A DNA stretch of 64,000 bases from Eutreptiella sp. 'Long Island Sound 2002' (taxonomy: Eukaryota; Protista; Euglenida), in NCBI GenBank assembly GCA_964036045.1, contig OZ038378.1, positions 47,926,001-47,990,000 of the forward strand, given 5' to 3'. A program made the position numbers and the translations under genes. This document shows, one piece after another, positions 1 through 64,000 of this stretch. Within the stretch, counting starts at the first letter, position 1. The number at the start of each line of letters is the position of its first letter. The notes under the pieces were generated by a model. That model was not told the origin of the DNA. It worked only from the letters and a program-made list of their open reading frames with translations, and made no database searches.

Positions 1-88
1 CAAGCAGCAGGAACCCTACATCAGCAGCAAGCAGCAGGGGAGGCACAACAAACGCACAGTGTTGAAATCACTATAAAACCTTCTGACG

Positions 89-278
89 GTGGCCAACCGC
101 CCTCGAGGCAACGCCCTGGCGGAGCGCAGCAACCAGTCCATCCTTCAACGCTTGCCGACACACGGCATCTTCGGCAACAACGAGTGGGATGTCGACCTTC
201 AGTTTGCTGAGTTACAGTGTAACAACCTGACATCCAACAGTCTTCGACTGTCTTCGTTCGCAATTGATGGAGGACGTA
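89..278 (+). pseudogene. Retroviral-type integrase core (rve), C-terminal part
   Basis: NRPRGNALAERSNQSILQRL...EWDVDLQFAELQCNNLTSNSLRLSSFAIDGGR resembles the gypsy integrase pattern HPQxNGxAERxNxT...W...N...SPF...GR. It is cut at the transposon insertion. Confidence 0.85.
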
Positions 279-299
279 AGGTAAAGGGACCAGTTCATC

Positions 300-400
300 C
301 CCGGTGACCAGTTCAGCCCCACCCTGGGGATTATCAGGGCAGGGTGGGGATGAATAAGACACCCCCTGGGGATAAAAAGGACACCCCCGGGGATAAACAG
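300..400. repeat. Subterminal short repeats of the pogo element (CACCC(C)(C/T)GGGGAT(T)A x3)
   Basis: Three copies of a semi-palindromic CCCC/GGGG motif just inside the TIR. Confidence 0.6.
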
Positions 401-429
401 CGCACACCCTAAAACACTACAAACCATAA

Positions 430-1075
430 AAAGCTTCTGTTACCTGTTTTCCTTTACAAACCCTGTAATGTTTGTGTTTCTCGTAAAAAGTTTTTCTCTT
501 TTCTTTTTGTGAAACTATGCAGAGGGTTCTGTCTCTCAAAACCCCGTGATGTGTTTTCTCTGTACCAAAAGTTTATGACTTGTGTTTTGTAAAAGCATGC
601 AATGTTTATTTGTTTTATTACAACCGTGTACTATTTCTTTCTGTTGCAAAAGGTTGATGTGCCCTGTATTGTACAGCCATGCAGAGGCTGTTTAGGTTGA
701 AAACTTTGTAATCTATTTGTATGTTGCACTCTCCTATTTCATAACACTATACAACTTTTAATTTTTTGTAAAACCATGCAATGTTTATTTCTTTGTAAAA
801 CCATTCGATGTTTGTTTTTTCGGGCAAAAGGTTGCACTCTTCTGTTTTGGAAAACCATGCAAGGTTAATTTTTTTTTCAAAACTTTGGACTGTTTTTTTT
901 CTTGCTAAAGGTGGATGTCTCCCATTTTGTAGAACCATGCAAGGTGTTTGTTTTTTTAAAACCTTGCAATGTTTGTTTGTTGCAAAAGGTATTTCCATTT
1001 GTAAACCCATGCTTTTCAAAATTAAGGAGTGTTTTTTTTTTTGGGAAATTAAGGAGTGGTTTTTTTTTAGGGGGA
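430..1075. repeat. AT-rich degenerate tandem repeat inside the pogo element
   Basis: Recurring AAAACCATGCAA(T/G)GTTT and GCAAAAGGTT units with T-runs. Confidence 0.6.
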
Positions 1076-1418
1076 AACCGTGGTAATCTTTTGCTTTGTA
1101 TAACTTTGCACTGTCTCCCTAGCACACTTGCACAGAGCAACACGGTGACAGTTTCTGAATGCTTCCATACACCTGTTGTAAAGGTACTTGAAGCACTGAG
1201 ACAGCTTATGGACATAAGTGTGTACCTGGCTGAAAGTGTATGGCTTTGCACTTTTGATGACCGTGCCTAAAAGCACAATCATTCTAAGTCTGCCAGTGTG
1301 TCCCATGACATATATACTCTATAAGTCATGTACTCTACAAGTCTTGTACACAATCTACTAGCCATGCCATGCATGGCACAGTGGCATGAGGGAAGGAGAT
1401 GTCATTAGAACCACAGTT

Positions 1419-3024
1419 TTAATCTGTGTCGATGTCCATGGACGAACCACTGTCATGCGTCACGTAGCACGCGAATGCGGAGGCATTAGCTTCGTCTTCG
1501 CTGGACGTGTCGCTATCCGTCACTTGACGCTTGGCAGCACGCGCAGACCGTTCATCACACTGACGGGCACGCTTTACATGTCGTGACCCTCCGGCGAAGG
1601 CGTTCGTGTGGGGGCGTCTCAGCCTGCCATTGCTGTGCGGTGCAGCGGATGCTTCGGCAGATGTGCGTGCGCGTTTAGCAACGGGCTCCGCTTGCCGTGC
1701 CTGAGCGTGCATGCCTCTGTTTCTTGCTTGCTTGGAAGTTTTGCGTCGCGCTTTGGCTTCCTCTTGCTGATCACGTTCTTGCTGCGCAGCCTGCGCGGCT
1801 GCAAGGAAGCTGGTCTTCGTGACCCATCCACCAAGGCGCAGCGTCGATGCATCATCCTTTGTTTCCATGGTGATGGTCCTTGCGGTTGCTTGGGATCCCA
1901 TTTCTCTGGTGGTAGAAGGGGAGTCTTGGGATGCGGAGCAGTCTTGAGATGCGGGACAGATGGCAGTTGCCGGTACAGTACGGGATGCCAACTGCGCAAG
2001 CAGCTCCAAGCACTTGCCATCTGCCTCCTCTTGCTTAGGGCGCAGACGTTCCTCAGGGGCGTGGCGTAAGAAGGTCTCCACGCTGTGCGGTACAAGGCCT
2101 GTAACGCGGAACGCTGTACGGACCTTCTCACCGGTGCACGTTTGATACCACGCCTGCTCAACGAAGGAAACGAATCTGGCGACACCCAGGCTCCTCCCAA
2201 GGTTGCTCTTGATGAACTGGTCCTGCAGCTGCCGGTACCGGCACTTGACTCCACGAAACAGTGCACGGTCAAGAGGCTGGATTATGTCTGTAGCGTGACT
2301 TGGAAAGAGGACAACGGACACACCGGCCTTCTTGCACACAGTCAGACCTCTCACTCCAAGATGCGTCCTTGAACCGTCCAAGAACAGCACGATCTTGTTG
2401 TAGGGATTACTGAGCGGACTCAATCTGGGAACCAGGACTTGCTCCACCCACTCAACAAAGATCTCACTACTGGACCACCCAGTTCCCGTGCCTTTCAGGA
2501 TAACCTCTCGGTCGCAGTACCTTAGATGGGTTCCCTTCACAGTCTTGGTGTCAAACAACAGGGTGGGCGGTAGAGCCTCTCCACTCGCAACCACTGCTGC
2601 AATGACAGTCACAGCCTTCCGCTGATACCCCTGCCGCCGCGGCACTGACCTGCTGCTCCAACCACTTCCTCATATGAAGGTCTTCCACTCTGGGTGGCGG
2701 CCCAGGCCGTCCCATCACCACACGCTCACTGTTCATGAAGCGGAGCAGGTTCTTCTTGATGGTCTTCTTGTCCACGGTGAACAGCCTCATGGCTTGCCTC
2801 AATGATCCCCGCCCAGCGGCAACCCAAGCGACGGCCTCTTCGAGGTGTGTGGTGTGCTGCGGCAGAGGATAGGATGCGTATGGCTCGTGTTCCGTTCTGT
2901 TGACGCTGTTTGCATTCCGTTTACCTCTCATACCAGCCTTAGAACGCCCCTTTGGCAGCGTTTCACAGGCGTTCCTGATTTTCCGGCGAGCTGCAGTTCT
3001 ACCGATACGGGATCCCAACCGCAT
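1419..3024 (-). pseudogene. pogo-family transposase (N-terminal HTH + DDE_1), frame-broken, middle region missing
   Basis: ORF 2551-3024 has LEEAVAWVAAGRGSLRQAMRLFTVDKKTI (psq-type HTH-like). ORF 1419-2645 has VTVIAAVVASGEALPP, GWSSSEIF, LFLDGSRTH and FPSHATDIIQPLD, with 35 residues between the last two Asp. No DET motif for the first catalytic Asp is visible. Confidence 0.88.
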
Positions 3025-3317
3025 TATCTAAAATGAAAAAAAACAAAGGGAAATCAATCTCGGAATCGTATATTTCGCGCAGTATTCATTTTGCTATTAC
3101 GTGGTGACATTAGGGCTTACGTAACTTTGCGGCGCTAATTTACGCGATTTCGCGCGGTATTATCTGGCGATTTACGGGATCGCCAGATGGATCTCGATTA
3201 TTTTTATAATGTTCAACAAAATGTTTCTTTGATTATAAATCGTCATTTCCTGATAACTTTATTTGCCTGGCGATCCTGCGCCGCGACAGTGGGTGTCTAA
3301 CTGGTCCCTTTACCTTA

Positions 3318-3905
3318 CACCCCATTTTCCATTCGATTTTCCCCGAATGACTTGTGATGCACATGAGCCTTCCACCGCGAATGATTACATGCATCGAGCT
3401 CAACGTACCTTCGATTCTGTGCATGCTATGCTCGCTGAGGAAAGTCGATGCCAAATGCATGTGGTCCTGCAAATGGACCGACACGCTCGAGTGCCTGAGG
3501 TGGGAGAGGGATGGTGGGTGTTGGTACCCGAATATTGACAGTAAGGGAAACTCGATGTTGTTTCGTGTCGCCCATATAAAGTTCTTGAGGTGCTCAACAA
3601 GGGCAAGAACGTTAAACTGGACATCCCTGCCCCCTGCGGTGGGTTGTGTGCTTTTGATCGCGACTGCATAAAGCCCTACATCGACCGACGGACAGCCAGT
3701 GTGGTAATTCCCGATGCCGCCTGCCAAGACTGGAGCTTTCCCTCGACCTGTTAGGATTCTTGCTATACGTCGAGTGGGATCCAAAAAGGGCCGCACATTT
3801 CTGTATCACTGTGGATGGGATGACGACACTTGGTCGTGGGAGTGCAGTGAATTTCTAGAGGAGCACCCGGTCTACCTTGAGTTTCTTCGACGCCACCCTG
3901 AGTAA
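3318..3905 (+). pseudogene. Integrase C-terminal GPY/F-type domain plus chromodomain
   Basis: Frame 2 reads EVGEGWWVLVPEY*Q*GKLDVVSCRPYKVLEVLNKGKNVKLDIP. Frame 3 then reads VRILAIRRVGSKKGRTFLYHCGWDDDTWSWECSEFLEEHPVYLEFLRRHPE, which is chromodomain-like. Confidence 0.85.
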
Positions 3906-6900
3906 GTCCACCTCTTTGCAGTGTGAATTTTCGAAAACTCCTGCGGGGTTCCAGATCGACTACTGGAGCCTCAGAGAGACGTTCAACCTACGGACATCCC
4001 GAGCTTCCTCTCAACCTCCCCCCTCTCGAGCATCACTGTCGAACATCATCGATGTTGACGAGGACAACGGCGATGGCGACGACGATGGCCACGGTGCCAA
4101 GGCCCCAGTGACATCGACTTCAGGTCGCTGCTGTCGATCAGTTGCGTCAGCGCCAGCCCGAGCAATTCGAACACCGACACCGTTTCTGGCACCGAACTAC
4201 AGTCGGTCGGCCTACGTCGGCAGTTCAAAAGGCAAAGAAGGCCCCTCGTCAAAAGGAGGCAAAGGAGCTTTGCGTCCTTTGGTGTGTCCTGCAGAGGGAC
4301 ATTTGCCGGAGTAGCAGCAAGTGGTCGCATCGTCATGTCAGGAGGCACGACAGGCGTGGGGATACTCGAACTAGCCCTTGCCAACTAGCCTATCATGGAA
4401 TCCACCTGAGAAGGGGGACCCCGACCGACATTGACCCCAAACTTTGTAAGTTACACGGCCGCCCTGCCGCAGACGACGCCGAGTACCTTCGACAGCAATG
4501 GACGAGCTTTTGGGAGCCTGATGCTCAGTCCAATTCTTCGGAGGAATGCTTTGATTCACACACACAGGGGTTCGATCCAGAGGAAGACGGGGATCTCGCT
4601 TGCTATACGGCATACGACGGCTGACCTCCTTGTTCTCTTCAGTGTCCGGAAGGAACCAATCATCATTGGTCGACAATTTGTGGAAGGGAGGGCCCAACGC
4701 CTCCAAGAACAAATCGTCATGGGACGACAATTCGTGGAGCGCAGAGCCGAACGCCCCCAACAACGAATCATGGGTCGAGCAATCATGAAAGTCGAACGCT
4801 CCCAAAACGCAAGCGTCCACTCGAACGAACCAACCCACTTCCTACTTCGAAGCAGAAGAGGACGATGACAGCTACGAAGATTGTACCTACGATGAGGGTA
4901 CCTACGACAATGGCAACGAGGAGAATTCGTACGCCACGCCGAGTTGGTCAAGTCCACCGCCCAGCTACGATCAGGTTCGTCGACCAGAGCCGCTGTGGCA
5001 GCCATATTATATGCAGCAATACGACCATGAGATCGAAACTGTCAACGAACTCCAGCATCTGGGCACATTCAGAATGAAGCCACCCTACCGGTTTTGGTCA
5101 CCCGAAGGTGACCCACTTGCTCGAGAATATCGCAAACTCGAACCCCAAGTGTTTGTCATCGCGTCGAGTCTCATGGTGGGCCAGCGACGAGGTCATCACT
5201 TCTCAAGCCGGCTCCACACAGAAGTTGTGTCGTAGACGAGCGCCTGCATCTTCAATCTGCGTGACGTTATCAACATAGACAGCTGGCGCAAGACAGCGCC
5301 GTTTCCCTATACCACGATTCGAAGCGCGCCTGACACATCCTTCGATGAAAGCGGAACCCCTGGCAGCGCACCAAGCTACCTGTGGTACGCAAAGGTCGAA
5401 GGGGCTTGCCAAAATTTCCGAAACTGCGTCGTCGACTGGGGTAAGTGCGATGAAGAACTCGACTCAGGGTACAGGAACAGCATCGTGGAGACCGACCTTC
5501 CCAACCAAGTTGCACGCCTGAACCGCATGCATCAACAGATTTGCGGGATGAACGACCTGATCCATGTTGCCGATGGAATCAACCTGCTCTTCAAGTACCG
5601 AGGCTTCTGGACAGCAGCGAAGATGCGCCGGTCGGCACCATCCGCTATCTCGATCCCTGGACTCTTCCGGACCTCCAGAAGGTTTGCCAAACGAATGACT
5701 GGTTATTCGAAGACCGAGCACCCTTTCTCGCGTATAAGGTTGACTTGCTTCTTCGACAACACCCACTTCAAGGCCTTCGACGTACCACTCCACTCGGGTA
5801 CAAGAGGTACCAGTGTGCCCCAGTTGGAGCCCACGACCTCATGATCCAGCTTCAAGAATATCCTCGACTGGGACAGTCTACTGGTCCCTACGCCTACAAT
5901 GCGGTCGCGCCAGGGGCCCCAATCGATCTGGTCGCGCTGGCGACAATTTATCAGACCGGCGTTGGGCAAGTTAGATACTACGACTTCCACAAGGAAATTT
6001 GGAGGGTCGCACGTCTTCATTCGACCAATGAAAGATACCGCAACCTTTTTTCTTTCAAAGACTCCACTGATCTGACTCGACGTCTGGGAAATTCGAAATA
6101 TGTGACGTCCCCCTGGGAAAGCAGATACAAAAACGGACGGTACTGGCGTCGAGAAGTCTCCTTTTGAAGAGATAATTTTGTCGATCGACGGGAAGAGCTT
6201 GCCCGCACGTGACCGGTTTCATCCAGATGCTGTCGACCTCCGATTCTTGACCGCCGATTGCAACTCCCATCGACATCACTTCGACGTGCCGATGTTCAAG
6301 AACCTCACGCCGATTCAAGATGACTTCAAATTTGCCCATCGCCGCAACGTCCACTGCCGAGACCAAAATTTCGATCCAGTCATTCTGGACACGGCCTCGC
6401 GCCTTGTGACTGCAGAGGCGGTGGGACTCGCCCTACAGAGCACTCTGGCTGATGGACAGTATTTGCATCAACACCCTGGTCAGCTCCAAGCCGAGTCTCG
6501 AACGGACAGTCTCGAGATCATTGACCGATACGCCCTCGGTCCTGGAGTCGACGACGTCAGCGCAATCATCGTTGCTCGAAGGGTTTGGATCGCCGACACA
6601 CCGTGGTGGCGAGTCGACACGCGAACTGGTCAGTTCTACCACAGGGATGCCGCTGGTACTGGTTCCAAACAAACGCATCGATGGACCACTGGTCAAAATA
6701 ACGCTCTGTCCTTCCAAACCACCCATCGAACGGATTTCTGGAACCCTACCATCTGGCAGCCGTCGATCCTCTGGGATTTCTTTATGACCAAGTCGCAGAC
6801 ACTGGGACCAGGACAGTTTCGAGCTCCTGCCCGTGAGCATGTCTTCATATTCCAGTACAAATGCCCTGTGGACGGCCGACCTGGCGATCCCAATCTCCGA

Positions 6901-7038
6901 CTGATCAACCATCGATCTGGTACCCTGATCCAGAAACGTGCCTTCGAGAGCGAAATCCGTCGACACTACACCGGCCATGACACCTTCAAGTTCATGGCTA
7001 GCTTGGAAACACTGAAAGACGTGCAGAAAGTATGTTGA
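3877..7038 (+). pseudogene. Large (~1000 aa) decayed ORF of unknown family between pol and the 3' LTR
   Basis: Consecutive same-strand protein-like segments (3877-4314, 4142-4624, 4600-5844 through two in-frame stops, 5541-6167, 6178-7038) join with a few frameshifts. Confidence 0.7.
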
Positions 7039-7485
7039 CTGATTCGTCCACGCCCGTTTGGGGAATGGACAGCTGATTCGTCAGTCAGAATGCCAGGTAA
7101 TGGGGTCAACTGTCCTAATATGCCCTGTCAATCCGACAGTTGTACAGTCATGTTGGCTGTTTGTTTGCTGGGCACTTAGCCTCGATGGCTGTGCCCTATG
7201 TTATGGTATCTTGACGAACCCAGAGCCTTCCTGTGGGTAGCGCCATACCCTGGCGAGGTTTCTCCCGGCATCAGCCAAGACGCGGTCGGTGGCAAAGTTG
7301 AACACGGCACGTGAGTGAGGCGCTGATGACAGATATACTCTGCACTCGACCGCAGTCTGTGGGTCTCGACCACTATTATGTTTCAGGAAACCAGCACATG
7401 TGGAGGTGCAGGGGAATTTTTTTTCTCTGGCGAATGTCTGTTCAGGCTTAGACAGTGCGGTGCCCGCTCAGACGAGTGAGGTCTC

Positions 7486-7494
7486 AGGGGGGGG
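7486..7494 (+). promoter_or_regulatory. Polypurine tract
   Basis: AGGGGGGGG ending 3 nt upstream of the LTR start (TGT at 7498). Confidence 0.7.
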
Positions 7495-7497
7495 TAG

Positions 7498-7762
7498 TGT
7501 CCTGGTTTCGAGCAGCAGCAGTGCAGCGAGCGCACGAACGCGCGATCCCACTGCAATCTGCAAATACATATGAAGCATCGAGAAGCCAGTTGCGGTGATC
7601 GAAGTGGTGTATAATACTTCGATATCTTTGAACAGGGTTTTTGTCTTTGAATTTGTGAATTGGGTACGATTTGGTGCTCCGCCTAAAGATCCTGCACAAA
7701 AGGAGTTCGTCGTATTTTGGGATTTTCGAGAAACAGGACAGTTCCCAAGTCAAACGACAGCA
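7498..7762 (+). repeat. 3' LTR (265 bp)
   Basis: TGTCCTGG...CGACAGCA. It aligns without gaps to 60196-60460 (about 38 mismatches by hand, ~85% identity), and homology starts at TG and ends at CA. Confidence 0.88.
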
Positions 7763-8475
7763 AAGGTCCCCAGGTCAAACCAGAACACCAGTCCAGATGC
7801 CAGCTGGTGTATAGTAGCAGGAAATAGCTCCAGCGTGGCCTTGAAATAGTTATTGTAGTCACCTTTTTAAGGTCTTCGAAGTGTCCAATGTATTTGCAGT
7901 TTCATTGAGCCTTCAAAGTAATTAGAACCAACGGCGCAGCAGCGGGCGCCAGTCGTCGCCGTCACTTTTACCACATTATCTTCTTGGCACAAAAATGTCG
8001 TGAATGTGCGTACAAGCTACAGAAAAGCTGATTTTACAACACCTTTTGATCAATTATGATGGGTTCGTAGTGTATTTTATGGCATTTTTCATAAAAATGC
8101 ACTAGATTGCAAATTTTCTCGAGAGGGCCTGCAGTGACGGCCGTTCCCTCCCCTATGGGGAATATTAAGTATAGGGCTGCAGATTTGCTTTGAAAGAATA
8201 TCATATGGCGCGAGTTTGCCCTAAGGCTCTTATGCTGACGCATGGGGGGAGACCCATGCTTCCAGGTTTAACCTTGTTTTTAACATGTTTTTGACTTTGT
8301 TTGACTTGTTTGACCTTGTTATGACCCAGAACTGACTTAGACTTGTTGACGATAGGACATTTCCTGTCGACGACAGCCATCAACGACCCCAATATCAGAT
8401 CAGAGGGCCTGTGGGTCCCTGATTTAGTGTGTTTTTTCTATAACAATCTAACCTTAGCACATGGCTTGGGACTTA

Positions 8476-8643
8476 GGCACTTGGCTCCTGTTCACCGGTG
8501 TGCCCGCTCGGTGTGTGGTGTTGTGTGTGCTGTGTCCTTGGCCAGTTGGCTCCCGTTCACCGGTGTGCCGCTCGGTGTGTTGTGTTGTGTGTGCGGTGTC
8601 CGTGGCCTCTTGGCTCAACTTCACGGGTGTGCCCGCTCCGTGG
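8476..8643 (+). repeat. ~63-bp satellite, ~3 units
   Basis: Unit like GGTGTCCTTGGCCACTTGGCTCCTGTTCACCGGTGTGCCCGCTCGGTGTGTTGTGTTG; same family as 10775-11143. Confidence 0.85.
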
Positions 8644-9083
8644 GTTTCGTTATCTGTTCAGTGGCCTTTTTTGAGGCATGGCGGTCCCCCGCCGAAGAAA
8701 CACAAAACATTGCTCCCATGCGAGGTTCACCGACGGACAGCCGCATATGTACAAAAAGAAGTTTAAACCTGCCCAAGGTGCTAAGCACTTTCATAACTGA
8801 AACCATGGGCTACAAGCAGGCTTTCCTAAATTTGCAATATGTGGACCTGGTGAGTGGCAATGTGGTTTTGTGCCGGATGGTCATTGAAGTTGTTTCAGTG
8901 AGAGGGAAGAAACAGTTGAGTGTGATTTTGGCGATTATTGGTGGTCAGAGGCGATGAAAAAATGGGTGACTAAAATCAAAAACAAGTATGTGAAAACACA
9001 GGAAAACCTGCAGTCGCCCTGTCCCTTGCGCAGCAACACTGGGCCAATCTAAGTGAGAAATAGTGAAGACCGACAGTGAACAA

Positions 9084-10814
9084 TTATCCAATCAAATGGG
9101 GTTTTGCTCGGCGTAAGTGTTCATATTCTCGAACCAGTTGGATGGCCATCCAGGCTTTGTATTTCACATTTGTGTGACAGTTGATGTTGTTCTCGTGATC
9201 CACATTTACCCAAGCTTTAGCCATCAAGCGAGAGTATGTAGGGCGGTTGTGAAGTAGTTGCCAAAGTCTTGACTTCAGACGTTTGTCATCGACTTGAAGT
9301 TGATCACTGAGAGGAAAGGTGGATTCAGTCTTATCTGTTTCAGCGTTGCTTGGAGACTCGGGAGCGGTGATAGAATTTGCTTGATCGTGAGGGAGTGCAA
9401 GATCGTGTTCGTCTGCGCCTGAGTTGCTGGACGACTGCAGAGCAGGGGGGGAGTCTGATGCAGAGTGCAGCGATGCGTCTTCAAAGAGTTGGCATTGTTC
9501 GTTGGGACTGTCGTATATGGCCATTGTTCTTGATGTCCAATACGTTGGTGGCGCTGATGCCGCGGATGGCACGGATTCAGGCTCATTGTCGGTTGACGAG
9601 CTGTCCCAAAAACGCCCTTTTGGCTCAGAGGCAGCACGGAACTCGTCACTGTTGTCCGATGATTCATGAAAATCAAGTCTGCCTTTTTCCTCTGCGGGAG
9701 TAGGACCGATGTCTTCCTGAATGGGCTCAGGGGGCACGCGAGTCTCGCTCCTCTTTTCCTTGGATTCGGCAACAGCTCTCGTGTTGAGGAGAGGCAATGA
9801 GTGCTCAGAGAGCGAATCATGGTCATTTTTTTGAAAAGTGACTTCTTCTGGACTTGAGTTACTTCGGCAGTGTGTGGGATTATCCGCTGGATCTTTGGAG
9901 TCGTTGCTCGGGAATAACAGAGATGCTGCTTCAACTTGAGGGTGCCATGCTTTAGCTTCGCTTACTTGACGGCCTTGGTGGTATTGGATAGCTTTGGCAG
10001 GTTGCGCCGATTGCAGGTTTTGGTGATGCTCTTTTTTTGCTGCTCTGCATTGCTTGCAGCGCAGTGGGAGATGTAGTCCGCGGTCCAAAAACCATTGTGC
10101 TGCCGCTTGTTCGAGTTCAAAGGCAGACTGACAGTCTTTGCACCTCTTCGTTTGATCTGGTAATTCTACTTTGGGTTGTCGGAAATGCTTGACTCTCCGT
10201 ACTGAAGTCCACCTCGCAGATGAATCTGCGGAGGAGTGTTCGGAGTGTTTATCGGCGGTTGATGTGGTTGTGGATGGCCCAGTGTGCACGCCAAGGGTGG
10301 AGGGGACAGTACCTTTGGAAAAGTTGCCAGATGAATGTACATCCAGTTCTTCTTCGGCCGGAAGCCCATTTTTGCCGCTGGCGTACGGGGAATGAGTAGA
10401 AGCGTGATTTGGCGTGTTTGTTTGTGTTTGACTGCAGAGAGATAAATCATCGTTGTGAGAAAACCAGCAGTTGTGTTTAAAGCGGCAGCGCTCTCTAAAC
10501 GGACATGGACATTGCTTACCGAGGCTCTTAGAAAGCAGACGATTTATGTGAAGGAGTATTGAGATGTGATGATCCGCTGGTACGAGTTGAATTGAATTCA
10601 AAATCGCCTTCAGCGTTGCGGAGTGATTCAGCGACATTCGTAATAATATAGCGTCCACGTTAAGTGAAAATAAATTGTATAAAAATCCATCTTCTGCCTT
10701 TTGCGAAACATTGTTGTAATTGTCGTAAATTGCTGTGACCATTGTGGTGAGCGCGCGCTTTTTTATCTGTTCAGTGGCCTTGGCGCTTTGGCTCCCGTTC
10801 ACCGGTGTGCCCAC
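9084..10814 (-). CDS. Intronless zinc-finger protein: CCCH finger + CxxC zinc ribbon (zf-trcl-like) + long acidic/Ser-rich linker; likely ATG at 10742
   Basis: 576-codon open frame. CPCPFRERCRFKHNCWFSH fits C-x7-C-x5-C-x3-H (10455-10511). RCKDCQSAFELEQAAAQWFLDRGLHLPLRCKQCRAAKK (10035-10148) resembles the bacterial-type probable zinc-ribbon domain. Confidence 0.75.
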   Translation of the reverse strand: MGTPVNGSQSAKATEQIKKRALTTMVTAIYDNYNNVSQKAEDGFLYNLFSLNVDAILLRMSLNHSATLKAILNSIQLVPADHHISILLHINRLLSKSLGKQCPCPFRERCRFKHNCWFSHNDDLSLCSQTQTNTPNHASTHSPYASGKNGLPAEEELDVHSSGNFSKGTVPSTLGVHTGPSTTTSTADKHSEHSSADSSARWTSVRRVKHFRQPKVELPDQTKRCKDCQSAFELEQAAAQWFLDRGLHLPLRCKQCRAAKKEHHQNLQSAQPAKAIQYHQGRQVSEAKAWHPQVEAASLLFPSNDSKDPADNPTHCRSNSSPEEVTFQKNDHDSLSEHSLPLLNTRAVAESKEKRSETRVPPEPIQEDIGPTPAEEKGRLDFHESSDNSDEFRAASEPKGRFWDSSSTDNEPESVPSAASAPPTYWTSRTMAIYDSPNEQCQLFEDASLHSASDSPPALQSSSNSGADEHDLALPHDQANSITAPESPSNAETDKTESTFPLSDQLQVDDKRLKSRLWQLLHNRPTYSRLMAKAWVNVDHENNINCHTNVKYKAWMAIQLVREYEHLRRAKPHLIG

Positions 10815-11143
10815 TCGGTGTATTGTCTCGTGCGTTCGGTGTCCTTGGCCACCTGGCTCCTGTCAACCGGTGTGCACGCTCGATGTGCTGTGTTTGCGGT
10901 GTCCTTGGCCACGTGGCTCCTGTTCATCGCTGTGCCCGCTCGGTGTGTTGTGTTGCATGTGCGGTGTCGGTGACCTCTTGGCTCCCGTTCACCGGTGTGC
11001 TCGCTCGGTGTGTTATGTTGTGTGTGTGGTGTCCTTGGCCACTTGGCTTCTGTTCGACGGTGTGCATGCTCGGTGTGTTGTGTTGCGTGTGCGGTGTCCT
11101 TTGGCACTTGGGTCCTGTTCACCGCTGTGCCTCTGTGGTGTGT
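10775..11143 (+). repeat. ~63-bp satellite, 6 units
   Basis: Units start near 10775, 10839, 10899, 10964, 11029 and 11094. Confidence 0.9.
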
Positions 11144-13000
11144 TTTCTGTGGTGTGCTGCGGCGTGTAGCGCTTTTGTGTGTCCGCTGTGGTTCCTATTG
11201 TGCGCCCGGGGTGCTGGCGCCCCCTAAGCATTTTTGGTGTGATGTGTGTTCCTTGGGGTGGTTGTGTTTGCTTGGCATCTGGTCCTGTGTCTTGGTTGTG
11301 GCTGGCGGCGTGCCTCTCTGGCGTGCCTCTCGGCCCCACGTTGGTGCACTGTGCCTCTTCCGGTCCGGTGGCTCTCAGTGCGTCGGTCCGCTTTCCTGTC
11401 GCCGTGGTGCCTTCCCCTACCCGGGGCGCGCGCCCTTGTATTCACTGGGCGGTTGAGCGGGGCAAGTGTAGACCGGCCGAGGACCTGGCTCATGGTGCCT
11501 GCCGCTGGCCCCTGCCGAGGCAGGGGCGCTGGGCTCGCTCCACGTCGTACCCGCTCGGGGGCCCACAATGGGGTTGTCGCTGGCGGGTCCCTCCGGCGTT
11601 GGTCTCGCGCTACGTGAGCTGCGGTGGTTTTGCGCGTGTTGACCCGGTCACTTACGCGTCCGGTTTCCTGTACTGTCCGTCTCTCGACGGGAGACTCGGC
11701 CAACACCTCACCTTGCGGGTCGCAAGACGCCACGCCCGGGTCCGCGTGTGTGTGTGTTTGTGGTTGTGTTTTCGCCCGTCCGGGCGTTGCTGCGGGGCGC
11801 GCACTCATCCATCTGGACGGCGGCTGTTTCGTAGCCGGCAGGGGCTGGGTTCGCTGCCGGGCGCGGACTCGTCCATCCGGACGGCCCCTGTTCCGTAGCC
11901 GGCAGGAGCTGGGTTCGCTGCCGGGCGCGCAGACGTCCAATGGGACAGCGGCTGGTGGGCTCTGAGTTTTGGCCGGGCTGGGCAGGCCGGTCAACCGGAC
12001 GCGCGTTGGTGCGCCTTACCGTTCCTGTTGTCATTTTCCGTTCCGGTCCCTTCGAGCTGCGTGTGCCCGTGGTGTGTTGTTGTCCTTTTTTGTTTTTTTT
12101 TCGGCAGCTCCCTTGTGTTTTGTGCTTCCGTTTTTTCCGGCCCTGGTTGCCCTTTGCCTCGGCTCTTTGTGGTCCCCCCCCCCCCGTCCTCTTTTTTTTC
12201 TTTTTTTTTGCGCCCCTCTCGTCTCGGCTTTTCCGTTGTTTCCGGCCCTGACTGCTTTCAACCTCGGCGCTTTGTGGCTGCCCGCCCCCCCATTTTTTGT
12301 CCCTTTGTTGTTTTTTTCTTTCGCCCCCGCTTTTTGCTGGGTCCCACCCCTCGCTGCCCTTGGCCTTGGCACTATTTGGCTTGGTTTCTGTTTCCTTCCT
12401 CGTCTCCGGCCTTTTGTGTGGTGTGTGCGTTCTGCGCTGGTGCGGTGCCCCCCCCCCCCCCCGGCAGCTGCTCCCCGTGTTTTGCGGCGCCCCGCGTCTT
12501 GTTCTGTGGTGCTGCGGACTGGTGTGGGCTGTGTTGTGTGGTTTTTGGTGTTTTTGTGTGCCGTGCTGTGCTGGTATGCGGGGGCCTTGCCGTGCTGGTT
12601 TGCGGGTGCCTTGCTGTTTGGTGTGCTGTCGTGTTGTGTTGTTGGTTTTGTCGCTGGGCGTCTCCCGTGGGCGCTGGCTGCGCCATTTCTGTTGGTGTCG
12701 TGCAGTGCCCTGCTGTGCCGTGCTGTTTTGTGCGGTGTTTTGTCGTGTGTCGTGCCGTCATGCCATGTGATGTTTTCTTTGGTGCTGCCTGGTCGTCTGG
12801 TCCGCCGTGTTGTGCTGCATTGTCTTGGTTGTGTCTGGTTGCCCTGCTCTGCCCTCCCCCCCCCCCTGCTGCTGCCCTTGTTGTTGGGCCTGTTGCTGTT
12901 AACTGGTCCCCTGACGTCGCCGGTTGTTGTGCTCTGTCTCCGGGTGCGGTGCTGTGTTGTGCTGCTGTGTTGCCTGTCGTGCGTGCTGCTATTGGCTGGC
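10775..13000 (+). mobile_element. Composite GT-rich non-coding element, copy 1 (satellite - conserved core - pyrimidine repeats - GT low complexity), truncated at the palindrome edge
   Basis: Same module order as 28094-33190. The core at 11268-11710 aligns with 30528-30970. Confidence 0.6.
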
Positions 13001-13671
13001 TTCACCCTTTGAAGGTTTGCGCTCTCAACGTACGTGGCAAAAGGAGGCCACAAGGGGCAACATTGATGTTTTGCAAATCATTTTGGTGCCAATCGACTCG
13101 GAAAGGTATTGGACTCAATGCTTTGGCTATGCCGTTAACCTACAATGGGCATGCTAAGGTGGCATGTTATGCGGGCTAAGATCCAAGCTAGCATGTTAAG
13201 CGGGCAAACTGACTAAACTCGGTGACATGTATCAAAATCTGAAGACTTCAGAACTCCGGCCTACCACCTCAAAATTGAATAATCCGAAAGTCAAATCAAT
13301 GATTTTTTGGACGTTGTGCACAATGTTGGCATCTAAAGTTGGGCACTTTGCAGCAAACTGCCAAAAGTTGAGGATACAAACGACCGATCCGTAAATCGCG
13401 CCCTTTTGCACATAGTGATTTCACAGGTGTATTCATTCTTTATGAATTTCCCCACAACAATGCATGCAGATCGATTTCTGCTGGCCGAAATCGAAGTCGC
13501 AAAATCCGCCAGATGCTGGGCGCCGCGAGCATGCGCAACGCCCGGCATCTTGCGCAATTTGTGATTTCGATTTCTGCCACCTGAAATCGATCTGAATGCA
13601 TTGGTGTGTGGAAATTTACAAAGATTGACACACCTGTGAAATCATTGTGCGCGAAACAGCGCGAGTTAGGG
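13001..13671 (+). repeat. Module A, outer copy (left-truncated; intact mirror at 33191-34034)
   Basis: Direct repeat of 18945-19610, containing an internal ~245-bp imperfect palindrome. Confidence 0.85.
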
Positions 13672-16600
13672 ATAGAGAATGAAATAAAAAGATAAGAAAA
13701 ACGCGACGAAAAAATTTTCTAAATAGCTGAAAATAAAGCTAATTACCATAAAAAACGGCTAGGACAAAAAGCGCGCAGCGAAACGCGTTAAAACACGATG
13801 ACGAAAATTGTGAGCTTAAATAGACAAATAAATAGCGCCGTAAGCGCCGTAACGTTAATAGGAACATAACGCCGTGCCCCTTGTCCCATAATACGGCGTC
13901 TAGGCAAAGAAAACTGCGTCGCGAGCAACGCGTAAAACTCGAAATTTTTTTTCGTAACGCGCCGCACCCCTGCACTCGCTTCCGCACGCCCTCTTTTTTT
14001 CACCATGTACCTCTCCCTCCCGCTGGTGCTCCACCCTCAGCGCCTTTACTTCCTCTTCGCTGCAGCCGGACATTACATGCCGTCAAGACCACGACCACCA
14101 AATTCAACTACAACTTCAAGTATGGGAAAAAGACTTTGGAGTACTTTCAACAACGACAACACGGAGGCCGACGGGTAACACGTAAGTCATTGAGTTGAAT
14201 GTGGTGTTGGTGCTCGCGCGTGGGTTGCGTAGAGTATAATTTTAACTTTTTTTCAAACGGAAAATCATTTTTACGGGTTTTACAGGAAGTTTTTTAGGGG
14301 AAACAGACAACCAGCGCCACAAGCAAGGCAAAAAAAAAGGAAAAAAAGACGACAGGGCACCACAGCACAGCACCACACGGCAGCACAGCGCCACAGGACA
14401 CAACACAGGGGAACAGGACACCGCAGGGGAGACGCCGAGCCACGGGAGACGCGGCCGGACACGGACACCAAGGCCAACACACACCACCAAACGACAACAC
14501 GAGGCAACCAGAGCCACCAGCGGACCCCCAAAAACACACACCGATACCAGGAACCAACAGCACCAAGCACCAGAAACAGCGCAGACCATGCGGACAGCAC
14601 AACACAAGGGCATCAACACAGCGCAGCGCAGCACCGCACAGGGCGCAGAGGACAGGGAACGCACAGCACGGGACCCCAGAACACACACAACAGACACCCA
14701 GCGGCAGAAAACAAACAACAGGCACAGGCCAAGACGCAAAAAAACAGCAGAGCACGACAGCACACCACCACACGACAGCACAGCGCCACAGAACACAACA
14801 CAGGGCAGCGGAACACCAAGGCACACCACACCAAACCACAGGGCGGCGAGCCACGCGGCCGGACAGGGACAGCACCACCAAAACACGACACCAGGACCCA
14901 CTAAAAGGCAACAGAGGACAGCCAGGCCCAACAGGAAACACCAAAACACGACGGGCAACACCACACAACACCAGCCAGCGCCAGAGGGGCGAGAGAGCAC
15001 CGCACAAAGAGCAACGACAGGGACAGCACCACCGAAGCAGACACCAGCACACCCCACAGCCCAGGACACACACGCGAGCCCCGCACCGCACCACCGGCAA
15101 GGCACAGACGAGGAAAAAAAAAAAGCAAAAAACAAACAGGAAGGAAAAAACAACAGGGGGGGGGGGCGGGGGCGACAACAAGGCGCCAAGGCCCAAGGCA
15201 CCCCGAGCCGGAACACACGGAACGCCAGGGACAACGGGGGCGCAAAAAAAAAAAGCCAGGGGAGGGAAAAAAAAAACAAAAAGGACGGAGGAAAGGCAGA
15301 AAAAAAAAGAAAAGGGGGAAGAGGGGGAGACAAGAAGACGCCAAGGCCCAAGGCACCCCGGGCCGGAAATCACGGAGCGCAAGAGACAACGGGGGCGCAC
15401 AAAGAGAAAAAAGCAAAAAAAAAGGCAGGGGAGGAGGAACAAAAGGAGCGAGGAAAAGCAGGAAAAAAAAGGGGGGGGAGGGAGGGGGAGACAAGAAAAC
15501 GCCAAGGCCCAAGGCACCCCGGGCCGGAAAACACGGAACGCCAGAGACAAGGGGGGCACACAAGGGGAAAAAAAAAGGGGGACGGAAAAAAAAGGGGGGG
15601 GGTGGGGGGCAAGACACCAAGAGCGGGCAGCCCGGGCCCGAAAACAAGGAGCGCCGGAGACAACCAGGGCGCATACAAAGAAAAAAAGGGCGACCCCAGC
15701 CCGGAGGGGGCCCAGCAAACAAAGAGCGCAGCAAGACCGGCCACAGGAAAAGGTGAGACGCACCACAACGCGCCCGGGAGGCCGGCCCGCCCGACCCGGC
15801 CAAGAGGGACACCCACACGCACACACGCACGGGACCCGGGCGTGGCGTCCTCCGACCCGAAAGGGGCGCTGTTGGCGTCAACACGAAACAGCCCCGGTGC
15901 ACCGGCCGAGTCCCTCGTCGAAAGAGGGACGGTACGGGAAACCGGACGCGTCAGTGACCAGGTCCACACACGCCAACCACCGCAGCGCACGCAGCCCAAG
16001 ACCGACGCTGGAGGGACCCGCCAGGGACAACCCCATCGCGGGGCCCCGAACGGGTACGACGCGGAGCGAGCCCAGCGCCGCTCCCAGGGGCCAGCGGCAG
16101 GCACAAAGAGCCCGGTTCTCGGCCGGCCTCCGCGTGCCCCGCGCAGCCATCCAGTAAAGCCGGGGGCGCAAGCCCACGGGCTGGGGAACGGCACCACGGC
16201 GTCGGGAAAGTCGACCGGAGCACCGAGAGCGACCGGACCGGACGAGGAGCGGCGCACCAAAGCGGGAACACCAGGCACGCCAGAGAGGCTCGCTGCCGGC
16301 CACAACTAAGGCACACGGACAGGTGCCAAGCAACAACGGCCACCGGGTGCCGCAAACCCGGGCAGCGCGCACAACACGCAACGAACCACGGCACAGGGAA
16401 AGGTGCCACGCAACACCAAACCCACACACCACGATGCCCAGCCAGGAGTGGCGGGGCACAAGCGGAGCGCGCACACAAGCACACACACACCCCGCCACCC
16501 CAGCCAGGGTTGGCGGGGCGCAGCCGAAACCCGAGCCCAAGCACAGACACCCACACCACACACCCCAGCCAGGACCGGTGAGGTACAAGCGGAGAGCGCA

Positions 16601-18770
16601 CACAAACATGCAAGCACCCTGACGCCCCAGCCAGGAGTGGCGGGGCGCAGCCGAAACCCGAGCCCAAGCACGCACACCCACACCGCACACCCCAGCCAGG
16701 AGTGGCAGGGTACAAGCGGAGCAAGCACACAAACACACACACACACACGCCAACACCCCAGCCAGGAGAGGCGGGGCGCAGCGGAAACCAGAGCCCAAGC
16801 ACACCCACCCACACCGCGCACTGCAGCCAGGAGTGGCGGGGTACAAGCGGAGCAAGCACACAAACACACACACACACCCCAACACCCAAGCCAGGAGTGG
16901 CGGGGCGCAGCCGAAACCTGAGCCCAGGCACGCACACCCACACCGCACACCCCACCCAGGAGTGGCGGGGCACAAGCGGAGCGCCCACACAAGCACACAC
17001 ACACCCCAACACCCCAGCCAGGAGTGGCGGGGCGCAGCCGAAACCCGAGCCCAAGCACACGCACCAACGCCGCACACCCCAGCCAGGAGGGGCGGTGTAC
17101 AAGCGGAGCGCGCACACAAACACACACCGGCCCCAACACCTCAGCCAGGAGTGGCGGGGCGCAGCTGAAACACGAGCCCAAGCAAATAGACCCACACCGC
17201 ACACCCCAGCCAGGAGTGGCGGGGTACAAGCGGAGCGCGCACACAAACACGCACACCCCAACACCCTAGCCAGGAAAGGCGGGGAGCAGCCACAACCCGA
17301 GCCCAAAAACACACGCCCACACCGCACACCCCAGCCAGGAGTGGCAGGGCAGAAGCGGAGCGCGCACCAAGCACACACACACCCCAACACCCGAGCCAGG
17401 AGTGGCGGGGCGCAGCCGAAACCCGAGCCCAAGCACAATCATCCAAGCCGCACACCCCAGCCAGGAGTGGCGGGGTGCAAGCGGAGCGCGCACACAAGCA
17501 CACACAGCCCAACACCCCAGCCAGGAGTGGCGGGGTGCAAGCAGAGCGCGCACACAAGCACACACAGGCCAACACCCCAGCCAGGAGTGGCGGGGCGCAG
17601 CTGAAACCCGAGCGCCACCACACGCACCCACACCGCACAACTGAGACACGAGTGCCATGGTACAAGCGGAGTGCGCACACAAACACACACACACCCCAAC
17701 ACCCCAGCCAGGAGTGGCGGGGCGCAGCCGAAACCTGAGCCCAAGCACACACACCCACATTGCACACCCCAGCAAGGAGTGGCGGGGTACAAGCGGAGCG
17801 CGCACACAAGCACACACACACCCCAACACCCCGGCCAGGAGTGGCGGGGCGCAGCCGAAACCCGAGCCCAAGCACGCACACCCACACCGCACACCCCAGC
17901 CAGGAGTGGCGGGGTACAAGCGGAGCGCACACACAAGCACACACGGGCCCCAACAGCCCAGCCAGGAGTTGCGGGGCGCAGCCGAGACCCGAGCCCAAGC
18001 ACACACACCCACATCGTACACCCCAGCCAGGAGTGGCGGGGTACAAGCGGAGCGCGCACACAAACACACACAGGCCCCAACACCCCAGCCAGGAGTGGCG
18101 GGGCGCAGCCGAAACCCGAGCCCAAGCACACACACCCACACCGTACACCCCAGCCAGGAGTGGCGGGGTACAAGCGGAGCGCGAACGCAACCACGCACAC
18201 ACCCCATCACCCCAGCCAGGAGTGGCGGGGCGCAGCCGAAACCCGAGCCCAACTACAACCCTGACCCAAACACAAGCGCCACATAACAGTAGGAAACCCG
18301 GTGTCCATAGCCCGGGCACTGAGGCAGCCCGTGCCATGCAGGTGACCCGGCCAAACGAGATCCGGAGACCGGGAATAAGGCTGCATCCTAAGGCCTGCGC
18401 TGCTTTGGGACTCGAGGCGGAGCGTGCAACACCCAAGCGCCTCGGAACCCCAGTATCAAGAACATGCATGCATGCCTTGGGAACGGGATACGCCAGGAAG
18501 TCCGGTGAACCTCTAGGGTTCCGCCCAAAGGAGGGGACGTGCGCAAGCACGGGGGCACACCCTCCCCGCAAGACACGCAGGTCACGCTGGCGGCGATCAG
18601 CCCTCCTGGTGTTGCCCGGGGCCGCTTTGTTGGGGGCCACCAGTCAGGTCTAGCGGGACGTAAGCCGCCTCCCCTCTTCATGCGCGGAGCCTCTTCCTGT
18701 TCGTCACAGGGGCGACGCCAGGGGGAACCATGGGGCGCCTCTCCACGACCGAGTGCACCTACCTACCTCT
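13672..18770 (-). mobile_element. Composite GT/CA-rich non-coding element, copy 2 (5.1 kb)
   Basis: Unique head, dimeric satellite, conserved core, four GCGTTCCGTG..TTCCGGCCCGGGGTGCCTTGGGCCTTGGCG-type units, GT low complexity and a ~600-bp tail. It is bounded by module A on both sides. Confidence 0.65.
16436..18250 (-). repeat. Higher-order satellite: 29 monomers of ~63 bp alternating A/B around a conserved CCCCGCCACTCCTGGCTGGGG core
   Basis: The core recurs about every 63 bp. Downstream segments alternate between TACAAGCGGAGCG (A) and CGCAGCCGAAACCCGAG (B), with one A-A doublet at 17460/17519. Confidence 0.92.
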
Positions 18771-19820
18771 AATGTAACAGCGGATGCTTATTGTACTATC
18801 TATTGTTGCTCAATCTTTTTGGCAAGGGGGCCCTTTGCCCCCGCGCCCCCAACCCTTGGCGCGTGGTGTCCACAACATCTGAAGGCTACGATGTTGTCCG
18901 AAATAAGACACCTCGACAACGGTTCGAAGTGAAGAAAGTTCATGCTTTGAAGGTTTGTGCTCTCAACGTACGTGGCAAAAGGAGGCCACAAGGGGCAACA
19001 TTGATGTTTTGCAAGTCATTTTGGTGCCAATCGACTCGGAACGGTATTGGACTCAATCCTTTGGCTATGCCGTTAACCTACAATGGGCATGCTAAGGTGG
19101 CATGTTATGCGGGCTAAGATCTAAGCTAGCATGTTAAGCGGGCAAACTGACTAAACACGGTGACATGTATCGAAATCCGAAGAATTCAGAACTCCGGCCT
19201 ACCACCTCAAAATTGAATAATCCGAAAGTCAAATCAATGTATTTTTGGACGTTGTGCACAATGTTGGCATCCAAGGTTGGGCACTTTGCAGCAAGCTGCC
19301 AAACGTTGAGGATACAAACGACCGATCCGTAAATCGCGTCCTTTTGCACATAGTGATTTCACAGGTGTATTCATTATTTTGAATTTCCACACAACAATGC
19401 ATGCAGATTGATTTCTGGTGGCCGAAATCGAAGTCGCAAAATACGCCAGATGCCGGGCGCCGCAAGCATGCGCAATGCCCGGCATCTTGCGCAATTTGTG
19501 ATTTCGATTTCTGCCACCTGAAATCGATCTGAATGCATTGGTGTGTGGAAATTTACAAAGATTGACACACCTGTGAAATCATTGTGCGCGAAACAGCACG
19601 AGTTAGGGATTGGCGTGGCGTATCCTCCATTTCGGCAGCTTGCTGTAAGTGCCCAAGTTTGGATGCCGTAATTGTGCGCAAGGTGGTACGCTACATTGAT
19701 TGAACTATCTTGGCATTCCAATTGTTGCTTGATGGCATGGCTAAAGCATTGATCCCAATATCTTTCGGAGTGGATGTGCAGTAAAATGACTCGCAAAACA
19801 TCAATGTTGCCCCCTATGGC
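18771..19820 (+). mobile_element. Module A, full copy: MITE/foldback-like non-coding element
   Basis: ~100-bp imperfect inverted repeats (18992-19085 vs 19725-19818, AGGGGCAACATTGATGTTTTGC) enclose a second ~245-bp palindrome (19345-19590). Confidence 0.7.
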
Positions 19821-20906
19821 ATCCTGTTTCCACTTAGGTGGACAGCCCAACGGTTGGAAAATTAAACTGTCTCCACTTCACACCTTCACCAAGGTGTCAT
19901 ATTCTGCACAACATCTTGGCCTACAGATGTTGTAGACAAGAAGTGCCAAAGCTCGGGAGCAAAGAGGCTGAAGGCCTCCTTGCAAGAAAGGAAGGGCAAC
20001 AATAGATGCTAAAATCTGTTTTTCTAAGTACATTACAACCCATATGTAACCATTAGCTTGTGTATCTTCATTTAAAAGGTTTTCTTGAGTAACCGATGGC
20101 GGGGTAAGTGTGCCTATCTTTTGGGCAACTATTGTGTCCCCATGTGTGCCTATACTTACCTATAATTTCAGCAAAGGTACCAATCCTTTGGGCAGAATAA
20201 AACTGGTTTACCCGGATACATTGGAACATATGTGCAACTATCGGTTTGCATATTTCTTTTTCAAATTCTTCTTTGACAACCCGTTTGTTGTCCTCTGCTC
20301 CACAAGCCGAAGGCCGTTTAATTTGCTCCCATGAACGGATTGAGACTTTTATATATATATATATATATACTTATATATATACACACAAAATAAACATTGC
20401 AGCACGCGCATGCACGCGGCAGGCATCTGCCGTATTTTACAGTTTTGATTTCTGCCACCAAAAACAGATTTCAATGCATTGCTGTCTAAGGCCTTCTAAA
20501 GATCAATAGCGCGCCCCTCACCCCAATACAACCAGAAATGGTTTCCGGTTTGCCGACACTTGTGCTTGTTTCTTGTATTTGTCAAAGAAAACCTTGCTGA
20601 TTTTCCGCAATGCAAAATGAAGTCCACACAGAGCTAAAGTAGAGCAAGTCCAGGCACCGGAGCAAAATGAACTCAGGATAAATCCTTCGGGGTCATAACA
20701 TGTCTAACAAAGAAGGGCTGCACAAAGACAATGCAGCCTTAAACACAATGCTTCAGTGAAATATGAACAAAACAAATGATCTTATAAAGTAAAATGGCAG
20801 TATTTTGGCCACCAAGATAGTCCCAAGCACTTCTAGGCACTCCCCCTTACATCCATTCCTCGCATGCGGGGAATCATGAATTGGCTAAGTATGTGAACAA
20901 ATTTGG

Positions 20907-22006
20907 ATGTCCTCGAAGGCAGTTACTGAAAGCGACGCCAGCGGCAACTAGGGTCATTTCTCATCATCCGCATTTCACTGTCTGGAGCCATCGGCCGCAG
21001 AATCTGATAACTCAAAAATCGCCGCCCACCTGCAAAGCTCCCACCCCTCAGGCCCGGTTCAACGGCCGGAGAATTACATTGACGCTGCTTCTGCTACGTT
21101 AAAGATCGCCGTCGCCCAGCATCTCGAGTTACAATGTCTTCTGTCACAAATAGATCAGTTCCCCAGAACCCTACGTTTTCTTGTCACGGCTCCCGCAACA
21201 GGACTCTACCATGCCTGCACTCCCTCCCCTACTCGGGAAGAGCCGCTGCCGTCTACAACCTGCCTAACACAGATTCACGCTCCAAAGCAGAAGTCTCCAA
21301 AGCCGTGTAGGGATCACTACGCTGAAGGAAACAATGACAATTGGGCCCCACGACCCTCAGTGAAGCAAGTCCGTGTGCCAGACGCTGCCCCGGCATTTCT
21401 CACTACCAACCTTCCCTTTTTGATCGTCTGTCTCTGTATACTCATCTCGCGTCTTCACCGTGCAATGTACCATTCGTTCCATCCTACAACGCCGCTACGG
21501 CGTATGGGCCAGAAGGGCTGCTCCCATCGCAAATGCCGCGTACGACGGAAGGGACTGACGCGGCGAAGTCTACTCTCTACCGGTTTTCTACAAGCCTACT
21601 GCCAAAGACAAACTCGGCTGATCCCTCAGCAGATTTGATCCCGCACTACGCGCTAGGCAACCTGCACGCTGTAGGATAGGGGTAGGAAGAACACCGACGA
21701 GCTGTGGATAGCTGCTGAAGCTTTAAGTTTTTCCTGGGCGCTTGGCACCGCACAGTCGTGCGGCAGTTTTCTGTGTTCGGCAACAAGAGGACGAAAGTAT
21801 GTCGGGTTTGCGAGTTCTTCCGGGCGAACCAGCTGACTTATTTCTGCAAACACGTCTCAATGACGAACACTCTGACCGATCGGCAGTGCGGCTGTGGGTT
21901 TATCAACTTTGAACGAAGACTCGAATGCCTGCAGTGCACTAAACTGAAGCTTCGAGCTGAAGCCCTTGCGCACGATAACGAAGGAGCGAGGTGTCTAATC
22001 AAGTGA
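20907..22006 (+). pseudogene. Decayed ORF ending in a RanBP2-type zinc finger
   Basis: A stop-free frame from ~20955 to 21638, then a frameshifted segment with stops, ending DRQCGCGFINFERRLECLQC (W-x-C-x-C-x3-NF-xx-R-xx-C-xx-C with W replaced by R). Confidence 0.55.
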
Positions 22007-23346
22007 CACAGTTTCTGCTTTTATTTACCATATTGCGCTACTGAGTGTGCCTATATTTCTGTCATCAATACAAAGAAGACTTTGCGTGAATGTGCAAAAC
22101 AGATCACACACCAGTGACCCCAGGGTCGCGGACCAATGTCCGTTTCGGCATTTCTTCGTCGTGTTCCTCTTCTCGCTTGCGTCCTCTTCCTCTCTTCTGA
22201 GCTGTGCTCACAATACTCAACATGGCCTGTACCCAACGCCATGATTGTCACTGTCGTGACAGCGACTTGAGGTACACCCCGCTATATGGCTGCCTCTCGC
22301 TTCTTGGCGACGCCTTGGCGCCGCTCTTGAACTGCAGTGATGAAGGCAACAGTCACAGTACCTCAATCCGCACATGTAGCTCGCTGCACTGCTTGAAGCC
22401 TGTTGTTCTTTTCCCCTAGGGGTGAAACAGCAAAGTGTTTGAAACAGCGCCGTAGGCAGCAAATTGTCCAGCCAGCCCCGACACTGATCTGACACCAACA
22501 CGGTTATGCCAAACACACCCACACACAACACACACAGCTGCTTTTTGGGCACACAATCTACTGAGCACACCGCTAACAGATCATGACACATACTCTCCAA
22601 ACCACATTCCCAGCACGGCAACCTTCTCTGGCTCGTGGCACGTCCCAGAGACCCACGTTACTGTCAGTCAAAAGTTTACTTCAAAGTCGTCAACATAACT
22701 GTCACATCTCAATATTCTGTCACGTCCACAGTATGCCATTCATCTTTCCAGAGCCCTCTACGGAAGCCTCGAACATTGAGCTCTTGCTTCACCTAACTGC
22801 TTCTCTGCTTCCTGGGCTTTCATTTAGAAACCTCCAGAAGCTTTCAATCTCTTTTTCATGAGGTACTCTAGACTCAGGGTTTTCATTACTGCATTAAGCA
22901 AGATCCAGTAAGTCCTAGTCCTCACATCTTTCAAGTCCCAACCACACCCTGAAACAATGAACACACCCACAGTTTACTGCAAAGATAGCCACCCTCTAAA
23001 GGGCTAGGGTTTTTCCCGAAACAGTGACACACACTGTGTGCCTCCCAGGGTACAGCCCCCCAGGATCCCCAGGTATAACTCAGGCCCCTCCCACACATGC
23101 GAGGGTCCTCCCTATCTTACCCAGCTGTATCACTCACGGGCCCGCCAGCAAAACAAGACCATGGGGTTCGCCCGACCAACTACCACCCATTGTAGCAACC
23201 ACCATTTCCTCCTACCCCTCGCAACATCCCCTCTTCACCTCTCAAACCACACACAGCCCATGCAGCGCAGGCAGCACATATAGTATTCTATAAGGCCCAA
23301 GGGCCATGTGTGGAGTACTCTGTGTGTTTTCTTACCCCGAACTGCC

Positions 23347-23511
23347 TAAAAAGATAACAAAAGCACGCCCAAAAAACTTACTAAATAGCTGAAACTAAAG
23401 CTAATTAGCATAAACATCGCCGGAGAAGAAATTTGCGGCGATGTTTATGCTAATTAGCTTTAGTTTCAGCTATTTAGTAAGTTTTTTGGGCGTGCTTTTG
23501 TTATCTTTTTA
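23347..23511. other. Palindrome centre formed within a terminus of the composite-element family
   Basis: TAAAAAGATAACAAAAGCACGCCCAAAAAACTTACTAAATAGCTGAAACTAAAGCTAATTAGCATAAA (23347) aligns with TAAAAAGATAAGAAAAACGCGACGAAAAAATTTTCTAAATAGCTGAAAATAAAGCTAATTACCATAAA (13685). Confidence 0.85.
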
Positions 23512-24851
23512 GGCAGTTCGGGGTAAGAAAACACACAGAGTACTCCACACATGGCCCTTGGGCCTTATAGAATACTATATGTGCTGCCTGCGCTGCATGG
23601 GCTGTGTGTGGTTTGAGAGGTGAAGAGGGGATGTTGCGAGGGGTAGGAGGAAATGGTGGTTGCTACAATGGGTGGTAGTTGGTCGGGCGAACCCCATGGT
23701 CTTGTTTTGCTGGCGGGCCCGTGAGTGATAAAGCTGGGTAAGATAGGGAGGACCCTCGCATGTGTGGGAGGGGCCTGAGTTATACCTGGTGATCCTGGGG
23801 GGCTGTACCCTGGGAGGCACACAGTGTGTGTCACTGTTTCGGGAAAAACCCTAGCCCTTTAGAGGGTGGCTATCTTTGCAGTAAACTGTGGGTGTGTTCA
23901 TTGTTTCAGGGTGTGGTTGGGACCTGAAAGATGTGAGGACTAGGACTTACTGGATCTTGCTTAATGCAGTAATGAAAACCCTGAGTCTAGAGTACCTCAT
24001 GAAAAAGAGATTGAAAGCTTCTGGAGGTTTCTAAATGAAAGCCCAGGAAGCAGAGAAGCAGTTAGGTGAAGCAAGAGCTCAATGTTCGAGGCTTCCGTAG
24101 AGGGCTCTGGAAAGATGAATGGCATACTGTGGACGTGACAGAATATTGAGATGTGACAGTTATGTTGACGACTTTGAAGTAAACTTTTGACTGACAGTAA
24201 CGTGGGTCTCTGGGACGTGCCACGAGCCAGAGAAGGTTGCCGTGCTGGGAATGTGGTTTGGAGAGTATGTGTCATGATCTGTTAGCGGTGTGCTCAGTAG
24301 ATTGTGTGCCCAAAAAGCAGCTGTGTGTGTTGTGTGTGGGTGTGTTTGGCATAACCGTGTTGGTGTCAGATCAGTGTCGGGGCTGGCTGGACAATTTGCT
24401 GCCTACGGCGCTGTTTCAAACACTTTGCTGTTTCACCCCTAGGGGAAAAGAACAACAGGCTTCAAGCAGTGCAGCGAGCTACATGTGCGGATTGAGGTAC
24501 TGTGACTGTTGCCTTCATCACTGCAGTTCAAGAGCGGCGCCAAGGCGTCGCCAAGAAGCGAGAGGCAGCCATATAGCGGGGTGTACCTCAAGTCGCTGTC
24601 ACGACAGTGACAATCATGGCGTTGGGTACAGGCCATGTTGAGTATTGTGAGCACAGCTCAGAAGAGAGGAAGAGGACGCAAGCGAGAAGAGGAACACGAC
24701 GAAGAAATGCCGAAACGGACATTGGTCCGCGACCCTGGGGTCACTGGTGTGTGATCTGTTTTGCACATTCACGCAAAGTCTTCTTTGTATTGATGACAGA
24801 AATATAGGCACACTCAGTAGCGCAATATGGTAAATAAAAGCAGAAACTGTG

Positions 24852-25951
24852 TCACTTGATTGGACACCTCGCTCCTTCGTTATCGTGCGCAAGGGCTTCA
24901 GCTCGAAGCTTCAGTTTAGTGCACTGCAGGCATTCGAGTCTTCGTTCAAAGTTGATAAACCCACAGCCGCACTGCCGATCGGTCAGAGTGTTCGTCATTG
25001 AGACGTGTTTGCAGAAATAAGTCAGCTGGTTCGCCCGGAAGAACTCGCAAACCCGACATACTTTCGTCCTCTTGTTGCCGAACACAGAAAACTGCCGCAC
25101 GACTGTGCGGTGCCAAGCGCCCAGGAAAAACTTAAAGCTTCAGCAGCTATCCACAGCTCGTCGGTGTTCTTCCTACCCCTATCCTACAGCGTGCAGGTTG
25201 CCTAGCGCGTAGTGCGGGATCAAATCTGCTGAGGGATCAGCCGAGTTTGTCTTTGGCAGTAGGCTTGTAGAAAACCGGTAGAGAGTAGACTTCGCCGCGT
25301 CAGTCCCTTCCGTCGTACGCGGCATTTGCGATGGGAGCAGCCCTTCTGGCGCATACGCCGTAGCGGCGTTGTAGGATGGAACGAATGGTACATTGCACGG
25401 TGAAGACGCGAGATGAGTATACAGAGACAGACGATCAAAAAGGGAAGGTTGGTAGTGAGAAATGCCGGGGCAGCGTCTGGCACACGGACTTGCTTCACTG
25501 AGGGTCGTGGGGCCCAATTGTCATTGTTTCCTTCAGCGTAGTGATCCCTACACGGCTTTGGAGACTTCTGCTTTGGAGCGTGAATCTGTGTTAGGCAGGT
25601 TGTAGACGGCAGCGGCTCTTCCCGAGTAGGGGAGGGAGTGCAGGCATGGTAGAGTCCTGTTGCGGGAGCCGTGACAAGAAAACGTAGGGTTCTGGGGAAC
25701 TGATCTATTTGTGACAGAAGACATTGTAACTCGAGATGCTGGGCGACGGCGATCTTTAACGTAGCAGAAGCAGCGTCAATGTAATTCTCCGGCCGTTGAA
25801 CCGGGCCTGAGGGGTGGGAGCTTTGCAGGTGGGCGGCGATTTTTGAGTTATCAGATTCTGCGGCCGATGGCTCCAGACAGTGAAATGCGGATGATGAGAA
25901 ATGACCCTAGTTGCCGCTGGCGTCGCTTTCAGTAACTGCCTTCGAGGACAT
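24852..25951 (-). pseudogene. Mirror copy of the RanBP2-zinc-finger pseudogene
   Basis: Reverse complement of 20907-22006 with a few substitutions. Confidence 0.55.
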
Positions 25952-27039
25952 CCAAATTTGTTCACATACTTAGCCAATTCATGATTCCCCGCATGCGAGG
26001 AATGGATGTAAGGGGGAGTGCCTAGAAGTGCTTGGGACTATCTTGGTGGCCAAAATACTGCCATTTTACTTTATAAGATCATTTGTTTTGTTCATATTTC
26101 ACTGAAGCATTGTGTTTAAGGCTGCATTGTCTTTGTGCAGCCCTTCTTTGTTAGACATGTTATGACCCCGAAGGATTTATCCTGAGTTCATTTTGCTCCG
26201 GTGCCTGGACTTGCTCTACTTTAGCTCTGTGTGGACTTTATTTTGCATTGCGGAAAATCAGCAAGGTTTTCTTTGACAAATACAAGAAACAAGCACAAGT
26301 GTCGGCAAACCGGAAACCATTTCTGGTTGTATTGGGGTGAGGGGCGCGCTATTGATCTTTAGAAGGCCTTAGACAGCAATGCATTGAAATCTGTTTTTGG
26401 TGGCAGAAATCAAAACTGTAAAATACGGCAGATGCCTGCCGCGTGCATGCGCGTGCTGCAATGTTTATTTTGTGTGTATATATATAAGTATATATATATA
26501 TATATATATAAAAGTCTCAATCCGTTCATGGGAGCAAATTAAACGGCCTTCGGCTTGTGGAGCAGAGGAAAAACAAACGGGTTGTCAAAGAAGAATTTGA
26601 AAAAGAAATATGCAAACCGATAGTTGCACATATGTTCCAATGTATCCGGGTAAACCAGTTTTATTCTGCCCAAAGGATTGGTACCTTTGCTGAAATTATA
26701 GGTAAGTATAGGCACACATGGGGACACAATAGTTGCCCAAAAGATAGGCACACTTACCCCGCCATCGGTTACTCAAGAAAACCTTTTAAATGAAGATACA
26801 CAAGCTAATGGTTACATATGGGTTGTAATGTACTTAGAAAAACACATTTTAGCATCTATTGTTGCCCTTCCTTTCTTGCAAGGAGGCCTTCAGCCTCTTT
26901 GCTCCCGAGCTTTGGCACTTCTTGTCTACAACATCTGTAGGCCAAGATGTTGTGCAGAATATGACACCTTGGTGAAGGTGTGAAGTGGAGACAGTTTAAT
27001 TTTCCAACCGTTGGGCTGTCCACCTAAGTGGAAACAGGA

Positions 27040-28093
27040 TGCCATAGGGGGCAACATTGATGTTTTGCGAGTCATTTTACTGCACATCCACTCCGAAAGA
27101 TATTGGGATCAATGCTTTAGCCATGCCATCAAGCAACAATTGGAATGCCAAGATAGTTCAATCAATGTAGCGTACCACTTTGCGCACAATTACGGCATCC
27201 AAACTTGGGCACTTACAGCAAGCTGCCGAAATGGAGGATACGCCACGCCAATCCCTAACTCGTGCTGTTTCGCGCACAATGATTTCACAGGTGTGTCAAT
27301 CTTTGTAAATTTCCACACACCAATGCATTCAGATCGATTTCAGGTGGCAGAAATCGAAATCACAAATTGCGCAAGATGCCGGGCGTTGCGCATGCTTGCG
27401 GCGCCCGGCATCTGGCGTATTTTGCGACTTCGATTTCGGCCACCAGAAATCAATCTGCATGCATTGTTGTGTGGAAATTCAAAATAATGAATACACCTGT
27501 GAAATCACTATGTGCAAAAGGACGCGATTTACGGATCGGTCGTTTGTATCCTCAACGTTTGGCAGCTTGCTGCAAAGTGCCCAACCTTGGATGCCAACAT
27601 TGTGCACAACGTCCAAAAATACATTGATTTGACTTTCGGATTATTCAATTTTGAGGTGGTAGGCCGGAGTTCTGAATTCTTCGGATTTCGATACATGTCA
27701 CCGAGTTTAGTCAGTTTGCCCGCTTAACATGCTAGCTTAGATCTTAGCCCGCATAACATGCCACCTTAGCATGCCCATTGTAGGTTAACGGCATAGCCAA
27801 AGGATTGAGTCCAATACCGTTCCGAGTCGATTGGCACCAAAATGACTTGCAAAACATCAATGTTGCCCCTTGTGGCCTCCTTTTGCCACGTACGTTGAGA
27901 GCACAAACCTTCAAAGCATGAACTTTCTTCACTTCGAACCGTTGTCGAGGTGTCTTATTTCGGACAACATCGTAGCCTTCAGATGTTGTGGACACCACGC
28001 GCCAAGGGTTGGGGGCGCGGGGGCAAAGGGCCCCCTTGCCAAAAAGATTGAGCAACAATAGATAGTACAATAAGCATCCGCTGTTACATTAGA
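27040..28093 (-). mobile_element. Mirror copy of full module A
   Basis: Reverse complement of 18771-19820. Confidence 0.7.
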
Positions 28094-31000
28094 GGTAGGT
28101 AGGTGCACTCGGTCGTGGAGAGGCGCCCCATGGTTCCCCCTGGCGTCGCCCCTGTGACGAACAGGAAGAGGCTCCGCGCATGAAGAGGGGAGGCGGCTTA
28201 CGTCCCGCTAGACCTGACTGGTGGCCCCCAACAAAGCGGCCCCGGGCAACACCAGGAGGGCTGATCGCCGCCAGCGTGACCTGCGTGTCTTGTGGGGAGG
28301 GTGTGCCCCCGTGCTTGCGCACGTCCCCTCCTTTGGGCGGAACCCTAGAGGTTCACCGGACTTCCTGGCGTATCCCGTTCCCAAGGCATGCATGCATGTT
28401 CTTGATACTGGGGTTCCGAGGCGCTTGGGTGTCGCACGCTCCGCCTCGAGTCCCAAAGCAGCGCAGGCCTTAGGATGCAGCCTTATTCCCGGTCTCCGGA
28501 TCTCGTTTGGCCGGGTCACCTGCATGGCACGGGCTGCCTCAGTGCCCGGGCTATGGACACCGGGTTTCCTACTGTTATGTGGCGCTTGTGTTTGGGTCAG
28601 GGTTGTAGTTGGGCTCGGGTTTCGGCTGCGCCCCGCCACTCCTGGCTGGGGTGATGGGGTGTGTGCGTGGTTGCGTTCGCGCTCCGCTTGTACCCCGCCA
28701 CTCCTGGCTGGGGTGTACGGTGTGGGTCTGTGTGCTTGGGCTCGGGTTTCGGCTGCGCCCCGCCACTCCTGGCTGGGGTGTTGGGGCCTGTGTGTGTTTG
28801 TGTGCGCGCTCCGCTTGTACCCCGCCACTCCTGGCTGGGGTGTACGATGTGGGGGTGTGTGCTTGGGCTCGGGTCTCGGCTGCGCCCCGCAACTCCTGGC
28901 TGGGCTGTTGGGGCCCGTGTGTGCTTGTGTGTGCGCTCCGCTTGTACCCCGCCACTCCTGGCTGGGGTGTGCGGTGTGGGTGTGCGTGCTTGGGCTCGGG
29001 TTTCGGCTGCGCCCCGCCACTCCTGGCCGGGGTGTTGGGGTGTGTGTGTGCTTGTGTGCGCGCTCCGCTTGTACCCCGCCACTCCTTGCTGGGGTGTGCA
29101 ATGTGGGTGTGTGTGCTTGGGCTCGGGTTTCGGCTGCGCCCCGCCACTCCTGGCTGGGGTGTTGGGGTGTGTGTGTGTTTGTGTGCGCACTCCGCTTGTA
29201 CCATGGCACTCGTGTCTCAGTTGTGCGGTGTGGGTGCGTGTGGTGGCGCTCGGGTTTCAGCTGCGCCCCGCCACTCCTGGCTGGGGTGTTGGCCTGTGTG
29301 TGCTTGTGTGCGCGCTCTGCTTGCACCCCGCCACTCCTGGCTGGGGTGTTGGGCTGTGTGTGCTTGTGTGCGCGCTCCGCTTGCACCCCGCCACTCCTGG
29401 CTGGGGTGTGCGGCTTGGATGATTGTGCTTGGGCTCGGGTTTCGGCTGCGCCCCGCCACTCCTGGCTCGGGTGTTGGGGTGTGTGTGTGCTTGGTGCGCG
29501 CTCCGCTTGTGCCCTGCCACTCCTGGCTGGGGTGTGCGGTGTGGGCGTGTGTTTTTGGGCTCGGGTTGTGGCTGCTCCCCGCCTTTCCTGGCTAGGGTGT
29601 TGGGGTGTGCGTGTTTGTGTGCGCGCTCCGCTTGTACCCCGCCACTCCTGGCTGGGGTGTGCGGTGTGGGTCTATTTGCTTGGGCTCGTGTTTCAGCTGC
29701 GCCCCGCCACTCCTGGCTGAGGTGTTGGGGCCGGTGTGTGTTTGTGTGCGCGCTCCGCTTGTACACCGCCCCTCCTGGCTGGGGTGTGCGGCGTTGGTGC
29801 GTGTGCTTGGGCTCGGGTTTCGGCTGCGCCCCGCCACTCCTGGCTGGGGTGTTGGGGTGTGTGTGTGCTTGTGTGGGCGCTCCGCTTGTGCCCCGCCACT
29901 CCTGGGTGGGGTGTGCGGTGTGGGTGTGCGTGCTTGGGCTCAGGTTTCGGCTGCGCCCCGCCACTCCTGGCTTGGGTGTTGGGGTGTGTGTGTGTGTTTG
30001 TGTGCTTGCTCCGCTTGTACCCCGCCACTCCTGGCTGCAGTGCGCGGTGTGGGTGGGTGTGCTTGGGCTCTGGTTTCCGCTGCGCCCCGCCTCTCCTGGC
30101 TGGGGTGTTGGCGTGTGTGTGTGTGTGTTTGTGTGCTTGCTCCGCTTGTACCCTGCCACTCCTGGCTGGGGTGTGCGGTGTGGGTGTGCGTGCTTGGGCT
30201 CGGGTTTCGGCTGCGCCCCGCCACTCCTGGCTGGGGCGTCAGGGTGCTTGCATGTTTGTGTGCGCTCTCCGCTTGTACCTCACCGGTCCTGGCTGGGGTG
30301 TGTGGTGTGGGTGTCTGTGCTTGGGCTCGGGTTTCGGCTGCGCCCCGCCAACCCTGGCTGGGGTGGCGGGGTGTGTGTGTGCTTGTGTGCGCGCTCCGCT
30401 TGTGCCCCGCCACTCCTGGCTGGGCATCGTGGTGTGTGGGTTTGGTGTTGCGTGGCACCTTTCCCTGTGCCGTGGTTCGTTGCGTGTTGTGCGCGCTGCC
30501 CGGGTTTGCGGCACCCGGTGGCCGTTGTTGCTTGGCACCTGTCCGTGTGCCTTAGTTGTGGCCGGCAGCGTGCCTCTCTGGCGTGCCTGGTGTTCCCGCT
30601 TTGGTGCGCCGCTCCTCGTCCGGTCCGGTCGCTCTCGGTGCTCCGGTCGACTTTCCCGACGCCGTGGTGCCGTTCCCCACCCCGTGGGCTTGCGCCCCCG
30701 GCTTTACTGGATGGCTGCGCGGGGCACGCGGAGGCCGGCCGAGAACCGGGCTCTTTGTGCCTGCCGGTGGCCCCTGGGAGCGGCGCTGGGCTCGCTCCGC
30801 GTCGTACCCGTTCGGGGCCCCGCGATGGGGTTGTCCCTGGCGGGTCCCTCCAGCGTCAGTCTTGGGCTGCGTGCGCTGCGGTGGTTGGCGTGTGTGGACC
30901 CGGTCACTGACGCGTCCGGTTTCCCGTACCGTCCCTCTGTCGACGAGGGACTCGGCCGGTGCACCGGGGCTGTTTCGTGTTGACGCCAACAGCGCCCCTT

Positions 31001-33190
31001 TCGGGTCGGAGGACGCCACGCCCGGGTCCCGTGCGTGTGTGCGTGTGGGTGTCCCTCTTGGCCGGGTCGGGCGGGCCGGCCTCCCGGGCGCGTTGTGGTG
31101 CGTCTCACCTTTTCCTGTGGCCGGTCTTGCTGCGCTCTTTGTTTGCTGGGCCCGCTCCGGGCTGGGGTCGCCCTTTTTTTCTTTGTATGCGCCCTGGTTG
31201 TCTTCGGCGCTCCTTGTTTTCGGGCCCGGGCTGCCCGCTCTTGGTGTCTTGCCCCCCACCCCCCCCCTTTTTTTTTCCGTCCCCCTTTTTTTTTCCCCTT
31301 GTGTGCCCCCCTTGTCTCTGGCGTTCCGTGTTTTCCGGCCCGGGGTGCCTTGGGCCTTGGCGTTTTCTTGTCTCCCCCTCCCTCCCCCCCCTTTTTTTTC
31401 CTGCTTTTCCTCGCTCCTTTTGTTCCTCCTCCCCTGCCTTTTTTTTTTTTGCTTTTTTCTCTTTGTGCGCCCCCGTTGTCTCTTGCGTTCCGTGATTTCC
31501 GGCCCGGGGTGCCTTGGGCCTTGGCGTCTTCTTGTCTCCCCCTCTTCCCCCTTTTCTTTTTTTTTCTGCCTTTCCTCCGTCCTTTTTGTTTTTTTTTCCC
31601 TCCCCTGGCTTTTTTTTTTTGCGCCCCCGTTGTCCCTGGCGTTCCGTGTGTTCCGGCTCGGGGTGCCTTGGGCCTTGGCGCCTTGTTGTCGCCCCCGCCC
31701 CCCCCCCCCTGTTGTTTTTTCCTTCCTGTTTGTTTTTTGCTTTTTTTTTTTCCTCGTCTGTGCCTTGCCGGTGGTGCGGTGCGGGGCTCGCGTGTGTGTC
31801 CTGGGCTGTGGGGTGTGCTGGTGTCTGCTTCGGTGGTGCTGTCCCTGTCGTTGCTCTTTGTGCGGTGCTCTCTCGCCCCTCTGGCGCTGGCTGGTGTTGT
31901 GTGGTGTTGCCCGTCGTGTTTTGGTGTTTCCTGTAGGGCCTGGCTGTCCTCTGTTGCCTTTTAGTGGGTCCTGGTGTCGTGTTTCGGTGGTGCTGTCCCT
32001 GTCCGGCCGCGTGGCTCGCCGCCCTGTGGTTTGGTGTGGTGTGCCTTGGTGTTCCGCTGCCCTGTGTTGTGTTCTGTGGCGCTGTGCTGTCGTGTGGTGG
32101 TGTGCTGTCGTGCTCTGCTGTTTTTTTGCGTCTTGGCCTGTGCCTGTTGTTTGTTTTCTGCCGCTGGGTGTCTGTTGTGTGTGTTCTGGGGTCCCGTGCT
32201 GTGCGTTCCCTGTCCTCTGCGCCCTGTGCGGTGCTGCGCTGCGCTGTGTTGATGCCCTTGTGTTGTGCTGTCCGCATGGTCTGCGCTGTTTCTGGTGCTT
32301 GGTGCTGTTGGTTCCTGGTATCGGTGTGTGTTTTTGGGGGTCCGCTGGTGGCTCTGGTTGCCTCGTGTTGTCGTTTGGTGGTGTGTGTTGGCCTTGGTGT
32401 CCGTGTCCGGCCGCGTCTCCCGTGGCTCGGCGTCTCCCCTGCGGTGTCCTGTTCCCCTGTGTTGTGTCCTGTGGCGCTGTGCTGCCGTGTGGTGCTGTGC
32501 TGTGGTGCCCTGTCGTCTTTTTTTCCTTTTTTTTGCCTTGCTTGTGGCGCTGGTTGTCTGTTTCCCCTAAAAAACTTCCTGTAAAACCCGTAAAAATGAT
32601 TTTCCGTTTGAAAAAAAGTTAAAATTATACTCTACGCAACCCACGCGCGAGCACCAACACCACATTCAACTCAATGACTTACGTGTTACCCGTCGGCCTC
32701 CGTGTTGTCGTTGTTGAAAGTACTCCAAAGTCTTTTTCCCATACTTGAAGTTGTAGTTGAATTTGGTGGTCGTGGTCTTGACGGCATGTAATGTCCGGCT
32801 GCAGCGAAGAGGAAGTAAAGGCGCTGAGGGTGGAGCACCAGCGGGAGGGAGAGGTACATGGTGAAAAAAAGAGGGCGTGCGGAAGCGAGTGCAGGGGTGC
32901 GGCGCGTTACGAAAAAAATTTTCGAGTTTTACGCGTTGCTCGCGACGCAGTTTTCTTTGCCTAGACGCCGTATTATGGGACAAGGGGCACGGCGTTATGT
33001 TCCTATTAACGTTACGGCGCTTACGGCGCTATTTATTTGTCTATTTAAGCTCACAATTTTCGTCATCGTGTTTTAACGCGTTTCGCTGCGCGCTTTTTGT
33101 CCTAGCCGTTTTTTATGGTAATTAGCTTTATTTTCAGCTATTTAGAAAATTTTTTCGTCGCGTTTTTCTTATCTTTTTATTTCATTCTCT
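28094..33190 (+). mobile_element. Mirror copy of composite GT-rich element 2
   Basis: Reverse complement of 13672-18770. Confidence 0.65.
28610..30425 (+). repeat. Mirror copy of the 29-monomer dimeric satellite
   Basis: Reverse complement of 16436-18250, with the same A-A irregularity. Confidence 0.92.
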
Positions 33191-34034
33191 ATCCCTAACT
33201 CGCGCTGTTTCGCGCACAATGATTTCACAGGTGTGTCAATCTTTGTAAATTTCCACACACCGATGCATTCAGATCGATTTCAGGTGGCAGAAATCGAAAT
33301 CACAAATTGCGCAAGATGCCGGGCGTTGCGCATGCTCGCGGCGCCCAGCATCTGGCGGATTTTGCGACTTCGATTTCGGCCAGCAGAAATCGATCTGCAT
33401 GCATTGTTGTGGGGAAATTCATAAAGAATGAATACACCTGTGAAATCACTATGTGCAAAAGGGCGCGATTTACGGATCGGTCGTTTGTATCCTCAACTTT
33501 TGGCAGTTTGCTGCAAAGTGCCCAACTTTAGATGCCAACATTGTGCACAACGTCCAAAAAATCATTGATTTGACTTTCGGATTATTCAATTTTGAGGTGG
33601 TAGGCCGGAGTTCTGAAGTCTTCAGATTTTGATACATGTCACCGAGTTTAGTCAGTTTGCCCGCTTAACATGCTAGCTTGGATCTTAGCCCGCATAACAT
33701 GCCACCTTAGCATGCCCATTGTAGGTTAACGGCATAGCCAAAGCATTGAGTCCAATACCTTTCCGAGTCGATTGGCACCAAAATGATTTGCAAAACATCA
33801 ATGTTGCCCCTTGTGGCCTCCTTTTGCCACGTACGTTGAGAGCGCAAACCTTCAAAGGGTGAACTTTCTTCACTTCGAACCGTTGTCGAGGTGTCTTATT
33901 TCGGACAACATCGTGGCCTTGAGATGTTGTGGACACCACGCGCCAAGGGTTGGGGGCATGGGGGCAAAGGGCTTCCTTGCCAAAAAGATTGAGCAACAAT
34001 AGATAGTACAATAAGCATCCGCTGTTACATTAGA
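33191..34034 (-). repeat. Module A outer copy (844 bp), direct repeat of 27251-28093
   Basis: Homology runs from ATCCCTAACTCG to GTTACATTAGA in both copies, with scattered substitutions. Confidence 0.88.
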
Positions 34035-34332
34035 ACATATGTGTTCGTTTACCGATTTCCAGCCCAAAAGGTTCTTGGACAACCGGCTTGGAGATTGGCT
34101 ATGGGTGCCTATCGTTGAGGCAACTATGGTGTCGCCATCCCCGCCCATAGGTACCTACAATCTGCCAAAAGGTATCCATCCTTCAGGCAGAGTAATGGGT
34201 TTACCCCGGTACATTGGAGGGTACATTGGCACAGATATGCGAATGTTAGTTTGCGGATTTTGTTTTAAGTACAGGAAGGGTTTGCAATCTACTGGCAGAT
34301 TGCATTGACAATGTGCCATGGCATGGCACATT

Positions 34333-34700
34333 GTGGCAAAATGTGAAATTTGACATGGCACAAGCTAAACCACTTGGAAATGAGTTGCACTTTGATAGAC
34401 CTCCTCAAAATCAGAACCTTCAAAGCGGGAGACAAGAATGGGCAGGCATGGTGGCAGAATGTCAAATGTAGAATGTCACAAGCTAAACCATTTGAAAATT
34501 TGGTAGATTTTGGTACACCACCTTGAAATCAGAACGTTCAAAGCAGGAAAAAATAATTGGCAGGGCATGGCATAGGGTGGCAGCATGTGAAATGTAAAAT
34601 GGCCCAGTGTAAACCAATGGAAAATTCCCTAGACTTTGATAACCACTTCGAAATGAGAACCTGGAAAGCACTAAAGAACCATGGGAAGGTATGGCAAGGG
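34333..34700 (+). repeat. Three degenerate ~120-bp tandem units, preceded by a 25-bp palindrome (34309-34333)
   Basis: GTGGCA(A/G)(A/C)ATGT(G/C)AAAT...CAAGCTAAACCA...AAATCAGAAC.TTCAAAGC recurs. The palindrome is CAATGTGCCATG-G-CATGGCACATTG. Confidence 0.75.
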
Positions 34701-34727
34701 AATGCAGGGCAGAAAAGCCACAATGTC

Positions 34728-37044
34728 TTAAAGTCTGAAAAGCTCTCTCAAACTGGTGGGGACCTGCATCCTACTTCGTGAGCTGTGTGAAATCCTACGC
34801 GAAATTAGTTCCGCGAGTGCTGCGCGGTTTTCGCCCAGCGGTCGTTCTAGCACTAGGCACACTCGACTGAACAGGATCACTCGACGGGGGAGCAGAACTC
34901 GTGGTACACATTGAAACCCCTGCCCAGATGAGTCCAAAAGCACCTTCAACTTCTTTGGTTGGGGGGGCTGATTTGTCAAGTCACGCAGGGGCTGCGACGC
35001 AGATTCCTGGGTCAGGATGGGGTCTTCTATCGCATCAGCACGCACACAGTCAGCGCTAAGAGACTGGACACTCAGAGGCGCAATTCTATTAGGGTCCACT
35101 CCAACAGGCTGAGGTGGCACGGTTTCGGCTTTTACAGCGCGATTCTATCAGGCTCGACTCCAACAGGCTCACGTCGCACGGATTCGGCTCTTATAGGCTT
35201 GGTTCTATCAGGCCTGACTCTAACAGGCTCAGGTCGGACGGATTCGGCTCTTACAGGCTTGAGTCTATCAGGCTCGACTGTAACAGGCTCGGGTCGCACG
35301 GATTGGGCTCGTACGGGCTTTATTCTATGAGGCTCGACTCCAAAAGGCTCAGCTGTTACAGGCTCCATTCTATCAGGCTCGACTTTAAGAGACTCAGCTC
35401 TGATGGGTTGGGCTTGCACAGGCTGACCTCGCACACGCTCAGCTCGCACAGGGTCGGCTCTCACACGCTCAGGTCTGACACGGAGTTGCTCGAAATTAAC
35501 AGGCTCAGCTCGCATGGGCTCCGGTGCAAAATTCAAGGGTGGCAATGAGGGACTGGCAATACGAAGTAGACTGTAAGCAGACCTCTTTGCACTTGGGCGA
35601 GAACTGCAGGATGTCGCATTAGCATCTCTGAAATCATTGGGCAGCTGCAAGACAGCCGGCGGCGACTGATACATGGTAGGAAATTTTGACTGTGGCAGAG
35701 GAAGTGGAGAGAGAGAGGGAGGCTGTACCCAGTCATGGTACTGACCAATGGATTGAACAGCAGCAAGGTCGGCAGCACCAGTGACAACTGCAGCAGGAAA
35801 ATTCGAGTGTAGAGGCACGGGGGCAGCAAAAAAAGGAGGCTGTACCCAAGCATTGGACTGAGCAAATGATTGAACAGGAGGAAGGTGGGCAGCACTGACT
35901 ACACCTCCGGAAGCGCTAGGTAGCCCAACCATGGCGGCTGTGACTCTCATGCGGTGCTCCCCGTTCATTGAGTGGTAGACCCCTAGTATGTCATCTTTGC
36001 CACAACCTCAGAGCTGACAGCTTCGCACTCTTGACCCCTATTAGGAGCTGCTCTCTTTCCAACACTTCATTTGGAAAGTTCGCCCCAGCACTCCGAGAAA
36101 GAACCTTGACACCGAGCGCCGAACATTGTCTGCAGACAGTGCTTCAGCTATCGGTTCACCCTTCTTGTTGACCTGTTGCCACAACCAAGGATGTGGGTAA
36201 CCAAGAGGAACCAATTCAAGGTCCGCCAAATGACCACAAATGGCCGCAATTAGACAAGTTCGAGGATCAGACCCAGGCAGCATCCACTGTTCAAAGAAGG
36301 GCACATCCAAATTTGTTAGGGATGGCATGGCTTGCTTCAACTCAAAGAACTTTGGCCTGCATCCGTGCACTCTCATCGTCTCTGGTGGGTCCGGGAATGC
36401 TATTGTTGTCAAAAGACAATTCCTCACAGCACGCAGTGTGGATCTTTTGGACACCGGGATGAAGCGCGTGAGGTGTCGCGCAGGTACTGATGACCATTCT
36501 ATGGCTGCAACCAGCTGCAGCTCTTAGTGTCACTCACAGGAATGTTTTCCTTTTTCTCATTCTCCAAGTCCCACTATCGCCACCTCCTGCAAGCAGTCTT
36601 CTAGAAATCACAATATAGCGGCAGTTGGTACTCATTATTCACATAGAACTCCACAGACGGATTCGCCATGTTGAAGCCATGGAGCATTGCGTTCACATAG
36701 GGCCCGAGCGAGCGCAGAATCAGTGTGCACACGTTGATTTTGCCAAACTGGTCTCCGCTCGGATCCTCGACGGATGCAGTCAATGCCTCTTCTGCCTTGA
36801 GCAGCTCAGCCTTCTCTTCCTCACAGTCTTTCACAGCATCTGGCGAGAGTGCAAAGCGGGCCAGACACACCATCCAGTCATCAATGTCTTTGAACTCGGT
36901 TCCAACTGCCCTGGGTACCTTCACATACCCCATAGCAACCTTGTGGGCGGATCTCAAGCTGATGCTTTGCCTTGAGTCCCGGCCACCACCCTCCTTGATG
37001 AGCTCCGGCATGAAGCCTCCATACCCATCATCCTCATACTGCAC
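34728..37044 (-). pseudogene. Decayed ~750-aa ORF of unknown family with a pentapeptide-repeat region
   Basis: Protein-like segments 36601-37044, 36041-36454, 35132-35968 and 34728-35120 on one strand, joined by stops and frameshifts. Confidence 0.55.
35040..35520 (-). repeat. 15-bp coding minisatellite (VRAES/VRPEP/VxVEP/DRxxP pentapeptides)
   Basis: CAGGCT recurs with 15-bp period; the translation is EPVRAESVRPEPVRVRPDRTKPIRAESVRREPVGVEPDRI. Confidence 0.85.
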
Positions 37045-37330
37045 GTGGTCCCACGTCGAATCGTTCAGGCCACTGAGTCCTTTACGGAATGCCGCCGCAG
37101 CTGGTTGTTTGTCTATGCCCTTGCCATCAAATGCAAATCCTATTCAAAAGGGAATTAAATTCGCATTGGTGCTGCAATCTGCCGGTAGACTGCACCCTCC
37201 TGATGTGTTTAAGCCAAAAAGCCATGCCATTGGCATATTGCCGCAAACAAAAAGCCTGCATAGCGGCCGGCATTTTGTTTGCGCAATATGCCACCTGCAT
37301 GGCATATTTCATGTACAAAATTTTTTGCTG

Positions 37331-37413
37331 ACAACCCGTTTGACGTTCTCGGTTCCACAGGCCGAACGCCGTTTGACCTATAGCTATACTACATATATAT
37401 CTGTGTGTAACGG
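37331..37413 (+). repeat. 83-bp short dispersed element, copy 1
   Basis: ACAACCCGTTTGACGTTCTCGGTTCCACAGGCCGAA(C/G)GCCGTTTGACCTATAGCTATACTACATATATATCT; near-identical to 38087-38169. Confidence 0.85.
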
Positions 37414-37589
37414 CGTCAATCCGTTCACATCATTTCTCGCGATGGAACCTCCACTTACGTTCTAGGTAACAGCCTCAAGCAGTATAATGCAGATAAGCTG
37501 GCTTTTTTCTTACAGAAACGCCATGAAGGTGTAAGGAGAAGGTAGCGCAGCGAGATGCAACAATATTTGCTGCTCCTGATCGTTGTGGC

Positions 37590-37784
37590 TTGTTGTTCTA
37601 CCCCACTCCTAAGAAGTTAACTATAGATGTCTTGAAGGGTGCCATTAAAGCGATCAAGGCCTCTTCCACATTTCAGTATGCAGGTCTAAGGGTGGGAGGG
37701 AACCGTGCCTCTTTCTTGGACCAAACTGAGGCCGTCCTTGAACCTTATGAAGCCCAAGACCTATCTTTTGTTTACAAAGCATGA
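37590..37784 (+). pseudogene. Short ORF with SAP-like helix-extended-helix pattern
   Basis: KKLTIDVLKGAIKAIK...GLRVGGNRASFLDQTEAVL resembles the SAP consensus LTVxxLKxxL...GLxVSGxKAxLxxR. Further decayed plus-strand frames follow to ~39010. Confidence 0.3.
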
Positions 37785-38018
37785 TTTCAATGCCTTTATT
37801 GAATTGCCGTGTGGTGCTATATGCTTCTGCCAATGCAACTTGTGGTCTAGGGGACGTTTTGAACAGGTGCAGAGCAACTGTAGGAGACACCCGGGGGGCT
37901 CGGGGTGGTCCAAAATGAACCGTGATTTCCCTTACGCGACTTACTTCGCGTACTTTGCCCTATCCATTCGATGGATGTGAGGACCCTCCGCGTTGAACGG
38001 CGTACCGGATATATACGC

Positions 38019-38237
38019 GTAGCCCGAGTTGTGAGCCGTCAAATTTTCGGCCCCATTAGGCAGCGGTTGGACAAGCTGACCATTAGACAACCCGTTTGAC
38101 GTTCTCGGTTCCACAGGCCGAAGGCCGTTTGACCTATAGCTATACTACATATATATCTCTGTGTAATGGGTAGCCTGAGTTGTCAGCCGTCAAATTTTTG
38201 GCCTCATTAGGCAGCGGTTGGACAAGCTGACCATTAG
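38019..38237 (+). repeat. 83-bp element (38087-38169) flanked by 68-bp direct repeats (38019-38086, 38170-38237)
   Basis: GTAGCC.GAGTTGT.AGCCGTCAAATTTT.GGCC.CATTAGGCAGCGGTTGGACAAGCTGACCATTAG occurs on both sides. Confidence 0.88.
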
Positions 38238-39716
38238 GCCCACAAGAACATGCTGATCTCTGCAACTTTGAAGAGCTCTTGCAGGGCAATGGAAATATAC
38301 TTTGTTTTCCCAATTAGAGTGCCCCTATCGCACCGCGCACCACAGGACACCACGTGCTTTAGTACAGGCATTAGTTAGTCAGTCGCAGAGGAGTTACATT
38401 ACCCATTCATCAGACCATTCCCCCTTGATGAAACCGGACACCACCCCTCTGATCTGCCCGTGCACCCTGCAAGATTTCGTGATAATATCATTGGTCTGAA
38501 GAGGATGACGACACCCCTGTCAGCCATCCAGGCAAACCTTGAGTGTATGTATGCCCTCGATCTGCAGATAGAAGGTGAAGGTGACTCCCTGAAAACCTTA
38601 GAAGGCCCCCTGTCACTCGAGGAGCACACTCCGCGACCATATATCAGGATATCCAGGCCCCCACGCGTCGACACCACAACCCCGATTGAACGGGCCAAGC
38701 TGCGCTACCCCACTGTGCACGCTGCCGCTGCACGAAAAATCGTGCGAGGCCTGGTACCACTAGAGGTGAAAAAAAACCTGTTTTATCGGGAAAGCCCCCC
38801 TGACGGCATGACGAACACCCTGGACACTGTGGCTTCCATCAAATGAAAGGGATACACAAACTGTTGATGGGAACCCCTACTCTGGTACCGAGTCGCTAAG
38901 TATGGCGGTCCCCTGGAGGCCTTACGGGCGGCACTGTCCGCGATGACAGCCCCTGGATGTAACGACAACCCAAGCATGCTAGATACCGTTCTGAAGTGAC
39001 CCGACCCAACACCAAGACCCAAAAAAAACAGGGGCCAACGGCCCTGCCATTATGGGAAACCAGGGATTGGTGAGGGACAATGTTTAGTGAAAGCAAAAGC
39101 CGAAAAACACCTCACCTTCATGTACTGTTTGTGCTGCTCAGAGTTGTCTTCCACTGGAGCTTTGTTGCACTGCTTTTGTACTGGCTGCACCGTGGATCAA
39201 GCTGAAAGGTTTTGCTGAGGGTCTGCATATAGGAGAAAAGATAGCAATTTATCCCCCCCACCCCCCCTGCACAAGCACTGCTTACTCCGTTCAACATTTC
39301 GAAACTACATTGATCACATTGGAGCTTGAAGAACTTGACGCCCAGCCGCCACGCTCAACAAGCCATAAAGCTGGGCCCAACACAAGAGAACAGGGTCCGA
39401 TAGTCGACTACCTTTGACAGCTCCGTTGCGCCAAACAATCTCCATAGTTCCACCCACAAAGACTGACCACATCTCACAATTGGTTGGGGCCATGGATTGC
39501 CTCGAGGAATTAAGAGTCATAGACATCACCCTTTGGTCAAAATTTGAAAGTATTTTGTCGCATTAAAGCTGACTAACCTGCATAATCATCCACCCCTCTC
39601 CATGAGCTCTAAAGATGGGCCTAGCACAAGCGAAGAGGGGAGGATAGTCACACCCTTTAGGCCGATCCAATGTACCAACACATCTTAAAAGTTCCACCTG
39701 AGAAAGCCGCTAATTC

Positions 39717-39856
39717 ATAAGTGTTCCACGCAGTGCATAGCATGGAGCACTTATTATATCCAATATCCGCGGCCTGTGGTAGATTGCGCGCCCAATGTGA
39801 CGGCCGATAGGCCGGCACATTGGGAGCGCGCAATCTATCACAGGCTGCGGATATTG
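39717..39856 (+). other. Two adjacent long hairpins (39717-39754; 39761-39856)
   Basis: The second is a ~45-bp stem, CAATATCCGCGGCCTGTGGTAGATTGCGCGCCCAATGTGACGGCC-GATA-GGCCGGCACATTGGGAGCGCGCAATCTATCACAGGCTGCGGATATTG. Confidence 0.85.
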
Positions 39857-40755
39857 CCTAAATGTGATAGGGGTTTTACTGCACAAATGAATTCTAGTCC
39901 ACAGCGCTTTTCTTTTTGCTATTTGAGGCTTTGTGCCACAAATTGTGGCATGTCAAAGGCGCAAACCAAGATACTGAAGTTATTTTTCGCGTTGAAATAT
40001 GGATACTCCCAATAAAAGCCTTTTGGCCTCTTTTGATGCGAAATGGAATTCCTAAGTTATTAGGGTCCATTTTTTTTTCCGGAACGTGGACAAGTTCTCA
40101 CCGGCACCCTCGAGTGAGAATGAGGGAGTGTTGCCCAAATTACCTTTTAAGTTGTTGATGTCGTCCAACGCACCACGCAAGCGAACGCTTCTGAGTCTTG
40201 CTTATCATTTTGGCGCAACTCATGGAATACGCCACCAATTGCTGATTGCTTGCTGGATCGCTGCTTGCTTGCTGGATCGGGATTTAGCCATTTGATGCAT
40301 TGCCGACTTTGTGTGCGCCCTGCTTCCATAACCGTTGTACCACGAATGTACATGTGCTCACATACACACACCATACACACACCGTGAACCGCAGGTTACA
40401 TAGGTCCATAGACGTAGCGATGGACGGCAACACTGTGCCGAAACAAATTGTAGAAACCAGTAGCTAGCAACCAAGGATAGTGAAATAGTGGGCACTGGGC
40501 CCTGTAAGCTATTCGCGCTTGCAGGTCATGATCAGATTGCTGGTTGTCCCTTCCCTCTGCCCATGCCTCCACCTCCACGTGCCCTGATTAGGTTCAATTG
40601 GTCAGAATTGGTTTCATTTGGTTGCACTTGTCCCTCCCTCCCTCCAGCAGGCCATCATTCAAGTGGAATTCCTTCAAATGGTTTGATTTGGTCCATCCCT
40701 CCCTCCACCATGCTTACTTTTGCCATCCTTGAAATGGAACCGGTTCTATACAAAA

Positions 40756-42197
40756 ATCGTGCCAATGCCACGGATATCTGCGGATATCCCGGGTCAATGC
40801 CACGGATATCGACCGGAGGGAGATATCCGTGGCATTGACCCGGGATATCCGCAGATATCCGTGGCAGTTGGCACGATTCTTATATCCGTGGCATAGGGGC
40901 CCGAGGATATCGGCAGATATCCGTGGCATTGACCCGGGATCCTTGCGCGCAACCCTTCCCTGGCCCTTGATGCCTCACCAATTGGAGTAGAACAAATCCG
41001 AAACGTGTTTTCTCTCACGGGTACGAGGTGTGATTTGTCTCAAACCGGGACAATCTTTTGTGTGTTGTGTTGCCAATGGCGCTCCACCGTCGCAGTTTGT
41101 GATGAGTGCAAGGAGCACTATTGTAATGAATGTATTGACACCCACACTTGTGGGACCAATGTTGTTTGTTAAGTACACTACAAATGACATTTGGAGTGGT
41201 TGAAATCACAGATCCTGCTTTATTTTGCAACGTGCTTTGTAGGGAAGGTGTGCAGTGCAATGTGGTCTACTTGGGGGGCTTCTCCATGAGAGGGTAAATC
41301 TGGGGCTGAAGTCGGGATAGTTAATAGAAAAGTAGCGCGCCGGGCGCGCGCCGGGCAAACATTCCCCCTATGATCGAAAGGGTGTTTCGTGGTTGTTGAG
41401 TGGTTTGGCTGGCGCAACGCATGGGACACACAGCAGTCAACTTAGGGGTGCATGGTGCGTTGTGCGCACTTTTCATTTCACACATTGTGTATGTTAGCCT
41501 CAGTCCAGTTAAAGTAGAGAAGAAACGGAAGGACCGGACACCTTCTCCATCCTCTACGAAGATGATCATTGATCTAACTGCGGAAGAGGAGTATGAAACC
41601 TTCCCGTTGACACAATTGAGTGAGAAAGAGCCTGTACGTGAGCTAATGAGAAGGAGAGCATTGTATATGAACGTGAGATGTACTGTTCTCGTGCATGGGC
41701 CGCCCCAGCAACACCTGCCAAGGCCCCAATAAGTCAAGATTTGTTGGGCATTCCATCTCCTTTTGCCCAGGCTGCATTTGAGAAAAACCCCAAAAAAAGG
41801 TGAAAAGGGAAGTCTAGGTGAAAAAGGAAATGCAATGCTAACGTTGTGACGAAGCAATTAAGAAGAATGCAGTTGGCACCCAAAGACCGGTCACGCCTTC
41901 TCTTCCTTAGGAGAAGCAGGCATAGCAATAGCAGCATTAGGAGGTTCCGCTTTCACCTTCCTCCTTTTTATGGTACCGCGAAAGAATCTCAGCGGCCTTT
42001 TCAACCCTATCCTTGTCTTTGCGGTGACCCAGGTGATTGGATTGTTGGCGGCGATTAATTTACTTTTTTCATGACTTACCCTGCGACGGGATATCCGCAG
42101 ATATCCGTGGCATTGACCCGGGATATCACCGCTGCTATATCCCGGGTCAATGCCACGGATATCTGCCGATATCCTCGGGCCCATGCCACGGATATAA
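40756..42197. mobile_element. Non-autonomous DNA-transposon-like element with GCCACGGATATC motif arrays at both ends
   Basis: Nine copies of the motif. There is a 55-bp stem at 40756-40878 (11-nt loop), and 40880-40940 is an inverted repeat of 42139-42197. Confidence 0.6.
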
Positions 42198-42291
42198 ATG
42201 GTTGATTTGAATGATTGATCAGATTGGTGTCACATTGGGCGGTACATTTGGAAGGCAATGTACCGGTACATTTAGGACCCCTATCACATTT

Positions 42292-42700
42292 AAATCATAG
42301 ACAATCCACTTCGCTGAACATCAGAAAATAGTTTGTCGCGTGACATCCCTCAAAATTGTACAAGTATCCAGCTCTCTTCACAATTGGGCCGGCACAAGAG
42401 AAGAGGGGCGGATAGTCACACCCTTTTGGCATATCCAATGTGCCAAAACATCTCAAAAAATTGAACTAAAACAACCGCCAACTCAGGAGTGTTCAACGCA
42501 ATGCATACTGTGGAGCGGTTATAAATCATAGACACTCCACTTGGCTGAATATCGGAAAAAAATTTGTCGCATGACATCCCTCAAAATCGTACGAGTACCC
42601 AGCCCTCTTCACAATGGGGCCAGCGCAAGAGAAGAAGGGCCGTATAGGAACCCTTTGGCGGGTAAACATGCCAAAACATCTTCAAACTTGGATGTAAACA
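42292..42700 (+). repeat. Two ~231-bp tandem units; a third diverged copy at ~39513-39700
   Basis: AAATCATAGACA.TCCACTT.GCTGAA...TTTGTCGC.TGACATCCCTCAAAAT at 42292 and 42523; GAAGAGGGG.GGATAGTCACACCCTTT is shared with 39632. Confidence 0.75.
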
Positions 42701-45598
42701 AAATTGTCCCCACCTCGCCATTGCTCCGGGCATTGCATTGCGTGGTACGTACCCCTTTGCATGAGCACGGCACATGCATGTAGGATGGGAGGACCAACAA
42801 GACGAACAACAACGCCTAACTTGGAGAGAACTTATGCACATTTTTCACAAAGCAGCCACATGGTGTTTAAGGTCACCCGGTGTCACGCCCACGGTCTGCA
42901 TATTGACGTCCCTTTTCTTTGCTTGTGCTCTTGTGTGCGTGCTTACGAGTGTATATTCCCTAGACCAAACCCCTTATGAACAAAACGCACATCAAGGTCG
43001 TGAATGGGCCCCTCTTTCCCTCTACAATCGCGTCGCAGACACCCAATCCTACATTCAGGACCACAAAAAGCAGCTGTCAAAAAAAATCCTGAAAACAGGG
43101 GTTGAACGCCCACACTGTGCTTGGACAGGTTGAACGCCCACACTGTGCTTTGACAAGCCCATGCTTGCACAAAGGGGGGGGGGGTGCTATACCCTTATTA
43201 CAGGAACACGGTGGCCTACAATGCCCCATAAAGAAGCCACACACAAGTCGCCCTGGGCTGCAACAAAAGTGTTGCTATCCAAACACAGGAATTGGGCACC
43301 AAATGGTGCTGTTCAGTGCTGTGTTCAGACATGTGCCATAGAAACAGTCGCAGGTTGGGTGGGTCGGCCGTCATCTTTCAAACATAGAAACACAATTGAC
43401 ACACAGACGAGCACATGTCATACACTTGTGAGTGCAAATACCTGCACGGACCAAACTTGAGTTTGCCTTGGGCAAACCTCAGATGCCCTTAGTGCGGTGT
43501 GCGTGAGTGCAACTATTTGGGCGCCTGGCCATACTAGAAACCCAAATTTTGTGATATTAGGGGCACCCTTGTTGTTTGACACGAGGTTTTTGATGCTTCT
43601 TCTACATTGGGGATATGGGGATTTGAGTTTTCACCCAATTTCATCCATTTTCACCTATTTTCACCCCTTTTCACACATTTTTTGTTCATTTTCGCTGCAT
43701 GTTGCCTGCTTTCTGCCCACTATGTCTATATGTCGGTGTGGGATGCTCTGATCTCAAGATTCAGCACACCCACGGGGATACCAGCGTACCTGGACCCCAA
43801 ACTGGGGTGGTGGTTGCTCCCAAGGGGCCATCTTATGTATTTTCACCTTAGGAGGCACCGGATAGGGTAAGACGGGGCGCAGAAGGAGAAAACAAAAATA
43901 CCATTTGTTGCCCACAACCGCATTTTTGCAACATTCCTTGGTACCATCGTTCTACGCCAGTCCCGCACAAACGCACCAGTCCCGCACAAACGCACCGCAC
44001 ACACCACCTGCGAGGCACTCTCTATGCCATTCATGCCAGTTACATCAAGTTGTGGGAATTTGGGACATTTTGCCCCAAATGTCCCGTTCAAAAATGTTGA
44101 ATCTTGATATTTTTGATGTTTGATGTTACATCTTCCGAGCGGCAGGTGGCAATTTAGGCAATGCACCAAGTTGGAAGCACCGTAGTGTGTGCTTGGGCAC
44201 AGAGAAGAATCACGTTGATTTTCGCTTGATGCTGTAAATGCACAAAATGAAATGGTGAAGGCAACTAGGCACACAGAGACAAGTTTCCAATCATGCAGCA
44301 GCGTTGATTGCCAGCAGTTGACAGTGCACCGCCGGCCATTCCTGATTCACCGCTCTGGGCTGTCCCGAAGGGGCCATCCTGAGGAGCTGCGCCTAGCCGC
44401 GGCTGGGTGGCTGGGAGGCTTTGGAAACCCCCCCCCCCTGGCTGGCTGGCTGGCTGGCTGGCGCGCCCCCGGAAAACAGCCAAAATACGTAGTGCACCAT
44501 TGTACCGCCTCTTCTCACGCATGGTATGGGTATGGGGATGGGTTTGCAAGGGTGGGGGGGGGTCGGCCACCTTTCAAGAACACCCTTACCTCATACTCCA
44601 AGTTGCCTTGCCTTCAGAACCTCCCATAAAGACCAAAAACACAAAACATAGAATCACCGCATTAGACGTATGTTCAACTGCAAATGTTGTTGTTACCGAT
44701 GTAAACCTCAGAGTACACAACTGTCCTCAATCTGAAATATACACCATCCACACAATTTTACAACACACTCCATGGATCGGTGACATCATCTTCTCTTGAG
44801 ATCTTGAGAGCAAGGGCGGTGAGGCAAACATGCATGTACAAAGCAATGGTGGTTGGCTAGGTGGCTGGCTAGGTGGCTGGCTGGCTGGCTGGCTGGCGCT
44901 GGCCGGCCGGTCGGCCGAAACCCCCCCTCCCCTGGCTGGCGCAGCTCCTGAGTGAGAAACAAATGTTGCTGCTACAGGTCTGCTCTAGTCTGGGATGTCT
45001 GTCATGTCATGTCTGGGGCACCGTTCACCAGAGTACACCAAAGTAACAACCGATCAGCACAAGTCGTTGGTGGCGGAGAAGCACAGGACAGTAGTAGGTT
45101 GCCAGGTCATTCTTGTGTCTCCCCAAAGTTGTGGAGGCTCTCATCGGGGGACTCTATGTGGCCCATGCTGGCCCCTTGTCTTTTTGATGTTTCCTTTGCT
45201 TGGTGCACGCCGCCCTAGCGATAGCTGCTAGAGTTTTCCGAGCTTTGGTGAGGGGTGCAGCAGTGGATACGTCGGGTATAGCTGTCATAGATCTCCTAAA
45301 GTCTGGCAATGCAGCCTCAGCCTAGGCAAGCAAATTGACTAAAGTGACTCCAAATCCCCTGTGTAAATCAGTTTGAGCGACTTTGGGGGTAGTCCGTGGA
45401 GCAGATCTTGGGCTCGGGGCTTGTAGCCCAGACCACCACCCCCGCCCGCCCGTCCCGCATGTACACGTGGCGCGCCCCTTTGCTTGCAGGTGTTTGTGCA
45501 GCCATTCCGCTCCGCGAAGGTGCTAACGGACCACTTGGTGGACGCACGCGCCGCGGTCCCCTCCTCCAACACCCGCGTGGTCACCGCGCCCCCACACC

Positions 45599-45805
45599 AT
45601 GACTGAGTACTGGAAGAGCGTGCCCATGTGGCGGTGTCCGTACTGCAAGTGCAACATCCAGGACACCGCCGCGGCCCGCAAGTTCCACGAGAGCGGCAAG
45701 CGCCACAAGGAGGCGGTTGAACAGTACATGCTTGAGATGAGGGTCAAGAACTACCAGCGGCAGATGGCTCGCGACGAAGTGGAGGACGAGCTGAAGAAAA
45801 TTGAG
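45599..45805 (+). CDS. WBP4: WBP4/FBP21 (ZOP1-like) spliceosomal U1-type zinc-finger protein, exon 1
   Basis: MTEYWKSVPMWRCPYCKCNIQDTAAARKFHESGKRHKEAV matches the WBP4/ZOP1 N-terminal C2H2 (M.DYWKS....CxxCK..I......H..G..HK..V). It ends at GAG|GTCTGC. Confidence 0.85.
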
Positions 45806-47296
45806 GTCTGCTCCCCAACCTCCGGTGCCCCCCCCGCCCCCCCAGCCTGTAGTTTCACAAGCACCTGCAGTTTTGCCGCGGGGGGGGGCAGGGGGGGGTG
45901 AGAATACAGCCACAGTGACAGTCACAGGTACCTACCCCCCCTCTTGCCCTAACACACGCTTGGCGGCGCCTCCAGCGCCGTATTCATGATGACAAACTGA
46001 GAATGTTTCCGGGGTGATTCCGGAGGGTGACAACCATCGTCGTTTTATGGCCTAACACGGGCTTGGCCCAACACGGTGACCCTGTGTTTCCGCACTGTTG
46101 GGCTCTTCTTGGAACCATTGTTTTTGCGGTTCCAATCCAATAGAGGGTGCAGGAAGGGTCCATATGGGTGTCAAAGTGTTGCTGTAACTGTAATTCCATG
46201 TGCTCTTGTGTTCTGGGGTGTATGCTGGCCTGTTGGGCACCCTTTCATAGTCATGAAGGGGTAGGGTTGGCTTATGTCTGCAACATTTGTTCCATGGTGT
46301 GTGCCACGCGGTAACACAGACCTGTCCAAACATGGCGACCCTGTGTTTCCGCAGTTTGGCCCCCTGAACCAGAACCTGTCGGGACAGGCAGGGGCAGGGG
46401 GGGGGGTCACAGTCACAGCTGCAGCAGGTAGATTGCAGCATGCAGATTTTCCCTCCCTCCAACTTGATGTTCTTTTGCGTCTGCCTTGGACTCAGAGGGC
46501 ACGTGGCGATGTTACCTGGCCGATTCATGGGTCGGATGCAAATTGGTGTATGGTGTGTCTTCAGCATGAATTTTATTCTGCATATGGGCAAGGGGCGGGG
46601 GGGGGGGGTAGGGACAGGGCAGGGCGAACCACGCAACCCCCCCCCCAACGCCCGCCTGATTTGATTTTGGCTGTGCCTATCCGTACTTCGAGGGGGGGGG
46701 TCAATAAGACGAGATTGAACAATACTGTTGCATTAGCCCAGCAGCAGGGCACTCGGACTGAACAATTTGGTTGCTGCAGCCTGTTGTGAACCTCACAGTT
46801 TGAGCAGAGATTGAAATGCATCATGGCCCACGCCCACCTATGGGGGGGGCAGCTGACACGGCACGCGCAGCGTGGTCATTAGGCGACATCCATTGGAAAG
46901 GTGTTGTGTTCTCGTTTGAAGTTGTCCTCTGGCGCCAAGCACCTCTGCGGATGTACTTATTTGAGACCGCAAAGGGCCGGAACCGGCCAAGGGCCATTTC
47001 AAAGATTGTGAAGTGGGTGCCGATTGTATTGTGCTCTTGATTGTGCCATGTTTTTTGGGAAGGAGGGGTGTTTAGACAATTGTTGTGGGCAAAGGGTTTG
47101 CTCTCTTGAGGGACCATTTTGGGAGGGGTCAAAAAATCAGGATGTTCCGGGTGTACTTGCCGCAAAAGGAGCGTGCCGTGCGCGCATGGCGCAAGTACTC
47201 CCCCACAACTTTGCTGACCTGACCTTAATTCGCCTTTCCCCCCCCGCCTCCACACCCACGCCCCCCGAGGTGTCTCTGAGACATGTTGTTGCGCAG
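45806..47296 (+). other. Phase-0 GT-AG intron of WBP4 (1491 bp)
   Basis: GT donor at 45806 and TTGCGCAG acceptor at 47296. Splicing gives ELKKIE|AAALKSY, matching the family motif (M/I)EAAALKAY. Confidence 0.8.
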
Positions 47297-48184
47297 GCCG
47301 CCGCGCTCAAGAGCTACCGTGCCCACGATGCGCCCGATGGCGGGCACAGTCTGCCGGAGGCGGCGGAGGCGAAGAAGGACAAGGCCCTGACGAAAGCGAT
47401 GGCGTCTGTTTCCGTGGGGAAGTCCTCGACACCGGAGTACGGCACGAAGGAGTACGCCGAGTGGTACTACGCGTGGCAGCGGTACTACGCCAGCCAGGGG
47501 AACGAGAAGGCCATGGCGCACGTGGTGGCGCCCAAGGAGAAGCAGGACCTGATGTCGCGGAAGGCGCACGCGAAGATTGAGAAGGAGATGGCCGCGACCG
47601 TCGCGGCGGAGCGCGCGAAGCAGGGCGCGCCGCGGCCTGCGGCCGAGGAGGAGGAGGAGGAGGAGGACGACGGCGGGTTGGAAAGCTGCAAGGTCGGGAG
47701 GGGCGCGCCGGGGCCAGCCATGGGGGCGTGGTCGACGGTTGCGGTCCGGAGGGTTGAGCCGGCTGGATCTCCACTGGAGGAGGAGGCGGAGGAGTCCGAT
47801 GACGATGAGAATGCTGACTCGAACTTCCGCTCTCTGAGCTTCAATTTCTCGAAGAAGCCGCCTCTGGATGGCCGGAGCGGAGGCACGGGGTTCCGCGTGA
47901 GGACCTGGAGCAGCGTGAAATTGGAGGCTGCGTGCCGGCCGTCACAGGTGAAGGTGGAGCTGGGGGCCCAGGGGTTGGCGGTTTCCGGTGGTTCGGCCGC
48001 CACGGCCCTCATGCAAATCAAACAGGAGTTCGACGAGGAGCGTGCCTCGGCGGGGGGCGGTGGGGCCGCGCCGCAGGGCTCCGCCTCTAGCGGCGCCGGG
48101 TTCAAACGGAAGGCGGATTTTGGGGGCAGCCAAAGCAAGGGCAAGAGGCAGTTTCGGCGAAAGACGGACGACGATGATGGATGA
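47297..48184 (+). CDS. WBP4: WBP4-like protein, exon 2 (spliced protein ~364 aa)
   Basis: AAALKSY..., an acidic run, MGAWSTV, and C-terminal FKRK...KGKRQFRRKTDDDD, as in WBP4-family C-termini. Confidence 0.82.
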   Translation, partial: AAALKSYRAHDAPDGGHSLPEAAEAKKDKALTKAMASVSVGKSSTPEYGTKEYAEWYYAWQRYYASQGNEKAMAHVVAPKEKQDLMSRKAHAKIEKEMAATVAAERAKQGAPRPAAEEEEEEEDDGGLESCKVGRGAPGPAMGAWSTVAVRRVEPAGSPLEEEAEESDDDENADSNFRSLSFNFSKKPPLDGRSGGTGFRVRTWSSVKLEAACRPSQVKVELGAQGLAVSGGSAATALMQIKQEFDEERASAGGGGAAPQGSASSGAGFKRKADFGGSQSKGKRQFRRKTDDDDG

Positions 48185-48714
48185 TCTCGGACGGACATGA
48201 AACGGGGGCCATGGCGCGGGGAAGGGGGCGGGGCGGGGGCAGGGCGTGTGACGTGACCTGGAGTCCACTGCACAGCCAGACTGCAGCAGTAAGCGCCACA
48301 CGGAATGAGTGCGGGTGGTGCAGCACTGAATGGTACTCCGTCTGTGTGGCACTCAAACACAGCCGGGAGTGGGAGTGGGGGTGAGAATTACTGCATAGGA
48401 CTATGGGGAGATCGTGAGAGACCAAGCCTCACAGTTTCTGCCTTGCTGCAAATTCCAGTCTTAAGCCACAGTGCCCTACTGCTGTGAAGCGAGCGGGCAG
48501 CCCAGCACCCCAGCACCCCACTCCAAGACGCAACCTGCGGGTCCGTGGTAAAACCTAGTAAACAAATGATTTTTTATCTGGTTTCAAAATTTAGTAAAAA
48601 AATTGTTTACTATATTTTTCCTCTGCGGGTGGGTTTTTTACTAAGTACTTAACCTACCCAACCTGCCCAGTAAGTAACCTACCCAGCAGAAAATTTTAGT
48701 GTAGGGGACCCCCC

Positions 48715-48775
48715 AAACGGCAGGGGTTATGTAGCCACCCGGCCCACTTGTGGGCCACTTCTGATTTTGGGTGCT
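48715..48775 (+). repeat. Isolated monomer of the 85-bp minisatellite
   Basis: CAGGGGTTATGTAGCCACCCGGCCCACTTGTGGGCCACTTCTGATT. Confidence 0.8.
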
Positions 48776-50174
48776 ACAAAAGTGGGAGAAGGAGGTGCAG
48801 GCCGAAACCATCTTGCACCCAACCCCCTCTATGAATGTGGATTGAAGCAATGCCTTTGTAGCTGAAGCACCGAGTATTCCAATGGACCCCGTCCCACCCA
48901 GTTCCATTTCGTCCGGATTCGATGTCGCTACACCATCTAGTGATCACCCAACATCTCATACTAGGTGCTCTAGTGCGGAAGAAATCCTCGCTAATGTGTG
49001 CAAAGCACTCAATGAAAGCCAAGGATCGTTTCCCCCATCGTTGTCAGAGGTAGAGGCACTGCTTGGCAACGATTGGGGGAAGCCACTACATGTCACAGTT
49101 GCAGGTTCGTTGCCGCAACAATTTGAGTTTGAGGTCTGCCATTTCAAGGACCTCACCACTGAGACTTGATTGTGGCGCAGGTATATAATTTGGTCAATTT
49201 CCATTGGGTGCTCCGCTTGTTGTTGATTGCCCCGACCTACGAATACCTCTGCCTTAAGTTTAGCCCCTTGTTTGACCGCCCACACATTGTTGGGGCAAAC
49301 TAGGATGAGTTGGCTGTTGTGGATTGGATTGCTGAGCGAGAAGGCATTCAACACCAACAGAAGAAGTGGGCAAAGATTTTGGATGCTTTTGTGCCCTTGC
49401 ATTTGCAATTGCACCCTTGCGTTCCACCTTCATCCGGCAGATTGATGGTGTTAGTTGCCATCCAGCATGTCTTTTGACATTGCATTGTGCCTTGTCTCGA
49501 CGCGTTGTCACGGGCATATTGCAAGTGTCACAGGACAGATAGTGGTTGTTGCTTCAAATGGCTGAAGCTACTTCATTCGTTCCAAGTTGGCCTCCACCCC
49601 GAGGACCCAGCACTACATTGGGAGGTGGCTTGGATGTACACTGAACCCAAATCCGTGGACCCCATTGACACATGCTTTTCTTGTGATGGCACACCTCACA
49701 TAGCCTGCCACGAATGTAAGGTTCATTGTACCTTGCATGTGTCTATCTTGTATCAATCGGAGATCTGTGTTGGATTGCGCCAATTCGGGGTGGCCAACCT
49801 TGCTACTATTGCTGTTGCTTTTGTTGTTGTGGCCGCTTCCGCTGTTGACACCCGTCCCGGTGTGTTTGTTATTGTTGCTTTTTGTGTTGCTAACACCCGT
49901 GACGGTGTGTGGATCTATCGCAATTGGTATGCGCTGCCTCCTCAATACTCCCAAAATGCTTATGGTCAACTGAGAAATGACCAAGAATCTTGCACCAAGC
50001 CGCAAGGGTTGTTGAAAAAGGCTCTGTTTGAGATGTGCACCGATAATCCCACAGTGCGAGGCAAACCGTGCCATGCGGATCCCAAGGCCGATTTGATTTT
50101 CAAGCGTGTCTTTTGTAACCAGGCTGCAGAGATTATGCAGCCGCCCGGCCCTCTTGTGGTCCACTTGTGAGTCT

Positions 50175-51530
50175 GACCCCCGAGGGGGCAAGGGTTATGT
50201 AACCACCCGGCCCACTTGTGGGCTACTTGTAATTCTACCCACCGCTCTGAAGCCGTGGGGACCTCCCCAGGGAGCAGGGGTTATGTAGCCGCCCGGCCCA
50301 CTTGTGGGCCACTTCTGATTCATGTAGCCACCCGGCCCACTTGTGGGCCACCTTTGATTTTGCCCGGTGGGGACCCCCCAGTGGCAGGGGTTATGTAGCC
50401 ATCCACCCCACTTGTGGGCCACTTCTGATTCTGTCCCCTGCTCTGAAGCGGTGCAGACCCCCCAAGCGGCAGGGGTGATGTAGCCGCCCGGCCCACCTAT
50501 GGGCCACTTATGATCCCGCCCCCTGCTTCCAAGTGTTGGGGACCCCCTTAGGCAGCAGGGTAATGTAGCCATCCGGCCCACTTGTGGGCCACTTGTGATT
50601 CTACCCCCCACTGTGAAGCGTTCGCCACCCCCGTGGCGGCAGGGGTTATGTAGCTATCCCGCCCAGTTGTGGGCCACTTCCGATTCTGCCCCCGGCTCTC
50701 AAGCGGTGGGGACCCCCGAGGCGGCAGGGGTTATGTAGTAACCCGGGCTAGGTGTGGGCCCCTTCTATCTCTTTCCCCCCGCTCTGCAGCGGTTGGAACC
50801 CCCCCAGCGGCAGGTGTTATGCAGTCTCCCGGCCCACTTGTGGGCCTCTTCCGATTCCGCCCCCCACTTCCAAGTGTTGGGGACCCCCGAGGCGGCAAGG
50901 GTTATGTAGACATGAGGTGACTGCTATACTCCCCGGGGAAAAACCCCCCGAATATACACCGCCCAGCCAATACCAATACCAATACACACAACTGGCCCAT
51001 AAGTGGGCCGGGGGGCTACATAATCCTTCCACCTGAGGCGTCCGCGCCGCTTCGGAGCAAGGGGCAGAATCAGAAGTGGTACACAAGTGGGCCGGGTGGC
51101 CACATAACCCCCGCCGCTTAGGGGTGTCGCACCGCTTCAGAGCGGGGGACAGAATCACAACTGGCCCACAAGTGGGCTGGGTGGCTACATAACCCCTTCC
51201 ACTTGGGGGGTCCGCACCGCTTCAGAGCAAGGGGCAGAATCAGAAGTGGTACACAAGTGGGCCCGGTGGCTACATAACCCCTGCCGCCTCGGGGGTCCAT
51301 ATTGCTTTAGAGCGGGGGGCAGAAACAAAAGTGCCCCAAAAGTGGGCCGTGTGGCTACATAGCCCCTGCCGCCTTAGGTTCCCTACCGCTTCACAGCAGG
51401 GAACAGAATCAGAAGTGGCCCACAACTGGGCCGGGTGGCTACATAATCCCGGCCGCCTCGGGGGTCCCCACCGCTTGAGAGCGGGGGGTGGTATGACAAC
51501 TGGCCGACAAATGGTCCAGGGGTCCCACCG
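50175..51530. repeat. 85-bp minisatellite arranged as a foldback (about 9 forward units, ~80-bp spacer, about 6 reverse units)
   Basis: Forward units at 50191, 50276, 50386, 50471, 50556, 50641, 50726 and 50811; reverse units at ~50990, 51071, 51156, 51241, 51325 and 51411. The consensus unit carries the palindrome GGCCCAC-TT-GTGGGCC. Confidence 0.88.
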
Positions 51531-52646
51531 CCGGCCCCCATACCTCGGCATGGCTCCTTTTGGTAGCCGCGGGGTGGCTTGCCTGCTATATTTCTTTTGG
51601 ATTTATGCTTTGATTTAGTTCTTTCATCTTCTTGTGTGGGGCGCTTGGACTTCCCACAAGATGCTGGGTATGATCAGGAGACATAACATTGTGTATCCGA
51701 GAGCCGGTACTGATTCGGTTCTCCTAGATCGGGGAGTGAAGGGGAGGTATGACGGTTCACTTCTCGGATGACATGGGGTTGGGACGCCTTTCTTGAGTGA
51801 GTATGTGAGGCTTTCTTTTTTTTTGGGAGAGGGGGTTTGATGGTTCTCTTCTCTGGTGAATTGGGGCTGGGCTTCCTTCTGTGTGTGGGATTGTGAGGGC
51901 TTGCTTTGTTTTGAGAGCTTGTGATGGTGCGGTTTGGTTTCCGAGAGCTGGCATTGATTTGGTTCTCTCAGATTCGGGAGTAGATTCGTTCCAGATTCTT
52001 TTTGGTTGCTTTGACTCTTTCATGACTGGGATCCTGGCGTTGGTTGATAGCGTACAATTATTGTTGGGGCAAACCAGGAGGAATCAGCTATTGTTAGGGG
52101 CGGGACCGTATTCCACTCCCGTAATATGCGGAATGTTTTGGAATATTTCTATTCCGGAATACCCGTAATATCCGGAATGTTCCGTAATACCGTTGATGAT
52201 GGGTGCTCGCTCTGGTTGGTGGTTGGTGTCTGATCCTATTCACTTGCCCCCCCCCCCCCTTCGTTGTGGGGGACCAATTTTTTATTTTTCAGTCAGTCAC
52301 AGGCCAACATACCCCCTAAGCCTCCCCCTCCCCCCTCTCTCAACCCCTTCCCCGAACCTCCGTTAAACAACCAGTCCCACTGAAGGAAACAAATACCAGT
52401 CCGTTAAACACAGAGGGCCACTGAAAGCACCACTTTGGGATTTTTTTTACTTTGGACCACCCTTTCTTTGTTAAACAGTGCTGTTTGATGGCTGGGTGCC
52501 TGGGCAGGCAGGGTTCCCTTCTTGCCCTACAGGAGGGGGGGGGGGGAAGGACGCCCAGGCACTCAAGGGATCAAAAGAGAGCAGGGTGGGAGTTAAAAAT
52601 AAAAACCTGTAAGCTCCTCTCCTGCCCTCCCCGCCAGGGCCACTCG

Positions 52647-52751
52647 CGCCTAAGCAAGTTTGCAGTACAGCTGGTTCAGGCACCAACCACTTCTTCCAAG
52701 GTTGAGCGCTCCTTTTATTTGGTTGGGTGCTTGGACACCGCACAAAGGCGG
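52647..52751 (+). pseudogene. hAT transposase C-terminal dimerisation-domain fragment
   Basis: RLSKFAVQLVQAPTTSSKVERSFYLVGCLDTAQRR fits L..LA..L...PxSSxxxERxFSxxG.....R. Confidence 0.65.
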
Positions 52752-54840
52752 GAGGAGGAGGCGGGAGAATAGCACAGAATGTTCAGGAACAGGCGAAGGT
52801 TCAAATAGTGCACAATTGTCTTGCCCTGTCACAGTTTTCGGAAGGTACATGAATGATGTGTATCTCATGATAACTGGCGTCCTGCCTGCCAATTTGCGTA
52901 TGGTGCACACTTTCTGTGTGTATTTGTTAGATGAAGTATACAACATGCCCATGAATGGGGAGAACAGGGGGAATGGGTTAATGAGGGTAGATTGATTCTG
53001 GAGCCTGACCTGAATCTGCTGCTAACAGGGGTGCACCCACAAGCGTGACCTGCAGTTTTGTAGTGATGGGTGGACATGTTTGCCCCCAGATTCATTCGTG
53101 CAGGACACGGTGTCTAGGTACACACGGAAGAGGGACAATGCAAGTTTGACCTGTTGATTTCATATTATTTATTTTATTCCGCTCAGAGGTGGTGAGCACA
53201 AGCACCTTGTGCAGCAGGGCTGGCACCAGGGATGACAGCACGACCTGTGTGTTATTTTCAGCATGGCTTCGCCGTGCTTATTGTCAGGTAGGGTTGATGA
53301 GACGGGTTCTATGGCACCTTCAAATTTTGACAAACTCATTGTTTGCCTCATCAGACGTCCATTTTTTGAGGGGGGGAATTCATGGCGATTCCATGTTCAT
53401 TGTGGGGGCTCCATTTTGTCTGAGTGATATGTTTCAGGTGAGTGGGGAGAGCATGAGACAGGATAAGTTTTTGGCAACCCCTGGCTGCCGTGAAGCGCTT
53501 ACTGATCGCACCTACCTCAATACCATTGTCAATGATGTCATGGCACAATGCAGGTTGTCGGGTTAGGTGCAAGGCTAGTCCGTTGCACGACCACAGGGTG
53601 GGTTCTCAAACTGATTAGGATACCTTTGTAGACATGGTCTTCCCCAACAGCGACACGCAGCCCTCCAAATGCCGACAACCCCTCATCCCATTGGCTCCCA
53701 ATAATCCAATTAGTGAGAAGGTAGTCGTCGACCTCAGCAAGCAACTCTGCAGTCGATTGTGGTGTGCGTGTTTGCTTGACAGACATGTTGACATGTTGTT
53801 GCCCACTGCAAAAAAGGGACGGGTGCTGGTTCCTGAGCGCAGCACAGGAGCACGCGGTTGGGATAGGCATATATGGGGCCATGTGACGCAGCGTATTGGG
53901 CGTGGCGTTGCACAGTACTCCCGCTGGCGCGTCGCCACTTTGAAAGGAGCAATCCAGCAGATGTAAGCGAAACCAAACCACACTACTAATCAAACGGCCA
54001 TGCGCGAGTGCTCAAGTCATGACTTTGAACAATGTTGTGTGGAGCCGTGACAAGCACGTGCCTGTGAGCAGGGGCACTGGTTGGCCATCGTATCAGACTC
54101 AATGCCTGCCTGCCCCATGACAAGCGATGGCAGGGCTGGTTAAGGTCCATGGAATGCTCCTCAGTGGTGCTTCACCTAAGGGCGTTGGGCTGCCTCCCTT
54201 TGGGTGCCACATAGTCCCTGATGTGGCATGAGTTGTGGAACACCTACCTACGGATGAAAAAATTGCCATGCAACCAGGTCCATATCCAGGTCTAGGTCAA
54301 AAAAGTTCGAAACTGGGCCCTTCAACAAAAGAGGGGTTTTCATCATCACTTGCCATGGAAGCTGGCGCATGCAGTTTTGACAAAGTGTCTTCCTCGCCAG
54401 GTGTTTGTGTTGTGCCACAGTGATACATGTGCCTCACTTTCCATGTGTACCAATGTTTGCGTACACTGACAGCAATGTCCCGAGGCTGGCGGCGGGGGGG
54501 GGGGGGGGGGGCTTGGCAATCATTTTGTCAGGGGCGACCGCTGCACGCAGGTAGGGGACAACAACGGAGGGGTGGGGGATGCAACCCGGAGAGGACTCGG
54601 AATATATCACGTTTGTGCTGAAAGTGGCAGGCAAACAGGCACGCATTTGTTCTCAGGCTGTGTTTGCACAACGGGGTGGATAGTGTATTAGTCCATAGCT
54701 TGGAAGGGGTTTGCCTGGAGCCTTTCTCCCTCCGTTGGGAGGAGCAGGCTCTAGCTTCTCTAGACTTTTCTGTATTCCGCTTTGTGCTTCAGGGTCGCAT
54801 GTCCTGCCTTTCTGTGTATTGAGGCGCTGGACATTGCCTC

Positions 54841-55350
54841 ATGTTGGCACACGTTCTCCTCTTGTGTTTTCTGCTCCTCGCAGGCAGTGCGAAAGATAGG
54901 CAGCTCGATGCATCGCTTGGGGGCACCTTCTGCAGCAGCAAGAGTGTCAATGTTTTGATCAAAACGTATTCTGTCCGCGTGTATGCCAATTTATACCCCA
55001 AGGCAGGGGAGTTTGATGTCAGCCTCCATGGAGACATGCATCTTCCGCTGTGCACCGGCAATCGTTTTGGCCAGGGCAAAGGGAATCGGCTGCGCATCTT
55101 GCACACCCAGCCCTGTATGGAGGACCTGCTCAAACAGCTCACCGTCAGCAACATGCAGCTGGCTTGGAACTCCGCAGAACAGAGCGTTGAAATTCGGGCA
55201 AACACCGCATACGGCCTGGGTCGTAGCAGCATCACACTGTCAAAAGCAGCATGCGATAATGATGGCATCGTGCCCTATGAGGCAAAGCGATACGCAGCCA
55301 TTTACAATGATACGAAGCATGAACGCAATGGTCTTCCAGACGAATTGTAG
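54841..55350 (+). CDS. Small secretory-pathway protein (signal peptide, 4 Cys in mature part, C-terminal PDEL)
   Basis: ATG-initiated 169-aa ORF with hydrophobic N-terminus MLAHVLLLCFLLLAGSA and ending ERNGLPDEL*. Confidence 0.65.
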   Translation: MLAHVLLLCFLLLAGSAKDRQLDASLGGTFCSSKSVNVLIKTYSVRVYANLYPKAGEFDVSLHGDMHLPLCTGNRFGQGKGNRLRILHTQPCMEDLLKQLTVSNMQLAWNSAEQSVEIRANTAYGLGRSSITLSKAACDNDGIVPYEAKRYAAIYNDTKHERNGLPDEL

Positions 55351-58300
55351 AAATCATGGATATTTATCGGGGCCGGATCATGTATTGCAGGATAGTCCTG
55401 ACCCTTGTTGCCGTTTCCAAAAGTTACGATGATTTGTCTCCTGAAGGACACAGTGGGGCAGCAGCCAACACTCCCCGCTGTCTGCTGCCCAACAATGGGC
55501 AACAATGGGCAACAATGAGCAACAATGGGCTTTTACTGGTTTGAACATCGCCCCAGTGCGCATTGCTGTGAGCGCAGACATGGTGTGGCGCATGAATGAA
55601 GGAAATACCCCCCCCCCCCCCGACACAGCATGGTCTGGGGATGACTGAATGTGCAACCCGTCAGCGCTGGTAGGCACGCGAACACCACAGGGGCAGTGGC
55701 CCTGATGGTGAGCAGTGGGACGAACATTGCACGCTCAGCCTGCAACACCACCTTCCCCCACCAACAACACCAGCGGCAACAACCTCCCCGGAACTGACCC
55801 CAACCAACAATTATGCAATACAAAAGAAATGACACTGGGCACCAGTGGTACCACATAGTGACCCCCCAGCCTTTATGGACCCCCCCCCCGACCCTCCCCT
55901 CCTCCTCCAGGAGCCATCAGGCACTGCTGGTGCGTATGGACTACCAGGCATCCCATAGATTCCAAGAATATGTCTAGGACAGCCTGGCCTGGGATTGCCA
56001 ACTCATCTTTGGTCAGGGTCACTCAGGGTGACCAACAAGGCCTGGAGCGTTTCTCCCCGATGTCGTCCCCTTCTCGGCACATGTGTGGACGTCGTGCCAC
56101 TAAACAGAGGTACTGATTCAGACACATCTCAGATGTGACAAGCAGTTGAGCAACTGCTGGTCTCCGCGCTTCAAGGGGCTTTAGGCTGGGCCTTTCGTTG
56201 ATGTTGGTGAGAGTGAGTAGCAGTGTTCACGATATTTTTCAGTGCTGTTCGTCAGCGTGTTCAGTAATTGTCCCAATTTCTCCCCATTTCCCCCAGTTCC
56301 CCCATTCTCGCCCCTTCCCCCCCATCTCCCTCCATGTTCTTCATTTCCCTCATTTTCCCATGTCCCCAGGGCTTTGGATACCTCCAGATTCGGGTACTTC
56401 TTTGGCTGCAGGGTCGGTATTTTTCGTATGTCTGACAAGCCAGGCCATGACACGGGGCTATGTTCTGCATGGTGCTTCTGTGGCATGAAACTGAATTCTT
56501 CTTCAACCACTTGCATAGTTGTTATCTAGTTGAACATATGTGATGCATAAAAGCTAGCTTTTCACAGTTCATGGGGCAAATTTGTAAGCAAAGGGCAATC
56601 ACCGAACACAAACGAAGTAGTTCTTTGGTGGTGTATATTCTACATATTTTTTGTATTTAACAACTGAGTTGAAAAGATACGTGGCTTTGTCCTCAGGTTA
56701 TGAACATTGTCCTTCACTAGGTAGCAACTCCACCCACAGCCATACACCGTTTCGCGGACAGTGAAAGTCACAACCTCTTTGGGGCCCAAGATTTTTTTTA
56801 TGCGAAATCTGATTTTTTCAGCAACTATTTTTCACAGAAAAATTACAAAAAAGATTCCGCGCTGAAAAAAGATGCCGTGCCGAAGAAAAAGAATGTGCGG
56901 TAAAATAGGATTTCTACATGATCGTGGTCCCCAAAAGTTGCATGGGGGGGATTACAAGGTGTGCTACGGCGCCAAGCCAACCCATGAGAGGCAATCTTTC
57001 TATTTTGCGCAGTGGGATATTCGGCACCTTAGCCAGTGCCCGTGTTCACAATTTCATACATCTGGGGTTTCAAGAATGACCAAATATGTACTTAGTGGCC
57101 GTTTCTCGTTGTTGCCCCTGGCATGTGGTTAGGAGGTGCCATATGCACTGATGTCACTAAAGTGAAAGGTTTTGGGTGCATTACCCAGAATATGTGTTTC
57201 ACAACTGGGCGGTCTTTTTGGAACACGGGAACGTATGCAGATAGTTTATGAGAGAGGATCACAGGGCGGACTAGGGCGCACACAAAGAGGGATGCAGCCT
57301 TTGTATTTGTTTGCGTCATATGCAAAAATCTATGCACTTGAGCCTTTCTCTGTAAGGAAGACGGTTTGTGCATCATTTGCATAATAGCAGGTTTCGACGC
57401 CATACCATTTTCATTCAACGTAGCGTGTATTGCAACAGTACATTATGAAAGTCGTTAGCGATGCGCCTTATGACATCAAGCGCCGTTGTTGGCATTTTTT
57501 CTTTGCTTGGTGTTTTCTATTTTACGCTTCGGTAAGGAAGGTGGATGATTCATCTGCCGGGGTGCCACTAGGAACTGTATTTTTGCCTCCCTTTCCCACC
57601 CTTGGATTTACGTTCTTTTAATTTCCCATCTATAAAAAAGACATTCTGATTTTTCGACGTTTTTAAACATCCGAATGAATTTTTTTTACATGTTTTCGTT
57701 TTATTTTTTGGCGGAGCATTGTTTTCTATGATGGGAAATCTTTGTTCCAATGTTTTGCTTTTTTTTTGTCTTTTTCCTAACACTTTTGTGGATTGGATCT
57801 ATATTTTAGGCATTTTGTTAAAACTCAGCGCATGTAAAAAATTTTGCATCATAAAAAAAGGATTACTCCCCTCATTGGAGGCCCCAACGCCACTAGTGTG
57901 GCACAGCTGCTTATATACACAGCCCTACAAGAGCAAACATTTCCATTTGCTTCAATACCAAGGTGGATGCCTGGAGGAGTCTCAGTTCACATTGCCTAGT
58001 TGCTTACTTCCGTGAAGCCTAATCGTAAGATTGTGCATATATCAACACGGAGGTGCCTATACACAGGATGCAAGTTGGAATTTCTGGCGCACAAGATGCT
58101 CCCATGATAGAGCAGCAAAGCGATGAGTCAACCAGGGACCCATGAATCTTCCGTCTTATCTTCTCACAGCCAATCTAAGGCGGCTTGCCTCAAGTTTTAA
58201 AGGGGAGGGCGCTCACTCACTACCTATGGTACAATACAATGTTGCAGATTACAATACGATATGGTGGTGCAGTGCAAAATCCGCGTGAGCGGCAATTTGG

Positions 58301-60195
58301 TAGAAAAGATATTGGCAGCTCGGTACGGAAGCAGACGACAACACATCACATCACAATACAAAGCGTTTAAGAAATTGCTCCAGGAAGGCGTAACGTTGTG
58401 AGATGTTGTAGACGTTAGAAAGTAGGGGAGGTAAACGAATTGGCTTTGCTTTTAGGGATCCCGCCTTTGGCTACGTGCGAACAAATCAATTTGAAGCAGA
58501 ATTTTCATCAAAAGAGGATGAAAACGGTTGGCAAGTGACTGATTTTTGCATGCTCATTCTCAAAGTCCATATTATTTGAGTTTACGACCGGACCTTAGCA
58601 AGTAGTATGTCTGGAAATCGCCTCGTCTGAGAGCCCAATGTTGGGCGCGGTTTACTGTCTCGCAATTTGGCAGCAGCTCCACTACCTCCCAGTGACGTTT
58701 TTTTCCAAAGGTAACAGCGGGTGACTATGTTTCTAGAATGCTCCTCATACTGTTGGCTACAAATGTGTTGTAAAATGAAGTGAAGGCATATTCGTGGATG
58801 GCACAGGTGGCCTATAATGCTTTACATGCACGACCTTTTTTGCCGCAAGAATAATGAGATCTCGCTAAAAATGGCCGAAAATGAGGTGTCACAAATTATA
58901 TTGTGGACTGCATTTTTGTCAACGGCATTCAAAAAGGATCATATACCTTTTTTAATTTGACACCATCAAATAGATTTCATAGTTTGGCAAACGCTTATAG
59001 TTGACAACAATTTAGAGTTTTGACCATTGGGGTAAGCTAGTGACAGAAGCACCGTCATGCATGTGGCTCAATTGGCCCGAGTTCAACAACCGGCATCCCT
59101 CCGTGCCCCAAGAGTGGTGAGGAATGGAATTACCTCGGGGACGTCCCGTGGCGCCGAGATATGGCGGTTGGAGAGAAACTCATTTCAGCAAAACATCGAA
59201 ATCTTTTCATCATCAATCTTATGCAATTTGCCGATGCGCGAATGAAAAACTGAGGTACGCCCGCCCGCTACCCAAATTGAACATCTACTATTGCTCTTTG
59301 ATCAACGCGATGTGGTTTTGTGTCTTTTCTCGTAAGAGGACATAGCGGACACATCAGAGTGTTTTGGGGTGAGCTTGGGACAAAACTACAGTGTACAAGT
59401 TTGGGCATCAGTAGGTTTATGTCCAAGTGGCACTGCGATGTCTTGGGCTCCCGCCTACCTTCACACTATCGCCTTTAGAAATGTTGGTGGCTGGCATTCT
59501 GTTTTGTGTTGTTTTTTCCGTTGGCGGAGTGATAAATTGCCACCATGTTATGCATCGGATGTTCGCCGGATGGCGCTTTTCTGAAGTTTCGGTTTTGTGT
59601 GTCTTTTGCCGTCTTTCAACATATCATGGAGTGCGCCTGCGCAAAGAAGGTCATCACAACCCATGATAAATGCATGAGAGAATGACCGGACGTAGTTTTG
59701 TGTCGCTGCAAATATTCGTCGCAAAAGTTATGCTGAAAGGTGCCGTTTTAGGAACTTTTGGCGTGACTATTCATTGTGGCTTTCGTGTCCCCGCCGATGC
59801 GGTTGTGTAGAATACAATCCGAGATGTTGAAATTGCTAGCAGTTGCTCGGTCAAATGCCACAATAACGAGAAAAAAAGCACTTGGTAGTGATTACTTAGC
59901 AATGATCGTATCATTGACTTTTGCGGTCTCTCGAAGCTATGAATCCATGTATTTGTCTTCATAGATGGCTCACAAACCTTTCTTACCCAAGGACCCAAAC
60001 ACTATTGCATTCACCCAATCATAACAGAGCAATATGGTCTCCGGGGTAAAGAAAGACTTCTAAAACCTCGATGATGACTTGTCTGTAGTAGGTTCTCTTT
60101 GTTTTTTTTGCCATCAAGGCAGAGCGAACCAGTTCTATCTTCGTTTCTTTGAGATGCCCGTACCTATACTCGTGGTATCCAGCCCAGCGAACTAG

Positions 60196-60460
60196 TGTTA
60201 TGGTTTCGAGCAGCGGCAATGCAGCGAGTGCGCGAACGCGCAATCGCACTGCAATTTGCGAATAGATGTGAAGCATCGAGATGCCAGTTGTTGTGAACGA
60301 AGTGGTGTATAATACTTCAATAACTTTGAACAGGATTTTTGTCTTCGAGTTTATGAATTAGGTAACATTTGGTGCTGCGCCTAAGGTTCCTGCACGAAGA
60401 GGGTTTGTCGTATTTTGAGATTTTCGAGAAACAAGACAGTTGCCAAGTCAAACTACAACA
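60196..60460 (+). repeat. 5' LTR (265 bp) of a second element of the same family
   Basis: TGTTATGG...CTACAACA; ~85% identical to 7498-7762 and followed by a PBS-like sequence and gag. Confidence 0.88.
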
Positions 60461-60462
60461 AG

Positions 60463-60469
60463 TGGTAGC
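60463..60469 (+). promoter_or_regulatory. Primer-binding-site-like sequence
   Basis: TGGTAGC 2 nt after the LTR CA; it equals the first 7 nt of the canonical initiator-Met PBS (TGGTAGCAGAG) and then diverges. Confidence 0.55.
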
Positions 60470-60546
60470 CAGTTAGGTGGCGGGGAGATCATTATCGTCG
60501 ACCTCTGCGTTAGAATCTTCGACGCCATCTTTGATTCCAACCTCAA

Positions 60547-61467
60547 ATGGAGCAACCTTTCGACGACTCAGCTATGCTGCACTTTCTTCTAGGTTGCCTG
60601 TTTCGATCCGACTCGCCGCTGCACAACGAGTTCTCTTCTTCGCTAGAAATATTCATCGCAGAACGCAGCACAAGTTGAGAAAGCGAGTGGTTTCCATGCA
60701 TATCTTGTGATCTTCACAGCTTGTCGCAGAAGCTCGCGGAAGTTCAAACGAAGCTCATCGAATTGGAGCAGTGCATCGATGGGTTGCAGATTCAACAGCA
60801 AACGCCACTGCGGCGCCTGACCACAGAGTTGACGCTTTGCAGTCCTCGCCGGAGAACGCCCCACGAAGAGCCGTGAGTGAACTACAACGACTTGAACATG
60901 TAATTTCGAAGTGCTACATTCTCCTCAATGAGTTTGCGCAATTTTGCAACCAGTAGCCTTCGAATCAACAACCGCAGTTCCAGCACTCCCAGTTTCCACC
61001 GCAACACCCTCAACCTCAACCACCTTCTTCGAGTTATCAACCGCTCGCACCATCGAACAACCAGCCGCCACAACATTTCCCACCGCAACAACCACCTCTA
61101 CAAGCGCCTCCCTTTGGTCCACCGATGAATTAGGCCAATCCGATGAATGCCATCAATCCTCGCACTCCAACGTTCGAGATCCTGGGTCGCCGAGTTGAAC
61201 GTGTACGCAAATTGATTCGATGATTTTGTGGAACGCCAGGATCAGGAGAGTTTCGAAGTTGGAAGGAGGATCTTATGCGAGCCTTCGCTCTGTCCGGCAC
61301 CACTTCACCACTCGATCAAGTCACTACCATATCGTTTCTCCTCGAAGACGACGCTGTCGAGTATTATCACAGCTTGACGAAACAGGTACAAGATGACGGG
61401 TTTGAGCTCATGCGTGTGTTTTGTCAGCGCTTCCATTGCATATCCCACGAGGCAGTCTACCTGTCCA
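60547..61467 (+). pseudogene. Ty3/gypsy gag, decayed and 3'-truncated
   Basis: Coiled-coil LSQKLAEVQTKLIELEQCIDGL, then RKLIR*FCGTPGSGEFRSWKEDLMRAFALSG...TISFLLEDDAVEYYHSL...GFELMRVFCQRF (retrotransposon gag pattern). Confidence 0.82.
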
Positions 61468-62985
61468 GTGAAGCCGGTTCCGACCCCCCTGGCCATCGTT
61501 AGGTCACTTGGGGTGTGTATCTATGCCCCGGCAAGCCGCCATTGGCTGATTTCATACTCTCCCATCCACCTGACCTAACCTGATTTGATAGTGTGATAGG
61601 TTTGGCCATTCCGGCTATGTGCGGCCATATTCAGTTCCGAGGCGCCGCCAGCTGAGATTTATATATCAGAATATCAGGAATCAACAGGGTTTTTTTATCA
61701 TAATGTTTCCGTAATTTTTCCGCCTTCCGTTCTGATGGTCAATGTATCGGTGACTGTCAGTTGGCTCGCGATTTTGCGGTAACCGATTGGTTAACTGTTA
61801 TTTCCAGATATTTTGGCGGAAACCCCGATGAAGGGTCAGATTTGATCAGTAAAGGGTTCGTTGCTTCCGCAATTTTCTAAATATGTACTCGAAATTTTAA
61901 TCTGAATTTTTTGCGATGTCGAAATCGGATTTTCGACTTCGACATCGCCGCACTTGATTTGGTCTTCTTCGAGTGGTCATACTCCTTTCCCTATGCCCAA
62001 ATCAGGTTTCCCTTATACTTGCCACCCATTTGACTTGGAGATATAAGGGAAACAAAAGTGAATCGTGGGACCACTTTGAAGGGCCATATCTACGTGCGGG
62101 TGTGAGGAAAGAGAATAAGGAAGGTTGCGTTGCAAGCGCCTTAGTCTCAACTTTTTTTTAGTAGGGTCCAACACCTTAAGTTGTCACACACACTCGTTGT
62201 ATCATAGGATCATGGTCAACATGGTAGAAACTTGTTTATAACTTGTTGACCATGTGTCGGGACTTGATATTATGACTTTCGAGTGTAGCGCATGAGTCTT
62301 GCGGTTGCATAGCATCTTTCCTTAGGTTCCCACGTCCATTTAACCCAAAGTTATGACCATGGAGGGGCATGGCATACCATGGTGGGAGCCAATTTTAAGG
62401 GCTATGTGTGATATTGGTAGTATATGTCTTGATATGCTCACGCCCATGTTATATATCTTCGTGTGGCCGAAGAGATGGAGAGCCACACGTGACAAGGGCT
62501 TTGCCCATGTCCCAATTGTGGACTTCAAAGCGCTAGACTAAGTTTACCGCGTATGTATTGCTCATGGTATGTTTGGCAAAGAGATCCATGAGTGCACTCC
62601 CATTTTCATGGGGCATGTAGATATGAGTGGCGAAGGTATCTCCATGCGCCTGATTGGGGATCCAAGTGGGGGAATTGTTCGCAAACGGTTCCAATCATTT
62701 GTGTATTGAACCATGAGCGGATATCATGGGTGAGCATAGAGATATACTATCATGACAACTTTGCTTTATTTGTGTTCAGACGCCAATTTCAGGGCTTTCC
62801 TCTTTGGTGCAATTCTTGTACATGCCCGCCACCGTGGGACGACCGGTGTGCTGAACGGAAGCCCGCATCGTGGATTGGATTGTGGATTGGGTTATTGCTG
62901 TATTTGTGGGATCTGGTTGCTGTTCAGGGTTGAAGGAGGATTTTATTTTCTATATTTTTTGATTTTGGACCCTGGATTTTGAGGA

Positions 62986-64000
62986 ATGCAATCGCTGATC
63001 AGAAGCAAATCAGCAGGGGTGACAGGCGGAAGGGGCACAGCAGGGGCCGGTCCTGGTAGGGACCTTCTTTATGGTAGCAGAGACGTACCTGCTGCCCCTA
63101 CCTACCGCCGCCCCGGGGACTTGGGCCCCTATGAGCCCTGCCCAAGTACGCCCCGGATGCGTATTGTGGACTCGGTGGAGACCACGCCGGAGATTTGAGC
63201 CAGAGAAGAGCCGAGACGCTCAGGAGCATGGCAAACTCCGGAAGTAGAAGCCCGAAGAGAAACACGACGTTCGGGAAGAGGAGGACTTGACATGGAGGAC
63301 CTGGTCTCCATGTGTGAGCGTCGCTGCCGAAAGGCATGCAACCTCCGCTCCGCCGCGGAGGACTCTGACTAGACCTGCCATTCAGGCAGCAGTGGAGGAC
63401 GGGCCCGGCGCTACCGGAAGCGCGGGTCACCCAAGCCCGCGGCAGGGGACGCCGGGGCTATGGATACGGACCCCAGCCCAGTCAGGCTGTGGGACTCCGA
63501 GGGGCACTCTGAGGGCTATCGGACAGCCTATGAGCAACCTTCGGAGTCGGAGGAGACGGCCAGACCGCCCACAAGGGCGATTACGGCCCCAGAACCCAAC
63601 CTGGAGCATGACGCCGAGGCGTTGGAGAGGCCCGCCAGAGCCAGAACGGTGCCTGTGGCCCGGCACACGGAGCCAACGCGGGATAGCATGGGCGACACAC
63701 CCATGGCGGAGGATTCCGAGGCGCCGGGAACCGCGGGATGCGCCGGATCAGGTGGAAGGCACGCTGAGTGCCACTGCGAGCACGTGTCCTTTCTCATGGG
63801 CAAGTACCCAAAGATGGGGATGGACGCCATCGTGCATCGCCTCGACAGCCTTGACAACGCGAAGGACGGTCTAGAGGAGGACGTCGCGGGGATCCTGGAT
63901 GACCAGTCGGCAGCAGAGAGAGACATGGCGGAGCTGCGAGCGGATCAGGCCCGGTACCGGGAGAATCTGGAGCTGGCCCTATAGAAGCAGCAGCGAGTGG
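62986..64000 (+). pseudogene. Decayed low-complexity + coiled-coil ORF, possibly gag/ORF1 of another retroelement; runs off the window
   Basis: Frame 1 is protein-like from 62986 to the end with three in-frame stops; AIVHRLDSLDNAKDGLEEDV...MAELRADQARYRENLELAL is coiled-coil-like. Confidence 0.4.

What the first reader, a model, noticed from the sequence alone, without database searches (positions are those of the whole stretch)
13001..33863. A 20.9-kb genomic palindrome with only a 13-nt loop
Seen: the arms are reverse complements over ~10.4 kb but differ by true substitutions (e.g. 23128/23730, 23068/23790, 22934/23924, 21996/24862, 21507/25351) plus small homopolymer indels, so identity is above 99%. 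Known: long palindromes with tiny spacers are usually unstable and arise by fold-back or breakage-fusion-bridge events, or exist as specialised structures such as ciliate palindromic rDNA. Inference: this is a recent fold-back duplication, a tolerated structural locus, or the hairpin end of a linear molecule joined across haplotypes.
Basis: partly seen in the sequence, partly recalled or inferred. Interest (0 to 1): 0.8.

Follow-up and report, generated by a model that had tools for sequence, protein, structure and literature searches.

The report
Local inverted duplication forming 21-kb palindrome
A 10.4-kb stretch of non-coding repeat DNA in this alga's chromosome was copied backwards right next to itself, turning at a 6-letter mirror motif; this is a known kind of copying accident, here with both breakpoints readable to the base.

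Summary
Arms 13001-23422 and 23436-33863 are reverse complements around a 13-nt spacer. They differ by 31 substitutions and 7 small indels (99.6% identity).

It is not rDNA, a hairpin chromosome end or a fold-back transposon. The arms hold only dispersed repeats and satellites; no gene was detected.

Comparison with other copies of the resident repeat families polarises the event. The right arm is the original: its outer 843-bp repeat runs on natively for 171 bp, and by family structure about 400 bp, past the arm end. The left arm is the copy. It starts abruptly inside that repeat, joined with 1 nt of microhomology to a repeat unit ("W") that is itself cut short.

Elsewhere in the genome, W-type units run on for about 0.9-1.2 kb into the very motif found at the inner end of the right arm, in the same orientation. 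So one local event replaced about 1 kb with a 10.43-kb inverted copy of the neighbouring DNA. The inner turn used a 6-bp inverted repeat (TCGCCG/CGGCGA) 13 nt apart.

Best reading: a genuine fold-back inverted duplication made by template switching. An assembly artefact would need two unrelated false joins, but cannot be excluded without reads (about 15%). This is a known kind of rearrangement, of modest interest.

The parts
10774..13000 (+). W: the left flank. A 65-bp satellite (10774-11131) plus about 1.9 kb of a dispersed repeat unit, cut short at 13000.
   Evidence: about 50 matches elsewhere at 69-83% identity; eight other copies run on past the point matching 13000 and stay alike among themselves for 130-590 bp more, so W is broken here. 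W is a 70-76% inverted relative of the left-arm interior (11257-11767 against 16344-15809), so it has the same orientation as the right-arm element.
13000..13001 (.). J1, the outer novel junction (W joined to the left arm), with 1 nt (T) of microhomology.
   Evidence: the window follows the W family up to 12998-13000, then switches to the exact reverse complement of 33863 downward. Base 13000 (T) fits both sides.
13001..23422 (+). Left arm: the new, inverted copy.
   Evidence: It begins 171 bp inside the 843-bp repeat, which the right arm carries complete.
13001..13673 (+). Truncated copy 'a' of the 843-bp repeat (673 bp).
16437..18252 (+). 65/127-bp satellite inside the composite element. Its mirror is at 28609-30424.
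18768..19610 (+). Copy 'b' of the 843-bp repeat. Its mirror b' is at 27251-28094.
   Evidence: 96% identity to copy a and to a'.
20860..23347 (+). F1: a dispersed 2.5-kb repeat. Its mirror is at 23511-25998.
   Evidence: dozens of copies at 78-87% identity, all ending at the position matching 23347.
23347..23441 (+). F2' head read on the + strand: 76 nt of the left arm, the 13-nt spacer and CGGCGA. This is the first ~95 nt of the 'F2' internal-region family.
   Evidence: The same family starts at 13676 and 33188, just inside the 843-bp repeat.
23417..23441 (.). J2, the inner junction: a 6-bp inverted repeat (TCGCCG at 23417-23422, CGGCGA at 23436-23441) around the 13-nt spacer 23423-23435.
   Evidence: F2 copies carry GCGGCGA or close variants at this position and then continue AACGCG, whereas the window continues TGTTT.
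23436..33863 (+). Right arm: the original copy, native with its right flank.
23436..23511 (-). F2' head in its inferred ancestral place and orientation. It is read here as the head of the element whose body is W.
   Evidence: in loci L021, L023, L024, L028 and L029, W is followed after about 0.9-1.2 kb by the reverse complement of the F2 start, in the same orientation as here.
33191..34034 (+). Complete copy a' of the 843-bp repeat. Bases 33864-34034 lie beyond the palindrome.
   Evidence: divergence from b' is uniform, 27 differences in 673 bp inside the arm and 6-7 in the 171 bp outside it; family units elsewhere run on to about 34266.

Best explanation
This is a genuine local inverted duplication.

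Inferred ancestral order: 65-bp satellite, W, about 1 kb of W's own continuation, the F2' head (minus orientation), F1, a spacer, a 6.8-kb composite element bracketed by 843-bp repeats, then flank Z.

In one event, about 1 kb between W (13000) and the F2' head was replaced by a 10.43-kb reverse-complement copy of the DNA lying just to its right (23436-33863).

Favoured path, of the FoSTeS/MMBIR type (inferred):
1. A strand growing rightwards left its template at 13000.
2. It re-primed with 1 nt of homology on the opposite strand at 33863.
3. It copied back leftwards through the whole right arm, the 13-nt spacer and CGGCGA.
4. Through the 6-bp inverted repeat TCGCCG/CGGCGA it flipped back (or snapped back on itself) and resumed rightwards through the right arm into Z.

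Shown: the palindrome, both junctions, the truncation of W, and the native continuity of the right arm with Z.
Inferred: the order of the switches, the ~1-kb deletion, and that the event happened in the cell.

The arms carry only repeats, so no function is proposed. It reads as a neutral structural variant. By substitution count it is more than ten times younger than the split between the two 843-bp repeats (0.30% against 4%).
For: - Palindrome and differences.
- Right arm native. Copy a' is about 96% like b' across all 843 bp, including the 171 bp outside the arm. Family units elsewhere run through 34034 to about 34266.
- Left arm cut. It starts at position 172 of that repeat, against a W unit that is itself truncated relative to eight other copies.
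- W and the F2' head fit one element. In five other loci W is followed after 0.9-1.2 kb by the reverse complement of the F2 start, in the orientation seen at 23436-23511. Removing 13001-23435 therefore restores a normal family unit minus about 1 kb.
- Inner junction. The F2 family carries GCGGCGA at that spot and then continues differently, which gives a 6-nt switch point.
- Spacer orientation. The + strand reading of the spacer fits nine F2 copies better than the - strand reading (score 110 against 61). This is what copying inward through the axis predicts.
- Both arms carry derived bases (6 left, 3 right).
- Nothing in the assembly above 87% identity offers an alternative path for the centre-proximal 3 kb, and nothing above 83% for W.
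- Inverted repeats of 5-9 bp with 3-12-bp spacers are reported to drive large palindromic duplications in yeast (review PMC7999016, read).
Against: - No reads, depth, optical map or second strain could be examined, so the existence of both junctions in real molecules is unproven.
- A 21-kb palindrome with a 13-nt spacer and a perfectly symmetric inner 295 bp per arm is expected to be unstable (PMC7999016). Yet the arms differ by 0.3%, which implies long persistence, unless the differences are allelic variants distributed between the arms by short-read polishing.
- The spacer-orientation evidence is modest: 12% of composition-preserving shuffles reach the observed score.
- The ~1-kb deletion is inferred from paralogous loci, not from an empty allele.
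Confidence: 0.6

Rival explanations
1. The same real inverted duplication, with the right arm original, but made by double-strand-break repair. A break falls in the ~1-kb stretch. The right-hand end is resected, and its 3' tail snaps back on the 6-bp inverted repeat. It copies itself for 10.4 kb, and the extended end is then joined to the W end by end joining with 1 nt of homology.
For: Same junction anatomy. Snap-back at 5-9-bp inverted repeats with 3-12-bp spacers is documented (PMC7999016). A blunt or 1-nt outer junction is typical of end joining.
Against: This path keeps the ancestral spacer orientation, so the - strand reading should resemble the F2 family. It scores 61, which is no better than random sequence of that composition (54 +/- 8), while the + strand reading scores 110.
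Confidence: 0.17
2. Assembly or library artefact. Fold-back chimeric long reads, or a haplotype or inversion mix-up, made the assembler turn back on itself. The real genome would then hold one copy of the arm, and the arm differences would be allelic variants or polishing noise.
For: Giant near-perfect palindromes with tiny spacers are a recognised long-read artefact (own knowledge). If this is the published Euglena gracilis assembly (PMC11252322), it was built from noisy PacBio Sequel reads of 8.6 kb mean length and polished with short reads. Such polishing could scatter heterozygous bases between two identical arms. Most indels are in simple runs.
Against: - It needs two unrelated false joins 10.4 kb apart, J1 with no shared sequence and J2 at a 6-bp repeat, plus loss of about 1 kb of real sequence.
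- The centre carries native family sequence, not an adapter and not a zero-spacer fragment end.
- The locus is internal, with gap-free flanks of at least 70-120 kb.
- No alternative contig holds W's continuation or the centre.
- Substitutions outnumber indel events 31 to 7, and derived bases sit on both arms.
- A heterozygous inversion would create no hairpin junction in any read.
Confidence: 0.15
3. Two-step breakage-fusion-bridge history with the left arm original. A break right of 23441 leads to snap-back and a much longer palindromic dicentric chromosome. A second break at 13000 is then healed by joining to W from elsewhere.
For: It explains the + strand spacer orientation and the fact that the right arm runs on past the left arm.
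Against: It makes a coincidence of the fact that W and the F2' head fit one family unit in the right orientation and spacing. It needs two events and a second break only 10 kb from the axis. No mirrored sequence is found in 120 kb to the left against 70 kb to the right.
Confidence: 0.05
4. A fold-back (FB-type) transposon, or a maintained functional palindrome such as a palindromic amplicon or a gene-conversion-protected gene palindrome.
For: Long inverted arms containing tandem sub-repeats recall FB elements (own knowledge).
Against: It is a single locus: no third copy of the centre above 87% identity. The outer ends are asymmetric, one native and one a breakpoint, and the composite element in the right arm has no target-site duplication. 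There is no rRNA, tRNA or Pfam-recognisable gene in the arms.
Confidence: 0.03

Closest known systems
Fold-back inverted duplications primed at short inverted repeats (yeast snap-back palindromic duplications; fold-back inversions of tumour genomes; review PMC7999016)
   Same: Head-to-head copies with a spacer of a few nucleotides. The turn sits at a 6-bp inverted repeat 13 nt apart, within or just beyond the reported range of 5-9 bp with 3-12-bp spacers.
   Different: This one is interstitial and resolved within 10.4 kb by a second junction. It is not a dicentric or terminal duplication. It is fixed in (or at least assembled from) a free-living protist, not a repair mutant or a tumour.
FoSTeS/MMBIR template-switch rearrangements and ODIRA (PMC4689423, PMC10766183)
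   Same: Two junctions with 1-6 nt of homology, an inverted copy placed next to its template, a small accompanying deletion, and all partners within about 12 kb.
   Different: ODIRA and DUP-TRP/INV-DUP give three copies with two inverted-repeat junctions. Here there are two copies, and only the inner junction uses an inverted repeat.
Large sex-chromosome palindromes (human Y P1-P8)
   Same: Arms of many kb with above 99% identity.
   Different: Those have kb-scale spacers, carry genes and are kept alike by gene conversion (own knowledge). This one has a 13-nt spacer and only repeats.
Palindromic rDNA of ciliates
   Same: A giant head-to-head palindrome formed at a short inverted repeat (own knowledge).
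   Different: No rRNA genes, no telomeres, and embedded in a 201-Mb record.

Membership tests
Fold-back / template-switch inverted duplication | Two adjacent copies in inverted orientation with a spacer of nucleotides, not kilobases | tested here: met
   10.4-kb arms and a 13-nt spacer.
Fold-back / template-switch inverted duplication | Inner junction at a pre-existing short inverted repeat or microhomology | tested here: met
   F2 family copies carry (G)CGGCGA at that position and then diverge from the window. This gives a 6-nt overlap with TCGCCG 13 nt upstream. The pre-existence of TCGCCG in this particular copy is inferred.
Fold-back / template-switch inverted duplication | One copy continuous with native flank, the other ending at a novel junction | tested here: met
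   the right arm continues natively; the left arm abuts a truncated W unit with 1 nt of homology.
Fold-back / template-switch inverted duplication | Junction-spanning molecules and doubled copy number in the organism | not testable with these tools
   No reads or depth are available. Exact-pattern scans of public metagenome contigs for both junctions found nothing.
Fold-back (FB-type) transposon | Multiple genomic copies sharing the same termini, flanked by target-site duplications | tested here: not met
   only the two arms match each other above 87%; asymmetric ends, and no target-site duplication around the composite element in the right arm.
Palindromic rDNA or linear hairpin replicon | rRNA genes, and chromosome ends at or near the arms | tested here: not met
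   no Rfam family; the position is 48 Mb into a 201-Mb record with unrelated flanks.
Long-read fold-back misassembly | Zero-spacer or adapter-bearing centre, identical arms, no independent outer junction | tested here: inconclusive
   The centre is native family sequence, the arms differ at 38 sites, and the outer junction is a separate breakpoint. These points argue against a misassembly, but only reads can settle it.

The most novel reading that the evidence does not exclude
The palindrome is real and old enough for both arms to have gathered their own substitutions. Euglena would then tolerate a 21-kb, almost spacer-less palindrome that would be rapidly broken or centre-deleted in yeast or mammalian cells. 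If it is transcribed, it would yield a 10-kb hairpin RNA able to feed small-RNA silencing of the resident repeat families (F1, F2/W, the 843-bp repeat).
Probability: 0.1. Interest if true: 0.55.

Novelty: new member of a known kind. Interest (0 to 1): 0.3.

Why it matters
If real, this is a cleanly resolved natural example of a template-switch or snap-back inverted duplication in a euglenid. Both breakpoints, the copy direction and the lost sequence can be read from the genome alone. It also raises the question of how a nearly spacer-less 21-kb palindrome persists. If it is an artefact, it flags a specific error to correct in a reference assembly. Either way it holds no genes and implies no new biology by itself.

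Tried and rejected
- Longer palindrome interrupted by an insertion. I fetched 120 kb to the left and 40 kb to the right of the window and compared everything left of 13001 with everything right of 33863. Only ordinary repeat-family matches at 75-94% appeared, so the idea was rejected.
- Left arm original at the centre, with the right outer end closed by annealing to a separate inverted 843-bp repeat downstream. I held this reading. It was rejected because a' is uniformly 96% like b' across the arm boundary, so a' is one native copy and not a hybrid.
- W ending at a natural element terminus at 12998 (my first reading). Rejected: the other copies continue beyond that point.
- The 843-bp repeats as LTRs. 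There is no TG..CA and no target-site duplication. Relatives form ~1.1-kb tandem arrays elsewhere.
- rRNA, tRNA and other RNA families: none.
- Pfam on the arm ORFs: none.
- Independent sequence for the junctions. Exact scans of metagenome contigs for the centre and for J1 gave 0 matches. Exact-protein look-ups of one ORF from each arm also found nothing. These blanks carry no weight.
- Heterozygous-inversion mix-up as the source of the hairpin. Rejected on logic: an inversion creates no palindromic junction in any read.
- The contig is not human. Earlier notes of this scan call the genome Euglena. I did not verify the species.
Full report
**1. The observation**

The window holds one giant inverted repeat. 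Its arms are 13001-23422 and 23436-33863, and the spacer is 23423-23435 (GAGAAGAAATTTG). BLAST of one arm against the reverse complement of the other gives one alignment of 10,430 columns at 99.607% identity.

A global alignment lists 31 substitutions (15 transitions, 16 transversions), spread evenly from 13602 to 23127. It also lists 7 indel events. Five are in A or G homopolymer runs, one is in a TA run, and one is a single T. The innermost 295 bp of each arm are identical.

The fifth is off by one.

In 224 kb around the locus this is the only duplicate above 99% identity. The other near-identical pairs are 0.7-1.6-kb direct repeats at 97-99%. There are no N runs in that span.

**2. Setting**

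The window is C1:47,926,001-47,990,000 of a 2.28-Gb assembly of 2,317 records, and C1 is 201 Mb long. Earlier notes of this scan call the genome Euglena. I did not verify the species, and it is not human.

The size and record count would fit the published E. gracilis assembly. That assembly used PacBio Sequel reads of 8.6 kb mean length, NextDenovo, three rounds of short-read polishing, Bionano and Hi-C, and has 46 chromosomes plus unplaced pieces (PMC11252322). The identity of the two is not proven.

**3. What the arms contain**

No rRNA, tRNA or other Rfam family is present. The arm ORFs have no Pfam match. Reading the left arm from the outside in:
- 13001-13673: a truncated copy "a" of an 843-bp repeat.
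- 13676-18767: an internal region that starts with a family I call F2 and holds a 65/127-bp satellite at 16437-18252.
- 18768-19610: a second copy "b" of the 843-bp repeat, 96% like a.
- 19611-20859: a spacer.
- 20860-23347: F1, a dispersed 2.5-kb repeat. Dozens of copies at 78-87% identity all end at the position matching 23347.
- 23347-23422: the first 76 nt of another F2 copy, called F2' here.

The 843-bp repeats are not LTRs. They have no TG..CA ends and no target-site duplication. Their relatives elsewhere form tandem arrays with a period of about 1.1 kb.

**4. Which arm is the original**

*Outer ends.* The right arm ends at 33863, but its 843-bp repeat a' continues to 34034. Copy a' differs from b' at the same rate inside the arm (27 differences in 673 bp) and outside it (6-7 in 171 bp). 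Family units elsewhere run on to about 34266. So the right arm is native with its flank Z.

The left arm begins abruptly at position 172 of that repeat. To its left lies W (10774-13000), a member of another dispersed family. Eight other W copies continue past the point matching 13000 and remain alike among themselves for 130-590 bp more. The window instead switches at 13000|13001 to the exact reverse complement of 33863 downward, with one shared T. So J1 is a true breakpoint that cuts both W and the 843-bp repeat.

*W and the centre belong together.* W is a 70-76% inverted relative of the left-arm interior, so it has the orientation of the right-arm element. In five other loci (L021, L023, L024, L028, L029) W is followed after about 0.9-1.2 kb by the reverse complement of the F2 start. 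That motif, in that orientation, is what lies at 23436-23511, the inner end of the right arm.

Deleting 13001-23435 from the window therefore restores an ordinary family unit that lacks only about 0.8-1.25 kb. W-type sequence makes up a very small part of the genome. By my rough estimate, finding it here by chance in the right orientation has a probability of about one in a thousand. I take this as the strongest single argument for three things: the event was local, the right arm is ancestral, and the left arm plus the spacer is the insert.

**5. The inner junction**

Nine F2 copies read ...AGCATAAAAAACGGCTAGGACAAAAAGTGCGCGGCGAAACGCG... The window's + strand reads ...AGCATAAACATCGCCGGAGAAGAAATTTGCGGCGA and then TGTTT, the mirror of the left arm. 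So CGGCGA to the right of the spacer is native F2 sequence, and the family's continuation is missing. The switch point is the 6-nt CGGCGA, whose complement TCGCCG lies 13 nt upstream.

The + strand reading of the spacer fits the family better than the - strand reading (summed score 110 against 61). The - strand reading is no better than random sequence of its composition (54 +/- 8). However, 12% of shuffles of the + strand spacer also reach 110, so much of the signal is purine richness. I treat the orientation as moderately supported.

**6. Mechanism**

A single path fits every point above:
1. A nascent strand moving rightwards through W disengages at 13000.
2. It re-primes with 1 nt of homology on the other strand at 33863.
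3. It copies leftwards through the whole right arm, the spacer and CGGCGA. This makes the left arm plus a flipped spacer.
4. Through the 6-bp inverted repeat it flips back to the original template, or snaps back on itself, and continues rightwards into the right arm and Z.

The net result is that about 1 kb is lost and 10.43 kb is gained in inverted orientation. This is a FoSTeS/MMBIR-type event with a fold-back inner junction.

The review PMC7999016 reports that inverted repeats of 5-9 bp with 3-12-bp spacers drive large palindromic duplications in yeast. It also reports that palindromes with longer, more similar arms and a shorter or absent spacer pose the higher risk to genome stability.

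The break-repair variant (snap-back of the right-hand end, then end joining to W) gives the same map but the opposite spacer orientation, so I rank it second. A two-step breakage-fusion-bridge history with the left arm ancestral would make the fit between W and F2' a coincidence, so I rank it low.

**7. Age**

Arm divergence is 0.30% in substitutions. That compares with 4% between repeat copies a and b, and 1.1-2.7% between nearby direct-repeat pairs.

Nine sites could be polarised with paralogues or ten F1 outgroups. The derived base is on the left arm at six sites and on the right arm at three. So both arms changed after the event, or the differences are allelic variants distributed between the arms during polishing.

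**8. Real or artefact**

An artefact would need all of the following:
- a false join at J1 with no shared sequence;
- a false hairpin turn at a 6-bp repeat;
- loss of about 1 kb of real sequence;
- consensus support for all of this inside a gap-free stretch.

The centre holds native family sequence, not an adapter and not a blunt fragment end. No other record carries W's continuation or a third copy of the centre. A heterozygous inversion cannot create a palindromic junction in any read.

Against this, I could examine no reads. The expected instability of such a palindrome also sits awkwardly with 0.3% divergence. I put a real rearrangement at about 0.8 over all mechanisms and an artefact at about 0.15.

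**9. Comparison and novelty**

This is a member of a known class, the fold-back or template-switch inverted duplication. It fails the tests for a fold-back transposon, for palindromic rDNA and for a hairpin replicon end.

It is an unusually legible example in a lineage where such events have not, to my knowledge, been dissected. It carries no genes and needs no new mechanism. Interest is 0.3.

The most novel reading still open is long-term tolerance of a nearly spacer-less 21-kb palindrome, possibly acting as a hairpin-RNA source against its own repeat families. I give that a probability of about 0.1.

Noticed in passing
window 21668-21851 (mirror about 25007-25190): A 184-bp segment inside the F1 repeat is inverted in this copy relative to all 30 or more other F1 copies listed, where it lies in the opposite orientation between the same two flanking blocks. 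It may be a small inversion within the element.
   Followed up: no
L022 and L025 (G000:C5:92,425,505-92,429,745 and 92,416,562-92,420,738): Two neighbouring copies of the W/F2 family carry their own inverted rearrangement. W plus 184 bp is followed by the F2 start in the opposite orientation to the usual one, and part of W's continuation is present in both orientations. This family may be prone to fold-back events.
   Followed up: partly
window 33191-34266; G000 C18:16.389-16.397 Mb, C17:2.146-2.153 Mb, C11:40.015-40.022 Mb, C3:114.591-114.596 Mb, C2:150.145-150.153 Mb: The 843-bp 'LTR-like' repeat belongs to a family that elsewhere forms tandem arrays with a period of about 1.1 kb (73-82% identity). 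Its first ~290 bp (33191-33477) are 79% self-complementary.
   Followed up: partly
window 1419-2645 (-): A 408-aa ORF with a DDE_1 endonuclease domain (PF03184, E 6e-20), as in pogo/Tigger-type transposases (the pogo/Tigger attribution is my own knowledge).
   Followed up: no
window 9084-10814 (-): A 576-aa ORF with a marginal treble-clef zinc-finger match (PF13451, 24.5 bits against a cut-off of 24). It lies next to the 65-bp satellite that heads W.
   Followed up: no
window 34264-35400: Flank Z just beyond the repeat family's end has one 89% match at G000:C14:9,505,671-9,506,808, and weaker family matches elsewhere. It contains 118-bp and 60-bp tandem repeats.
   Followed up: no

Follow-up and report, generated by a model that had tools for sequence, protein, structure and literature searches.

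A 10.4-kb interstitial palindrome with a 13-nt spacer at a truncated repeat copy in Eutreptiella, probably a fold-back-type or sister-fusion inverted duplication

Introduction

Yasuda and Yao are said to have described, in 1991, the programmed formation of an rDNA palindrome in Tetrahymena. The palindromes that arise from short inverted repeats in Tetrahymena and yeast have a defined and conserved inverted repeat beside a programmed break. The locus presented here is like these systems in that a short inverted repeat at a free end could have primed a giant palindrome; however, the repeat is conserved there, whereas the family found at the present axis is without it in all 648 copies compared, and the event is unique.

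Fold-back duplications without such programming are known from yeast and from the human germline. In wild-type yeast, fold-back priming takes place at a 5-bp inverted repeat whose halves are separated by 35 bp, and Mre11 poorly cuts hairpins with loops longer than 12 nt (Al-Zain et al. 2023, PMC10622511). Human germline inverted duplications display inverted microhomology of 2–8 bp and spacers of 766–70,466 bp (Hermetz et al. 2014, PMC3907307). The present locus is similar to the yeast and human duplications in its inverted copies, in a short single-copy spacer, possibly with a few bp of inverted complementarity at its borders, in the apparent loss of sequence past the break, and in a second junction that is either blunt or poor in homology. 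In contrast to the long spacers of the human cases, the spacer here measures 13 nt, and while the yeast and human cases reach the chromosome end via a dicentric, the duplication here is interstitial, 10.4 kb long and apparently rejoined to the other break end. In addition, it resides in a protist-like genome, where it is fixed or inherited and has an arm divergence of 0.3%. Sister-chromatid fusion with breakage-fusion-bridge cycles (PMC3834830) leads to the same product, namely a palindromic junction with a short spacer that is asymmetric via unequal resection; the locus differs in being a two-copy interstitial duplication with no sign of further amplification or terminal deletion.

The window, i.e. 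the whole stretch of DNA analysed, comprises 64,000 nt of a 201-Mb contig of Eutreptiella sp. 'Long Island Sound 2002', and all coordinates below refer to it; genome searches covered 2.28 Gb in 2317 contigs. We consider it probable that its palindrome arose by a single inverted duplication after one break, either of the fold-back type or by sister fusion, which is a known kind of event.

The palindrome and its spacer

The axis, at 23423–23435, lies in a near-perfect palindrome and was correctly located by the initial annotation of the sequence. The left arm (13001–23422, plus strand, 10,422 nt) and the right arm (23436–33863, minus strand, 10,428 nt) surround an asymmetric 13-nt spacer, or loop, GAGAAGAAATTTG, which is bordered by CGCCG and CGGCG. 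Over 10,430 aligned columns, 13001–23422 is 99.6% complementary to 33863–23436, and the 41 differences between the arms, 31 of them substitutions and about 10 of them indel positions, are evenly spread, the one closest to the axis being 23127/23731. CGCCG and CGGCG are the innermost bases of the arms and, in the product, are indistinguishable from the remaining arm sequence.

The 29-mer that spans the loop occurs only once in the 2.28-Gb genome when up to three mismatches are allowed. Furthermore, no second copy or haplotig of the locus is present in the genome, where the only 100% matches are the two arms themselves. An ancestral or empty allele was not found, and a search of JGI metagenome contigs with the junction between the two repeat families described below gave zero matches.

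Repeat families at the axis

The sequence next to the axis belongs to a repeat, family A, with more than 430 genomic copies; an exact 15-mer of its axis motif occurs 432 times, and a genome search with 23347–23435 returned 1346 candidates, of which 28 copies were aligned. Full copies are about 5.2–5.7 kb long, start with GTCGCGCGCGCTG...CCAGAATAAAATAAAAAG, contain long arrays of 65/127-bp satellites that make up over half of the element, and end in (ACCT)n at the 3' side. Target-site duplications are 13 bp in one copy (L032) and 40 bp in another (L033), and none was seen in a third (L031), while several copies are 5'-truncated at differing points. All six frames are open across low-complexity DNA, and they contain zero Pfam matches and no reverse transcriptase or endonuclease ORF. 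Judged by these features, family A is best described as a putative non-coding retroposon of non-LTR-like type, which, if it is a retroposon, would be non-autonomous because it encodes neither reverse transcriptase nor endonuclease. Its (ACCT)n tail, variable target-site duplications and 5' truncations are shared with non-LTR retroposons that have simple-repeat tails, but it differs from them in having no reverse transcriptase/endonuclease ORF and no Pfam match and in consisting mostly of 65/127-bp satellite. In one further copy, L016 (G000:C6:102209038-102212103), the start of the element is partially duplicated in tandem, with a distance of 574 nt between two directly oriented 5' ends of family A.

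A long family A copy is resident in each arm (13674–18768, plus strand, mirrored at 28093–33188), where it contains 65/127-bp and 161-bp internal satellites and ends in (ACCT)3. It departs from the usual non-LTR pattern in being flanked on both sides by 843-bp direct repeats. The resident copy, which begins at 13674, is about 26 nt short at its own 5' end, hence 13685–13752 is not the intact element end for which it had been taken.

The arm end at the axis consists of a second, much shorter piece of family A, a 5' fragment at 23347–23422 (plus strand, element positions of about 36–110), mirrored at 23436–23511. This fragment of about 75 nt is 86.5% identical to positions 36–109 of the L031 element and 86–89% identical to other genomic copies, and its homology decays from about 23418, a few bases short of the arm end; the profile alignment of the left arm against 29 copies stops at model position 111. 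The similarity to the resident repeat that had been noted before the axis is thus borne out (23347 to about 23420 against about 13687–13760, 62 of 78 aligned columns). The axis had furthermore been placed at a broken terminus of the resident element, which is right in so far as a short 5' fragment is broken off there at its distal side. However, the motif is not a terminus, as about 60–85 nt of the 5.7-kb element precede it, and all copies proceed downstream of the motif with AGCAT AAAAAACGGCTAGGCCAAAAAGCGCGCTGCGAAACGCG... for more than 1.6 kb. Nor is the fragment a part of the resident element; it is a separate copy that abuts a truncated member of another family at 23346|23347.

This other family, family B, is a poly-A retroposon whose copy at 20860–23346 (plus strand, mirrored at 23512–25998) is without the last ~47 nt and the A-tail. 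At least 40 genomic family B copies match it with 78–86% identity, and the match stops at 23346/7; all nine copies examined go on with TTCTGCGGTCC...AAAAAA, that is, 47 more bases and an A-run, followed by a target-site duplication. The truncation point of family B coincides exactly with the start of the family A fragment, so that a family B copy truncated at its 3' end is here fused to a family A copy truncated at its 5' end. Such a fusion could have arisen either by insertion of family A into the family B tail or as a chimeric retrocopy, and a fusion of either origin would mean that family A once continued past the present axis. In the same family B copy, a 184-nt segment (21668–21851) is inverted in place with respect to nine other copies, and since this inversion is present in both arms, it is older than the palindrome.

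The spacer and the family A sequence

The initial annotation took CGCCG and CGGCG to have formed a 5-bp inverted repeat at the spacer borders before the duplication. It further proposed that the family A copy natively read CGCCG-GAGAAGAAATTTG-CGGCG, that a break just beyond this sequence allowed intrastrand fold-back priming, and that the element end may act as a hotspot of recurrent cleavage. This scenario appears unlikely, and so does its implication that the loop, rather than the usual family sequence, was native after AGCATAAA. Several features of the family do agree with it, as CGCCG is among the variants at columns 7–11 (copy L007), CGGCG is among those at columns 27–31 (11 of 29 copies), their family counterparts are 15 nt apart, as compared to 13 at the axis, and GCGGCGA is an exact family variant. 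Moreover, adding the loop and CGGCG to the arm raises the score against the 29-copy profile by 3.9 bits (from 60.3 to 64.2) and extends the alignment to model position 131, and the alignment passes through the loop in its present orientation only, the opposite orientation bringing no gain (59.5 bits).

Against this, a gain of 3.9 bits is not above chance, as it is reached by 23% of the shuffles of the loop and by 17% of those of the 18 nt, both composition-matched, as well as by 11% of random 13-mers followed by CGGCG and 6.5% of random 18-mers from the window. Within the spacer, about 7 of 13 positions agree with the family, compared to 86–89% over the preceding 74 nt, a drop for which our own binomial estimate gives p ~0.004 under equal divergence. 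Over the 34 columns that follow AGCAT, the axis copy has the majority base at 19 and a 2-nt gap, while the 28 true copies agree at 82–97%. Importantly for the proposed priming, CGCCG and CGGCG occur together in none of the 648 genomic copies fitting AGCNTAAAAAACGNNN-N(12-18)-CNGCGAAA, and the commonest sequence among the listed copies, AAAAAACGCTTAGGCCAAAAAGCGCGCTGCGAAA, is without such a 5-bp pair. With family A copies serving as a proxy for the ancestral allele, the comparison shows neither the pair nor a loop similarity above chance. The family sequence does not run through the loop, and a derivation of the loop and CGGCG from the element itself is not supported. The 13-nt spacer may be filler or diverged sequence.

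The loop also matches, at 10 of 13 positions, the S repeat sequence that spans the outer boundary of the palindrome, GTGAAGAAAG|TTC, at 33861–33873 (and likewise at 18929–18941 and 27920–27932), and the chance that one such match lands on a junction is about 1%. A loop templated from the outer junction was nevertheless rejected as a coincidence, since 20 matches of this quality occur in the window, where chance alone would give 18. About 20–45 nt downstream of the axis position, e.g. at 13765–13790, the native family A sequence abounds in small self-complementary motifs (GCGCGC, AACGCGTT and GGCTAGGCC), none of which equals the observed axis.

The suggestion that the element end generates palindromes repeatedly finds no support in the genome. 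The 12-mer core of the motif is found head-to-head within 400 nt at this locus only in the 2.28 Gb, tail-to-tail pairs of the motif are absent genome-wide, and no close inverted repeats were detected in 190 kb of other loci scanned. The event is unique among at least 432 copies of the motif, and family A has no conserved inverted repeat at the axis position. The two outcomes that the initial annotation had itself named as contrary to its scenario were both obtained: the family copies continue past the axis with a conserved sequence other than the loop, and no further palindrome is centred on the motif. There is no evidence for a transposon-encoded or sequence-specific palindrome-making site. 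A fold-back type of origin as such, which had been proposed together with the hotspot, is retained, as it best explains an inverted duplication of 10.4 kb around a spacer of 13 nt.

The outer junction and the left flank

The outer boundary of the palindrome falls within repeat S, of which the complete copy in the left arm spans 18768–19610 (plus strand, 843 bp), with further copies at 13001–13673 (truncated) and, mirrored, at 27251–28093 and 33191–34034. The S paralogues are 95.8–96.1% identical and exactly flank the resident family A copy in each arm, so arranged that this copy looks like it is bordered by an 843-bp target-site duplication, compared to 13–40 bp elsewhere. S runs 171 nt past the end of the right arm (33864–34034), where 165 of 171 positions (96.5%) are identical to the inner S copy. 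The S copy of the left arm ends abruptly at 13001 against unrelated sequence, and an alignment of the left flank with the S continuation gives 83 of 182 positions. The junction between the left flank and the inverted copy, 13000|13001, reads ...GGCTGGC|TTCACCC, compared to ...GAAGAAAG|TTCACCC in S, and is thus blunt and without microhomology. Because only the S copy of the right arm extends past the arm end, this arm, which is contiguous with its own flank, is likely to be the original and the left arm, with its outermost S cut at 13001, the inverted copy. The orientation of the loop is uninformative on this question because a switch at the axis can flip the loop. The outer S copies have one mismatch in 673 nt, as opposed to about 4% between S paralogues, and this near-identity argues against a boundary set by recombination between diverged S paralogues.

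The left flank also contains a fragmentary family A copy (8454–13000, minus strand), which runs in the sense of the right-arm fragment and keeps collinearity with that fragment. Here, 11268–11778 corresponds to family A positions 2721–3259, 12087–12221 to 2182–2328, and 12201–12321 to positions 1449–1579 of the resident copy, while 12300–13000 is about 60% similar to the CA-rich, low-complexity part of family A at about 570–1500, in the family A sense only. The order along the flank is therefore satellites, 3259–2721, 2328–2182, position ~1450 at 12321, and then CA-rich A-like sequence up to 13000. With moderate confidence, the left flank and the right-arm fragment may be regarded as one family A copy that was split by the duplication with a loss of about 600 nt. 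The region is locally rich in family A, and the left-flank copy could be independent. Between the satellite blocks of this copy lies an intronless ORF of 576 aa (9084–10814, minus strand) with a weak match to a treble-clef zinc finger (PF13451, E = 2.7e-5); it was dismissed as a family A gene, being absent from the other family A copies examined.

The alternative in which the palindrome was once longer and either arm is the original bears directly on this flank. A later deletion or insertion in the left arm would then have made the 13000|13001 junction, and the left-flank family A copy would be unrelated to the axis fragment. Such a history agrees with the weakness of the family A similarity near 13000, with other insertions in the left flank (the ORF at 9084–10814 and a retrotransposon further left), and with the missing family B tail: the 47-nt tail, which would be expected past the far end of the family A copy in the left flank, was found neither in the window nor in the 20 kb before it, i.e. 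not within 33 kb upstream. However, it needs a second event, it leaves the sense and the order of the left-flank family A sequence to coincidence, and no mirror image of the right flank is present in 1–13000, where a longer palindrome might have left its trace. We regard this history as quite improbable.

Origin by a single inverted duplication

A single inverted duplication would account for both junctions as follows. The original locus would correspond to the right arm, with family B fused to family A and family A extending leftwards. A break inside, or a few bases past, positions ~105–125 of this family A copy would have created a free end, which then either snapped back on itself or fused with the sister chromatid, and the 13 nt at 23423–23435 would have remained single-copy. 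The approximately 10.4 kb up to 33863, ending within S, would have been copied in inverted orientation, and a joint free of microhomology would have connected the new end to the other broken end at 13000, which probably belonged to the same family A copy. The data show the structure itself, its junction in the reads, the asymmetry of the arms at S, the identities of families A and B and the uniqueness of the event, and from this arrangement we infer that a break took place, in what order the steps followed, that the left flank was once continuous, and how old the event is. The locus combines inverted copies around a short spacer, a junction seen in reads, one arm that lies in its original flank and a second junction far from the axis, as is characteristic of fold-back duplications. 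Twin-priming during retroposition and hairpins made by a transposase were discarded, given the 10 kb of unrelated DNA in the arms and the 13-nt spacer at the centre.

Read support

Logan contigs from four public runs (X4, X5, X6 and X8, of which X5 and X8 are shallow) were placed on 21400–25460. An exact 73-nt contig (23393–23465), in which 30 nt of arm flank the 13-nt spacer on either side, is present in X4 and X6, the two of which represent one sample, possibly the assembled one. In a 31-mer graph, a hairpin loop yields a contig of precisely this 30+13+30 type. The depth of the spacer contig is 3 compared to 7.3 for the arms in X4 and 10.4 compared to 25.7 in X6, about 0.4 times the arm depth, which approaches the ratio of 1:2 to be expected when all arm copies are part of a palindrome. 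Loose contig ends at 23414 belong to other copies of the repeat, as they show one mismatch and then the usual family sequence, and no perfect-match contig leaves the arm into a different sequence. The spacer is without adapter sequence and without a GATC ligation site.

In X8, which carries another organism label and comes from another study, there are pieces identical to the family B copy at 22524–22721 and 24336–24775. The organism labels of X8 and of the other runs may denote the same or very close strains.

Fold-back chimeras are frequent in long-read data, and a chimeric read of this kind could have turned the assembler back, perhaps onto the other haplotype, with the 0.3% difference between the arms reflecting heterozygosity and with the runs that contain the junction deriving from the assembled sample; yet such an assembly or library artefact is highly improbable, as the 31-mers crossing the spacer reach depths of 3 and 10.4 in two runs, in proportion to the arms, the spacer contains neither adapter nor GATC site, and the outer boundary is a clean junction within a repeat with flanks that differ on the two sides. 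The junction is thus not confined to a single molecule, nor are the arms identical, given the depth in two runs and the 41 arm differences. The palindrome is real, with the proviso that contigs cannot show single molecules with both long arms.

Significance

To return to a single inverted duplication as the preferred origin, the arms are 0.3% apart, and the event is not brand new unless this difference is due to haplotypes or assembly noise. If the 31 substitutions are real, a 10.4-kb palindrome with a 13-nt spacer was carried through many generations, a proposition that we put forward tentatively and with considerable doubt. If true, it would suggest either an unusual tolerance of long palindromes, with weak hairpin or cruciform processing, or gene conversion from arm to arm that keeps such palindromes in existence.

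Natural, sequence-resolved large palindromes in which both junctions can be read help to judge fold-back duplication outside yeast and cancer cells, and the present locus serves this purpose with an interstitial copy of 10.4 kb, a spacer of 13 nt and an outer junction that is blunt. Its practical value lies mainly in providing a checked case, in which read data confirm a palindrome of a long-read assembly.
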